Assembly (NCBI GenBank): GCA_963717045.1
Contig: CAVQVD010000010.1
Coordinates: 406,255 to 470,254, forward strand
Reading direction: 5' to 3'
DNA length: 64,000 bases
Source: an uncultured delta proteobacterium
GTDB taxonomy: Bacteria; Desulfobacterota; Binatia; Binatales; Binataceae
Shown here: positions 1-64,000 of the stretch, piece by piece
How positions within the stretch are numbered: position 1 is the first letter of the stretch
Layout: every line of letters begins with the position of its first letter
The notes under the pieces: model-generated
The model's database searches: none
Told to the model about the DNA's origin: nothing
Seen by the model: only the letters and a program-made list of their open reading frames with translations
Translations under genes and position numbers: made by a program

Positions 1-121
1 CGTCGTCGGATTCATCGGCCAGCGGCTCTCGGGCGGGGGTGGCGTACTGGCGGTTTTTTTCGAGCCAGGCGCGAAATTCGGATCGAAACGCCTCGTCTTC
101 GGGGCTGTAGTTGAAGTCCAT
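1..121 (-). CDS. acyl-CoA dehydrogenase, N-terminal fragment; the gene continues beyond the window start
   Basis: Reverse complement of 1-121 reads MDFNYSPEDEAFRSEFRAWLEKNRQYATP..., the typical acyl-CoA dehydrogenase N-terminus. ATG is the reverse complement of 119-121. Confidence 0.5.
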   Translation of the reverse strand, partial: MDFNYSPEDEAFRSEFRAWLEKNRQYATPAREPLADESDD

Positions 122-544
122 TGTCGGTCTGCTGCCTCCTTGCGCTGCGTGCCGGACGGCCTCTAAAAATTCATATCATAGCCGGCGGTTCAAAGCCCGG
201 TTGCAGCAGGCCGAGCGGCACTTTGTTCGAACTCCCTTCCCAAGACACGGGGGAGGGTCAGAAAGCATCTTGGCGCATAATCATAGAACATCTCAAAGTC
301 GCAGATTCTCGTCACTGCAAACGCCGCCGAAAGCGCAGCCGATTGACATCCTGGGGCCAATCGCGGAAAAAGAGCCAATACTGTGGGGACACACAGGCAG
401 CGAGATTTAGAGATAGTGGCCCAGCCCGAAAGGCCAAAGCGAAAATGCGAAATTCAGTCGGCTGCCGGCCGCGCTGTCCGAGGCCGAATCCCCAAGGACA
501 TGTTCGCCGCGCGCCGGATGGCGCGTTGACAAGGGAGAACCACG

Positions 545-928
545 ATGCGGTTTCTGCACACGATGATCCGGGTCAACGACCTAGACCAGACGCTGAAGTT
601 CTACTGCGACGCGATGGGCATGAAGCTGCTCAACCGCAAGGACTACCCTGACGGTAAATTCACCCTGGCCTTCGTCGGCTATGGCGACGAGAAGGACCAC
701 ACCGTCGTCGAACTAACCCATAACTGGGACACCAAAAGCTATGAGCAGGGTACCGCCTTCGGCCATCTAGCGGTCGGCGTGGACGACATCTACAAAACCT
801 GCGAGGAGCTCAAGCACAAAGGCGTGAAGGTCACTCGCGAACCCGGCCCGATGAAATTCGGCGGCGCGGTGATCGCCTTTGTCGAGGATCCCAACGGCTA
901 CAAGATCGAACTTATCGAGCGCAAGTAA
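545..928 (+). CDS. gloA: lactoylglutathione lyase (glyoxalase I)
   Basis: 127 aa, MRFLHTMIRVNDLDQTLKFY...HLAVGVDDIY...KIELIERK, closely matching GloA. GGGAG Shine-Dalgarno 7 nt upstream of the ATG. Confidence 0.9.
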   Translation: MRFLHTMIRVNDLDQTLKFYCDAMGMKLLNRKDYPDGKFTLAFVGYGDEKDHTVVELTHNWDTKSYEQGTAFGHLAVGVDDIYKTCEELKHKGVKVTREPGPMKFGGAVIAFVEDPNGYKIELIERK

Positions 929-987
929 GCGGCGCCCCGCGCGGCGGTAGAAGTCCGCCGGGAAGACGGCTCTGGAGGCACGGCGCG

Positions 988-2007
988 ATGAAGGCCGCGG
1001 TCTACAGGCGACAAAACGAAATGGCCGTGATCGATGTGCCCCGGCCCACGGCCGGGCCCGGCGAAGTTGTGCTCAAGGTCCATGCCTGCGGCATCTGCGG
1101 CTCCGACCTGCACGCGGTGCAGTACGGCTTCGGAATGCCGCCCGATTCGGTCATGGGGCACGAGTTCTGCGGTGAGATCGTCGAACTCGGACCGCAGGTC
1201 GGCGGTTACGCGATCGGCGATCGCGTGACCTCGCTTCCATATATCGGATGCAACACCTGCCCGCAGTGCGTTGCCGGCCACGGTATGCATTGCGAGAACA
1301 TCCGCGGACTCGGGCTGGGACAGCTCCCCGGCGCCTATGCCGAGTACGTGATGTGTGGTGCGAAGAGCCTATTCAAGCTGCCCGACAATGTGAGCTCGCA
1401 TCTCGGCGCGCTGGTCGAGCCGCTCTCGGTCGGATTGCATGGCGTCAACTGCTCCGGCCTGGCACCCGGCGCCGCATGCGTGGTGATGGGCGCCGGCCCG
1501 ATCGGGCTTGCTACGCTGCTGTGGTGTAAAGCCAAGGGCGCGTCGACTGTGATCGTCTCCGAGCTCGCGCGGGGCCGCGGCGAGCTTGCGAGCCGGCTCG
1601 GGGCGACCGAAGTCGTCAACCCCACCACCATGGATCCGGCCGAACGGATGCGCGAGCTCACCGGGCGCGATCCGGATCTGGTCTTCGAGTGCGTCGGCGT
1701 GAAATCGACGCTGGAGGCGGCAACGCGCTTGGTCGCGACGCTGGGGCGCGTGGTGGTGCTCGGAGTGTGCATGGAGCCGGATGAGATCACGCCGGTGCGA
1801 TGCGTCTTCAAGGAGGTCACCGTTAACTTCGTGCTCGGGTACAACGATGCGGAGTTCCAGGAGACGATCGACGCGCTGGCGAACGGCAGGATCGATCCGC
1901 TTCCGATGGTGACCGACGTGATCGGCGTCGAGCAGGTGCCCGAGATGTTCCATGCACTGCGCAAGCCGGGCACCCGCGCCAAAGTGATTGTCGAGTTTCC
2001 GCGTTAG
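988..2007 (+). CDS. Zn-dependent alcohol dehydrogenase (MDR superfamily; threonine/sorbitol dehydrogenase-like)
   Basis: 339 aa with GHEFCGEIVELG zinc motif, CxxCxxC structural-Zn cluster (CNTCPQCVAGHGMHC) and GAGPIG Rossmann motif. Confidence 0.85.
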   Translation: MKAAVYRRQNEMAVIDVPRPTAGPGEVVLKVHACGICGSDLHAVQYGFGMPPDSVMGHEFCGEIVELGPQVGGYAIGDRVTSLPYIGCNTCPQCVAGHGMHCENIRGLGLGQLPGAYAEYVMCGAKSLFKLPDNVSSHLGALVEPLSVGLHGVNCSGLAPGAACVVMGAGPIGLATLLWCKAKGASTVIVSELARGRGELASRLGATEVVNPTTMDPAERMRELTGRDPDLVFECVGVKSTLEAATRLVATLGRVVVLGVCMEPDEITPVRCVFKEVTVNFVLGYNDAEFQETIDALANGRIDPLPMVTDVIGVEQVPEMFHALRKPGTRAKVIVEFPR

Positions 2008-2142
2008 CCGCGTAAGTTTCGGGGCAGACCTTCGGATCGCGCGACCGAGCATCCGCCGCTCCCCAAGGCGTCTCGTCTTCCACACACACTATTCAGCAGC
2101 GTGATGAACCCGGCGTGCCGCTGTATCGATGTCGTCGGAAGG

Positions 2143-3054
2143 CTACGCCTTGGCGACGCCGAGGAACTCGGTGACAGCTTTCAGTGCGACCGGCTCGACC
2201 AGCGAGGGCGCGTGGGCGACGCCGGGAACTTCGACCAGACTGACGCCACGCTGCACCTTGACCATCCGCGCCGCGGTCTCGCGTGAGAGGATGTCGCTTT
2301 CGGCGCCGCGTACGATAAGGATCGGCGCCATCACGCGGTTGTAGGGCAGCCACAGATCGATCGGCCGCGCCGCGGAGCCGCCGCGCGGCGGACGGCGCAC
2401 CGCCGGATCCATCTTCCACGTAAGCTCGCCGTCCTCGGCCGGCTTGACCGACCATCGCACCCACTCCGTGAGCTCCGCGTCGGAGAGCGCCGCGGCCGGC
2501 GGATAGGTTGCGCGGTAATAAGCCCGAACCTCGGCCAGGTCCTTGAAGCGATCGGTCGCCTGGGAGACGTAGGCGATGATTCGCGTCAGGCCGGCCGGGT
2601 CGATCTCGGGTCCGATATCGTTGAGCACCAGGCGCTCGACTGTTTCCGGATAGCCGCCGGCGTACATCATCGAAATGACGCCACCCATCGAGGTTCCCAC
2701 CAGGCTCACGCGCTGGATCCCTAGCGTGTCCAGGAATTCCTTAAGGTCAGTGACGTAGACTTGCGGATTGTAGTCGAGCGGCGCACCCCATTCGCTCTCG
2801 CCGCGGCCGCGCACGTCGAGCGAGAGAACGCGGTAGCGCGACATCAGATACGGGGCCAGCGCGTCGAAGTTGTGCGCGTTGCCGGTCAGCCCGTGGATGC
2901 AGACCAGCACCGGCTTGCCCTCGCCACCGAAGTCCAGGTAGTGCAACTTGAGTCCGCCGGCGGTCAGAAACTTGTCCTCGGGCATCTGCTTGGGAGCTCC
3001 TCGCGGCGCCGCCGCGCTAGGTGAATTTCCTTCGATCCGCAATTCGGAATTCAA
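2143..3054 (-). CDS. alpha/beta-fold hydrolase
   Basis: 303 aa; HG oxyanion motif (VLVCIHGLTGNAHNF) and nucleophile elbow GTSMGG. The true start may be the internal M at MPEDKF. Confidence 0.8.
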   Translation of the reverse strand: MNSELRIEGNSPSAAAPRGAPKQMPEDKFLTAGGLKLHYLDFGGEGKPVLVCIHGLTGNAHNFDALAPYLMSRYRVLSLDVRGRGESEWGAPLDYNPQVYVTDLKEFLDTLGIQRVSLVGTSMGGVISMMYAGGYPETVERLVLNDIGPEIDPAGLTRIIAYVSQATDRFKDLAEVRAYYRATYPPAAALSDAELTEWVRWSVKPAEDGELTWKMDPAVRRPPRGGSAARPIDLWLPYNRVMAPILIVRGAESDILSRETAARMVKVQRGVSLVEVPGVAHAPSLVEPVALKAVTEFLGVAKA

Positions 3055-3193
3055 ACTTTTGCGTCAACAAGTTCCGCGCGAGAATGAATCTGACGAAGCT
3101 AAGACTCTTGAGTAATCGCGTGGCGATTTCAAGCAGCTTTTAGACTCAGGCGGACTTTTCTCGGCGGCGGCGCACCTGATCGGATACGGCCGG

Positions 3194-3883
3194 TTAGCGC
3201 ACGGGGCCGTGGCCGGCGCCGTTGTCCTCCTGATCGGGGGCCGGCTTATCGCCCTGCACCAGGGCGAGCAATTGATCGGTAACGATTATGAGGCGTCGGC
3301 CGTCCCGAATTATAACTCCCGTGCGCTCGAATTCGCTGAGCTGCTCGGTTATTCGCTGACGCGACGCGCCAACCAGTTCGGCCAAATCGCTGTGTGTCAG
3401 CTTCAAGGTTAGTAGCCTGCCGCGCGCATCTTCGACGCCGAACTTGCTTGCGACTTCCAGAAGCGCTCCCGCCAGCCGCTCGCGTAACGCCAGCCCAAGG
3501 AAATTCGTGTAACGGAGCAGCATCGACCACCAGCGTCCCACCGTGACGTCCAGCATCCGGCTCAAGGCCTCGAGCCGTACGCCAAGCGCCGCGTCAACGA
3601 AGTCCTGTGCGCTGATGATGCCGACCACGCAGTCGCTGAACGCGTCGCATCGAAAGGGCCGCTTGGCTACGGTCAGCAGGGAGGAGACGCCGAAAATCTC
3701 ACCCGGGCCGACCAGGGAGACCAGGATACGTTCGCTCGCGTTCAGAAAAGTCAGCTTGGCCACGCCCGAGAGCAGCAGGAAGACGTGGTCTGCGTCCTCG
3801 CCCTCGAAAAAAATCGTTTCGTTCCGCCGGACTCGGCGCGTCAGTGTCGCGGTGGAGAGCTTTGCGAGCTGCGACTCTGACAT
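3194..3883 (-). CDS. Crp/Fnr-family transcriptional regulator (cNMP-binding domain plus C-terminal HTH)
   Basis: cNMP-binding core (RRNETIFFEGEDADHVFLLLSGVAKL) and HTH (SDLAELVGASRQRITEQLSEFERTGVI). The ORF is open to 4168 (324 aa); the canonical ~228-aa protein would start at ATG 3883 (MSESQLAKLS). Confidence 0.7.
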   Translation of the reverse strand: MSESQLAKLSTATLTRRVRRNETIFFEGEDADHVFLLLSGVAKLTFLNASERILVSLVGPGEIFGVSSLLTVAKRPFRCDAFSDCVVGIISAQDFVDAALGVRLEALSRMLDVTVGRWWSMLLRYTNFLGLALRERLAGALLEVASKFGVEDARGRLLTLKLTHSDLAELVGASRQRITEQLSEFERTGVIIRDGRRLIIVTDQLLALVQGDKPAPDQEDNGAGHGPVR

Positions 3884-4501
3884 CCAACCGAGCGTGCGCA
3901 GCCGGCCGAGCAGCTTCTGTTGTGAGATTTCGGCGCCCACTCTCCACTGGTTAGCACAAGCGACGGCGATGTCACCAAAGCGACCAAAAGCGAGGGTTGG
4001 AAGTGGATCGATCGGCGCTTTGGTCGCGCCTGCGACAACCGTTAACAAAGCTAATGTTGCTAATGCGAAGATAACAGTTAAACTTTCCATAATGAGATCC
4101 GAGATCGAGCAACCCGTGAATCCTGCGTTTTGCAATCGGAACCTCATTCCCTCGAGTCGCGTTAACAACGAGTCATCCCGATGTCATCTGAGTACCCCGG
4201 GAATGAATGCTCAAAGCGGCGGCATGCGCGCGCTCAATGGGCAGATTAGATCGCGGTAAGCGGGAATCGTGAGACAAAAGGGCTTGGGATTACTGGCATA
4301 AATGCTGCTTTAGAGTAGACGCAGAATAGAGTCGAGCCGCATCTAAATCCCTGAAGCTTTGCAAGTAGATCGCAGGTTCATTCTACAAAGTTAGTTGATC
4401 GATTAACTGGGTGCCTACCCGGTACCGACCGTTTAGCCCTGCTGACTGCAGGGAATCAACCGGCGAACGTCGGTGACGTTTTTCAGGAGAAAAGGGATAA
4501 C

Positions 4502-5041
4502 GTGAAATTTTTTGATCAGTGGAACAAGTTTAGCGAGGCGATGCTCGAGATGCCGTTCGTGGCCGTCAGAAGCTTCTTCGCGCAGGGGCGCGAACAGGAA
4601 AGCGAACCGAGCGCCGAGGAGCAACTGCGGCGGGCGGGATGGAAGGCCTACGACGCCTGGATGGAACTGCTGGGTGAGTCTGCCAACGGCCTCTACGCGA
4701 GTCCTGAAGTTGGAGCTTCGGTGGGTCGCTCGATGGAATCCTCGCTCAAGTGGCAGCGCTTTGGCTCGGCGATGACAGGGGCGTTTTTCGCTTCGCTGTG
4801 GCCGGCGGTGGGGCTGCCTTCAGCAGCCGAGTTGACCGAACTGCGCGCCGAAGTGGGGGCGCTTCGCGACGACCTGGCGATGGCTCGCCTGGAAGCCGAG
4901 GAAGCGCGCGCTGCGGAAGCCCTGCTGCCGGTGGGCGAACATCAGTTGGGCGATCAGCTTACTGCGATGTGGAACGGCGGATGGAGTCCGGCGGTAGCGC
5001 CGTTCGTCCGCAAGCGAGGCGATGATGCCCCAGCCAACTAA
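4502..5041 (+). CDS. PHA synthase second subunit, PhaE/PhaR-like (class III/IV)
   Basis: 179 aa, W-rich N-terminus (FFDQWNKF..WKAYDAWMEL) and coiled-coil C-terminus. Overlaps phaC by 20 bp. Confidence 0.5.
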   Translation: MKFFDQWNKFSEAMLEMPFVAVRSFFAQGREQESEPSAEEQLRRAGWKAYDAWMELLGESANGLYASPEVGASVGRSMESSLKWQRFGSAMTGAFFASLWPAVGLPSAAELTELRAEVGALRDDLAMARLEAEEARAAEALLPVGEHQLGDQLTAMWNGGWSPAVAPFVRKRGDDAPAN

Positions 5042-6107
5042 CACGCCGTTCAACGCGATTGCTGGCTATTGGGTCGACGGCGCGATGCGCTCGCTTGACG
5101 GTTTCAAAAAGGGCGCGCACGCGACCGTGAGCGATCCGCCGCCGGTAACGCCGTACCGGGTGGTCTTCGAGACCGGCAAGGTCCAGCTGCGACATTACGC
5201 GGCCGCCGGCGACCACGCCCATCGCACGCCGATCGTGCTGGTTTACGCACTCATCAAGCGGCCCTTCGTGCTCGACATGCAAAAGGGCCGCAGCGTGGTC
5301 GAATATCTCACGGGCGCGGGCTTCGATGTCTATCTCACCGACTGGCTGCCGCCCAATCCGACCGATACCTGGCGCGGCTTCGACGCCTACGTCAACGGCG
5401 ATCTGGACAAGGCGGTGCGTTTCGTGCGGGCGATTACACGCAGCGCGCAGGTGACGGTACTGGGCTATTGCTTCGGCGCTTTGCTGAGCCTCGTCTACAC
5501 CGCGCTTCATCCCGAGAACGTGCGCAATCTGATTACCGCGACCACTCCGTTCGACATGGGCGTGCGCGAGCTGCCCATCTACAACTTCGTCGAGCAGATG
5601 AGCGAGGAGACGATGGAGCTGGTCACGCGCGTGCACGGCAACTGCCCGGCATGGATGGTGCAGTCGTTTTTCACCGCGATGGCCCCGGCGCATCACGCGA
5701 TCGACAAATACGTCGGCCTCTATCGCAATGCCGAGCGCGACGGCTATGCCGAGCAGTTCGATCTGTTCGAGCGCTGGATGAGCAGTGACGTGGCGATGGC
5801 CGGACGAATCTTCCGGGAAATGTCAGGCGATATCTTCAAGCGCAACCTGCTCGCGCGCGGTGGGTTCGAGGTCGGCGGACGCAAGGTAGAAGTCGAAGAA
5901 ATCAGATGCTCGCTGCTAAACGTGGTGGCCGACCACGACGACGTGGTGCATCCGAGCTCGAGTCTCGGACTGGTCGACCGCGTGGGCAGCGGTGACCGGC
6001 GCAATCTGACCTTCCCGACCGGACACGTGGGCGCGATGGTAAGCGGCGCGGCTCACAAAAAACTGTGGCCTCAAATTGGCGCATGGCTGGGAGAGCGATC
6101 GAATTGA
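5022..6107 (+). CDS. phaC: poly(3-hydroxyalkanoate) synthase catalytic subunit PhaC (class III/IV-type, ~360 aa)
   Basis: 361 aa; lipase-box GYCFGA (Cys nucleophile). Size and motifs match class III/IV PhaC. Confidence 0.85.
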   Translation: MMPQPTNTPFNAIAGYWVDGAMRSLDGFKKGAHATVSDPPPVTPYRVVFETGKVQLRHYAAAGDHAHRTPIVLVYALIKRPFVLDMQKGRSVVEYLTGAGFDVYLTDWLPPNPTDTWRGFDAYVNGDLDKAVRFVRAITRSAQVTVLGYCFGALLSLVYTALHPENVRNLITATTPFDMGVRELPIYNFVEQMSEETMELVTRVHGNCPAWMVQSFFTAMAPAHHAIDKYVGLYRNAERDGYAEQFDLFERWMSSDVAMAGRIFREMSGDIFKRNLLARGGFEVGGRKVEVEEIRCSLLNVVADHDDVVHPSSSLGLVDRVGSGDRRNLTFPTGHVGAMVSGAAHKKLWPQIGAWLGERSN

Positions 6108-6259
6108 TTAAGAAAAATAAGGGCAAGCGTAACGGAGAAGCCCATACGGCCGAGAATGTCGCGCGCGCGACGAAGCACGCCGTATCTACGGCGAATTCAT
6201 GGTTAAATTCAAACGCGACGGAGCATAGCTCCCAAAAGGATGAACGGAGGAGATTTCTG

Positions 6260-6526
6260 ATGTCAGAAAAAGAACAGAGCGGAGTGTACGAGGGACTTTC
6301 ACGTATGGCGGAGACGTGCCTCAATCCGGCGGGCGCCAAAAAGGCGGTCGCGTGGTATATCGACACTACCGAGAAGCTCGCGACCCAGGCGCTCGACTTC
6401 CAGGTCAAGGCCACCGAGTGGGCCAAGGAAACGCCGATATATCCGTTGTTCGAGGCCCAGCAGACGATCGGCCGCAAGCTGGTCGAGCAAAGCGTCAATA
6501 CCGCTCGTTCGCTCTGGCGGCTATAG
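6260..6526 (+). CDS. phasin-like PHA granule-associated protein (small helical)
   Basis: Downstream of phaC. ORF 6065-6526; the likely start is ATG 6260 (MSEKEQSGVYEG...). Helical and Ala/Glu/Lys-rich. A strong terminator follows. Confidence 0.4.
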   Translation: MSEKEQSGVYEGLSRMAETCLNPAGAKKAVAWYIDTTEKLATQALDFQVKATEWAKETPIYPLFEAQQTIGRKLVEQSVNTARSLWRL

Positions 6527-6596
6527 AGAGCGCTTCACCATCGAAACGGCGGCGCATGTTGTGAGCCGCTTCGATGATAACGGAGCCTGATTTGCA

Positions 6597-6636
6597 GGCG
6601 GCTCGCGCGTCGGACGCGCGAGCCGCCTTTTGCTAT
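6597..6636 (+). terminator. Rho-independent terminator after the PHA locus
   Basis: GGCGGCTCGCGCG-tcgga-CGCGCGAGCCGCC, a perfect 13-bp stem, followed by TTTTGCTATTT. Confidence 0.75.
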
Positions 6637-6753
6637 TTCCGAGGTGACACGCCTGCACTCATATCCCGGGGAGAGCGCGGTGCATGTCTCGGGTTATGGT
6701 ATGGTCTCTGCTTCCTTTTGTGCGTCTAATGATGCAGTGGCTGGCGGGGGGAT

Positions 6754-6784
6754 GAATACTCCATGAAATACTCGAAGAATACTC
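6754..6784 (+). promoter_or_regulatory. three direct repeats (G/A)AATACTC spaced 11-12 bp in the intergenic region upstream of the HAD hydrolase gene
   Basis: gAATACTCcatgaAATACTCgaagAATACTC in a locally AT-richer stretch. Confidence 0.3.
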
Positions 6785-6896
6785 ATTGCCGATTCTGCTT
6801 GCTGTCGTGAATAATCAAATTCCCGGCGCTATCATGATATCCTGTTGAGCTCGGGTCTTCGGGTAACTCTGTTGACGTATCAATTGGTTAGATGCA

Positions 6897-7712
6897 GTGA
6901 AGCATTATTTACTGGCAAGTGATTTCGACCAGACGCTCAGTTTCAACGATTCCGGTATCGCGCTGAGCGAGCTGCTGGGTATTACCGGCTTCAAGGACAA
7001 GGTGGCCGGCCTTTCGCGGCTCAACCTGGTCCAGCAGGGAGGCGAACTTGCGTATCTTTTGCGACACGATCCCGAGTACCGATGCGTGCGGCGACAGGAT
7101 CTGGCCGAGGTCGGCCGCCGCGTCCGCCTCAAGCGCAACATTCCGCTGCTGAGTCGGCTCCTCGAAAATGGAATCGAGGGCCATCGGTTCGACTTCTATG
7201 TCATCTCCGCAGCCCCTGAGGAGGTCGTGCGTTCCGCGTTGCAGGGGATCGTGTCGCCGGATCACGTCATCGGCACCCGGCTTGGCTATGCGGCGGAATC
7301 GGGCGAGATCGAATCGGTCGTGCGGGTTGCCGCGGGTTATGGCAAGGTGGCGGCGATCGACGAGTTGCGCCTTGCGCTGGGGGTGCCGAGCGATCGTGTG
7401 ATCTATGTGGGTGATGGAAGTTCGGACATCCACGTCATGCTCGAGGTGAACCATCGCGGCGGATTCACGATCGCGGCCTCCGAGGCCAAGTACATAACGC
7501 AGATCGCCAAGCGGACAATAATCAGCGACGATGCGTTGAGCGTGCTGGTGCCGATCCTGGAACAGATCGGCGGCTGGACTCCGGAACGGATCCGCGAACT
7601 GTTCGAGTCGCATGGGGTGCTGATTCAGCAGTGGGACAAGGTTCGCACCGACTGGCTGACAATAGGCGATAGTTCGACGGAGGCGAGAGCAAGAAGGCCA
7701 AGCTGGCAATGA
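6897..7712 (+). CDS. HAD-superfamily hydrolase (phosphatase-like)
   Basis: GTG start; motif I DFDQT (DxDxT) near the N-terminus and motif IV VGDGSSD. Confidence 0.75.
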
Positions 7713-7827
7713 TGAAAATTCGCGCGACGAGATGCCATCGAGGGAGGCGCGAATGAGGAACGATCGGTCGTCGCTCAGCTGAATCGTCTCACGCGATTCA
7801 GGGCGGATCCCTGAGGGGAACTCGATT

Positions 7828-8670
7828 GTGCAACGGGAGGAATCGGTGATCGCGGAAAACTTTGCTCAGAGTAAGGACGGAACCAGGATCCATTATGAGA
7901 TTCGGGGCCAGGGCGATCCACTCGCGCTCATTTTTGGCTACGCCGGGTCGAGTCGCGGATGGGGTGAGCCATTCCTGAAGCTGCTCGAGACGCATTTTAA
8001 AATCGTGGTGATCGACAACCGCGGCACTGGCGCTAGCGATAAACCCGAAAAGCCATTCTCGCTGGCCGAGATGGCCGCCGACGTGGTCGCTGTGCTGGAC
8101 CACGCCAAAATCGAGCGTGCGCACGTGATGGGCATCTCGATGGGCGGGATGATTGCGCAGGAGTTTGCGCTCGACTATCCCGCGCGCCTGCGCGGCCTAG
8201 TGCTGGGATGCACGGTCTGCGGCCCGAGTCATGGCGTGGCGGGCGATCCCGAGGCGCTCGGCGCGCTTCAGCTAAAACCCGGCGAACCACTGGCTTCACA
8301 AATCCAGCGCCTGTTCGCCGCCTGCTGCGCCCCCGCATTCGTCGCATCGGCCAGGGGACTGGCGGTGCTCATGGAGCGGACGGCGGAAGTGATGAATTAT
8401 CCGACGACCCCGCTCCACACCTACCAGCTGCATTGGGGGGCCATCGGAGGTTTCGATACCTACGATCGGCTGCCCGAGGTCAAAGCTCCAACGCTGGTTA
8501 TTACAGGCACCGCAGATCGTCTGGTTCCCGACGCCAATTCCGACATCATCAAGGAACGTATCCCGGGCGCGCGTATACATAAGATACCTGGCGCGGGTCA
8601 CGTCTTCTTCTGGGAGGAGCCGGAGGAGACCGCGGAGGAAGTCACGAAATTCCTCTCCGCGGCGACTTAG
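7828..8670 (+). CDS. alpha/beta-fold hydrolase
   Basis: 280 aa, GTG start; GISMGG nucleophile elbow and C-terminal GAGH. Confidence 0.8.
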   Translation: MQREESVIAENFAQSKDGTRIHYEIRGQGDPLALIFGYAGSSRGWGEPFLKLLETHFKIVVIDNRGTGASDKPEKPFSLAEMAADVVAVLDHAKIERAHVMGISMGGMIAQEFALDYPARLRGLVLGCTVCGPSHGVAGDPEALGALQLKPGEPLASQIQRLFAACCAPAFVASARGLAVLMERTAEVMNYPTTPLHTYQLHWGAIGGFDTYDRLPEVKAPTLVITGTADRLVPDANSDIIKERIPGARIHKIPGAGHVFFWEEPEETAEEVTKFLSAAT

Positions 8671-9595
8671 CTCGACGCAAAGGAGATCCGAAACATCCGC
8701 TTGCGTTTTACCACTGAAGCATCCAAGCGCACGCTTTGTTGCAGTTCAACACGCAGATACATTGCGCACTAGGAGCATGCACGTTTCAAAGCGCTAAAAG
8801 CAAAACTTGAGTACATAAGCTGTTATGCTGCCCTATGGCATATCAATTGCGTTCCTGCACCTGCGGGGGGCGGGGCAGGAGCGGAAGATCTCCAGGGCGA
8901 TGACCCCAGGTGGTGCTTGGTGGACATACAACGCTTGATTAATGTTTCGGATCCGGAAATGGACATGAACCGGGCCATCGGGCGTGGACCGCGCGTGCGC
9001 ATGTCGCGGCTGGTCGCGGCGCTCAGATGGCTTGCGCCCGGACTCTATGCGATGGAAACGCCGCGGCGCTCGGTGGACCGCGAGCTCGAGCAGTTCTCCT
9101 CGCCTTGGGAGTAGGTTTGCTGCGCACATCCCCGTAGCCTCGCATCAATAGCGAGGTTGGCGCGGCCGTGGCCGCCGAGAGCCCGCGGCCAAACGTCTCC
9201 ACGCTGAACCATCGACAACACGTCGACGAGATACAACCGCACAATCGACTCCGGCACTTCGGTTCCAGCCTAAAAGCGCCGGTCGGCGCCTCGTGCGCGG
9301 CGGACGCCGAATGGAAGATATCAATACGCTCTTCCCGGTCGCTCCCGCCTGCGCCGCGTTCGCTAGCGTCAGACCGGCAATTCGCCGTCGCCTGATTTTT
9401 GCCACTTCATAAATCGGTACCTGATTCGGTACCGCGACCGTATCCACGGCGTCCAGCGACTCTCCGCAAATGGCGGCTTTTTTCGTTCGCGCGGAAATCG
9501 ATTGCGCGCTTTCTCTGCATATTCGAGTGGCATCATTGTTGCCCTTGTGCCACAGGCGAGGGCGGGCCGAACCGGCGCGCAAATAGCAACCTGAT

Positions 9596-11357
9596 ATGGG
9601 CCAGGAAACAGCGGCGCGGGAAGCAGTTGGAATGGCAAGGCGGTCTGTGTGTTTATCCCTGGGCCTGCTGCTGAGCGTCGGCGTATGCGCGGCGGAACAA
9701 TTCGAGGCCGTAAGCGCGGCGGCCTCGAAGGTTAAAAACGGGGTTTCGCGAATCGAAGCTTCGCAAATCCAGGCACCGATAGACGCCACGATGGCGCGTC
9801 TTAGGCGCCTGGAGAACGTAGCCGGATTTGACGCCGCCCGTCTTTCAGCGGCTAACCGCAACCTGTTCAGTCTTGCCGACCGCTGGGCGGCCGTTCGCGA
9901 GCGTTTGCTCCAGGGCGCGGCGCCCCCCGCGTCCGTCGATTTCGAGCAATCGCCCACTGCCGCAACGACGCAGATGCCGCTGGTACTGGGGACCAATCTC
10001 CGCCGCTCACGCTATTCGGGTTTCACTCAAAGCCAGACGGCGACCGCCTGGTGTGGCGCCAGCGTGGTGATGGCCTTCAATGACACTGGGGCTGAGCTCA
10101 CGACGATGGCTTCCGGCCGCGGCGTCAGCATGGACGGCTATGCGGCGTCATCCAACCGCGGCGCCACTTTCACCTATATGGGATCGCCGGCGACGCCAAG
10201 CGATCCTAACACGTTTATGTCGGGCGACCCGGTCGTGGCGTGCGCCGACGCCGCGACTTTCTACTACGTCTCGGGATTTCTTGACGGCACGCACGGAATA
10301 TCGGGAGTGAGCTTGTCGATCTCGACTGACGGCGGGAAGATTTTCGCGGCGCCGGTCATGATAACCGGAGCAGCCATCGAACAGACATATCGTGGATAGC
10401 CCTTGGGCTGCAGTCGATCACAGTACGCCGAGCCGTCTCTATGTAACGTACACCGATCTAGATTTTTCCGGTTCGATATGCGGGACCGAAAACGGCTCGG
10501 CGGTGCCGCGCTATGCGATAGAAATCGTGAGTTCGGCGAACGGTGGAGCGACCTGGACCGGCACGCCGACAGTGGTGGCGCAAGTATGTGCCAATGGTGC
10601 GCATCCGTTCGCCTTCGTCGATGGCGCGCGGGTGGCTGCGGGGCCGGCCGGCGAGGTTTACGTGGCGTGGGAATTGTTTGGCGATACCGACGACCTGGGC
10701 GGTCGTGAAATCGATATAGCGAGGTCGACCGACCAGGCGCAGTCATTCGCCTCGCCGGTTAAGGTGGCGAGCATCGCCTGCGCCGGCGACTGCGCAGATT
10801 GGCAGGGGCTTTTGCACAGCAATGAGCATCCAAGCCTCGCGGTCGGCAAAGGACCTCATAGCGGGAAGGTCTACCTGGCGTGGAATGACGGCGATCGTCA
10901 GGCTCCTGACGCATTGAGCACGACCGGCCTGTATGACTTCACCGACATCGTGTTCAGTCAGTCGGCCGACCGAGGTGCGACTTGGACGACGCCGGTTAGG
11001 GTCAATAACAACTCCGAACGCGGCAGCGCCCCGCCGACCGACCAATTCGAGCCGGCGCTCGCTACCGACCTTAGCGGCCGCATTGCTATTTGCTTTTACG
11101 ACCGCCGCAACGACCCTGCCAATTTTTTAATCGACCGCTACTGCGCCTCTTCGCACAACGGTGCGGTTTGGTCTAACAGCCGCATTACGTTCATACACTT
11201 CCCGACAATCGTCGGCCAGGACGTCCTGGTGGCACCCGACTACATGGGCGACTATGACACGCTCACCTCCGACACGCTCGACCGACACCCGGGATTCGTC
11301 GGTGGCTATACGTCCAATCTGGCCGGCAACCCGGTGATCAGAACCCTCCAGTACTAA
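9596..11357 (+). CDS. secreted BNR/Asp-box repeat protein (sialidase-like fold), apparently split by a frameshift near 10365-10395 into ORFs 9596-10399 and 10392-11357
   Basis: Signal peptide in ORF1 (MARRSVCLSLGLLLSVGVCAA). ORF2 has no signal peptide but carries BNR motifs (SSANGGATW, SQSADRGATW, SSHNGAVW). The two ORFs overlap by 8 bp in different frames, and the sequence reads as one protein across the junction. Confidence 0.55.
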
Positions 11358-11525
11358 GTTCGGTTCCTCACGGCTCATCCAGCCGCCGCTGTCCGGATTC
11401 GCGCACAAAGCTAATCGTCTGCGGGGCACTCGCGATGCCGCGCGTTCGATCGTGAGACAGTAATCCGGCCGTAGTTCCGCAAAGCCCATACAAACAAATC
11501 ACTTCCACATCGTGGCTTCAGTGGC

Positions 11526-12497
11526 ATGACCGATGCTGCTGTCCTTTGTGACACTCCCGCATCAGCGATCACCGCAATGAAGCATCCAAGTCAACATCCG
11601 CAGCGCTATAAACGCGCACAAATAGTAGTAGTGCTCGCTATGTCATTGCCGGCATTAATCGGCGCCGTAGCGTTGAGCGCCGATGTCGGAGTTCTCTATT
11701 TCAATTGGCAGATGCTGCAAACCGCGGCGGATTCCGCAGCGGTAGCGGGCGCGGCCTACCTTCCATCGAACTCGACTCAGGCGATCTCTACTGCCAATGC
11801 CTACGCGTCACGCAACGGCATCCTTGCCGGGGAGATCACTTCGACCACCGTGTCTTCGAACTCTAATTCTCTCAATATACAGTTACGGCGGACCGTTCCG
11901 TATAGCTTTGCGCTGCTCTTGGGACTAGTCACGGGAAGCGTCTCGGCGCAGGCAACCGCACAGATACAGACTATCGGCAAAACCGTGGGTGTAACACCAA
12001 TAGGAATTGACTATCGCACCCAATACTCGAGCGGACAAGTCGTCACCCTGCTGCCTGGGCAGGTAGGAGCAGGGAACTGGGGCTCGTTGGCACTCGGCGG
12101 CACTGGTTCGAGCATTCTTTCGCAGAACATCGAAAACGGCTACCAGGGCCGCATCTCAGTGGGAGATTTCATTCCCACCGAGACCGGGATGGCCACCGGT
12201 CCAATCCAGAGTGCTTTCAACTACCGGATCAACGAAGGACAGAGTCTCGATTCCGGGGGCACTTTCTCGAGTCACACAGCGACAGACCCACGTGTGTTGA
12301 TTGTCCCGATGGTGGACTTCAGCAACATCAACGGCAGTTCGCAGGTGCCGGTGAAAGGCTTCGCGGCATTGTGGTTGGTAAGCGTTGATAGCCACGACGA
12401 TATCTCGACCTATTTCATAAATCAGGTGGCCGCGGGCAGCACGCCCGATGCGAGCGCCACCAACTACGGTGCGTACAAGGCGGTGCTCGTTCAATGA
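11526..12497 (+). CDS. TadE/TadG-like Flp-pilus assembly (pseudopilin-like) protein
   Basis: N-terminal TM segment (IVVVLAMSLPALIGAVALSADVGVLYF) typical of the TadG N-terminal domain. Lies immediately upstream of the flp genes. Confidence 0.65.
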   Translation: MTDAAVLCDTPASAITAMKHPSQHPQRYKRAQIVVVLAMSLPALIGAVALSADVGVLYFNWQMLQTAADSAAVAGAAYLPSNSTQAISTANAYASRNGILAGEITSTTVSSNSNSLNIQLRRTVPYSFALLLGLVTGSVSAQATAQIQTIGKTVGVTPIGIDYRTQYSSGQVVTLLPGQVGAGNWGSLALGGTGSSILSQNIENGYQGRISVGDFIPTETGMATGPIQSAFNYRINEGQSLDSGGTFSSHTATDPRVLIVPMVDFSNINGSSQVPVKGFAALWLVSVDSHDDISTYFINQVAAGSTPDASATNYGAYKAVLVQ

Positions 12498-12613
12498 GTG
12501 GATCGGCAATCCAAACATCCCGAGCTCACATATCTATTTCCCAGCAACGAAGGTGGTGTCTCAAAATGAACTGGATAAGCAGACTGTGTGTGGAAAACGT
12601 GGAGCGTGCGCGG

Positions 12614-12769
12614 ATGAGAATCAGCGCTATGAGTGAAGGTCAAACCATGACTGAGTATGCACTTATACTCGCGGCAGTCGCGATCGTCGCTTATATCACT
12701 TACCAGGTGATGGGTCAGGACATCGGCTCGATGGTCAGTACGGTCGACACGTCACTGAGTAGTTCATAG
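12614..12769 (+). CDS. flp: Flp/Fap pilin 1
   Basis: Prepilin motif G/QTMTEYALILAAVAIVAY (the G/XXXXEY Flp cleavage site). GGAG 8 nt upstream of ATG 12614. The ORF track extends the frame to 12494. Confidence 0.8.
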   Translation: MRISAMSEGQTMTEYALILAAVAIVAYITYQVMGQDIGSMVSTVDTSLSSS

Positions 12770-12860
12770 ATGTTCCTCCGCCTAAACGCACCAGATCGGC
12801 GGGCGGAGCTTACCAAAAGAAAGATCAATAACCGGCTGTGACCGAGAACGAGGAGCGAGT

Positions 12861-13064
12861 ATGGAACTGTTCAAGAAAATGTACGTGAAAGTGAACGAGA
12901 AGATTACGAAGAGCATTCGCAGTAATGCGGAAGGCCAGACGATGACGGAGTACGCACTGATTCTGGCCGCTGTGGCGATCGTGGCGTACGTGACCTATCA
13001 AGTGATGGGCCAGGACATCGGCTCGATGGTCAGCAAGATCGACACGGCGCTCGCCACAGCGTAA
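12861..13064 (+). CDS. flp: Flp/Fap pilin 2
   Basis: 67 aa; 26-aa leader then G/QTMTEYALILAAVAIVAYVTY. AGGAG Shine-Dalgarno. Mature region near-identical to flp1. Confidence 0.85.
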   Translation: MELFKKMYVKVNEKITKSIRSNAEGQTMTEYALILAAVAIVAYVTYQVMGQDIGSMVSKIDTALATA

Positions 13065-13180
13065 GGCGGAACTGGCCACAACTCGACGCCAGTAGTCGAT
13101 CGGTAAGGTCCACGCATCAGTGAAGAGACGGCGGCGGGTCGTGGAGCTGGCGCGATAACTGAGGAAACGCTGAGTTGAAC

Positions 13181-13207
13181 GGCGGGGCGAAAGCCCCGCC
13201 GGTTTCG
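13181..13207 (+). terminator. stem-loop (attenuator/terminator-like) between the pilin genes and tadZ
   Basis: GGCGGGGC-gaaa-GCCCCGCC, a perfect 8-bp GC stem with GAAA tetraloop, followed by GGTTTCG. Confidence 0.5.
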
Positions 13208-13259
13208 CGAACAGGCGGGGACGCCGTTCGAAGGGGATCACCTCGCAAGGGAGACATTC

Positions 13260-14510
13260 GTGGGACGGTCGAGCAGTAGGAAGGAGATGCCGAAAGGCAG
13301 TTTGTCGGTGCTCCTGGTTGGTCGCGATGAAAATCTGATTGCGCAGGCACGCGAGGTGTTAGGCGCTCTCGGCGAACCGCCTCTGGTGATCGCAGAGGCG
13401 CCTCCGGATGGAGCCGCCGCGGCGCTGATGGCGGAGTCGGACGTGGCGATGATCGTGTTCGGCGCGGATGAAGAAGAGGCCTTGGGGTATTTGCAAAAGG
13501 AGTCGGAGCGGGCGGTGCGTCCGACGCTGTTCGCACTTCTGAGTGCGGAGTCGGAGGCGCTGATGCGGCGCGTTCTGCGCGCCGGAGCGGACGAGGTTCT
13601 CGTTCTGCCGTTGGTGGCGGGTGAGCTGATGCGCCCGTTGCTCAAGGTCAGCGAGGCGCTCCGGCGAAGCAAGAGTCTCAGCGGGGGCAAGATCGTTTCG
13701 ATCGCCAGTATGGACGGCGGAGCGGGCGTCACCGCGCTTTGCGCCAACCTCGGTCTGGCATTATTAGGTGCGGGCGGAGTGCGCGTGGCGCTGGTGGACC
13801 TCGATTTGCAGCAAGGCGGCCTCAGCAGTTTGCTCGAAGCCGAGCCCACGCGTGGCATCCTCGCCCTGGCGCGCCTTGACCGCAAGCCGGATTCAATCGG
13901 CTTGGAGGCGGCGCTAACCAAACATGCGTCGGGACTCTTCGTACTGGGCGCGCCGATCCGGATCGAGGACAGCGAGGAGGTTTCCGACACCGCGGTCGGC
14001 AACCTGCTCGAACTGCTGAGGCAACTATTCGACTACATAGTAATCGACTGCGGCGGCCACGTTGACGAGAACTCGGTGGCCGCGTGGGAGCGCTCGCAGG
14101 AAGTGCTCTATGTGCTCGAGCAGTCGATAGTCGCGACGCAGCGGGCCGGACGGTTTCTTGAATTTTTTCGGCGACTCAGGATCGACGGAATCGAGCCGCG
14201 GCTGGTGCTCAACCGCTTTCAGCCGGGCCATCCGATCGGCGAGGCCCAGATCGTCACGAGCCTCAAGTGTCCGATTTACGCGCGCATCCCGTGTGATGAA
14301 CGGGTGATGGAAAAATCAGTGGCGACGGCGCGAATGCCATTGCAGGTGGCGCCTAACTCCGCGTTGGTGCGTGCCTACGCGGAACTGGCGAACCGCCTTG
14401 GCGTCAGCGAACAAGTCACGGCCGAGAGCCGAATCGCCCCTGGGGCCAGGTTTTGTCAGCCGGCTGCTGGGCTCGCTGGGCGCTCGTGCCTGAGGGGAGA
14501 AGCGCAATGA
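13260..14510 (+). CDS. cpaE: Flp pilus assembly protein CpaE/TadZ (receiver-like N-domain plus ParA/MinD-like ATPase domain)
   Basis: 416 aa; N-terminal receiver-like domain (SVLLVGRDE..), MinD-like domain with deviant P-loop SMDGGAGVT. ATGA overlap with cpaF. Confidence 0.8.
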   Translation: MGRSSSRKEMPKGSLSVLLVGRDENLIAQAREVLGALGEPPLVIAEAPPDGAAAALMAESDVAMIVFGADEEEALGYLQKESERAVRPTLFALLSAESEALMRRVLRAGADEVLVLPLVAGELMRPLLKVSEALRRSKSLSGGKIVSIASMDGGAGVTALCANLGLALLGAGGVRVALVDLDLQQGGLSSLLEAEPTRGILALARLDRKPDSIGLEAALTKHASGLFVLGAPIRIEDSEEVSDTAVGNLLELLRQLFDYIVIDCGGHVDENSVAAWERSQEVLYVLEQSIVATQRAGRFLEFFRRLRIDGIEPRLVLNRFQPGHPIGEAQIVTSLKCPIYARIPCDERVMEKSVATARMPLQVAPNSALVRAYAELANRLGVSEQVTAESRIAPGARFCQPAAGLAGRSCLRGEAQ

Positions 14511-15886
14511 GATTGACCGACAGGATATCACAGAATACCAACCGCGCCCCGGTCGAGCAGCCGGGCGCCTTTCTCGCCGGAGGCAGCGGGGGCGTATGGC
14601 GGCCCAAGGACGAGGCCGCGGAATCCACACGCGAGCTTAAAATAAAGGTACATAACCGGCTGTTCGAATCGATGGACGTCTCGCGGATGGAGATGCTCGA
14701 CCCGGCGCTGATCTCGGCCAAAGTCACCGCCGCAATCGGCGACACGTTGGATGAGGACGGACGTCTGCTGACCGAAGGCGATCGCACGCGGCTGGTCGAA
14801 GAGGTCAAGAACGAGTTGCTCGGGCTAGGGCCGCTCGAGCCGCTGCTGCGCGACGACGACGTGACCGACATCATGGTCAACGGACGTGATCACGTCTACG
14901 TGGAAAAGCACGGCAAACTTCACGAGACCGGCATCCACTTCCACGACGACCAGCATCTGATGCTGATTATCGACCGCATCGTTTCGCAAGTTGGGCGCAG
15001 GGTCGACGAATCGTCGCCGATGGTCGACGCGCGCCTGCGCGACGGATCGCGCATCAACGCGATTATTCCGCCGCTGGCGATCGATGGACCGGCGCTCTCG
15101 ATCCGCCGCTTCGGCAAGAAACGCTACTCGATCGCGGACTTGCTGGCCAAGCAAAGTATCTCGCCAGAGATGGTGGCGCTGCTCCAGGCGGTGGTGAAGG
15201 CCCGGCTCAACCTTTTGGTCTGCGGCGGCACTGGCTCGGGCAAAACCACGATGCTCAACTGTCTTTCGAGCTTCGTGCCGGCCGACGAGCGCATCGTCAC
15301 CATCGAGGATTCGGCCGAACTATCGCTCCAGCAGACCCACGTGGTGCGGCTGGAAACGCGCCCGCCCAACCTCGAAGGCAAGGGCGAGATCACGGCGCGC
15401 GAACTGGTGCGCAACACGCTACGGATGCGCCCCGATCGAATCATCGTCGGCGAAGTGCGCGGGGCCGAGGTTTTCGACATGCTGCAGGCCATGTCGACGG
15501 GCCACGATGGCTCGATCGCGACCATTCACGCCAACAGCTCGCGCGAGTGCCTCGGACGACTCGAGATGATGATGTTGCTGTCGGGCTTTTCGATCCCACA
15601 GCGTGCGATGCGCCAGCAGATCGCCTCCGCAATCAACATCATCGTCCACGTCGCGCGCCTGTCCGACGGTTCACGCAGGATGATGAAGATTTCCGAAGTT
15701 ACCGGCATGGAAGGCGAAGCCATCATGATGCAGGACCTGTCCGAGTTTGTGCATAGCGAGACCGAAGCGAGCGGCAAAGTGCGCGGCCACTACCGTCCCA
15801 CCGGTATCCGTTCGGCTTACGCCCAGCGCATCGAGCGCGCCGGCTACAAGCTTGACGACATTTTGCGGGCTACGGGTACCGATTGA
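14507..15886 (+). CDS. cpaF: Flp pilus assembly ATPase CpaF/TadA (secretion NTPase family)
   Basis: Walker [10 protein letters not shown], Asp box and Walker B (IIVGEVRG), His box (ATIHANS). ATG at 14507; the ORF track starts earlier at 14453. Confidence 0.9.
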
Positions 15887-16836
15887 TGGACCTGCTGATC
15901 GCGCTCGCGGTGTTTTTGCTGTTTGCCGGCGTCGGTGCGCTGCTGGTTCATCGCTCGCTCGATCACGTGGCGGTGGCGCGCCGTCTCGACGCGGTCACCC
16001 GCCCTGATGAGCTGATCGATCCGCTCGTGCGTACCGGCCCGCGCTCGCGCGCCGCCCATGGCCTGTTCAATGGCCTGCTGCCTCGACTCGACCTGATGCG
16101 CCGACTCGAACAGTACATGTGGCAGGCCGGCATGTATCAGAGTGGCTACAGAACGATACTATTAATGGGCGGACTGCTTGCCGCTGGGATCTGTGGCGGG
16201 ACGCTGGTCGCCGGAGATCTTCTAATCTCGATCGGCGCAGGCCTGGCGCTTTGCACGACGCCGTTGTTGTATATCCGGTTCAAGCGGACACGCCGACTCA
16301 AGGCCTTCCTGATTCAGCTCCCCTACGCGCTCGATCTGATCAAGTCGTCACTCGAGGCCGGCCATACGTTGCAGCGTGGGATGCAAGTGGTCGAGCAAGA
16401 GTTTGCCGATCCTCTGGGCGGCGAGTTTCGCACCGTGGTCGAGCAGACGCGACTCGGACTGCCGATCACCCACGCGCTCGCCGACATGCTGGCGCGGGTA
16501 CCCGAGGACGATTTGCGCCTGTTCGTGGTCGCGGTCAAGGTGCAATCCGACGTGGGCAGTTCGCTGGCGCAGATCATCGCGCGGCTTTCCGACATCGTGC
16601 GCACGCGCCAGCGCCTGTTCTCGCAGATTCGCGCGCTCACCGCGCAATCCCGGATGAGCGGGATGGTGGTGGGACTACTGCCGGTGGTGGTGCTCGCGAT
16701 GTTCAGCATCGTCCAACCGAGCTACGCACAAATGCTGTTCTTCGATCACACCGGTCAGATCATTTTGAAGATGGCGTCTGGTCTCGACTTTGGCGCCTTT
16801 CTGCTGATTCGGCACATCCTGAAGGTCAAATTCTGA
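15883..16836 (+). CDS. tadB: Flp pilus assembly protein TadB (T2SS-F domain membrane protein)
   Basis: 317 aa, polytopic, T2SSF-type helical domain. Start overlaps the cpaF stop (TGATG). Confidence 0.8.
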   Translation: MMDLLIALAVFLLFAGVGALLVHRSLDHVAVARRLDAVTRPDELIDPLVRTGPRSRAAHGLFNGLLPRLDLMRRLEQYMWQAGMYQSGYRTILLMGGLLAAGICGGTLVAGDLLISIGAGLALCTTPLLYIRFKRTRRLKAFLIQLPYALDLIKSSLEAGHTLQRGMQVVEQEFADPLGGEFRTVVEQTRLGLPITHALADMLARVPEDDLRLFVVAVKVQSDVGSSLAQIIARLSDIVRTRQRLFSQIRALTAQSRMSGMVVGLLPVVVLAMFSIVQPSYAQMLFFDHTGQIILKMASGLDFGAFLLIRHILKVKF

Positions 16837-16849
16837 CCCGAGGTGGGCA

Positions 16850-17785
16850 ATGAGTCCTCTGCTAGTCAGTACCATCGTATTCCTGGTGCTCGCCGGCGCC
16901 GCGACGGCAGTCTATGTCTCCGTCAACAGCGACAAGCACCTGATGCAGGGGCGGATGAGCCAGTTGGGATACCGGGCGCGCGTCAGCATGGCCGCTGCGG
17001 GCATGCCGGTTGCCTCCGATGATCGGCAGACGACCCGCGCGCTGCTCAAGTGGGCGGTTGAACGGCTACCCAAGCCGAAGGCGATTACGGTCTATAGCGA
17101 GAAGCGTGGCGAGTTACTGGTACAGGCAGGCTTTAAAGCCTCGAGTCTCGGCGTCTTCCGACTGTGCAAGGTCGCCGCGGCGGTGTGTGGTTTATTGCTG
17201 GGATTTCTTCCTGGCCTCATATTCGACGTACGAGGAAGCCGCGTAATCCTGCTGACGATCATGGGCGCCGCCGTGGGTGCGTTCCTGCCTGGGTACTATC
17301 TCAACAAGCGCGCCAAGAACCGCCAGATCGATATCGGACGCCAACTTTCCGATGTGCTCGATCTGCTAGTGGTGTGCGTCGAGGCGGGGCTCGGCTTGTT
17401 GGAGGCAATCAAGGTCGTCGGTAACGAGACCCAGGCCCAGCAGCTAGTCATCGGACAGGAGCTTTCGCAAGTCGCAGGCGAGGTCAACGCCGGGTCTTCG
17501 CTGGGACAGGCATTGAGGGCCCTGGCCGACCGCAGCGGGGTCGCCGATATCAAGCCGCTCGCCGCGACCCTGATTCAGAGTGAGCAACTCGGCGCTGCGA
17601 TCGGCCCCGCTTTGCGTGCGATCTCCGACTCGATCCGTTCCCGCCGACGCTTGCATGCCGAGGAGTCGGCCCAGAAAACCACCATCAAAATTCTCTTCCC
17701 GCTGGTGCTGATGATTTTGCCAGCGATGCTGCTCATCATCATCGGTCCGGCGATCGTACAAACCGTTCGTACGCTGAGCTTCTAA
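16850..17785 (+). CDS. tadC: Flp pilus assembly protein TadC (T2SS-F domain membrane protein)
   Basis: 311 aa, TM N-terminus, T2SSF domain. GAGGTGGG Shine-Dalgarno. Follows tadB with a 13-bp gap. Confidence 0.8.
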   Translation: MSPLLVSTIVFLVLAGAATAVYVSVNSDKHLMQGRMSQLGYRARVSMAAAGMPVASDDRQTTRALLKWAVERLPKPKAITVYSEKRGELLVQAGFKASSLGVFRLCKVAAAVCGLLLGFLPGLIFDVRGSRVILLTIMGAAVGAFLPGYYLNKRAKNRQIDIGRQLSDVLDLLVVCVEAGLGLLEAIKVVGNETQAQQLVIGQELSQVAGEVNAGSSLGQALRALADRSGVADIKPLAATLIQSEQLGAAIGPALRAISDSIRSRRRLHAEESAQKTTIKILFPLVLMILPAMLLIIIGPAIVQTVRTLSF

Positions 17786-17995
17786 TCCGTATTCCAACGG
17801 CTGCGACGCGGGCTGCTGGCTCCCGTGCGGTCCCGTTCCCGCGCAGAGGCGCTCTACGACTTTCCGATTACGGATTTTTCCTTAGGGCAGGACGCGCTTA
17901 CAATGAAGCGCGACACGTTTGTCGCGCAGCGATACAATAGGGCGTATGAGTTGGCCGAGTGGTTAATCATTTTGCAGATCGACGGAGTAGGGTGG

Positions 17996-18358
17996 ATGGG
18001 AGGAATGGTTCCGAGGTTGGCGCTTTTCAGATTGGCGGTCTCAGGGTTGGCACTAGCGGGATTGATGGCGAGCGGATGTTTGCAAGTGGCGCCGCAACCT
18101 CCAGTGCCCTCCACCACGATGAGTTCGTGGGGACCGATGGGTGGCTTTTCAATGACTTCCGGCGCGCCATGTAGCGGCCGGGCGACGCTGAGCGACGGCA
18201 CAGCCTTGGTCAGCGACACGTGTTTCAGCGGCGCCGATAATATCGTGTTGTGCACGGACACCACCGCAGCGAATCCGCTCAGATGCACGCCGACCAACGG
18301 CAGCCTCTCAATCTCCGGCGGCATCGGGGATACGGTTTCATATGCGCGGGTCCGCTGA
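17996..18358 (+). CDS. Cys-rich lipoprotein of unknown function, at the end of the tad operon
   Basis: Lipobox LMASG-C after MGGMVPRLALFRLAVSGLALAG; five further Cys in the mature part. The ORF is open from 17825. Confidence 0.4.
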   Translation: MGGMVPRLALFRLAVSGLALAGLMASGCLQVAPQPPVPSTTMSSWGPMGGFSMTSGAPCSGRATLSDGTALVSDTCFSGADNIVLCTDTTAANPLRCTPTNGSLSISGGIGDTVSYARVR

Positions 18359-18484
18359 GCCTGCGCCGCAGCCGCGCGCCGTGTTCGTTCGCGGGGGCAT
18401 CGTTGCGGCTCGCGGCGCCCGATAATAGCTAACGCGGTGGGCGAAGCGTTCGACAGAAGCGAAGCGTCGATAATAACCAGATCA

Positions 18485-18970
18485 ATGGAAGACTCGGCTC
18501 TCAAGCAACGCGCGCTCGAATTGTGGAACGAGGGCGTTCAGCATCACATGCACGGCGACTTCGACGGCGCAATCTTGCTGTACACCAAATCGCTCGAAGT
18601 CTGCCCGACTGCCGAGGCGTACACCTTCCGCGGTTGGGCCTACAATGTTCTGGGCCGCGTCGATGACGCGATCGGCGAATGCAGAAAAGCGATCGAGGTC
18701 GATCCCGATTTCGGCAATCCATATAACGACATCGGCGCCTACCTGATCGCCAAGGGCGAACTCGACCAAGCGGTGCCATGGCTGGAGCGGGCCAAGGCTG
18801 CACCACGGTACGAGCCGCGCCATTTTCCCTACATGAACCTGGGACGCCTGTATGCCGCCAAGGGCATGCTGCAACAGGCTATTCGCGAGTTCGAGCGCGC
18901 GCTCGAGTTTCAGCCGGGTGAACCCGCCTGCGAGGCCTTCATCGCCCGCCTGCGCGCGATGCTCAATTGA
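18485..18970 (+). CDS. TPR-repeat protein
   Basis: Three or four TPR-like units (AILLYTKSLEV..AYTFRGWAYNVLGRVDDAIGECRKAIEVDP...). The ORF is open from 18437; ATG at 18485. Confidence 0.6.
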   Translation: MEDSALKQRALELWNEGVQHHMHGDFDGAILLYTKSLEVCPTAEAYTFRGWAYNVLGRVDDAIGECRKAIEVDPDFGNPYNDIGAYLIAKGELDQAVPWLERAKAAPRYEPRHFPYMNLGRLYAAKGMLQQAIREFERALEFQPGEPACEAFIARLRAMLN

Positions 18971-19023
18971 GCGCTGTGGGGGAGTGAAAGGATGAGCGGC
19001 CCGATGAGAAGGCGGGAAGGAGC

Positions 19024-19473
19024 GTGATGCTGAAGGCGGGTGAAGCGGCGCCGGAGTTTACGCTGGCCGCCGATGACGGCACGCAGTTGGCGCTGTCGAG
19101 CCTGCGCGGGCGCAGAATCTTGCTCTGGTTTTTTCCCGAGGCCGATACGCCGGGTTGCAGTCTCGAGGGACGTAGCCTGCGCGACCATCGCGAATACTTC
19201 GACCAGAGCGCGATCGAGGTGATAGGCGTCAGTTTCGACAGCGTCGCCGATAACGCTGCCTTTGCGCGTAAACACAACTTCGGCTTCAGGCTGCTCAGCG
19301 ATACGACACACGAGGTCGCCCTGGCCTATGGCGCCTGCGATAGCCTGAAGGCGAGATATCCCGAACGCATCAGCTTCCTAATCGACACCAATGGGCGGAT
19401 CGAGCGTGTTTACGACAAGGTCGATCCGCGGGACCATGCGGCGCAGGTGCTCGCCGGCGTGCTCGGCGAGTGA
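19024..19473 (+). CDS. bcp: thiol peroxidase Bcp/PrxQ (peroxiredoxin)
   Basis: AGEAAPEFTL...WFFPEADTPGCSLE...GVSFDS, the canonical Bcp motifs. Confidence 0.85.
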   Translation: MMLKAGEAAPEFTLAADDGTQLALSSLRGRRILLWFFPEADTPGCSLEGRSLRDHREYFDQSAIEVIGVSFDSVADNAAFARKHNFGFRLLSDTTHEVALAYGACDSLKARYPERISFLIDTNGRIERVYDKVDPRDHAAQVLAGVLGE

Positions 19474-19538
19474 CCGACGTTCTCCTTGCCGCGGAATGAG
19501 ACAGGCGCGATGGCGCGGCGCTTGCTCTCTTATCAGCC

Positions 19539-20042
19539 ATGAACCCGCGTGATGTCGTCGCCGTTTCCGGGCGATCGGCTGTTACTGGCTCGCCGATCAA
19601 CAATAACGAGGCTGACTCCTCTTCATTCAAGGCTGCTCCGCCCGGCGAGCCGCCGGCGGCGGCAGGCGGGCTGAATCGGGCTGAGTCAGATACGCCCGGC
19701 AAGTGGCTTAAAATCGAACATCCCGCATCGGATCCCGGACACCGTATTTCTGAAGCGAATCAGGAGGTGCCGAAGGATGCTGCGCGAGGTGGAGCCTCGA
19801 CTAACGTCATGGTGGCTGTGGTGAAAGAGGGGCCCAAAGATTTGTGGCCGCTCACGCTCGACGAGATTATCAAGCAGACCTTGGTTCGCCTGCTGAGCGA
19901 GACCGGAGGTAATCGCCGCCGCACGGCCAGTGTGCTTGGAATCTCGCGCTCGACCCTGTACCGCATGATCGCGCGCTACGGTCTCGATCATGTCGGACGC
20001 TCGGCGCTCTCGCCCAGGTCTATTATCGGTCCGCCGGTGTAG
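19539..20042 (+). CDS. Fis-family HTH DNA-binding protein (NtrC C-terminal-like HTH)
   Basis: C-terminal LDEIIKQTLVRLLSETGGNRRRTASVLGISRSTLYRMIARYGL. The long low-complexity N-terminus suggests the real start may be ATG 19809. Confidence 0.5.
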   Translation: MNPRDVVAVSGRSAVTGSPINNNEADSSSFKAAPPGEPPAAAGGLNRAESDTPGKWLKIEHPASDPGHRISEANQEVPKDAARGGASTNVMVAVVKEGPKDLWPLTLDEIIKQTLVRLLSETGGNRRRTASVLGISRSTLYRMIARYGLDHVGRSALSPRSIIGPPV

Positions 20043-20234
20043 CCGACATAACCCATTCACGCCCGCCGCAGCCATCGGCACCGCTCTCCTAGGCAGCGCG
20101 GGCCGGTAGAAACGGCGGCGACTTTCGATCCACAATAAGCAACGAGATACCGCGATGCTCCGCAAGATGGCGAAGCATCCAGCCGTGTCGCGTGTCCTGC
20201 GCGCACGCCGCATCGAAGGAACTCTCGGGAGCAG

Positions 20235-21410
20235 GTGAGCATGATCGGGCCGGAAGAGATTTGGGCCGAAGCGGTACGGACGCTGGAGCGCGACAAGCCG
20301 TTCGCGCTGGCCACCGTGGTTAACGTGCGCGGTTCGACCCCGCGCGAGGTCGGGGCCAAGATGATCGTTCGCGACGACGGTCAGTTCGGAACCATCGGCG
20401 GCGGCTGCGGCGAGGCCGAGGTCTTTCGCAAAGCTCGCGTATTACTTGAAGATGGTGGCGAAGCCCGACTCGCCGAGGTTGATCTCACCGGCGACTTCGA
20501 CCAGCAGCAGATCGGCACCTGTGGCGGCATCATGGACGTTTTCATCGACCTGTGGCGGCCCCGTGCGGACCTCGAGATCGCGCGCCGCCTGGCAGACGCG
20601 GCGGACCATAATAAGCCGGCGGCGCTGCTGACGGTAATCGATCCAGGACGCTCGCACGGGGCCGCATCGACGGCGAAGGTTGGTGAGCGCACGGTGGTCG
20701 ACGTATCGCGCCGCGCAGCGCCGGTCGACGGTTTCGCGGGTCTCGATGCGGCGGCGGTGCAGCAGCTGGGCGAGCGCACCGCCGATGCAGTGGCGGCGAT
20801 GTTCGAGGTCAGCGCCGACGGTGCGGTGCGGCCAGCCACGCGCGTCGAGCCGAGCGGTGCGCCGCGGGTTTTTCTCGATCCGATCACAGGCGCGCAGCGC
20901 TTGATTATTGTCGGCGCTGGGCACATCGCGCAGCCGCTCGCGCAACTCGGCACGATGCTGGGATTCCATGTCACAGTGATCGACGACCGCGCCGCCTTTG
21001 CCAACCGCGAGCGCTTTCCAAGCGCCGATCAGATAATCGTGCGGCCGTTCGCCGCGGCCATCGAGGCGCTGGAACTGGACCGCCACTGCTACCTGCTGTC
21101 GGTGACCCGCGGCCACGCTTTCGACGAGGAGGTCCTGCGCACCGCGCTCAAACGGCGCAACGGCGCTTTCATCGGCATGATTGGTTCGCGGCGTCGCGTA
21201 CGGGCGACTCTCGAGCGCATCGCCGAAGACGGCATTCCCGCCTCTGAGTTAGGCCAGGTCCATGCCCCGCTTGGCGTCGATCTAGGTGCCGAGACGCCGG
21301 CGGAGATCGCCATTTCAATAATCGGCGAGGTGATTCGCGAGCGTCGCACAGGGGCGCGCGACCCGTTCAACCTGGGGGTCAAGCTCGGGCAGTTGCGGCG
21401 CTCGGAGTGA
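20235..21410 (+). CDS. xdhC: XdhC/CoxI-family Mo-cofactor insertion chaperone
   Basis: 391 aa; XdhC_CoxI N-domain (ALATVVNVRGSTPREVGAKMIV..GTIGGGCGE) plus a Rossmann XdhC_C domain (IIVGAGHIAQPLA). Confidence 0.8.
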   Translation: MSMIGPEEIWAEAVRTLERDKPFALATVVNVRGSTPREVGAKMIVRDDGQFGTIGGGCGEAEVFRKARVLLEDGGEARLAEVDLTGDFDQQQIGTCGGIMDVFIDLWRPRADLEIARRLADAADHNKPAALLTVIDPGRSHGAASTAKVGERTVVDVSRRAAPVDGFAGLDAAAVQQLGERTADAVAAMFEVSADGAVRPATRVEPSGAPRVFLDPITGAQRLIIVGAGHIAQPLAQLGTMLGFHVTVIDDRAAFANRERFPSADQIIVRPFAAAIEALELDRHCYLLSVTRGHAFDEEVLRTALKRRNGAFIGMIGSRRRVRATLERIAEDGIPASELGQVHAPLGVDLGAETPAEIAISIIGEVIRERRTGARDPFNLGVKLGQLRRSE

Positions 21411-22073
21411 GCGCGCTGGTGCGGAGCGATTTCCCGGTGGCTGCAAGCGAATCGTCGGGCAGACGCGCCGCGCCGGTGGGAGGGATTTTGCTGGCGGCCG
21501 GAGAATCGCGCCGGATGGGCTATCCGAAGCCGCTGCTGAAGCTGGGCTCGCGCACCTTTATCGAAATTCTGGCCGATGCGATGCTCCAGAGCGTCGCGCG
21601 GCTCATAGTGGTGGTCGGCGCGCATGCAGAGGTGGTGCGCGGCGCCATTCCCGCCGATCCGCGAATCGAGGTGATCGAAAACCCCGGCTATCTTCGCGGA
21701 CAGCTTTCGTCGATTAAAGCCGCGCTACCTCATGTCGGCACCGAACGTGGGCGGCGTGCTAATCCACTTGGCGGACCATCCGATGGTCCGGGCGGAGACG
21801 TTCGCTTCGGTGATTGAAGCTTATCGGCGCCTCGCTACACCGATAGCGATCGCGAGCTACCAAGGGCGCCGCGGACATCCCGTGCTGTTCGCCCGCGAAT
21901 TGTTCGTTGAGCTTGCGGCCGCGCCCGAAGACCAGGGCGCCCGAGCGGTCGTGGCTGCTGACCCGGCTCGCGTCGCCTACGTCGACGTTGATGATCCCGG
22001 GATACTGATGGATCTAGATACGCCAGAAGACCTGGAGCGGGCCGGTCTCGGCCGGCCGCCGCGGCAGACCTAG
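21407..22073 (+). CDS. mocA: MocA/MobA-like molybdenum cofactor nucleotidyltransferase, split by a frameshift near 21730-21750 into ORFs 21407-21817 and 21732-22073
   Basis: N-part GGILLAAGESRRMGYPKPLL...GQLSSIKAAL. C-part (other frame) NVGGVLIHLADHPMV...GRRGHPVLF...DVDDPG..DLDTPEDL. Together they reconstitute a full MocA. Confidence 0.6.
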
Positions 22074-22147
22074 TATCAGGCAGGCGCAGTAGGTGGCGCT
22101 AAGAGAGGCTAGGAGGATGGATTGCGCGCAAAGCGGGCACTTTTCGG

Positions 22148-22173
22148 TGTAACCATGGGACAGGGCCGTCGTA
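22148..22173 (+). promoter_or_regulatory. ECF-type promoter motif TGTAAC-N16-CGTA upstream of the ECF sigma gene
   Basis: Matches SigW/ECF consensus TGAAAC-N16-CGTA, ~14 nt upstream of the sigma start codon. ECF sigmas are commonly autoregulated. Confidence 0.4.
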
Positions 22174-22186
22174 CTTTCTATCAGAT

Positions 22187-22828
22187 ATGCGTGGCGCCCT
22201 CGCATTCAAACGATTCGCACGTAGCGTGTCAGAGCCATCGGACCAGGATCTGGTAGCCGGGGCGCTCAGTGGCGAGTCCGCAGCCTTCGCGGAGCTCGCC
22301 ACGCGCCATCGCTCACGCGTCGAGCGCATCTGCCAGCGTTTTTTTTCCGATGCGGAGCAGGTGCGCGACCTGGCCCAGGAAACCTTCATTCACGCTTACG
22401 GCGGTCTGAAGGGATACCGCGCCGAAATCCCGTTCGGCGCCTGGTTGCGCGCTATCGCGACCAACCTGTGCTATGACGAATTGCGCCGGCGCAGGCGCCG
22501 CCCCGAAGAGCTGGTGGCCGACTTCAGCGCGCCCGAGGCGAACTGGCTCGGGTTGGTCAATACGGCCACGCCCGAGCAGTTGGTCGAAGCGGCCGAGGAA
22601 CGGCGGGAGGCCAAGACGCTGGCCGACAAGCTACTCGGAACGCTGCGGCCCGAGGACCGATTGGTATTGACCTTGCAAAATGGCGAGGATCTGAGCGTTA
22701 GCGAAATTGCCGCGATTGTCGGCTGGAGCGAAGCTAAGGTTAAGATTCGCGCCTTTCGGGCGCGACAGGCGTTGCGCCGTCAGGCCGCGCGCCTGGTGCG
22801 CCCGAGCAAGGCGGAGAGTGAACGATGA
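22187..22828 (+). CDS. RNA polymerase ECF sigma factor (sigma-70 regions 2 and 4)
   Basis: Region 2 (FIHAYGGLKGYRAEIPFGAWLRAIATNLCYDELRRRRR) and region 4 HTH (LSVSEIAAIVGWSEAKVKIRAFRARQAL). Confidence 0.85.
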   Translation: MRGALAFKRFARSVSEPSDQDLVAGALSGESAAFAELATRHRSRVERICQRFFSDAEQVRDLAQETFIHAYGGLKGYRAEIPFGAWLRAIATNLCYDELRRRRRRPEELVADFSAPEANWLGLVNTATPEQLVEAAEERREAKTLADKLLGTLRPEDRLVLTLQNGEDLSVSEIAAIVGWSEAKVKIRAFRARQALRRQAARLVRPSKAESER

Positions 22829-23364
22829 ACTGTTTTGAAGCACGTCAGGATTTCGTGGGTTTTTGGCAGCGCGCACTCGACGGCGAACGCCGCCGCGAGT
22901 TGCTCGCGCACCTCAAGGGATGCTCCAAGTGCGACCGGGCATTTCGCGCCTTTGCGCTGACTGCGCCGATGCTCCATTCGGGGGGCGCTGCGACGGCCAA
23001 GGCCGGCGTCAGTGCTGCGCCGCATATCGCTCACGGAATTTCCACCAACTTTCACGTCAACCTGAACGGAGTTCGCAGTGCCGACACTCAGCGTGCGGCT
23101 GAGATCGTACAACGGGCCTCCGTCTATCGGCTCGCGGAGCGCCGTCCATCGCGCGGGTGGCGTGAGGCTGTGGCGGGAGTGTCGGCGGTTGCGGCGGCGA
23201 TGATGCTCGTTTACTTTTCAGTGGCCGCGCCATCGCAGTCCTTCGACGAAGCCCTGATTAGCTCGGATTCGATTTCCCAAACAGGCGTACCACAGCCGGA
23301 CTCGGATTTCCTCGGGCAGCAGATACCCTCGATGCCCGCCGTGGGCAATGATCTTGCCGGATAG
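22825..23364 (+). CDS. anti-sigma factor (ZAS-type HxxxCxxC, single TM)
   Basis: ATGA overlap with the sigma gene. LAHLKGCSKCD zinc motif and TM segment AVAGVSAVAAAMMLVYFSV. Confidence 0.7.
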   Translation: MNCFEARQDFVGFWQRALDGERRRELLAHLKGCSKCDRAFRAFALTAPMLHSGGAATAKAGVSAAPHIAHGISTNFHVNLNGVRSADTQRAAEIVQRASVYRLAERRPSRGWREAVAGVSAVAAAMMLVYFSVAAPSQSFDEALISSDSISQTGVPQPDSDFLGQQIPSMPAVGNDLAG

Positions 23365-23752
23365 GCGCAAAGGCTGGCTCCTGGCGGCGGTGGCGCTTGC
23401 GAGCCTGGCGATCGGATTCGCCGCGAGCAGCTTTGCCTACCGTCACCGATGGTTGAGCGTTTCGCATGGGCCGTTCATCGAACGGATGCAGCACGAGCTG
23501 AATCTGACGCCTCAGCAGCGTGATAAAGTCCTTGCGATCATAAACGAGACGCGCTCGAAAGTTATGAACCTGCGCGAGGACTTCCAACGCCAGCGCCGCG
23601 AGCAGATGATGCAGGCCCGGGCGCGCGTACGTGCCCTGCTAACGCCGGAGCAGCAGGAAAAATTCGATCGCGGGTTCAAGCCGCCTCCCGACCGCGACCA
23701 TGAAGGCGGCCCCGGGCCGCATGGCGGCGAGGGCGAACCGCACGGCGACTGA
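23348..23752 (+). CDS. periplasmic Spy/CpxP/ZraP-like protein (LTxxQ motifs)
   Basis: Signal/TM WLLAAVALASLAIGFAASSFA, then LTPQQRDKV and LTPEQQEKF repeats. Overlaps the anti-sigma end by 17 bp. Confidence 0.6.
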   Translation: MILPDRRKGWLLAAVALASLAIGFAASSFAYRHRWLSVSHGPFIERMQHELNLTPQQRDKVLAIINETRSKVMNLREDFQRQRREQMMQARARVRALLTPEQQEKFDRGFKPPPDRDHEGGPGPHGGEGEPHGD

Positions 23753-23800
23753 CCTCACGAGAACGCCGCCCCCCCTCAGTAGTCCTCCGTAAGTACGCTT

Positions 23801-24388
23801 TTACATAGGGCCCAGGTCGCCCATCACCTTACGTGCTTCTGCCGCCACCGCGGGATTCTTGGCGCTCTTGCTCATGGCCTGATTGAGATAGTGGGCCGCT
23901 TGCTCGCGATCGCCCATCTGCGCGTAAACCTCGCCCAGCCTGAGCGCCGCGAATCCGGAGCCCTGATCGATTTGAAAAGCCTTCTGATAATACGGAAGCG
24001 CGTCGGCTGCCCTGGGCGGCGTGAACGACATGTAGGCCTCGCCTATGTTGAGATAGGCGCTTAGCGAGTTGGGTTCGTACTTGATCAGTCGCTTGTAAAC
24101 GGAGACGACTTGGTCGAACTGCGATCGCGAGTTGTAGTACAAGCCCAAGTAGACGTACGGGTCCTCCAGTGTCGGGTCGATATCGCTCGCCTGCCATAGC
24201 AGTTTTACGGCCTGCTGGCTGTCGGTCATGTTGATGGCGGCCTCGACCAGCGAGCGCGCCTTGGCCGCGTTGGCTTCATCCGCGCGCGCAATTGCTCCAC
24301 CGCTCGGCGCAATCACTCTCGCAAGGCCGAGCAGTCCCGCTAGAGCCAGCAAAGCCAGCCTCGTACCGATTCGCATTGAATTGGTCAT
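23801..24388 (-). CDS. secreted TPR-repeat protein
   Basis: 195 aa, MTNSMRIGTRLALLALAGLLGLARVIA signal peptide, then TPR units (YVYLGLYYNSRSQFDQVVSVYKRLIKYEPNS...). It is the C-terminal part of a spurious 656-aa ORF. Confidence 0.65.
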   Translation of the reverse strand: MTNSMRIGTRLALLALAGLLGLARVIAPSGGAIARADEANAAKARSLVEAAINMTDSQQAVKLLWQASDIDPTLEDPYVYLGLYYNSRSQFDQVVSVYKRLIKYEPNSLSAYLNIGEAYMSFTPPRAADALPYYQKAFQIDQGSGFAALRLGEVYAQMGDREQAAHYLNQAMSKSAKNPAVAAEARKVMGDLGPM

Positions 24389-24601
24389 ACCCGCCACTGA
24401 TAGAATCGTGGCACGCAAAGTTATGTCTTGCAAAGCCGCCGGCCCAGCCGCGGATGAAGGAAAGGATCGACATTTCCAGGATGGAACCTCCCAAGGTCGA
24501 GCAACGTCAGCAAAGTTAGAACGACCAGAAAATTCAAGGGCGCAGGTATCGAGCTCAATTGCGTCGACTACGGCGGTGAGGGAAAGCCGCCGATACTGCT
24601 G

Positions 24602-25345
24602 GTGCATGGCGGCGCCGCGCACGCCCGATGGTGGGATTTCGTCGCGCCCGCGCTGACCGGACGCTTCCATGTGCTGGCGCTCGACCAGCGCGGACACGGC
24701 GACAGCCCATGGACCGGGCAATGGGCTTATGGCTCGCGCCATTACGCCGCCGACCTCGAGGCCGTGATAGGTGGATGGGGTCTGGGAGCGCCGGTGCTGG
24801 TGGGCCACTCGATGGGCGGTCATAGCGTGATGGTTTATGCGGCCGAGCACAGCGAGCAACTGCGCGCAGTGGTTACGATCGACTCGATCCCGGCCTACCC
24901 GGCACATGCGATAGCGGCGCTGAGCGCGCTCGCCGACCGACCGGCTTCGGTGTACGGATCGCTGGACGAAGCGGTCGCCTCGTTCCGCCTGCTGCCCGCA
25001 GATACACTGGCGGCGCCCGAGGTTCTCCGCCACGTGGCGGAACTGAGCTTTCGTCAACGCGCAGACGGCAAATGGGTGCACAAGATGGACCGCCTCATTC
25101 TGCGGCGTGAGCCGATTCAGCTCGACCGCGAACTGGAGCGCATCCGATGCCCGGCGCTCCTGATCAAGGCGGCGCTGAGCCCGGTGCTCTCGGGCTCGTT
25201 CGCTCGCACGATGGCGGCGCGGATGGCGCAAGGGCGGATGGTCCAGCTCGAAAACTCCAACCATCACGCTCTGATCGACAATCCCTCGGGACTGGTAGCC
25301 ATAATGGCTCCTTTTCTCGCCAGTACCTTGGACGGGACCGCGTAA
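24602..25345 (+). CDS. alpha/beta-fold hydrolase (paralog A); true start unresolved
   Basis: HGGAAHARWW, LDQRGHGDS, GHSMGG. The conserved N-terminal region (GIELNCVDYGGEGKPPILLV) lies upstream of the first canonical start, with no ATG/GTG/TTG back to the stop at 24455. Confidence 0.7.
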   Translation: MHGGAAHARWWDFVAPALTGRFHVLALDQRGHGDSPWTGQWAYGSRHYAADLEAVIGGWGLGAPVLVGHSMGGHSVMVYAAEHSEQLRAVVTIDSIPAYPAHAIAALSALADRPASVYGSLDEAVASFRLLPADTLAAPEVLRHVAELSFRQRADGKWVHKMDRLILRREPIQLDRELERIRCPALLIKAALSPVLSGSFARTMAARMAQGRMVQLENSNHHALIDNPSGLVAIMAPFLASTLDGTA

Positions 25346-26188
25346 ATGAGCGAGCCGCTGAGCCACTTCACCAGCTCCGCGCCGCGTTTGCATTACCTGG
25401 AATGGAATCCCGGCGCGGCGCGCACAATAGTGCTGCTCCACGGCAATTCGGCCAACGCATGGTGGTGGCAGCCGCTCGCCGAAACGATGCGGGCGGCGGA
25501 CTTCCGCTCGCGCGCGGACTTTCGCCTGCTCGCACTCGACCAGCGCGGCCACGGCGATAGCGAATGGGTGCGGCCGCCGGTTTACGGCCCGCTGGAATAC
25601 GCGCACGATCTCGCGCGCTTCATCGCGGAATGCGCGCCGCCGCGGCCGTTCGTCGTCGGTCACAGCATGGGCGGAATAAGTGCGTTGACTTTCGCGGCCG
25701 AGTATCCGGGCGCTGCGCGCGCCGTGGTCGCGATCGACGCGGCGGTCACCTCCAACGATCGGCGCAACCACTACCTGCGCCGGCTCAAGGGTTTACCGAC
25801 CATCAACTACCCCGACCTCGAGACCGCGCTCGCACGATTTCGCCTGATGCCCAAAGAGGGCGAAATTGCGCCCGCGACGCTCCGGACAATCGCCGAGAAG
25901 AGCCTCGGGCAAACTTCCGAGGGCCGCTGGACAATGAAATTCGACCGCGAGAGCTTCCTTGGCAGCGACGGAATCGACGTGCTCGCGGCGATCGCGCGGA
26001 TTCGCGATCCACTGTTACTGGTTCGTGCAGAGCTGAGTCGCATCATGACCGCCGAGGCGGCCGGGCGCGCTCTCGCTTCCAATCCGATGGCCTCGCTGGT
26101 GACGATCGCGGGCGCGCATCATCACGTGCTCCTCGAGCAGCCGGCAGCGCTCGCGCGCACCATCGAGGAATTCATCGCGAGCGTGTAG
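25346..26188 (+). CDS. alpha/beta-fold hydrolase (paralog B)
   Basis: 280 aa; HGNSANAWWW, LDQRGHGDS, GHSMGG. Clear paralog of the preceding gene; starts directly after its TAA. Confidence 0.8.
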   Translation: MSEPLSHFTSSAPRLHYLEWNPGAARTIVLLHGNSANAWWWQPLAETMRAADFRSRADFRLLALDQRGHGDSEWVRPPVYGPLEYAHDLARFIAECAPPRPFVVGHSMGGISALTFAAEYPGAARAVVAIDAAVTSNDRRNHYLRRLKGLPTINYPDLETALARFRLMPKEGEIAPATLRTIAEKSLGQTSEGRWTMKFDRESFLGSDGIDVLAAIARIRDPLLLVRAELSRIMTAEAAGRALASNPMASLVTIAGAHHHVLLEQPAALARTIEEFIASV

Positions 26189-27382
<1,194 letters not shown>

Positions 27383-27442
27383 CTATTCCGATAGTGGGCG
27401 CCTCACGCATGACGCGACGATTCGCGCAATCGTGAGACGACA

Positions 27443-29488
27443 CTAATTACTGCGGCGAACGTTCCGCCTGCCAACATAATAACGAAAGGAACTATCGCAG
27501 CATTGTATCTCGACAAAAGATATTCCGACCAGGGCGGTGGAAAGAATATAGCCGGTGGGGATCAGCGCAAATGCCGCGAAGGTCGCTCGCTCTTTCAGCA
27601 TCGGGATCAGCGGGATGCTCGCGAGCGCTATCCATGGAATGTATCTCCATGCAACGCCGAAGGCATCTTCCAGACCTTTACGCCAAAGCAAACTGTTCAC
27701 ATTTGCCTGAAGTAGTGGCGAAGACTCCAGGTTATTGTCGTACTCAAAAGGCGTCGAGGCGTACGGCATAAACGTGACGGGATTCAGAAAGTATTGAATC
27801 CAGGTCTGCTGCAAAGAATAGGAGAGGTATTTCCACGGCGACAGATGAATGCCTTCTAGCGCTGTGCGTTTCATGAGCGCTTCTACTTGTGCATCAGTCA
27901 ACCCCTTCAGTTCGAGCAAGTTCTGGATTTTCCAATGCGGAACACCATAAGGATTGAGCGGCGCAATCAACTTCAGCAATCTGGAAGTGGCCGGCGCCTG
28001 CTTGTCCAATAGGCACTGATCGGTGATGACGCGATTGTACAGATGCCGCCCGACTGAATTACTCAGCGCGAAATTACCTGATCTGATACCGAACCAGAGG
28101 ATCGGCATCGCCAGAATGACGATGACAAGCGCGGCGACCGCGCTGAACCTTCGGAGACCGATTGCCCGAGGCTCCGCGCCAATCATAATAGCCAGCATCG
28201 CCGGCAGCGCCGCCGCATATGGTATGACCCGGGCGAGTGTAGCCCACGCCAGCAATGAGCCCGCCAAGATACCGTCGCGAAGCCGTCCGTGCTCACGATA
28301 GTTAAATGCGAAATAGAGCGCTCCCATCATTCCAAACAGCGCCACGTTTTCCGACAAAAGTCCCTGCGGCAGCACCAACGTCGGCGCCGCGCCGCCGATT
28401 ATCAACGCGGTAGCGAAAGAGATCGTCGTCCCGGCGCAGCGCTCGAGCAGCCTGTAAGACCACCAGATTGTCGCGATCATCATGATGTGCTGAAGCAGCG
28501 TGATGGCTGAACCAGTGAAGGTGCGCGAGACCAGATAGCCCAGCCCTACCAGGATTGGATACCCAGGCGGGAAATACGCTGGCATCCCGTGCAGGAAGTT
28601 CGTGTCCAGCGTGGGGAGTTGCTTTAGGCTGTCGGTGAGAAGGCCGACAGGTTGCGTCGCCCAGAAGAGGAGGTGAAGCGTGGCGAGGTACATTAATAGC
28701 CAGAGGTCGAGGCGCGGGCGGCGCATCCACGGCCGGATAGCCGCGGCGAGTACGACAAACATTATTAGCCATGCGACGAAAGATCCTCGGGGCCACCGCG
28801 TGGGCGCGGGCAGGTCCACCGCCACGAACCGCATGTAGCGGCCGCCGCGCTCGCAGCGGTCGTTCCACACCGCCTCGCGGCGGTTCTGCCACACCGCCTC
28901 GCGGCGGTTCTGCCACACCGCCTCGCGGCGATTCTGCCACACCGCCTCCCGGCGGTTCTGCCCTAGCGCCTCGGGTGTGGAGCCAACATAGCGGTAGATA
29001 CTCAGGTTGCCGCAATGCCCCAGCCGGTCGAACAGAATGACCGCGCTCCTCGCGTTGAAAGAGATCGATGCGGACTCCAGCGTATCGGGATGGCTTAAAG
29101 TCCGATCCCAATAGCTTACCCAAGCGCCCTTCAATTCTGTATTTTCCCTGCGTAGTGCTTTGCCATCAGCGAGGAGCCTGGTAATCAAAATTCCATTGGC
29201 GGGAGCCTTTGCCGATCCGGACACCAGGATGGTGAACCGCTGCTCCTCTTGCGGAGTCTTGTGTGTTACTCCGCTGAGGCAGAGTGAAGCTGACCAGGCG
29301 AGAAGAATCGTTGAGGCCGCGGTGAACAGAGCAATCGCCAGGGCATTGACCCCCAACGGTTCGCGCGACGCCGAGGTGCGAAAAAATCCGCCGAGACGCC
29401 TCAGTGAAGGAAAGTAGGAGCGCGTTCTATCCGTCGCCTTTCTACACCCCGCCGAACCAGTCATAGCCCTGGTCTTCCCAATAGCCAC
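27443..29488 (-). CDS. large polytopic membrane protein, GT-C-like (possible PMT/ArnT-type glycosyltransferase) with an N-terminal soluble region and an internal 8-aa tandem repeat
   Basis: 681 aa; ~10 predicted TM helices in the middle, C-terminal soluble domain; (EAVWQNRR)x4 encoded by the 24-bp repeat. Family assignment is tentative. Confidence 0.5.
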   Translation of the reverse strand: MAIGKTRAMTGSAGCRKATDRTRSYFPSLRRLGGFFRTSASREPLGVNALAIALFTAASTILLAWSASLCLSGVTHKTPQEEQRFTILVSGSAKAPANGILITRLLADGKALRRENTELKGAWVSYWDRTLSHPDTLESASISFNARSAVILFDRLGHCGNLSIYRYVGSTPEALGQNRREAVWQNRREAVWQNRREAVWQNRREAVWNDRCERGGRYMRFVAVDLPAPTRWPRGSFVAWLIMFVVLAAAIRPWMRRPRLDLWLLMYLATLHLLFWATQPVGLLTDSLKQLPTLDTNFLHGMPAYFPPGYPILVGLGYLVSRTFTGSAITLLQHIMMIATIWWSYRLLERCAGTTISFATALIIGGAAPTLVLPQGLLSENVALFGMMGALYFAFNYREHGRLRDGILAGSLLAWATLARVIPYAAALPAMLAIMIGAEPRAIGLRRFSAVAALVIVILAMPILWFGIRSGNFALSNSVGRHLYNRVITDQCLLDKQAPATSRLLKLIAPLNPYGVPHWKIQNLLELKGLTDAQVEALMKRTALEGIHLSPWKYLSYSLQQTWIQYFLNPVTFMPYASTPFEYDNNLESSPLLQANVNSLLWRKGLEDAFGVAWRYIPWIALASIPLIPMLKERATFAAFALIPTGYILSTALVGISFVEIQCCDSSFRYYVGRRNVRRSN
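28856..28975. repeat. tandem 24-bp direct repeat (~5 copies, 3 perfect) inside the CDS, in frame
   Basis: GGCGGTTCTGCCACACCGCCTCGC repeated; flanking copies are degenerate. Confidence 0.9.
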
Positions 29489-30137
29489 CGGTGCGATTGG
29501 GCAGAAAGTTGACCTCGGTAAGATACTTAACGTTTTTGTAGCCGAGCTTGACCGCGGAGTACACTCTCGCCGGCGCCCCGTGATTGGGATGCAGGTCGTG
29601 CCCGTTCATCCCATAGGCGAGCAAAGTCTGCGGATGAAGCGCGCTGCCGAGATCCCACGATGACCAGTAGTTCGCGTCGAACGAACGGAACTCTACATAG
29701 CGCACCCGCGGATCGACACCGACCGCGCGCGCGAGTTCGCTCAGCCGCACGCCGTGCCACGCCGCGACTGCGGACCAGCCCTCCACGCAATGATGGCGAA
29801 CGCGCATATCCGTGCGCGGCATCGCCTTCAACTGCTCGAGCGTGAATACCCTCGGCCGTGCAACCATCCCACCGACCTTGAGCGACCAGGCAGCGGGCGG
29901 AAATGGCATCGTGTCCGCGATGAAGTAACTCGGAAACGCAGGCTCGGGGGTCAGGTCTTTCTCGGGCGCCTCTGGCGCGAGGCGCGAGGGCGAGAAGATC
30001 AGGCTTTCGAAATGTTCGTTGACGCGCAGCATCACGTTGAGAAAGGACGAAACTGCACGGGGCGTGTCGCACCCGCCTAGCAACGAAGCCGCCGCGAAGC
30101 CGGTAAGCATTTTTCGACGCGTGATTAACCTAGCCAC
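29442..30137 (-). CDS. msrP: periplasmic molybdopterin-dependent oxidoreductase, sulfite-oxidase family (MsrP/YedY-like)
   Basis: Tat signal (RRKMLTGFAAASLLGG) and Mo-domain motifs (RVRHHCVEGWS, GAPARV). Short form without a dimerisation domain, like MsrP. Confidence 0.75.
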   Translation of the reverse strand: MARLITRRKMLTGFAAASLLGGCDTPRAVSSFLNVMLRVNEHFESLIFSPSRLAPEAPEKDLTPEPAFPSYFIADTMPFPPAAWSLKVGGMVARPRVFTLEQLKAMPRTDMRVRHHCVEGWSAVAAWHGVRLSELARAVGVDPRVRYVEFRSFDANYWSSWDLGSALHPQTLLAYGMNGHDLHPNHGAPARVYSAVKLGYKNVKYLTEVNFLPNRTGGYWEDQGYDWFGGV

Positions 30138-30831
30138 GCTGCCCTCCGGTGATCATCGCCAGCAGCTCTCGCGGATGCAGCAGCACCAGCACGACGTGAT
30201 TCACTACAAACATCGCTATAAACACCAGCCCCAGCAGATGGATGACGCGGGCTGAATCGTAGCCACCGAACAGTCTCAATAGCCAATGAAGCTGCACCGG
30301 CTTGTAAATAGCCAGTCCCGAGAGCACCTGCAGGGTGATGATTATCACCACGGAGCTGTAGGCGAACCGTTGCAAGCCATTGTAGAAGTCGGGCGGCGGT
30401 GGCGTTTTGAAGACGCGCAGATAGTAGCCGAACATATGGAGCGCGTTACGAGCGTCGCGGACAGGGAGAAAGAGCCGCCGGCGCCATTCGCCGCGGCCGA
30501 AAAAATACGCGATGTAGATCACGCCGTTCAGCACCAACAACCAGGCGATCGCGAAATGCCAGTGCCGCGCGCCCGCGAGCCATCCGCCGATCGTCAGCCA
30601 CGATGGCGGCGCAACTCCCTGCCACGGATACCATGCGTATTTTGCGCCCTGAGGTCCCAGTGAAGGATAGGCGGCGAAGATTTCCAGTCCGCTCGCCGCC
30701 ATCAGGACGATAAACAGTACATTCAGCCAGTGGTTGAGCCGGATTGTGAGCGGCTGGATGCGCCGTCCCCTGAAGCGCGGGTCCGCGACCGTTTCATTCA
30801 TCGGAGCGGTGCGCATCGGAGTGGTCCGCAT
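30130..30831 (-). CDS. cytochrome b561-family membrane protein, likely electron donor to the MsrP-like enzyme
   Basis: 233 aa, 4-5 TM helices, N-terminal RLNHWLNVLFIVLMAASG typical of Ni_hydr_CYTB/cyt b561. Overlaps msrP by 8 bp. Confidence 0.6.
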   Translation of the reverse strand: MRTTPMRTAPMNETVADPRFRGRRIQPLTIRLNHWLNVLFIVLMAASGLEIFAAYPSLGPQGAKYAWYPWQGVAPPSWLTIGGWLAGARHWHFAIAWLLVLNGVIYIAYFFGRGEWRRRLFLPVRDARNALHMFGYYLRVFKTPPPPDFYNGLQRFAYSSVVIIITLQVLSGLAIYKPVQLHWLLRLFGGYDSARVIHLLGLVFIAMFVVNHVVLVLLHPRELLAMITGGQRG

Positions 30832-30882
30832 TGGAGTGATCTGCCTCGGGGTCTTTTACCGGCCGTACCGGATGCGCCATTT

Positions 30883-31212
30883 TTACTCGCCCGTGGGCAT
30901 GCCCTCGGGCTTCATCATCGGCTTGGGCTTGCCGCCGTCCATGATGGTTCCGTCCATCATCATCATCTGCCCGTCCTTTAGATGCTCCACTTTGCCACCC
31001 AGTTTCCTGATCGTGCCATCGGGCATCACGAGCGCGCCATCGGACATCGTGATGCTTGCGGTCATCGGGTCCATCGCCTTGCCAGCTTTCATCATCATCA
31101 TTTTGCCGCCCTGCATGATGACTCCATCCATGCCGGCAGCCATCGGACGCGCGGCCATCAAAACCATCGCAAGCGCTGATGCTTCTAACAGTAATAGTGC
31201 TCGCCGAGGCAT
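30883..31212 (-). CDS. secreted methionine-rich peptide (MrpX-like)
   Basis: 109 aa, signal peptide, ~22 Met (20%), runs MMMM twice, internal DGxIMxGGK repeats. GAAGGT Shine-Dalgarno. Starts 3 nt after the GNAT stop. Confidence 0.6.
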   Translation of the reverse strand: MPRRALLLLEASALAMVLMAARPMAAGMDGVIMQGGKMMMMKAGKAMDPMTASITMSDGALVMPDGTIRKLGGKVEHLKDGQMMMMDGTIMDGGKPKPMMKPEGMPTGE

Positions 31213-31215
31213 AAG

Positions 31216-31737
31216 TTACCTTCGTTTTCGATCGGTGACCTCGATTTCCGAAGTGTGCAGCGCGCGTTCCATCCGGCGATGGATGATGCCGGCTTCCTCG
31301 AATAGGTCGCCGACCGGAGTGAAGCCCTGCTTCAAGTAGAAGCCCTCGGCATGCAGTTGGGCGTCGAGCACGGCCCGCCCGCAGCCGCGGCGACGCGCGT
31401 GTTCGATCAGAAACTCGAGCACGCGCCGCCCGACGCCTGTGCCGCGGCGCTCCGCCAGCACGGCCATCCGTCCTATTTTGACGTAATCGTTGTGCACGAG
31501 CATCCGGCCGCATCCCACCGGCCGCCCGTCCTCGAGCGCCAGCGCATGGAAGGCGTGCGCGTCGTCGGCGTCGAGTTCGATGGTCTCAGGCACGTGCTGT
31601 TCTTCGATAAAAACCCGTCGGCGCAGCATCCACGCCTGTTCCATACGCGAGCGGTCGCCGCCGACCTCGATAACGCTGAGCGCGGCCGCGGGAGCATCCA
31701 TCGTAATTCCACTAGCGCGTGCCCGGTGCATCGTCAA
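31216..31737 (-). CDS. GNAT-family N-acetyltransferase
   Basis: Motif A RRGTGVGRRVLEFLIEHARRRG; acetyl-CoA fold. Confidence 0.8.
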   Translation of the reverse strand: MTMHRARASGITMDAPAAALSVIEVGGDRSRMEQAWMLRRRVFIEEQHVPETIELDADDAHAFHALALEDGRPVGCGRMLVHNDYVKIGRMAVLAERRGTGVGRRVLEFLIEHARRRGCGRAVLDAQLHAEGFYLKQGFTPVGDLFEEAGIIHRRMERALHTSEIEVTDRKRR

Positions 31738-31830
31738 ATCGTGTCGCGCCCGGCCAGTGAGTCAGCCAGTCGCATGCCCGCGAGTAGAAATTTAGTTGAT
31801 AGCCAATATCGGCACTGTGCTAGGCTCACA

Positions 31831-32685
31831 ATGCAAGGACGATTTGCGCCGGCGCGGCTTGCGGCGCCGGGTAAAGGCGCGACGGGAATGACGAAGGAAA
31901 TCGAACGGGCGACCGATGAACAGATAAAGCAGGCGGCCGAAATGCTGCTCGCGGCGCGCTATCCGATCGCGCTTACCGGCGCAGGGATGTCGGTCGAAAG
32001 CGGCATCCCGCCGTTTCGCGGGCCCGGCGGTCTGTGGACCAAGTACGGCGAGCCGCCGATGAATGGCTACCAGATCTTTCTCGCCGATCCCAAGAAGGGA
32101 TGGGAGGAACGGATCAAGCGCCAGGACGACGAGCTGTTCGCGCCGCTCAAGGTGGCGCGTCCCAATCCCGGCCATTACGCCTTTGCCGAGCTGGAACAGA
32201 TGGGCGTGCTGCGTTTCCTGATCACGCAGAACGTCGACGACCTTCATCGCCAGGCTGGGCATCAGGCGCTCGCCGAAATTCACGGCAACTGGAAGCTTAT
32301 CCGATGTCTCCAGTGCGGGACGCGTTTCCAGGCGGAAGAGGTGAACCTTGAAGTATTGCCGCCGAGCTGTTCGAAATGCCGAGGGATGCTGAAGGCGGAC
32401 ACGGTCGCGTTCGGCGAGCCAATTCCCGCCGACGCGCTGCGCGAGTGCGCCGCACACTCGGCTCGTGCCGACCTGGTGATCCTTGGTGGAACTTCGGCGA
32501 CGGTCTATCCGGCGGCTGGTTTCGCGATCGAGGTCAAGGAGCGCGGCGGCCGCTTGATTGAAGTGAACCTCTACGATTCTGAGATCACGGCCCTGTGTGA
32601 TCTAAGTCTGCGCGGTGGTTCGGCTGACGTGCTGCCCCGTCTGACCCGGAGTATTGCGGAGCTTCGTCGCACGCGCATGTCGTGA
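31831..32685 (+). CDS. cobB: NAD-dependent protein deacylase, Sir2 family
   Basis: GAGMSVESGIPPFRG, QNVDDLH, and a Zn ribbon CLQCG...CSKC. The ORF is open from 31351, but that upstream part is antisense to the GNAT gene. Confidence 0.85.
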   Translation: MQGRFAPARLAAPGKGATGMTKEIERATDEQIKQAAEMLLAARYPIALTGAGMSVESGIPPFRGPGGLWTKYGEPPMNGYQIFLADPKKGWEERIKRQDDELFAPLKVARPNPGHYAFAELEQMGVLRFLITQNVDDLHRQAGHQALAEIHGNWKLIRCLQCGTRFQAEEVNLEVLPPSCSKCRGMLKADTVAFGEPIPADALRECAAHSARADLVILGGTSATVYPAAGFAIEVKERGGRLIEVNLYDSEITALCDLSLRGGSADVLPRLTRSIAELRRTRMS

Positions 32686-32771
32686 ACCCGGCAGGGCACG
32701 TCCCTTGCTGTTGAGCCCGGCGTCTCGTTCGCAGGCGCACGAAATACGGGCGTGCGCGCGAGGTTCAAGCG

Positions 32772-34256
32772 ATGGATGCACAGCGGGCGGGCATTCCGGT
32801 GCCCGGTTGTAAGGCAGAAGCGGCCACGGTTCAGCCGATCAACGAGATGTTCGACGCGCAAGGCCGCGCGCGGCCAGAGTGCGCGCGGGTAATCGCTTAC
32901 CTGCTTGCGATGGACTCCCAGCGGCTCTCCGAACTGGGGGACCGCGCACATCGTATGTTCCAGACGATGGGCGTGACCTTCAACGTTTACGGCGACAACG
33001 AGGGCGAGGAGCGAATCTTTCCCTTCGATCCGATTCCCCGAATTATCGCGCCCGAGGTCTGGGCCGGCGTCGAGGCTGGCCTGATTCAACGCGCGCGAGC
33101 GCTCAACGCCTTTGTCGGCGACATTTATGGCGCGGGCCTGATCGTCAAGGATGGGGTGATTCCTCGCGACCTGGTAATCGGCTCGCCACAGTTCCGGCAC
33201 GCGGCGACGGGAATCCAGTCGCCCTGCGGCGTTTTCATAACGGTCGCGGGGATCGACCTGGTGCGCGGCGCCGACGGACGCTTCCACGTGCTCGAGGACA
33301 ACGTGCGCACGCCGTCGGGCGTGTCCTACGTCATCGAGAACCGGCGCATCATGACGCGCCTGATGCCCGAGTTGATTCGCGGCATGCGGGTCAGGAGCGT
33401 CGAGAATTATCCGGCCTACCTGCTTGCCAGTCTGCGCGAGCTGGCCCCGCACGGGGTTGCGGATCCGACCGTCGTACTGCTGACGCCGGGGCCGTTCAAT
33501 TCCGCGTTCTTCGAGCACGTGTTCCTGTCGCAGCAGATGGGGATCGAGCTGGTGGAAGGGCGTGACCTGGTATGCATGGACCACAAGCTCTACATGAAGA
33601 CGGTTCACGGGCCGCGTCGAATAGACGTCTTGTACCGGCGGGTCGACGACGACTTTTTAGATCCGGTGGTCTTTCGTCCCGATTCGATGCTCGGCGTCGC
33701 GGGGCTGACCGCGGTGCTTCGCGCGGGCAACGCAACGCTGGCCAACGCGATCGGTACCGGGGTCGCCGACGACAAGGGCGTGTTCGCCTACACGCCGGCG
33801 ATGATTCGCTATTATTTGAACGAGGAGCCGCTGCTGCCGATCGTCGAGACCTACCTGTTGCGCGATTTCGAGGTCAGACAGACGGTGCTGCGCGACCTGG
33901 ACCGCTACGTGGTTAAACCCACCGGGGCCTCGGGCGGTTACGGCGTGGTGATCGGACCCAGCGCGACGGACGAGGAGCTGGCGCAAGCGCGCGTGCGGAT
34001 TGAGGCGGCCCCGGCCGAGTTCATCGCGCAGCCGGTGTTCCCGCTCTCGGTGCATCCAACGCTGACCGGCGGCGTTGTCGGGGGCGTGGCTGCCCTGGCG
34101 GCGCGCCACGTCGATCTGCGGCCCTTCGTGCTGCTCGGGGCAAAGCCGCGGGTGCTGGCGGGAGCGCTGACGCGGGTGGCGCTGCGTGAAGGCTCGCTCA
34201 TCGTGAACTCCTCGCAGGGCGGCGGCAGTAAGGATACCTGGGTGCTGGAAGAATAG
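32772..34256 (+). CDS. circularly permuted ATP-grasp type 2 protein (DUF404/DUF407)
   Basis: 494 aa, characteristic architecture; gene order with alpha-E and transglutaminase. Confidence 0.75.
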   Translation: MDAQRAGIPVPGCKAEAATVQPINEMFDAQGRARPECARVIAYLLAMDSQRLSELGDRAHRMFQTMGVTFNVYGDNEGEERIFPFDPIPRIIAPEVWAGVEAGLIQRARALNAFVGDIYGAGLIVKDGVIPRDLVIGSPQFRHAATGIQSPCGVFITVAGIDLVRGADGRFHVLEDNVRTPSGVSYVIENRRIMTRLMPELIRGMRVRSVENYPAYLLASLRELAPHGVADPTVVLLTPGPFNSAFFEHVFLSQQMGIELVEGRDLVCMDHKLYMKTVHGPRRIDVLYRRVDDDFLDPVVFRPDSMLGVAGLTAVLRAGNATLANAIGTGVADDKGVFAYTPAMIRYYLNEEPLLPIVETYLLRDFEVRQTVLRDLDRYVVKPTGASGGYGVVIGPSATDEELAQARVRIEAAPAEFIAQPVFPLSVHPTLTGGVVGGVAALAARHVDLRPFVLLGAKPRVLAGALTRVALREGSLIVNSSQGGGSKDTWVLEE

Positions 34257-35197
34257 TGCTGCGGCGCATTGCGGGTTCATTATTCTGGGCGGCGCGTTAT
34301 CTCGAACGCGCGCAATGGCGCGCGCGCCTGGTTGACGTCAATTATAATCTGTTGCTCGAAGTCCCACCGCGCGATCTCGATCCCTGGGAGCCGCTGGTCC
34401 GCATCACTGCCGAACAGGAGCTGTTCACGACCAAGCACAGCCACGCAGGCGAAGCCGCGGTGATAGATTTTTTCGTCTTCGACAAGGAAAACCGGTCCTC
34501 GATCCGCAACTGCATCGAGTCGGTGCGTGTCAATCTGAGTCCGCTGCGCCATCTGATTTCGTCCGAGCTCTGGCTGGCGATTAACCGGCTCTATCTTGAG
34601 ACGCAAGGATGGTCTGCGCAGGCGCTCGCGGCGGCCGGCGTGTCGGCTTTCTTCGCCGAACTCCAGCGCCACTTTTATACTATCGACGGAATCATCGTGA
34701 ACACCATTCCGCGCGACCTGACTTATGATGTTATGGCGATGGGCACGATGCTCGAGCGGCCGGACAACGTCTCGCGCCTGCTCGATGTGAAATATCATTA
34801 CCTGCTGCCGCGGCTGGAGGACATCGGTGGGCCGGCCGACTTGCGCCAATGGGCGGCGGTGCTGCGCACCGCATCGGCGTTCGAGGCGTTTCGCAAGGTC
34901 TACGGCCATGCGATCAGGGTGGACCGCGTAGTCGAGATTTTGGTCTTCGATCCCGCGTTTCCGCGCTCGATGCGATTCAGCATCGAACGCCTGGCGCAGG
35001 CGCTGGCGCGGATTGCGTCGCGGCAAGGCGAACCGGTTCCGGAACACCCGCCCTGCGCGGAATTGCTCTCGATGCTGCACGAGGGATCCGCCAGCCAGAC
35101 CATCGCGGGCGGTCTGCACGAATTTTTAATCGACGTCGAAGCGCGTTGTGCACGGCTGGCGGACTACGTATTCGACCGTTACATGTCGCTCGAGTAG
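34256..35197 (+). CDS. alpha-E domain protein (DUF403)
   Basis: 313 aa, RIAGSLFWAARYLERAQ N-terminus typical of alpha-E; start overlaps the ATP-grasp stop. Confidence 0.75.
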   Translation: MLRRIAGSLFWAARYLERAQWRARLVDVNYNLLLEVPPRDLDPWEPLVRITAEQELFTTKHSHAGEAAVIDFFVFDKENRSSIRNCIESVRVNLSPLRHLISSELWLAINRLYLETQGWSAQALAAAGVSAFFAELQRHFYTIDGIIVNTIPRDLTYDVMAMGTMLERPDNVSRLLDVKYHYLLPRLEDIGGPADLRQWAAVLRTASAFEAFRKVYGHAIRVDRVVEILVFDPAFPRSMRFSIERLAQALARIASRQGEPVPEHPPCAELLSMLHEGSASQTIAGGLHEFLIDVEARCARLADYVFDRYMSLE

Positions 35198-35209
35198 GCT
35201 CTGACAACG

Positions 35210-36142
35210 ATGCTGGTGCGGATAAGCCATCGGACCCAGTTCGTGTACGATCAGCCGGCCCGCGATTCGCACAACGAACTGCGGTTGCAACCGCTCGAAG
35301 GGGCGGGGCAACGCTGTCTCTCCTTCGAACTGATCATCGATCAGCCCGCCGCCGTGCTTTCGTACCGGGATTTCTTCGGCAACCATGCGCATTCCGTGTC
35401 GGTCAGCGCGCCGCATCGCGAGCTGACGATTGTCGCGCAATCGTTAGTCGAGCGGCCCGAGACGATGCTGGAAGCGAGCGCCGACAAGCCGCACCCTGAA
35501 GTAATGTTCCGTAATTTTCTCGCTGAGGATGAAGCTCACATCAAAGACTATTGCGAATTTCTGAATCCGAGCCGGTACGTTCCCTTCAGCAAGCGGTTGC
35601 AGAATCTGTTCTGGATGGCGCGGCCGGGCGATACTGAAGACGTCGCGATCTACGTCGCGCGAATCGTGGCCTGGGTCCGTGACCAGTTCGATTACCAGAA
35701 GGCAAGGACGAATGTGTACTCGAGTCTTGACGATATACTCAGAACCGGCAGCGGCGTATGCCAGGATTTCGCCCATCTGACTATTGGACTATTGCGCCTG
35801 GCGGGCGTGCCCGCCCGCTACGTCTCGGGTTATCTCGCTCCGACGGTTTCGGCCGCCGGCAACGCATCGCTCGGCGAGCAGGCGAGCCACGCCTGGCTCG
35901 AAGCCTGGCTGCCGCAGGAGGGATGGACCGGCTTCGATCCGACTAATCGATATCGCACCGACGAGCGCCACGTGCGGGTCGCCGTCGGACGCGACTATGC
36001 CGACGTCCCGCCGCTGATGGGTATGTACCGAAGCAATGCGACCAACCAGGTGATGACGGTCGACCTCAACGTAGAGCATACCGTCGCAACCGGCCCGGCC
36101 GACGGGACCAGCAGCGACCGGGGCAGCCAGACACAACAGTAA
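35210..36142 (+). CDS. transglutaminase-like cysteine protease-fold protein (Bact_transglu_N plus Transglut_core)
   Basis: GSGVCQDFAHL catalytic Cys; H and D downstream (SHAWLEAW...GFDPTN). Confidence 0.8.
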   Translation: MLVRISHRTQFVYDQPARDSHNELRLQPLEGAGQRCLSFELIIDQPAAVLSYRDFFGNHAHSVSVSAPHRELTIVAQSLVERPETMLEASADKPHPEVMFRNFLAEDEAHIKDYCEFLNPSRYVPFSKRLQNLFWMARPGDTEDVAIYVARIVAWVRDQFDYQKARTNVYSSLDDILRTGSGVCQDFAHLTIGLLRLAGVPARYVSGYLAPTVSAAGNASLGEQASHAWLEAWLPQEGWTGFDPTNRYRTDERHVRVAVGRDYADVPPLMGMYRSNATNQVMTVDLNVEHTVATGPADGTSSDRGSQTQQ

Positions 36143-36284
36143 AATTCGCAATTCAGGCCGCTTCCCCGACTGAAACGCCCGGCGGCGCCAACGCTGCTCC
36201 TGAGATTTCGGTTGTGTATCGCCACCCGATGCTACGCGGCAATTAGTGGCCGGGATGACGCGGCTGGGCATGCCCATCGCGGCC

Positions 36285-38126
36285 TCAAACGTCGAATTCA
36301 GGAGGTTCACCCTTGGGGGGCGGCTCGGCGCCGGGCGCCCCCGGGCTTTCCGGCGCGTTGCCCGGCTCGCATCGCAGCAACACCATCCCGCCCGAGCCAT
36401 CAAGCTCGGTCGGATGACTCAGCAGTACGGCGCGAAACTGCTCGCGTATCGAGGGCGGCAGCCGCAGAAATTCCTCGCGCCAGGCGAGCAGGAAGTCGGG
36501 ACGCGGTCCACTCCAGATCGATACGACGGGCAGGTTGCGCTCGCTGTAGTACGCGACGTCATAGTTGAGCGCTCCCATGTAGCCGACACTGTGGGTTCCA
36601 ACGATGTTCATCGCCTCGTGCGTGAAAGGCTCCAGCGTCAGCGCATTGGCTAGCGCAGGGACCACGAACAGGTTGGCCGCGAGCGCGAGACAGATCATGC
36701 CGCCGGCCACCGCGACGCACAGGCGCTCGACGCTTTGACGGCGCCGTATGGCGAACAGGCCGATCGCGATCATGGCGATTCCAAGGCCCATCGCGATGAA
36801 GGGACGGACCGCCGCGGCAAGCTCGAGCTGCGGAACGAAATCGTAGTCGTTGATAACGAGATTCTTCAGTACCAATTCCAGCGCATGGGGCGCGAAGGCC
36901 AGCATGCCGAGGCCGAACAGCGCGTCGAGCCCGGCGAGGATAAAGAACATGGCGGTAAGCTGCGAGAGCCCGCGGATCCAGTTCCCGGAGACGTCCAGTA
37001 CGCGCGCAGCCGCCTCCAGGTAAATCGCCAACAGGGCCGCGAGCGCAGGGTAAAGCGCGAGCAGGTAAACGCCCCGCTTGCTCTGCGGCAGATTGTAAAA
37101 GAGCAGCACGCCTACAAACCAAACCATCAGGTAGGAGAGACGCGGGTCCATTGCGCGCGGACGGCGCGCGGCCTGTACGAAGACGATCAGCAGCAGCGGG
37201 GTCCACGGCATGAAGCCGGCTAGCAGCGCTCCTTCCACGTAGTAGAAGGGATGAGCATGGCCCTCGCGAAACGCGCCGTCGCGCACGAAGCGGAAGAGAT
37301 TCTCCGCCAGGAGCTGCTTGTGCACGAACGGCATCCCGCCAGCCAGTGCTGCCGCCAGGTACCATCCTCCGGCCAGCAGGGCGACCAGCGCCGCGCCGTG
37401 TCCCAGGCGCAGCTCCCGGAGCAGTTGCCATCGGCCCTCGACCGTGATCCACGCCAGCGCTATCAGTGCCGGCAGAATCAGGCCCACCGGTCCCTTGCTG
37501 AGCACCGCCATCGCTATCGCGAAGTACAGCGTCATCCGGCGTGCCGTCAGTCCCTCGGCGATCAGGATGAACTCGAAGAGCGCGACTTCAAGGAAGAAAG
37601 TGAGCGTCATATCGACCCGCGCGCCGCTGCCAGCCTGCAGATACTGCACTGTGGTGCCGAGGATTAGCGCCGTAAGGAAGCCGATACGGTCGTCAAAGAG
37701 GCGGCGCATGTAAAGGTACGCGGCGAGCATTCCGCCGACTGCGAACAGCCCCGAGGGCATCCGCACCGTCCACTCGCTGACACCTCCTGCGAATATCGAG
37801 ATGATCGCCGCCAGCCAATGCATCAGGAGCGGCTTGGAGGGAACTTCGACTCCCGCGCGCAGCGGCAGGATGAATCCACCGCCATGCAGCATATTGAAGA
37901 CGGTTACTGCCTCGCGCGGCTCGCCTTTGGTATAAAACGGGTAACCACCCAAATTTACCAGGAAGAGCGCCGCGCCACACCCGATGAGAACGAAAATCGC
38001 CAGGGGCGGCTCGGCGAGACTGCTGAACCATTTGAGGCCGCGAGCGCCGTCCGTGCCGCCGGTCGGCGCGGACGGCGGCTCGGGAGCGAACGAAGGCTGC
38101 GTAACGCCCAAGGCTGCGTCATCCAT
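36285..38126 (-). CDS. GT39/GT83-type glycosyltransferase (ArnT/PMT-like, undecaprenyl- or dolichyl-phosphate-sugar dependent)
   Basis: 613 aa; N-terminal YTKGEPREAVTV...LPLRAGVEVPSKPLLMHWL motif typical of ArnT/PMT; >10 TM helices. Confidence 0.75.
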   Translation of the reverse strand: MDDAALGVTQPSFAPEPPSAPTGGTDGARGLKWFSSLAEPPLAIFVLIGCGAALFLVNLGGYPFYTKGEPREAVTVFNMLHGGGFILPLRAGVEVPSKPLLMHWLAAIISIFAGGVSEWTVRMPSGLFAVGGMLAAYLYMRRLFDDRIGFLTALILGTTVQYLQAGSGARVDMTLTFFLEVALFEFILIAEGLTARRMTLYFAIAMAVLSKGPVGLILPALIALAWITVEGRWQLLRELRLGHGAALVALLAGGWYLAAALAGGMPFVHKQLLAENLFRFVRDGAFREGHAHPFYYVEGALLAGFMPWTPLLLIVFVQAARRPRAMDPRLSYLMVWFVGVLLFYNLPQSKRGVYLLALYPALAALLAIYLEAAARVLDVSGNWIRGLSQLTAMFFILAGLDALFGLGMLAFAPHALELVLKNLVINDYDFVPQLELAAAVRPFIAMGLGIAMIAIGLFAIRRRQSVERLCVAVAGGMICLALAANLFVVPALANALTLEPFTHEAMNIVGTHSVGYMGALNYDVAYYSERNLPVVSIWSGPRPDFLLAWREEFLRLPPSIREQFRAVLLSHPTELDGSGGMVLLRCEPGNAPESPGAPGAEPPPKGEPPEFDV

Positions 38127-38397
38127 CGCAGTCAGGATACAGATTCAGACGGCCGGAAGCATTGCGGATGGGCGCGCGGTGCTTCCGGCCCTACACGGGG
38201 TGCAGTTCTTCTACCCAAAGGCGACGCGTCCCGGTTCAACGCCGGGACGCGCCGCCTTCCCGACGGGCGTCCGGGATTCGGCGGGGGCCGAAGCGCCGGA
38301 GCCGTGCGCTCCGGTCCCGGCTATTCGACGCGACGACGCGCCAGCGGATGCGCCGCGCGCGCTCGCACGTTCGGCGCATCCGCCGGGCGGCTTTCAG

Positions 38398-38598
38398 CTA
38401 CTTCTTTTCGACTTTGATTCGCGCGCTATCGTCGTAGCTGTAGAGCACGGCGACTTCCTCGTCGCGGGTGCGCTTATGCGAACCGTCGCAAAACGGCTTG
38501 TTCTTGGAGAGGCCGCAGCCGCAGATGTACACCGGAAGCTCTGTGCCCTCGGCGATTTCGTACGGGCCGTTACGATCGTGCTGCACCAGTCGGGCCAT
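38398..38598 (-). CDS. CDGSH-type iron-sulfur domain protein
   Basis: [16 protein letters not shown] motif. ATG at 38598 (MARLVQ); the ORF is open to 38631. Confidence 0.75.
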
Positions 38599-38758
38599 CG
38601 CGATTCCCCTTTGTTCTCTCCGGCGCGGCATGCCGATGCGCCGTGATTGTTGACTTGATGATTTCCAGCCGCTGACTTCCTAGATGACTTCTGAGCCAAT
38701 AAAGACCAGCCCGAAATGTTAGTCAAACCGTAGCCGCCGTTGCGCGACCGTTGCGAGA

Positions 38759-39709
38759 TCAGTTCATAGGTTGATGGATCGCCTCTGCCGCCTCCGACGG
38801 GGTGGCCGGCACGCGGCGTGCCCCATCGGCGCCGAGCACCAGCAGCAGCACGCCGGAGATCGCTACCAGTACGCCGATAAGGTCGCGCGGCGTCGCGCGC
38901 TCGCCGAGGAAGGCAATCGCGCACAGGATGGACAGCAGCGGAATGCCCGGAATCACCAGCGCGGTGGTCCAGGCGAGCGAAAGCCGGTTGATCGCCGCAT
39001 ACCAGGCCAGCGTCGCAAGAAAATAGCAGACCACCCCGGTCGCGACGATCGTTTCGAGTGCCAGCGGATCGGCCAGTTGCACCACCGCACGTGGATTGAG
39101 CAGCGCAAGGGCGACCGTCAGCACGATGGCGCCGTAGCCAAAACGGGCGGCGGTCATGCAGATGGGTGACAATGGCGGCATCACCGGCAGCGACAGAATA
39201 TGCGAGGTCTGCCAAAGGAGCGGCGTCCCCGCGACCAGCATTGCCGCCCACGCCGGCGAATAGGCGCCGCTCGAGCCGCCGATCGCCGACACGATGCCGA
39301 TGACAATAATCGCGGTCGCGGCTAGTTGGCGGAGCGTGGGGCGCTCGCCGGCGAACAGCGTCGCCAGCAGCAATGAATAGACCGGCTCGCTCTGCAGCAG
39401 CAGTGTTCCGGCTACCGCGTCGATTCGGCGAAGGCCGAAGACCAGGGTGAGAGTCGTTAGGACAGTCCCGATGGTCGAGAGCAGCAGCAAGCGCATCCGG
39501 TAGCGCCGGTCGATTAGCAGCCCCAGTTCGCCGCGCGCGTACACCACCGGCAGCACGCACAGGGTCGCCACCACCGGGCATCCGGCCGCGAAAAGCATCG
39601 GGTCCAGCCGCGTGGCGCCGAAGCGCACCAGCGCGGGCTGCGCAGCCGCGGTGACCGTGCATAGCGCCGCCATCGCGATTCCGGCGCCCCGCTTGTTCAG
39701 CCGGGCCAT
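38759..39709 (-). CDS. DMT-superfamily (EamA-like) transporter, 10 TM
   Basis: 316 aa; two EamA-like halves; Gly-rich TM helices. Confidence 0.8.
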   Translation of the reverse strand: MARLNKRGAGIAMAALCTVTAAAQPALVRFGATRLDPMLFAAGCPVVATLCVLPVVYARGELGLLIDRRYRMRLLLLSTIGTVLTTLTLVFGLRRIDAVAGTLLLQSEPVYSLLLATLFAGERPTLRQLAATAIIVIGIVSAIGGSSGAYSPAWAAMLVAGTPLLWQTSHILSLPVMPPLSPICMTAARFGYGAIVLTVALALLNPRAVVQLADPLALETIVATGVVCYFLATLAWYAAINRLSLAWTTALVIPGIPLLSILCAIAFLGERATPRDLIGVLVAISGVLLLVLGADGARRVPATPSEAAEAIHQPMN

Positions 39710-39791
39710 GGAAGGTCTGTAGGCGATTGCCGATCCGCCCGCGTCCGTTTATTCGCGGCAGGACGACCGCGAAACAGTCTTGAGCGCACAC

Positions 39792-40580
39792 TCAGCCACC
39801 ACGGGCGAAAAAGACGGCTATGACCAATGCCGCAACCAGCAGGCGATAGACCGCGAACACAACGTAATTGCGCGTTCGCACGTAACGGATCAGGAAGGCG
39901 ATCGCGATCAGGCCGAAGACGGCGGCCGCGATGAAACCAATACCTACCGACCAGTCGATACCCTCGTGGATTAGCTTGCGCGACTCGATCAACCCGGCGC
40001 CGGCGATTATCGGGGTCGCCATCAGAAAGGAGAAATTGGCCGAGTCGCCGCGCTCTATCCGAACCGCCCGCGCCATCGTGATCGTGGCTCCTGAGCGCGA
40101 TACTCCGGGTATTATCGCGAGCGCCTGGCTGAAACCGATCGCCAGCGCATCCCAGTAAGTCATTTCGCTCATCGTTCGCTTTTGTGGCGAGAGCTTGTCG
40201 AACAACCACAACAGGACTGCCATAATCGCCAGCGCGATCGCGATTAACAGCGGAGAGCGGAATGTGGTGTCAGCCTGCTTCTCGAAGGCGAGACCGATGA
40301 TCGCTCCGGGGATCGAAGCCGTGATGAGTAGCTGAAGAAGGCGACGTTCTTCGGGATGGCCGCCGGCTATCGAACGCGCCATTTGGATCCATTCCGCTCG
40401 ATAATAGATCAGCAGGGCCAGCAGCGTCCCCAGATGCAAGGCGACGTCGAAGGCAAGGCCGGGGTCTTTCCATTTGAGAAGCCAGGGCACGAGGACTAGA
40501 TGGGCGGAACTGGAGATGGGAAGAAATTCGGCCAACCCCTGAACGGCACCCAGGATGAACGCTTGAAAGTGTGAAATCAT
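39792..40580 (-). CDS. uppP: undecaprenyl-diphosphate phosphatase
   Basis: 262 aa; GAVQGLAEFLPISSSAHL and PGVSRSGATI motifs of BacA/UppP. Confidence 0.9.
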   Translation of the reverse strand: MISHFQAFILGAVQGLAEFLPISSSAHLVLVPWLLKWKDPGLAFDVALHLGTLLALLIYYRAEWIQMARSIAGGHPEERRLLQLLITASIPGAIIGLAFEKQADTTFRSPLLIAIALAIMAVLLWLFDKLSPQKRTMSEMTYWDALAIGFSQALAIIPGVSRSGATITMARAVRIERGDSANFSFLMATPIIAGAGLIESRKLIHEGIDWSVGIGFIAAAVFGLIAIAFLIRYVRTRNYVVFAVYRLLVAALVIAVFFARGG

Positions 40581-40704
40581 AGTTTTTTCAGCTACTTAGC
40601 CTATATCGAACGGTTTGGGAGACCGTTTCGACCGCATAGCGGGAGGCACACGGTACCGGCTGAGGCCGCTTGGCAAGAACCTAAAAGCTGCATAAGATGG
40701 TGCG

Positions 40705-41061
40705 ATGGGTTCTGTAAGCAAATCAGGAGCGACGGTATCGATGCTTCGCGGCGGCGCCGATGGCAATGTTGTCTCCCTACGAGAGGCGAGCATTGTGATA
40801 GGAGGGGCTGGTAGAGCGGCGGATGAGCTTCTGCCGCAGCTGGACGGACCGCGCAGATTTCCGATTGTTTCTAGCCTGCCGCGTCTTCCGCTGATGATTC
40901 CAGATGAAATCCTCGACTACTACGGTTGGGTCTTCTGTCAGGGTGGCTTTCTCAACCTCCAGATGACGTTCGAGCAGTTCCTCACCGTCGTAGCCGCAGT
41001 CAGCCCGACCGGACTCTGTCCGGAATATGACGAGAGCGGCCCAATTCAGACCGCCGACTGA
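40705..41061 (+). CDS. hypothetical protein
   Basis: 118-aa ORF divergent from uppP with balanced composition; no recognisable domain. Confidence 0.3.
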   Translation: MGSVSKSGATVSMLRGGADGNVVSLREASIVIGGAGRAADELLPQLDGPRRFPIVSSLPRLPLMIPDEILDYYGWVFCQGGFLNLQMTFEQFLTVVAAVSPTGLCPEYDESGPIQTAD

Positions 41062-41139
41062 CCCGCTAGCGCACGCTGCTTTAGCTTCCCTGCTCGAGTT
41101 CATTCGACACGGGTGATGCTCGCGCCGGGCGCGACACGC

Positions 41140-41853
41140 CTATTCGGCCGAGGTGGCCCTTTCCGGGGCTTTTTTCAGCATCGTGCCTGCGACCCAGATG
41201 CTCTGGAATGGAGTTACGTCGGTGGCGGAGTTGAGGCTGTTGTCCTTGGCGATTTGCCGCCAATTGTCCTCGCTACCGGTCACCCGTTTAGCCAGTCCCT
41301 TCAGATCCTCGTTGGGCAGCAGAGTGAAATTGACCCCGCCGGAGGCAGGGGTGCTGGAGGGCGGAGGGTACTTAGCCGCCAATTCGTCGATTTCGCCGAA
41401 CAGCGCGAAGCGCTTGCTGGCCTTGTAGTCGGCTATTTGGGCGTCTGGGATGCCCTCGGTATGAACGTTGACCACGACCTTGCTCTTCTGGCTCCCTTCA
41501 GGGGTCACCTGGATCTCGTAGCGATAGCGCGGCTGCACGCCAACTATGTTTTGCATGAATCCGACCTTGGTGTCGGCATTGCGCCAGAGCGTCACCAGAG
41601 AATTATCGGGCGCGACCTCGAACAGGATGCCGTCGCCGCGGAGCGCATCCTGGGTCAGGAGATAGGTGTCGTGCGCGTCAAAGTTGACCTCATGCTCCTC
41701 GCCGAGGGCGGCGTCGGTGGTGTTCCAATGCTCGCTGGCGCCCCATAGTCCGACGTAACATCCCGCCAAGAGGGACATCACGCCCACCGTTATCCAAAGC
41801 GCCCACTTCGCGGCAATCCGATTTTGCGCAACCATCGAGAGCAACCCGACCAT
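41140..41853 (-). CDS. lipoprotein of unknown function (weak C-terminal LysM-like motif)
   Basis: Signal peptide plus lipobox LLAG-C. C-terminal ...DNWRQIAKDNSL... is faintly LysM-like. Confidence 0.45.
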   Translation of the reverse strand: MVGLLSMVAQNRIAAKWALWITVGVMSLLAGCYVGLWGASEHWNTTDAALGEEHEVNFDAHDTYLLTQDALRGDGILFEVAPDNSLVTLWRNADTKVGFMQNIVGVQPRYRYEIQVTPEGSQKSKVVVNVHTEGIPDAQIADYKASKRFALFGEIDELAAKYPPPSSTPASGGVNFTLLPNEDLKGLAKRVTGSEDNWRQIAKDNSLNSATDVTPFQSIWVAGTMLKKAPERATSAE

Positions 41854-42062
41854 CGCGGCGAGTGCCGCGTGATTCAGATAACCTCACAGACAACCATGAG
41901 CCTTCGCCACACGCAAGACGAAGCGCGCGCGCCGCGTTCACGATTCGCAAATTTCATCGGTTCATAAGCGCCATCGTCTTGTGTTAAAAATTGTGGCGGA
42001 TGCGCAGCGAGTTCCTTCGGGTCTTTTACCGCACCACCTCTCAACGCTAAGATTCACGCCCC

Positions 42063-43427
42063 ATGACGGAATCCATAACCAGAGAAAATCCGCGCCACGT
42101 CGTCGCGGTCGTTGGCGCCGCTACCGCAGGCGCTGAAATCGCACAGATCCTGGCCCGACGCGGGGCGCAGGTAATCGTGATCGAACAGAATCCACGCCCC
42201 TACGGCAAAATCGAGGACGGCCTGCCGCGATGGCACGTCAAGCAACGCAGGGATGAGTACGAGGAAATCAATCAGCGCCTCGATCATCCCAATATCGAAT
42301 TCGTTCCGCTTACCCGGATGGGAATCGACATCACCTACGACGATTTGCGCCAGCGATGGGGCCTGAGCGCGGTCGTGCTGGCGCACGGCGCGTGGCGCGA
42401 CCGTCCGCTGGCGGTCGAGGGGGCCGACCAGTTTATCGATCGCGGCCTGGTCTATCAGAACCGGCTCATCTACTGGTTCAACCATTACCCGGAAAAGGCT
42501 TACGACGGGCCGCGCTTCGACCTTCCGCCCGGCGCGATTGTGATTGGCGGCGGCCTCGCCTCGATCGACGTGGTCAAGGTGCTCCAGATTGAGACCGCAC
42601 TCAAGGCGCTGCGTGCGCGCGGCGTCGAGGAGGACATGCTGCGGCTTGAGCGCGAGGGCCTCGAGCCGGTGCTCGGGGCGCGCGGGCTCAAGTATGCCGA
42701 CCTCGGCGTCGCTCCGTGCAAACTTTTCTATCGCCGTCGCGTCCTCGATATGCCCCTCTCCGACATCGCGCCCGACGCTACGCCAAAGCGGGCCGAAGCG
42801 ATGCGCGCGGCGCGGGCCAAAATCCTGGAGAAAGCGCAGCGCAAGTACCTCTTCGAGTTCGAGCCGCAACGCGTGCCGACCGGGCTCATTGTCGAAGATG
42901 GTCGGATGGCCGGCGTGCAGATGAGCCGAACCGAGGTCGCCGATGGCCAGGTACGTACACTCCCCGACTCGGCATCGCCCGTGCGCGCACCACTCACCAT
43001 CAGCTCCATCGGTAGCATCCCCGAACAAATCCCCGGCATCCCAGGTAAGGGTGAGGTCTATGCCTATATCGACGCCACTGTCGGGCTTATCGACGACGGT
43101 CCCACGGCGGTATACGCGGCGGGCAACGTGCTGACGGGCAAGGGCAATATCAAGGACTCGCTCGAGAGCGGCACCTTCGTTGGCCTTCACGTGGCCGAGA
43201 GCTACCTGGGATTGAACGGCGACGACGTTCCCTTAGCCGAAGGCGCGCGCAAGGAGGCCGAGCAACAGGGCGAACGTATCGCCGATGCGATGAAATCGCG
43301 GCCCGGGCTGGCGCCGAGTCAGGTGGCCGAGGTAATGCGCCGGGTGCGCGAGCGTCAGGGCGAGATCGGTTACGAGGGCAACTACCGGGCGTGGATCGCG
43401 CGCGTCACGCCGGTCGATTTGCACTAA
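42063..43427 (+). CDS. FAD/NAD(P)-binding oxidoreductase, adrenodoxin-reductase/FprA-like
   Basis: VAVVGAATAGAEIA Rossmann motif, second NADP-site AIVIGGGLASIDVVKVL, central VYQNRLIYWFNHYPE like FprA. Confidence 0.7.
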   Translation: MTESITRENPRHVVAVVGAATAGAEIAQILARRGAQVIVIEQNPRPYGKIEDGLPRWHVKQRRDEYEEINQRLDHPNIEFVPLTRMGIDITYDDLRQRWGLSAVVLAHGAWRDRPLAVEGADQFIDRGLVYQNRLIYWFNHYPEKAYDGPRFDLPPGAIVIGGGLASIDVVKVLQIETALKALRARGVEEDMLRLEREGLEPVLGARGLKYADLGVAPCKLFYRRRVLDMPLSDIAPDATPKRAEAMRAARAKILEKAQRKYLFEFEPQRVPTGLIVEDGRMAGVQMSRTEVADGQVRTLPDSASPVRAPLTISSIGSIPEQIPGIPGKGEVYAYIDATVGLIDDGPTAVYAAGNVLTGKGNIKDSLESGTFVGLHVAESYLGLNGDDVPLAEGARKEAEQQGERIADAMKSRPGLAPSQVAEVMRRVRERQGEIGYEGNYRAWIARVTPVDLH

Positions 43428-43459
43428 TTCAGCAACACGGGACGCAACGGCGGAAAACA

Positions 43460-44704
43460 ATGGACGCGCTCAAGCAGACCGATCCTGAAATTTACGATTT
43501 GATTCGCGCCGAAGAACGTTACGAAATAGATTCCGTACGGCTCATTCCGTCGGAAAACTACGTCTCGCGCGCGGTGCTCGAGGCGACCGGCTCGATCCTC
43601 ACCAATAAGTATTCCGAGGGCTACTCAGGGCGGCGTTACTACGAGGGCCAGCGGTACATCGACCAGATTGAAACCATCGTTGCGGACCGCGCCCGCGAGC
43701 TATTCGGCGCCGAGCACGCGAACGTCCAGCCCTACTCGGGATCGCCCGCCAACCTGGCGGTGTATCTCGCGCTGCTCAAGCCGGGCGACACGCTGATGGG
43801 TTTGGCGCTGCCGCACGGCGGCCATCTGACCCACGGATGGCCGGTCAGCGCGACCGGCATCTTCTGGCGCGCGGTGCACTACCAGGTCGACCGCGAGAGT
43901 CAGCGAATCGACTACGACGCGGTGCGCGATCTCGCGAAAAAGGAACGGCCGAAGATTATCGTCACCGGAGCGACCGCTTATCCTCGCCAGTTCGATTTCA
44001 AGATCTTCGGTGAGATTGCGAAAGAGGTCGGCGCCTTCATGCTGGCCGACATCTCGCACATCGCGGGACTGATCGTCGCCGGCGCGCATCCGGACGCCGT
44101 GCCCTACGCCGATGTCGTCACCACCACCACGCACAAAACGCTGCGCGGGCCACGCGGCGCGATGATCCTCTGCCGCAACGAAGTCGCCGAGAAGATCGAC
44201 AAGGCCGTCTTTCCGGGCCTGCAGGGCGGTCCGCATAACCATACCACCGCCGCGATCGGAGTAGCGCTCAAGGAGGCGGCGACCCCGGCCTTCAAGGAGT
44301 ACGGCCATCAGATCGTACGCAACGCCAAAGCGATGGCCGAAGAGCTGCTCGCGCACGGCTTCAACCTGGTCTCGGGTGGCACCGACAACCATCTCATCCT
44401 TATCGACCTCACCAACAAAAAAGTGATCGGCAAGAAGGCGGCGCAGGCGCTGGACCGCGCGGGCATCGTTTGCAACTACAACACCGTGCCTTATGATCCC
44501 CGCAAACCCTTCAGCCCGAGCGGCTTGCGGCTGGGCACGCCGGCTGTTACGTCGCGCGGGATGGGCGAGGGCGAGATGCGCCAGATTGCGCGATGGATTA
44601 ACGAGGCGGTCGCGCACGCCGAGGACGAAGCGGCGCTCGCGCGGATCAACGGCGAGGTCACCGAGATGTGCCGCCGCTTCCGCGCGCCGGGGATCGCGAC
44701 TTAG
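43460..44704 (+). CDS. glyA: serine hydroxymethyltransferase
   Basis: LIPSENYVS, TNKYSEGY, PLP-Lys region TTTTHKTLRGPRG. The ORF track starts at 43391; ATG 43460 gives the canonical N-terminus MDALKQTD. Confidence 0.95.
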   Translation: MDALKQTDPEIYDLIRAEERYEIDSVRLIPSENYVSRAVLEATGSILTNKYSEGYSGRRYYEGQRYIDQIETIVADRARELFGAEHANVQPYSGSPANLAVYLALLKPGDTLMGLALPHGGHLTHGWPVSATGIFWRAVHYQVDRESQRIDYDAVRDLAKKERPKIIVTGATAYPRQFDFKIFGEIAKEVGAFMLADISHIAGLIVAGAHPDAVPYADVVTTTTHKTLRGPRGAMILCRNEVAEKIDKAVFPGLQGGPHNHTTAAIGVALKEAATPAFKEYGHQIVRNAKAMAEELLAHGFNLVSGGTDNHLILIDLTNKKVIGKKAAQALDRAGIVCNYNTVPYDPRKPFSPSGLRLGTPAVTSRGMGEGEMRQIARWINEAVAHAEDEAALARINGEVTEMCRRFRAPGIAT

Positions 44705-44716
44705 TCGCGCGACAGC

Positions 44717-45808
44717 ATGGCGAAAATCAAAATCGAGCGGATGCTGAATCTCGGCGCCGCCTACACGCCTGAGATGGGCGCTGGAGGCAAGCCCGAGCCG
44801 AGCTGGACGACATTGCGCGAGCAGGTCCGCGAGGCACAGGCCCTCGGCTACGACACCGTGGTCTCTGTCGAGACGCAGCACGATCCGTTCATGATGCTGG
44901 CGGTCGCCGCGCAGGAGCCCTCCACGGTCGAACTCGCGACCGGGATCGCGCTCGCGTTCACCCGCAGTCCGGTTGCGACCGCCTACACCGCATGGGATCT
45001 CCAGCGGATGAGCGGCGGGCGGCTGGTGCTGGGACTGGGTTCGCAGGTCAAGGGCCATATCACGCGGCGTTTCGGGATGCCCTTCACCAAACCGGCGCAA
45101 CGGATGAAGGACTACGTCGGTGCGATGCGCGCGTGCTGGAAGACCTGGCAGACCGGCGCGCCATTCGATTTTCAGAGCGAGCACTACAATCTTTCGCTGA
45201 TGACGCCGAATTTCGCGCCTCCGTCGCTTGAGCATTCGCATATCCCGGTCCTGATCGCTGCGGTGCAAGAGCACATGTTGCAAGTTGCGGGCGAGGTGTG
45301 CGACGGCGTCCGCCTGCACGGCATCTGCACGCGCCGCTACCTCGACCAGGTCGCATTCCCCAACCTGCGCAAGGGTTTCGCGAAGTCCGGTCGGCCGGCT
45401 TCGGAATGGGAGAGCTTCCAGATTTCGGGCGGCGGCTTCCTGTGCGTGGCGCCCGATAGCGATTCGCTGGCGCGCGCGGTCGAGAAGATGAAGGAGACAA
45501 TCGCGTTTTACGGCTCCACGCGATCGTACCGCTCGAGCTTCGAGCTCGAGGGATGGACCGACCAGGCCGAGCAACTTCATCGGCTGTCCGTGCAGCAGAA
45601 GTGGACCGAGATGCCGAAGCTGGTAAGCGAGGAGATGGTGCACGCGTTCGCGGCGGTCGGCACTTACCGCGATATTGCGGCGGTGATGAAAAAGCGTTTC
45701 GCCGGCGTCAACCGGTTCGACTTCGACGTCCCGATGCGCCGAATCTCATCCGACGACCGCGAGCGCGGCGTGGTGCGCGAAGTCATCGAAGAACTGCACC
45801 GCCCGTAG
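44717..45808 (+). CDS. LLM-class (luciferase-like) flavin/F420-dependent oxidoreductase
   Basis: 363 aa TIM-barrel LLM family pattern (VSVETQHDPFMMLAV...LGLGSQ). Confidence 0.75.
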   Translation: MAKIKIERMLNLGAAYTPEMGAGGKPEPSWTTLREQVREAQALGYDTVVSVETQHDPFMMLAVAAQEPSTVELATGIALAFTRSPVATAYTAWDLQRMSGGRLVLGLGSQVKGHITRRFGMPFTKPAQRMKDYVGAMRACWKTWQTGAPFDFQSEHYNLSLMTPNFAPPSLEHSHIPVLIAAVQEHMLQVAGEVCDGVRLHGICTRRYLDQVAFPNLRKGFAKSGRPASEWESFQISGGGFLCVAPDSDSLARAVEKMKETIAFYGSTRSYRSSFELEGWTDQAEQLHRLSVQQKWTEMPKLVSEEMVHAFAAVGTYRDIAAVMKKRFAGVNRFDFDVPMRRISSDDRERGVVREVIEELHRP

Positions 45809-45831
45809 CTCCGCCGCATCCGAGGTGGATC

Positions 45832-46224
45832 ATGAGCTTTATCGTTGGACTCGATCACGTCACGATTCAGATTGATGATGGCGAAGAGGCTTTGCGCCAG
45901 GCGCTCAGGTTTTACGGAGAGGTTCTCGGCCTTACGCCGCTCGACCGTCCCGCCAATACGGACAATGGGCGTCCCGGAGCATGGCTGCAGTGCGGCCCGC
46001 AGCAGCAATTGCATATCATCACCGGCGGCGGAGCGTCGACCGAGAATCGGATATCGCGGCGTCATCCGGCGTTTCGGGTCTCGAATCTGGAAGGGCTGCG
46101 TCGGCGGCTGCAGACGGCCGGGGTCGAAATCATTGCGGGCAATCGCTTTCCCGGCCAGGAGCGGTTTTTCGTGCGCGACCCGTGGGGCAACCGGCTCGAA
46201 TTCGTCGAGCGCGAATCAGAATAG
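45832..46224 (+). CDS. VOC-family (glyoxalase/bleomycin-resistance/dioxygenase) protein
   Basis: MSFIVGLDHVTIQIDDGE...RFFVRDPWGNRLEFVE. ATG at 45832; the ORF track is open from 45553. Confidence 0.7.
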   Translation: MSFIVGLDHVTIQIDDGEEALRQALRFYGEVLGLTPLDRPANTDNGRPGAWLQCGPQQQLHIITGGGASTENRISRRHPAFRVSNLEGLRRRLQTAGVEIIAGNRFPGQERFFVRDPWGNRLEFVERESE

Positions 46225-46415
46225 GCGCGCCATACTGCCGTGGCGAGTCGTAAATTTGTAAGTAGATTCTTCGTCCGTGATCGTAGGCACGCTACGCGCG
46301 GAGAACCGCGCGAGTTCCTTCGACTCCGGCAGCCTTCGCTCAGGATGACGAAAGGTGCCGAAGTGCGGATCGACCAGCGTTTCGCGCGGCGCGCCGCTTC
46401 TGAAATAATCGTTGC

Positions 46416-47471
46416 GTGGCGAGGCAGATAACCGCTGACGCAGTGCTCGAGGCGCTCGGCCGAGTGAGCTATCCCGGCTACGCGACCGACGTGGTTTCGC
46501 TCGGAATAATCGAGGCGGTCGAGCCGCTCGATACACCGGGTGGCTTCGCGGTGATCGTGCGGCAGGTGAGCGAGAGCGACCGCGTGATGCACGATCTCGC
46601 GGGTGCAATCAGCACCAAGCTGAAGCGCGACCTCGGTCTCGCGCGAGTCGAACTGAAGCTGCGCAAGCTCGAGGCCGAGCTGGGCGAGAAGACCGGCCGC
46701 GTGCGCCTGGAGGGCACGCGCTACGTCGTCGCAGTCCTGAGCGGCAAGGGCGGAGTCGGCAAGTCGACCGTCGCGGTGAATCTTGCGATGGCGCTCAAGC
46801 AGCTCGGGATGACGGTGGGACTGATGGACGCCGACATCTATGGCCCGTCGGTGCCGATGATGTTCGGAGTGGACGAAGAACGGCCGCGGGCGGCCGGCGG
46901 TCAGAACTTCTATCCGGTCGAGCGCTATGGCGTAAAGCTCATCTCGATGGGTTTTTTCCTGACCGACAAATCGCCGGTCATATGGCGCGGCCCGATGGTG
47001 ATGGGCGCCGTGCGCCAGTTTCTGAAGGACACGCTGTGGGGTACGCAGGACTTTCTGATTGTCGATTTGCCGCCGGGCACCGGGGATGCGCAACTGACGC
47101 TAGCGCAGCAGGTCGCGCTCGACGGCGCGGTGATCGTCACCACGCCCCAGGATGTGGCGCTGCTCGACGCGGCGCGGGCAGCGCGGATGCTGCAACAGTT
47201 GCACTGTCCGGTTATTGGGGTGGTCGAGAACATGAGTTATTTCGTCTGCCCGGACTGCGGCGAGCGCGACGAGTTGTTCGGCGCGGGCGGCGGAGCGAAG
47301 CTCGCGATGGACGAGGGCACGCGGGTGCTGGCGCAGATACCGATCCATCTCGAGGTGCGCGAGGCGGGCGACGCCGGGATGCCGATCGTGCTGAAGGACC
47401 CCGAGCATCCCGCGAGCCGCGCTTTCATGGACCTCGCGCGCGGCGTGCTGGCGGCGATGCCCAAGGATTAG
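46416..47471 (+). CDS. apbC: Fe-S cluster carrier ATPase Mrp/ApbC/NBP35
   Basis: SGKGGVGKST deviant Walker A, CPxC (CPDCG), N-terminal MIP18-like domain. Confidence 0.9.
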   Translation: MARQITADAVLEALGRVSYPGYATDVVSLGIIEAVEPLDTPGGFAVIVRQVSESDRVMHDLAGAISTKLKRDLGLARVELKLRKLEAELGEKTGRVRLEGTRYVVAVLSGKGGVGKSTVAVNLAMALKQLGMTVGLMDADIYGPSVPMMFGVDEERPRAAGGQNFYPVERYGVKLISMGFFLTDKSPVIWRGPMVMGAVRQFLKDTLWGTQDFLIVDLPPGTGDAQLTLAQQVALDGAVIVTTPQDVALLDAARAARMLQQLHCPVIGVVENMSYFVCPDCGERDELFGAGGGAKLAMDEGTRVLAQIPIHLEVREAGDAGMPIVLKDPEHPASRAFMDLARGVLAAMPKD

Positions 47472-47612
47472 AATAAGGACTGGCGCCTTACCAGATTTGG
47501 CTCCCACGATTTGCCCTTGCTCGCCCAATCGAGCGCCGATACTCTCACAGCATCGGGATGGGCAGCGTTGGGGAGCGGCTTGCCCTGGAGCGCGCGGTCG
47601 CCGTTCTCCATT

Positions 47613-47948
47613 ATGTCAACACTGATTACGGAGGCGTGTATCAATTGCGGTGCATGCGCGCCTGCATGCCCGAACAACGCGATTTACGAGGGCGGACAGC
47701 GTTGGGAGTTCGACGGCAGGGAGCATCCGCCGCTTAGGGAGGACGTCTATTACATCGTGCCGGACAAGTGCAGCGAATGCGTCGGTTTCTTCGACCAGGA
47801 ACAGTGCGCCGCGGCATGCCCGGTCGATTGCTGCATTCCCGACCCGGACCTCCCAGAGCAGGAGCCGGCGCTTATCGAGCGCGCGCGCAAGCTCCATCCG
47901 GATAAGCAATTCAGCGTTCCCTATCCGTCGCGATTTCGGCAAGCGTGA
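47613..47948 (+). CDS. 4Fe-4S dicluster ferredoxin
   Basis: CINCGACAPACP and CSECVGFFDQEQCAAACP motifs. ATG 47613; the ORF is open from 47511. Confidence 0.8.
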   Translation: MSTLITEACINCGACAPACPNNAIYEGGQRWEFDGREHPPLREDVYYIVPDKCSECVGFFDQEQCAAACPVDCCIPDPDLPEQEPALIERARKLHPDKQFSVPYPSRFRQA

Positions 47949-48147
47949 GGTCAGCGGTCGGGGTCGCGGCCGTGGCAGAATCGCTCTCCCGACGCTGTGG
48001 GCAATCGCGGCCGAAGCAATTTACTTTGTTGCCGCGCTCCGATAAAACCACAGGGCACTATCAGTTCCACTTATGTTCGGGGGCGGGCCGGCACGGGACG
48101 CGCCCGAGCACCATTTGTGGACGGCGGGGTGAGTTGAGAAGAGGGAT

Positions 48148-64000: not shown

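Follow-up and report, generated by a model that had tools for sequence, protein, structure and literature searches.

Introduction

Variable-number tandem repeats (VNTRs), or minisatellites, are known from coding regions of bacterial genes, such as the 24-bp repeats in region X of Staphylococcus aureus spa and the MIRU-type in-frame repeats. Like the array that we describe here, these consist of head-to-tail units whose length is a multiple of three, they keep the reading frame, and their copy number varies among strains. In both cases, the central units are homogenised and the units at the edges are degenerate. However, our array is predicted to lie in a periplasmic domain of an inner-membrane enzyme from an uncultured environmental host, instead of in a wall-spanning or surface-exposed protein, and it has only three length alleles, of which the commonest is stable.

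A second system for comparison is found in Neisseria, Haemophilus, and Campylobacter, where simple sequence repeats (SSRs) make glycosyltransferase genes phase-variable (PMC5953494, PMC12721329). These genes resemble ours in having an internal repeat tract whose length can be changed by slipped-strand mispairing. Their units are 1–7 nt long and shift the frame or alter the promoter, which leads to ON/OFF switching, whereas the unit studied here is 24 nt long and always in frame. Moreover, most phase-variable glycosyltransferases are cytoplasmic GT-A or GT-B enzymes, whereas our protein is a putative GT-C enzyme. Our literature search for in-frame repeats in periplasmic glycosyltransferases returned only papers on classical SSR phase variation.

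Results and discussion

A 24-nt tandem repeat within a coding sequence

We analyzed a 64-kb stretch of DNA (the window) from an uncultured soil bacterium of the Binatia. Tandem Repeats Finder (TRF) located an array at positions 28845–28973 with a period of 24, 5.3 copies, 88% matches, and a score of 186, which was the highest of the 25 TRF rows for the window (the runner-up scored 60). The 24-nt spacing was reproduced by a separate repeat search, which confirmed the tandem repeat that an earlier note on this DNA had described. That note had counted three perfect copies; in its register, the unit GGCGGTTCTGCCACACCGCCTCGC was perfect only twice (28879–28902 and 28903–28926), and the third copy (28927–28950) had two mismatches. 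The unit had no match in 100 shuffled sequences and none elsewhere within the 64 kb.

On the minus strand, the array encodes the peptide EALGQNRR-(EAVWQNRR)x3-EAVWNDRC. In the register GGCAGAACCGCCGCGAGGCGGTGT, four core units of 24 nt each (28867–28962, minus strand) are of types A-B-C-C and encode QNRREAVW four times. Type A is a CGG variant (for CGC) and type B an AAT variant (for AAC); together with a GAA/GAG variant found in another allele, all three unit variants were synonymous. The core units are flanked on each side by one degenerate unit. The 5′ one (..PEALG; 28963–28986, minus strand) takes in the hypervariable codons 171–172, which are discussed below. The 3′ one (GGAACGACCGCTGCGAGCGCGGCG; 28843–28866, minus strand) encodes (W)NDRCERGG, corresponds to the conserved second β-strand of a hairpin (strand 133–139 in an AlphaFold2 model of the domain, pLDDT about 85), and bears the conserved Cys212. 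It is probably the founder copy of the array. With head-to-tail units of a multiple of three nucleotides inside a translated sequence, the array is a coding VNTR, a class already known.

Start, end, and integrity of the gene

The repeat is contained in a called open reading frame (ORF) of 681 amino acids (27443–29488, minus strand), both ends of which need correcting. The start is likely the ATG at 29464, which is shared by all close alleles and overlaps the end of the upstream molybdopterin oxidoreductase gene by 23 nt. The corrected coding sequence spans 27403–29464 (minus strand), with its stop codon at 27403–27405, and encodes 686 amino acids after the removal of one extra base. The array is internal to this coding sequence, 500 nt from the start.

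If translation began instead downstream of the repeat, at MRFVAV, the array would be noncoding, an alternative that the earlier note had named as fatal to its view of an in-frame repeat. We reject this start because the upstream region is conserved across the family and under purifying selection. About 200 residues upstream of the repeat, made up of a transmembrane anchor and a soluble domain in which Cys159 and Cys212 are nearly invariant, are conserved throughout an alignment of 21 homologues reaching down to about 30% identity, and among close alleles the N-terminal part had dN values of 0.008–0.012 against dS values of 0.06–0.11. Over the whole gene outside the array, dN/dS was about 0.1.

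The extra base lies at 27525–27528 (minus strand), where the window reads CTGGTCGGAATAT and the population reads CTGG-CGGAATAT or CTGG-TCGAATAT. This 1-nt insertion, present in the window only, shifts the frame of the last transmembrane helix, which is thereby cut from the called ORF together with the conserved EYLLSRYNAAIVPF motif; removing one base brings back the conserved end with EYLLSRYNAAIVPF and gives the 686-residue protein. The gene in the window's genome might then be a decaying pseudogene, in which the frameshift is real and the longer array reflects relaxed constraint, and a protein identical to that of the window (P0036), with an internal TTG start and the frameshift kept, has been deposited in NCBI/ENA. 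We consider this very unlikely. The window reads GTCGG where all eight other alleles read G-CGG (Ala-Glu) or GTCG- (Val-Glu), which is the signature of two merged haplotypes, so the extra base is probably a consensus artefact. There were no further disabling changes in the gene, its dN/dS is low, and the five-unit allele on contig L001 is intact. Isolated frameshifts also occur in related MAGs of the MFD series, which are Nanopore assemblies (PMC12313526).

In those MAGs, the orthologues on L016 (about position 4440) and L018 (about position 4790) each carry one such frameshift, and the one in L016 coincides exactly with the homologous site of the repeat. Separately, the C-terminal cytoplasmic tail varied among alleles through homopolymer indels (TT/TTT and AA/AAA) at about 27403–27440 of the window, 3200–3250 of L001, and 2180–2245 of L013. 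These indels produce at least three tail sequences and stop positions, and in some alleles the tail overlaps a convergent FAD-monooxygenase gene.

A putative glycosyltransferase of the GT-C fold

The protein matched the Pfam family PMT_2 weakly, with 30.8 bits against a cut-off of 26.1 (E = 4e-7), and NCBIfam LA_3751/2 with 15 bits against a cut-off of 200. A Foldseek search with the full-length model (pLDDT 70) returned EmbB, EmbA, EmbC, ALG3, STT3, AftA, Pmt4, and PglB as top matches, all of them GT-C enzymes, with probabilities up to 1.0 and TM-scores of 0.2–0.44. A profile search against the sequences of the PDB gave no meaningful match to any solved structure. We regard the protein as an uncharacterised, putative GT-C-fold glycosyltransferase, in line with the GT-C-like identity proposed in the earlier note.

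In GT-C enzymes, the catalytic acidic residue is found in the periplasmic loop that comes first in the core. As in ArnT/PMT_2, the Emb/Aft arabinosyltransferases, STT3/PglB, and ALG3, the core of our protein is predicted to be a multi-pass membrane domain whose first extracytoplasmic loop bears an invariant Asp. This residue, D286 in ORF numbering (codon 28631–28633, minus strand), directly follows the transmembrane helix 257–278 of the AlphaFold2 model and is invariant in the 21 aligned sequences, which makes it a candidate catalytic residue. Unlike the named GT-C enzymes, the protein has an additional N-terminal transmembrane anchor and a β-sandwich before the core, and its sequence similarity to solved GT-C structures is nil and its TM-scores to them are low.

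The homologues that we retrieved ranged in identity from 97% to about 30%, and the relatives are MAGs of the Binatia (Candidatus Binatota). An exhaustive profile search yielded 1053 representatives at E < 1e-3, of which 131 were at E < 1e-30; among the matches listed, most of the best ones were 600–650 amino acids long and covered almost the whole profile, from about position 20.

Position of the repeat in the predicted fold

AlphaFold2 modelling of the full-length protein from a 21-sequence alignment gave a pLDDT of 70 and a pTM of 0.72, and a separate model of the domain gave a pLDDT of 79; both models rest on only 21–22 sequences. In ORF numbering, the full-length model comprises a transmembrane helix (46–71), a β-sandwich (83–226), and a helical membrane core. 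The helix corresponds to the N-terminal anchor (amino acids 37–64 from the ATG; 29273–29356, minus strand), which is preceded by an Arg/Lys-rich tail with 8 Lys or Arg among its 36 residues. The next two transmembrane helices are joined by a short loop, which has 3 among 10. By the positive-inside rule, this tail and loop would be cytoplasmic and the β-sandwich, which holds the repeat (28784–29272, minus strand), periplasmic. A structure search with the β-sandwich alone found no confident structural relative.

Within the predicted sandwich, the repeat region sits between strands 162–167 and 204–209, with residues 173–186 modelled as disordered and residues 188–202 as a low-confidence helix. 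In the domain model, the last degenerate unit (EAVWNDR) forms a confident strand, and the added units have a pLDDT of 54–65; over both models, the added units are coil plus helix with a pLDDT of 45–65. The models thus place the repeat as an expansion of one β-hairpin inside the periplasmic β-sandwich. The earlier note had read it as a linker joining the N-terminal region to the transmembrane core; this is not supported, and the sandwich continues past the repeat.

Origin of the array in one lineage

The distance between the columns of Cys159 and Cys212 was 18 amino acids in 64 of the 99 full-length family members, and distances of 38, 54, or 62 amino acids occurred in the repeat lineage only. 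The repeat is confined to a cluster of sequences at least 96% identical. At the repeat site, relatives at 53–77% identity (MAGs that bear the labels 'uncultured delta proteobacterium MFD...' and 'Candidatus Binataceae') read HCGHLSISGPDGTIWQDTSKDC. Because the hairpin is lengthened only in the repeat lineage and the relatives have HCGHLSISGPDGTIWQDTSKDC, the array appears to have arisen recently, in that lineage alone, when the DNA for the second hairpin strand was duplicated in tandem.

Copy number differs between close strains

The cluster at 90% identity around the closest homologue has ten members, whose proteins carry two, four, or five EAVW units; DNA was compared for eight of them. The earlier note had suggested comparing copy number across strains or MAGs, and the number indeed varied. 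Two, four, or five units are present on nine independent contigs that share about 99% nucleotide identity and belong to the same species-level population. The window has the four-unit allele A-B-C-C, all five units of the ENA contig L001 are identical and of type C, and seven JGI contigs from seven different samples have a two-unit A-C array, in one case with the further synonymous GAA variant. Outside the array, the haplotypes differ at 9–36 of 1842 nt (98–99.5% identity), and the neighbouring genes are 99–100% identical at the protein level; judging from these sequences, the carriers are strains of one species-level population. The A-C array is unchanged in the seven two-unit alleles despite 0.5–2% nucleotide divergence of their flanks, and all nine alleles are in frame. 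Copy number is thus polymorphic between close strains, in a comparison that also sets short JGI contigs (two units) against long contigs (four and five units), so that a contribution of assembly technology is conceivable. A scan of metagenome contigs with the 3′ anchor GAGGCGGTGTGGAACGACCG returned only 11 chance matches, all in unrelated genes.

The differences in copy number could in principle be assembly artefacts around one true allele, arising from short-read collapse or long-read miscounting. The two-unit alleles are all on JGI contigs of 2–5 kb and the four- and five-unit alleles on contigs of 953 kb and 86 kb, the perfectly periodic L001 array extends over 122 nt and offers no anchor inside, and indel errors occur in this same gene in the window and in the related L016 and L018. 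In the window, however, the variants A and B anchor the array, which is perfectly periodic over no more than 66 nt at a time. Its difference from the two-unit form is unlikely to reflect collapse, because a collapsed array would, by our reasoning, read A-B-C and not A-C; reasoning on de Bruijn graphs, A-C would result from collapse only at k ≤ 36. Furthermore, the same A-C array was recovered from seven independent samples on differing flanking haplotypes, and the alleles change in length by full units of 24 nt, unlike nanopore errors, which are indels of 1–2 nt. We therefore consider an artefact very improbable.

Next to the array, codon 171 (ORF numbering) has four states among the nine alleles, namely Thr, Ile, Arg, and Ala (ACA, ATA, AGA, and GCA), and codon 172 has two (Pro and Arg). 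Both lie at about 28951–28986 (minus strand). Located two or three residues ahead of the array, codon 171 is the most variable of the protein and its only multi-state site, and its variability could indicate selection on the loop.

About ten single-nucleotide differences, mostly synonymous, are clustered at 29123–29369 (gene nucleotides 96–342), where the window differs in the same way from L001, L013, and L014 at a density of about 5%; in the rest of the gene, the density is about 0.6%. The pattern suggests a short recombination tract. Mutagenesis beside the repeat was considered as a cause of the higher N-terminal dS and was rejected, since the cluster lies away from the array.

A palindrome in every unit

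The palindrome ACCGCC-GCGA-GGCGGT occurs four times in the array, and single-stranded DNA folds were more stable than those of shuffled sequences (z = -3.2 and -3.0). With four copies of a 6-bp stem and a GCGA loop, and fold z-scores of about -3, the array might be a nucleic-acid-level element of GC-rich hairpins with GNRA-like loops, for instance one that is REP-like or that makes translation pause, and might lie in the gene by chance. Several observations make this extremely unlikely. Neither the unit nor the 16-nt palindrome recurred elsewhere in the 64 kb of the window, in contrast to REP-like elements, which have many dispersed and mostly intergenic copies in a genome, and Rfam had no match anywhere in the window. 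The unit derives from local ancestral coding sequence, and the palindrome follows from the codons for N-R-R-E-A-V (AAC CGC CGC GAG GCG GTG), which, on inspection, look typical of this GC-rich gene. Finally, variant B (AAT) and the GAA variant of L022 weaken the stem, losing pairing and keeping the peptide. Because these two unit variants preserve the peptide at the expense of the stem, selection appears to act on the protein and not on the hairpin.

Tolerated expansion or selected length change

We favour, as the probable explanation, a lineage-specific coding minisatellite, in which the hairpin expansion is tolerated and its variation is neutral or nearly so. In one species-level lineage of the Binatia, the 24 nt for the second strand of a hairpin stapled by a disulfide (ancestral ...G-x-IWQD...C) would have been duplicated head to tail. 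We infer that whole steps of eight codons were then gained and lost through replication slippage or unequal recombination, probably aided by the GC-rich palindrome in every unit. The extra units may form a poorly ordered loop or a helix projecting from the domain, which the fold would tolerate. Alleles of two, four, and five units would coexist in this way, with purifying selection on the rest of the gene.

Alternatively, the array could be an adaptive, contingency-like locus, in which fast change in the copy number of the Trp/Arg-rich octapeptide is selected because it alters the reach or specificity of the enzyme's periplasmic acceptor-binding domain. Three copy-number alleles lie within about 1% nucleotide divergence, the L001 array is fully homogenised, the adjacent codons 171–172 are hypervariable, and the units form hairpins, all of which would fit such a locus. 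However, the A-C array has stayed the same across seven diverged alleles, the models show the added units as disordered or assign them low confidence, and the loop is expanded in no other member of the family among the 99 full-length sequences. A predicted periplasmic site would also not be exposed to phages or predators, although the glycan that the enzyme makes could itself be a surface structure. Phase-variable loci switch ON and OFF by frameshift or promoter spacing, and no such switching is expected from changes that are always in frame. We thus regard an adaptive locus as unlikely, and the earlier note's description of the repeat as the hallmark of a contingency locus is not supported, because all alleles are in frame, the two-unit form is stable in seven strains, and the site is periplasmic according to the models. 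In a more specific form of the adaptive proposal, the octapeptide array together with codon 171 would be a selected length tuner that diversifies acceptor recognition among co-existing Binatia strains. We hold this to be very doubtful; if true, it would be a contingency-like mechanism, in a soil phylum that is uncultured, by which the specificity of an enzyme is varied instead of its expression. For the tolerated minisatellite that we favour, copy-number variation that is neutral or nearly so remains the most likely reading.

Gene neighbourhood

The GT-C gene is the last in an apparent operon with genes for a DUF6799 protein, a cytochrome b561, and a molybdopterin oxidoreductase, which are linked by overlapping stop and start codons (29442–31212 of the window, minus strand; 470–2195 of L014). 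The cytochrome and the oxidoreductase form an MsrPQ/YedYZ-like pair. The oxidoreductase gene (29442–30137, minus strand) lies directly upstream, its end overlapping the start of the GT-C gene, and the neighbourhood is the same in close alleles. It is absent from the homologues at 53–77% identity, and a functional link between the GT-C gene and the upstream molybdenum oxidoreductase and cytochrome b was rejected for that reason.

The cytochrome b561-like gene has a second in-frame tandem repeat, of 15 nt and 3.4 copies, at its 5′ end (30799–30849, minus strand). Each unit of this repeat contains an ATG (M-RTTP-M-RTAP-M-NETV), giving three alternative start codons, and the copy number is equal in L014.

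Implications

For sequence databases, our analysis indicates that the deposited gene model is wrong at both ends, with P0036 truncated at its start and carrying the probable consensus frameshift at 27525–27528. The putative GT-C family with an N-terminal β-sandwich comprises more than 100 clusters at 50% identity and has no characterised member. The array itself opens no new mechanism, and as a VNTR it is of modest interest because the class is already known. If our reading holds, it would be a natural example of a periplasmic β-hairpin that tolerates stepwise insertions of eight residues, and the repeat would offer a VNTR strain marker, sizable by PCR, for an uncultured population of Binatia sampled in soil metagenomes.

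Follow-up and report, generated by a model that had tools for sequence, protein, structure and literature searches.

The genes for a circularly permuted ATP-grasp protein (COG2308), an Alpha-E protein (COG2307) and a transglutaminase-like protein (TGL; COG1305) form the set known from the "Anbu operon" of Proteobacteria and Cyanobacteria, including P. putida (PP_2688-PP_2685) and Y. bercovieri (PMC3235984, PMC5666114, PMC6376114, PMC8050072). In those genomes the three genes sit with the gene for Anbu, a proteasome-like Ntn-hydrolase (PMC3235984). The prediction that the set is an amidoligase/peptidase system dates from 2008-2009 (Valas & Bourne 2008 and Iyer et al. 2009, cited through PMC3495828 and PMC5666114), and its chemistry is still given as a prediction in PMC6376114, PMC5666114, and PMC3495828. 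In PMC3495828, which cites Iyer et al. 2009, the TGL is predicted to be the peptidase that undoes the tagging done by the ATP-grasp protein. Our literature search, which included newer work, found no paper establishing the chemistry of the triad, in line with the earlier note, which had described a predicted amidoligase-peptidase system with biochemistry not established. The Y. bercovieri ATP-grasp homologue frees orthophosphate from ATP, and pull-downs with the Yersinia operon proteins showed no complexes (PMC6376114).

Several homologues are linked to nitrogen. The P. putida operon is reported to be the most up-regulated under nitrogen limitation (PMC3235984, note added in proof; PMC5666114), and PP_2688 and PP_2685 were log2 4.0 and 4.4 higher with nitrate than with ammonium (PMC8050072). 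B. cenocepacia I35_5080-5083 (BCAM1233-1236) has DUF404/DUF407, DUF403, and transglutaminase-like genes in a row, and its transcription depends on NtrC and sigma-54 (PMC5491218). In marine metagenomes, DUF403/404/407 co-vary with urea-metabolism domains (PMC3597751).

We found a clean three-gene operon copy of this set in a Binataceae-like bacterium, at 32772-36142 of a 64-kb stretch of DNA (the window). According to the ORF list, the genes are co-oriented on the + strand. The features of the locus are:

32694..32709, + strand: predicted sigma-54-type promoter GGGCACGTCCCTTGCT (TGGCACG-N4-TTGCW, 1 mismatch; conserved)
32710..32771, + strand: predicted 5' leader (Shine-Dalgarno GAGG, 32760-32763)
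32772..34256, + strand: circularly permuted ATP-grasp protein, 494 aa, ATG start (PF14403 3.3e-150, PF04174 4.8e-136)
34256..35197, + strand: Alpha-E protein, 313 aa, GTG start (PF04168 7.7e-78)
35210..36142, + strand: transglutaminase-like protein, 310 aa, ATG start (PF08379 2.5e-25, PF01841 1.7e-24)

The ORF coordinates and Pfam matches agree with the complete CP_ATPgrasp_2, Alpha-E, and TGL triad that the earlier note had reported. The locus is an ordinary member of the known set, the three-gene form of the "Anbu operon" without Anbu. Families, order, and orientation match the first three genes of the Anbu operon; the host, however, is a Binataceae-type bacterium, and no Anbu gene follows the TGL gene or adjoins the related loci examined. 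A scan of 67 window ORFs gave no match to a proteasome-family gene. The B. cenocepacia cluster has the same row of genes and a fourth for a large transglutaminase-domain protein, whereas in the window the short TGL (~310 aa) stands alone (PMC5491218).

The junction between the ATP-grasp and Alpha-E genes reads GAAGAATAGTGCTG. The TAG stop occupies 34254-34256, and because its G doubles as the first base of the GTG, the two genes overlap by 1 nt. This start/stop overlap had been taken as a sign of translational coupling, which is supported by the related Binatia-type loci (1-nt overlap in L001, L003, and L005; 0-nt spacer in L002). The spacer between the Alpha-E and TGL genes is 12 nt. The triad is probably co-transcribed, as suggested by its tiny spacers, the lack of excess promoter or terminator signals within it, its kept gene order, and natural single-chain Alpha-E-TGL fusions (P0302, P0317). 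The direct upstream neighbour is a Sir2-domain gene (stop at 32683-32685) and the downstream neighbour is a convergent PMT_2 glycosyltransferase gene (Pfam), leaving intergenic flanks of 86 nt upstream (32686-32771) and 142 nt downstream (36143-36284). The 86-nt gap therefore has no room for a precursor gene longer than ~28 aa. The flanks differ in L002, L003, and L005, which fits a self-contained triad.

A genome scan gave at least 600 stretches, of which 598 were confirmed to be relatives, and homologues of each of the three proteins number in the hundreds to thousands. Of 73 related loci, drawn from at least 10 phyla, 65 have the genes arranged as ATP-grasp, Alpha-E, TGL, with median spacers of ~21 nt. 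Together, these homologue numbers and this shared arrangement lie far beyond what chance would give. There is no recurrent fourth gene in related loci, and no other neighbour family occurs in more than 8 of 84. The earlier note had seen no precursor-peptide ORF in the window flanks, which holds for both gaps, and a comparison of 83 loci found no short ORF co-conserved with the triad. No short-ORF family beside the triad occurs in more than 5 of these loci; the two families that reach five lie on the opposite strand inside a long TGL gene, a form present in some planctomycete and verrucomicrobial loci.

The ATP-grasp protein matches the full CP_ATPgrasp_2 profile (1-374/374, 500.6 bits versus a cut-off of 32) and CP_ATPgrasp_1 (PF04174, 453.6 bits versus a cut-off of 23.1). 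An ExN-like EDN (175-177) comes before the Lys and Gly-rich loop (382-391) in the sequence. Identity across phyla is 50-55%, and 91 residues are invariant across 83 homologues that span many phyla. Of these residues, E175-D176-N177, K335, K382, G388-G389, Q420, D448, and R450 are all aligned in PDB 3n6x. The C-terminal N479-W490 NSSQGGGSKDTW is invariant in the same homologues. General knowledge of ATP-grasp enzymes suggests nucleotide- and Mg-binding roles for the residues listed from E175 to R450. 3n6x aligns over its full length (E 2.9e-158, window residues 17-493 versus 4-473) and has the EDN, KxxGxSGGYG, and C-terminal SSQGGG(S/T)KDTW motifs in common with the window protein. The crystal structure of 3n6x, a close homologue, serves as the structural template for the window protein.

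3n6x carries the name "putative glutathionylspermidine synthase", which is a structural-genomics label for which we found no sequence support. We rejected this identity for the window protein, which has no GSP_synth Pfam match at E<=10 and matches CP_ATPgrasp_1/2 only. The family profile retrieves no genuine glutathionylspermidine synthetase from the PDB and finds 3n6x only. With no GSP_synth match, the family assignment in the earlier note stands. We predict that the protein is an ATP-dependent carboxylate-amine ligase, a chemistry it would have as a property of its family.

The Alpha-E protein (PF04168; COG2307, formerly DUF403) matches its profile from residue 1 over 1-294/294, with 262.6 bits versus a cut-off of 20.8. 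The family comprises 4,465 clusters at 50% identity. The protein has two ER motifs, E17-R18 and E167-R168; in the homologue alignment R168 is at least 93% conserved, and the invariant residues are R4, W11, R14, E17, R18, W44, W106, G145, E167, and P236. The two halves are homologous to each other (hhalign 97.3%, E 2.4e-11), and the protein is an internal duplication. Its AF2 model, a confident one, is all-helical (15 helices, pLDDT 90.6), and searches by structure and by sequence found no solved relative. We predict a role as partner or adaptor of the ligase.

In the TGL, a Bact_transglu_N domain at the N-terminus precedes a papain-like Transglut_core (Pfam; COG1305). Its Cys184-His227-Asp243 catalytic triad is intact, and all three residues are aligned in PDB 3isr (4.9e-16) and 6g49 (4.2e-14), with Cys184 at the Cys of GVCRDFAHL in 3isr. 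The motif GSGVCQDF, in which the earlier note had placed the catalytic Cys, is present. C184 and H227 do not vary among 65 homologues, in which D243 is at least 93% conserved. The TGL is a predicted thiol peptidase, amidase, or transamidase.

Rv2411c/Rv2410c/Rv2409c and Rv2566-Rv2569c of M. tuberculosis presumably correspond to this triad, in plain or fused form, and Rv2569c would belong to the same subfamily as the window TGL. For Rv2569c, which carries a predicted cysteine-protease domain, breakdown of proteins was reported; the activity was sensitive to serine-protease but not to cysteine-protease inhibitors, and it was placed at the cell wall (PMC11081392). This inhibitor profile and location fit poorly to the cytoplasmic Cys-His-Asp enzyme expected for the window TGL.

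The predicted sigma-54 promoter lies in the 86-nt gap past the Sir2 stop, with the -24 GG at 32695-32696, the -12 GC at 32707-32708, and the ATG 63 nt further on. In the window alone the motif is not significant (2 sites versus 0.70 expected), and we base the prediction on conservation across loci, not on window statistics. All six independent Binatia-type loci, window included, have kept the -24/-12 element, which stands 67-90 nt ahead of the start in the other five (L001, L005, L006, L002, and L003), where the surrounding intergenic sequence has otherwise diverged. Scores of at least 10/11 occur upstream of homologues in 11 of 84 loci versus 0.45% of background windows; outside the Binatia-type clade, 6 of 77 loci score at least 10, a ~17-fold enrichment over the same 0.45%. 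Because about three quarters of the homologous loci have no strong -24/-12 match, sigma-54 control appears to be lineage-specific. No sigma-70-like site was found upstream of the triad, and no rpoN or activator gene was found among the scanned ORFs of the window. The leader contains a block, GCACGAAA (32738-32745), that is common to the window, L001, and L005 in an anchored comparison and alignment, and it has no Rfam match.

The window element matches the NtrC/sigma-54 nitrogen-limitation control reported for the Pseudomonas and Burkholderia homologues. For the Anbu operon, control of a nitrogen-limitation or sigma-54 type is reported, and for the window the promoter motif suggests it; the NtrC/sigma-54 dependence in B. 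cenocepacia is the regulation that we predict for the window from its -24/-12 element (PMC5491218). By analogy with these homologues, the window operon may be induced by nitrogen limitation.

The reading we favour, while giving it slightly less than an even chance, is that the locus is a self-contained sigma-54-driven operon whose ligase, Alpha-E protein, and hydrolase run an add/remove cycle in the style of a peptide tag. The triad would be transcribed from its own sigma-54-dependent promoter under an enhancer-binding activator, most likely responding to an NtrC-type nitrogen-limitation signal. The ATP-grasp protein would activate a carboxylate as an acyl-phosphate and then join it to an amine. 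Alpha-E, a duplicated helical protein, may be a subunit that gives the ligase its specificity or a scaffold, and the TGL, a cytoplasmic Cys-His-Asp hydrolase, would trim or remove the amide or isopeptide linkage made by the ligase. The substrate would be encoded outside the operon, and the cycle would be tied to protein or nitrogen turnover. This reading takes up the gene identities, the intact catalytic residues, the architecture and its conservation, the -24/-12 element, the Alpha-E-TGL fusions, and the lack of a co-conserved precursor. The extreme conservation of the ligase suggests that the substrate is probably a carboxylate on a peptide or protein that is present universally, and the three proteins may associate physically. 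A working analogy is provided by TTL/TTLL with their peptidases, RimK, and PafA/Dop, in which, as proposed for the triad, an ATP-dependent carboxylate-amine ligase is joined by a reversing hydrolase and the substrate is encoded elsewhere (PMC3495828 and established knowledge). These belong to families different from those of the triad (TTL and RimK are non-permuted ATP-grasp proteins, and the fold of PafA and Dop resembles glutamine synthetase), and none has an Alpha-E partner.

A small-molecule substrate fits equally well with the high conservation of the ligase, with its resemblance to glutathione synthetase at the SUPERFAMILY level (PMC3235984), and with the metabolic nitrogen regulons. The ATP-grasp and Alpha-E proteins would then link the carboxylate of a common metabolite to ammonia or to a small amine, in the manner of glutathione synthetase or gamma-glutamyl-amide formation, and the TGL would be a thiol amidase, giving ATP-driven scavenging or storage when nitrogen is scarce. 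As a complete account we consider this rather unlikely. It is consistent with the 91 invariant residues and 50-55% identity across phyla, with the lack of a substrate gene co-conserved with the triad, with homologues in regulons in which transporters and assimilation enzymes predominate (PMC5491218, PMC8050072), and with the co-variation with urea metabolism (PMC3597751). The reported glutathione-synthetase-like fold assignment, a weak one (PMC3235984), points the same way, as does the release of Pi from ATP by the isolated enzyme without added protein substrate (PMC6376114). However, proteins with Transglutaminase-core and Bact_transglu_N domains mostly act on protein or peptide, the triad stands beside proteasome-like Anbu in many genomes (PMC3235984), and the triad has no neighbouring oxidoreductase or transporter, usual for catabolic conjugation routes. 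Rv2411c and Rv2567, chosen as ATP-binding candidate enzymes and expressed, made no GABA-trehalose in lysates, a very narrow test in which this was the sole product tried (bioRxiv 10.64898/2026.04.15.718621). We regard it as quite improbable that the TGL is a true transglutaminase or deamidase that acts on glutamine and frees ammonia, with the ATP-grasp and Alpha-E proteins preparing or regulating the targets in protein cross-linking or deamidation. The Cys-His-Asp triad is of the transglutaminase type, 6g49 is deposited as a protein-glutamine gamma-glutamyltransferase, and ammonia from glutamine under nitrogen starvation has been suggested as possible (PMC6376114); yet comparative analysis gives bacterial TGLs of this kind a peptidase role (PMC3495828), and the one assayed homologue, Rv2569c, reportedly degraded rather than cross-linked proteins and had an inhibitor profile unlike that of a cysteine enzyme (PMC11081392). 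Transglutaminase activity is not reported for this TGL subfamily.

The earlier note implicitly expected a RiPP-type pathway, with the ATP-grasp protein macrocyclising or modifying a precursor peptide encoded elsewhere and the TGL acting as leader peptidase. RiPP clusters can pair an ATP-grasp ligase with a papain-like peptidase. We disfavour this as very improbable: no short ORF is co-conserved in the 83 loci, the window gaps measure only 86 and 142 nt, no transporter or immunity gene is linked to the triad, and the ligase is far more conserved than the usual RiPP tailoring enzymes. The Sir2-domain gene immediately upstream brings an anti-phage defence or toxin system to mind, an idea with next to no likelihood in our judgement. 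The Sir2 protein scores as a CobB-type deacylase paired with a divergent GNAT gene, and it is kept in the closest relative, L001, only (missing in L002, L003, and L005). Neither it nor the three triad proteins have PADLOC-DB matches at E<=0.01, and the triad, a core-type set of chromosomal genes, behaves like part of a nitrogen regulon.

The add/remove cycle can be put in a more specific form, which we think unlikely: reversible protein tagging induced by nitrogen starvation, in which the Alpha-E-guided ATP-grasp protein attaches a tag, either an amino acid or a peptide, to carboxylates on a protein that is conserved universally, and the TGL takes the tag off. If true, this would be a bacterial counterpart of tubulin- or Pup-type tagging without an operon-encoded tag or target. 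In Anbu lineages the system would feed a proteasome-like particle, and Alpha-E would be a new ligase-adaptor fold without a solved relative.

The triad is among the most widespread conserved bacterial operons still without an assigned reaction. The window copy is no new kind of system; it is a compact, Anbu-free version with a clear conserved sigma-54 promoter. New here are that conserved element, a promoter type used for nitrogen-starvation genes; the duplication within Alpha-E, whose confident model has no solved structural relative; and the finding that the 3n6x label is without sequence support. The earlier note had not brought up the promoter and the published nitrogen link, the Anbu-less form of the operon, the crystal structure of the ATP-grasp homologue, or that a RiPP-style precursor would not be expected in this family. 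The comparative results narrow the search for the substrate: its gene would lie elsewhere, it is probably universal, and a RiPP precursor is not expected. They also show Alpha-E to be a duplicated module with two ER motifs that occurs fused to the TGL. The conserved sigma-54 promoter links the Binatia lineage with the way proteobacterial homologues behave under nitrogen limitation and names a condition under which the product may be sought.

A complete triad of genes lies on the plus strand of the window and encodes a CP ATP-grasp ligase, an Alpha-E protein (formerly DUF403), and a transglutaminase-like protein (TGL). The earlier note had claimed such a triad, and the ORF list places the three genes at exactly its coordinates.

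Genes of the triad in the window
32772-34256, plus strand, CP ATP-grasp gene, 494 aa, ATG start
34256-35197, plus strand, Alpha-E gene, 313 aa, GTG start
35210-36142, plus strand, TGL gene, 310 aa, ATG start

The Pfam assignments agree. The first protein matches CP_ATPgrasp_2 over the whole profile (E 3.3e-150) and CP_ATPgrasp_1 (4.8e-136), the second matches the whole Alpha-E profile beginning at residue 1 (E 7.7e-78), and the third matches Bact_transglu_N (2.5e-25) and Transglut_core (1.7e-24). No NCBIfam model matches any of the three proteins. The start-stop overlap that had been described is present, with one G common to the TAG stop of gene 1 and the GTG start of gene 2; genes 2 and 3 are separated by 12 nt. 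The cysteine motif ascribed to the TGL (GVCQDF) also occurs in its sequence. Based on the ORF coordinates, Pfam matches, junctions, and cysteine motif, the observation is confirmed in every detail: it is real, was correctly interpreted, and is ordinary for its gene set. There is no additional copy of any triad gene within the window. The nearest database proteins are metagenomic (99% identical), and those relatives that carry a name belong to ‘Candidatus Binataceae’ MAGs, which makes this lineage the most likely origin of the window.

The gene order is conserved across phyla and the three genes are tightly coupled. A genome-collection scan confirmed at least 598 relatives, and we analyzed the best 80 loci of these. 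Of the 73 loci in this set whose sequence extends far enough downstream, 65 have the Alpha-E gene and next the TGL gene behind the ATP-grasp gene on the same strand, and spacers have a median of about 21 nt at each of the two junctions. The 1-nt overlap of genes 1 and 2 also occurs in L001, the closest relative of the window locus, and in the related loci L003 and L005. Identity across phyla is 50-55% for the ligase, 22-37% for Alpha-E, and 25-40% for TGL, with much faster divergence in Alpha-E and TGL than in the ligase. Two database proteins from the Alpha-E family search, P0302 (632 aa) and P0317 (635 aa), are single chains containing Alpha-E, Bact_transglu_N, and Transglut_core in the order of the separate genes. 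They represent independent 50% clusters and may be true fusions or merged gene calls. By a Rosetta-stone argument, these single chains suggest that Alpha-E and TGL act together.

The crystal structure 3n6x, a PDB entry deposited as a ‘putative glutathionylspermidine synthase’, matches the ATP-grasp protein from one end to the other (E 2.9e-158). The earlier note had raised a different ATP-grasp family, such as glutathionylspermidine synthase, as something to exclude. Pfam returned only the two CP_ATPgrasp models and no GSP_synth at E<=10, and the family profile searched against the PDB retrieved 3n6x alone and no GspS chain, so the name of 3n6x is an unsupported deposit label. Among homologues from 83 loci (covering Acidobacteriota, Planctomycetota, Bacteroidota, Verrucomicrobiota, Cyanobacteria, Chloroflexota, Actinomycetota, Nitrospirota, Myxococcota, and others), 91 ligase residues are invariant, including E175-D176-N177, K335, K382, G388-G389, Q420, D448, R450, and the C-terminal NSSQGGGSKDTW. 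The TGL retains C184, H227, and D243, which align with the matching residues of 3isr and 6g49. The alignments show predicted active-site residues intact in both the ligase and the TGL.

Alpha-E has invariant residues R4, W11, R14, E17, R18, W44, W106, G145, E167, and P236. The AlphaFold2 model (61 homologues) is of high confidence (pLDDT 90.6, pTM 0.89) and all-helical with 15 helices. A Foldseek search of the PDB with this model returned nothing below E 0.1, with TM-scores all <0.25, and sequence and profile searches of the PDB gave no match. The two halves of the protein are homologous (residues 3-97 versus 153-253, hhalign probability 97.3%, E 2.4e-11); YLERAQWRARLVDVNY and MLERPDNVSRLLDVKY superpose in the profile-profile comparison, with ER motifs at E17-R18 and E167-R168. 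Alpha-E is a tandem duplication bearing two ER motifs. Counted as cluster representatives (50% identity), this large family has 4,465 members at E<=1e-3, 2,225 of them at E<=1e-10.

The 86-nt gap between the Sir2 stop codon (32683-32685) and the ATP-grasp ATG contains GGGCACGTCCCTTGCT at 32694-32709, with one mismatch to the sigma-54 consensus TGGCACG-N4-TTGCW. Taken by itself, the window lends this match no significance, as it holds two sites within one mismatch versus 0.70 expected and 17 of 100 shuffles reach that count; the element draws its weight from conservation, not window statistics. It is identical in L001, and L005, which differs in upstream context, has GGGCACGCCCCTTGCT. It is CGGCACGCGCATTGCG in L006, GGGCATGTGGCTTGCT in L002, and GGGCACACGACTTGCT in L003, loci in which the ligase is 70-75% identical and the rest of the intergenic DNA is unalignable. 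The distance from element to start codon is 67-90 nt in each of these five relatives, which with the window make up the Binatia-type loci. We scored the 350 nt before every homologue at 11 specified positions, with the GG and GC dinucleotides required, and used 350-nt windows of the same loci as background. Scores of at least 10 occur in 11 of 84 loci versus 0.45% of background windows, and scores of at least 9 in 20 of 84 versus 3.5%; without the Binatia-type loci the counts are 6/77 and 13/77, respectively. Sigma-54-like examples elsewhere are TGGCATGTGGCTTGCT (a Myxococcota locus) and TGGCAGGnGTCTTGCT (Opitutales loci). The comparison shows a conserved, putative sigma-54-type promoter before the triad in the Binatia lineage, which is new here.

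No sigma-70-like promoter was found upstream of the triad, and within the operon region neither promoter-like nor terminator-like sites outnumbered the shuffled expectation. An RNA element in the 5′ leader was rejected after an Rfam search of the leader and operon region, which returned no family at E<=1. Neither rpoN nor an activator gene is present in the window, and a search there for an NtrC-type upstream activator site found imperfect inverted repeats only. Between the sigma-54 element and the Shine-Dalgarno sequence, GCACGAAA (32738-32745) is common to the window, L001 (about 7968-7975), and L005; in the window an imperfect inverted repeat (GCGCACG...CGTGCGC) lies either side of this block, which has no Rfam match. 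The sole other site in the window with at most one mismatch to the sigma-54 consensus, TGGCGCGGCGCTTGCT (19511-19526), is 12 nt upstream of a 167-aa ORF (19539-20042) with a Fis-type HTH_8 domain, too near the ORF start as called. NtcA boxes were considered for three cyanobacterial homologues and rejected (GTA-N8-TAC in 1/3, not significant). The one of the three that has it is L042, with an NtcA-box-like GTATGAAATATTAC about 99 nt before its ATP-grasp match.

The upstream element agrees with the published behavior of homologues under nitrogen limitation. In nitrogen-limited P. putida the homologous operon reportedly showed the strongest up-regulation (PMC3235984, note added in proof; PMC5666114), and PP_2688 and PP_2685 are up by log2 4.0 and log2 4.4 with nitrate in place of ammonium (PMC8050072). 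In B. cenocepacia, the I35_5080-83 cluster is dependent on NtrC and sigma-54 (PMC5491218). In marine metagenomes, urea-metabolism domains co-vary with DUF403/404/407 and Bact_transglu_N (PMC3597751).

The window locus belongs to a known, still uncharacterized triad (COG2308/COG2307/COG1305), with each family present and the same operon order. It differs from the four-gene form that includes the proteasome-like protein Anbu, being a three-gene, Anbu-less form with a short TGL. We take the mycobacterial proteins Rv2411c, Rv2567, and Rv2569c to belong to the triad families. Lysates with Rv2411c or Rv2567 made no GABA-trehalose, and both were negative candidates (bioRxiv 10.64898/2026.04.15.718621); for Rv2569c the evidence is ambiguous, a reported protease activity whose inhibitor profile is that of a serine protease (PMC11081392). 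A Yersinia ATP-grasp homologue released Pi from ATP (PMC6376114). The triad was first noted around Anbu (PMC3235984). As related in PMC3495828, PMC5666114, and PMC6376114, Iyer et al. 2009 described it as an amidoligase-peptidase system and predicted the TGL to be the reversing peptidase. We found no published work establishing a substrate or product, in line with the earlier reading of the literature.

Several loci have a form of the system that is more complex than the window's. A second CP ATP-grasp paralogue, 28-34% identical, is found in L020, L021, L031, L060, L066, L078, and L080, mostly from planctomycetes and verrucomicrobia. In L027 (8569-11958), a transglutaminase-domain protein of ~1100 aa replaces the short TGL, and opposite-strand ORF shadows in common suggest the same for L020, L060, and L080.

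Immediately upstream of the triad are a Sir2/CobB-like gene at about 31942-32685 (247 aa as called in L001; the 444-aa ORF 31351-32685 is over-extended) and, divergent from it, a GNAT acetyltransferase gene (31216-31737, minus strand). A functional link between this deacylase/acetyltransferase pair and the triad was rejected because the pair is otherwise conserved beside the triad only in L001. Two ArnT-like PMT_2 glycosyltransferases flank the region, with an EamA transporter and a BacA undecaprenyl-diphosphatase nearby (27443-29488, 36285-38126, 38759-39709, and 39792-40580, all minus strand); these genes, of envelope and lipid-carrier type, have no relation to the triad. The downstream PMT_2 gene is syntenic in L001, as are an Oxidored_molyb molybdopterin oxidoreductase and a cytochrome b561-family membrane protein with overlapping coordinates (29442-30831, minus strand). 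The window also encodes a Tad/Flp-type pilus assembly cluster at 11526-17785 (TadE/G-like, ParA/MinD-like ATPase, T2SSE (CpaF-like) ATPase, and two T2SSF (TadB/TadC-like) proteins), and an ECF sigma factor (Sigma70_r2/r4) followed by a zf-HC2 anti-sigma factor with overlapping coordinates (22187-23364). Adjacent LptD and LptE homologues (51461-54805) confirm a diderm (outer-membrane) host.

The earlier note had seen no precursor-peptide ORF and suggested a search of the flanks; none was found there, or in the 83 loci to which we extended the search. No family of ORFs of 20-89 aa near the triad occurs in more than 5 of the 83 loci. The two families that reach 5 loci are on the opposite strand inside the ~1100-aa TGL gene of a planctomycete/verrucomicrobial subgroup, and are ruled out as precursors, being shadows of that gene. 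Among ORFs of at least 90 aa clustered in the loci kept, no further family occurs in more than 8 loci, and the small clusters arise as shadows in alternative frames. Neither a conserved fourth gene nor Anbu was found in the subfamily loci or in the window, where none of 67 ORFs scanned is of the proteasome family. In L002, L003, and L005 the triad has flanks with no relation to the window's. Given the conserved order, the lack of any recurring neighbor or short ORF, and the unrelated flanks, the triad is a self-contained unit, its substrate probably encoded elsewhere. Beside these results, a RiPP pathway is very improbable. We give the least credence to a defense system: PADLOC returned no matches, and the Sir2 neighbor, which is CobB-like, a deacylase, and has a GNAT gene as its partner, is not conserved beyond L001.

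ATP-grasp enzymes turn a carboxylate into an acyl-phosphate, its activated form, and join it to an amine, and Cys-His-Asp TGL domains hydrolyze or transfer amide bonds. The reading we tentatively favor is a cycle of ligation and removal that nitrogen limitation would induce and that would target the carboxylate of a peptide or protein whose gene lies elsewhere; Alpha-E would be the partner of the ATP-grasp ligase and TGL would be the peptidase that reverses ligation. It is doubtful that the triad is a nitrogen-starvation protein-tagging system, and a role as a true transglutaminase or deamidase has a small chance of being correct. The main rival to the ligation/removal cycle, a small-molecule amide route for nitrogen scavenging, is somewhat unlikely. 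This route accords equally well with how extremely conserved the ligase is, with its metabolic company in nitrogen regulons, and with the finding that no protein complex was detected for the Yersinia homologues (PMC6376114).

For the family, this analysis removes the ‘glutathionylspermidine synthase’ label, provides evidence against expecting a precursor or a fourth gene, and recognizes Alpha-E as a duplicated and structurally orphan protein.
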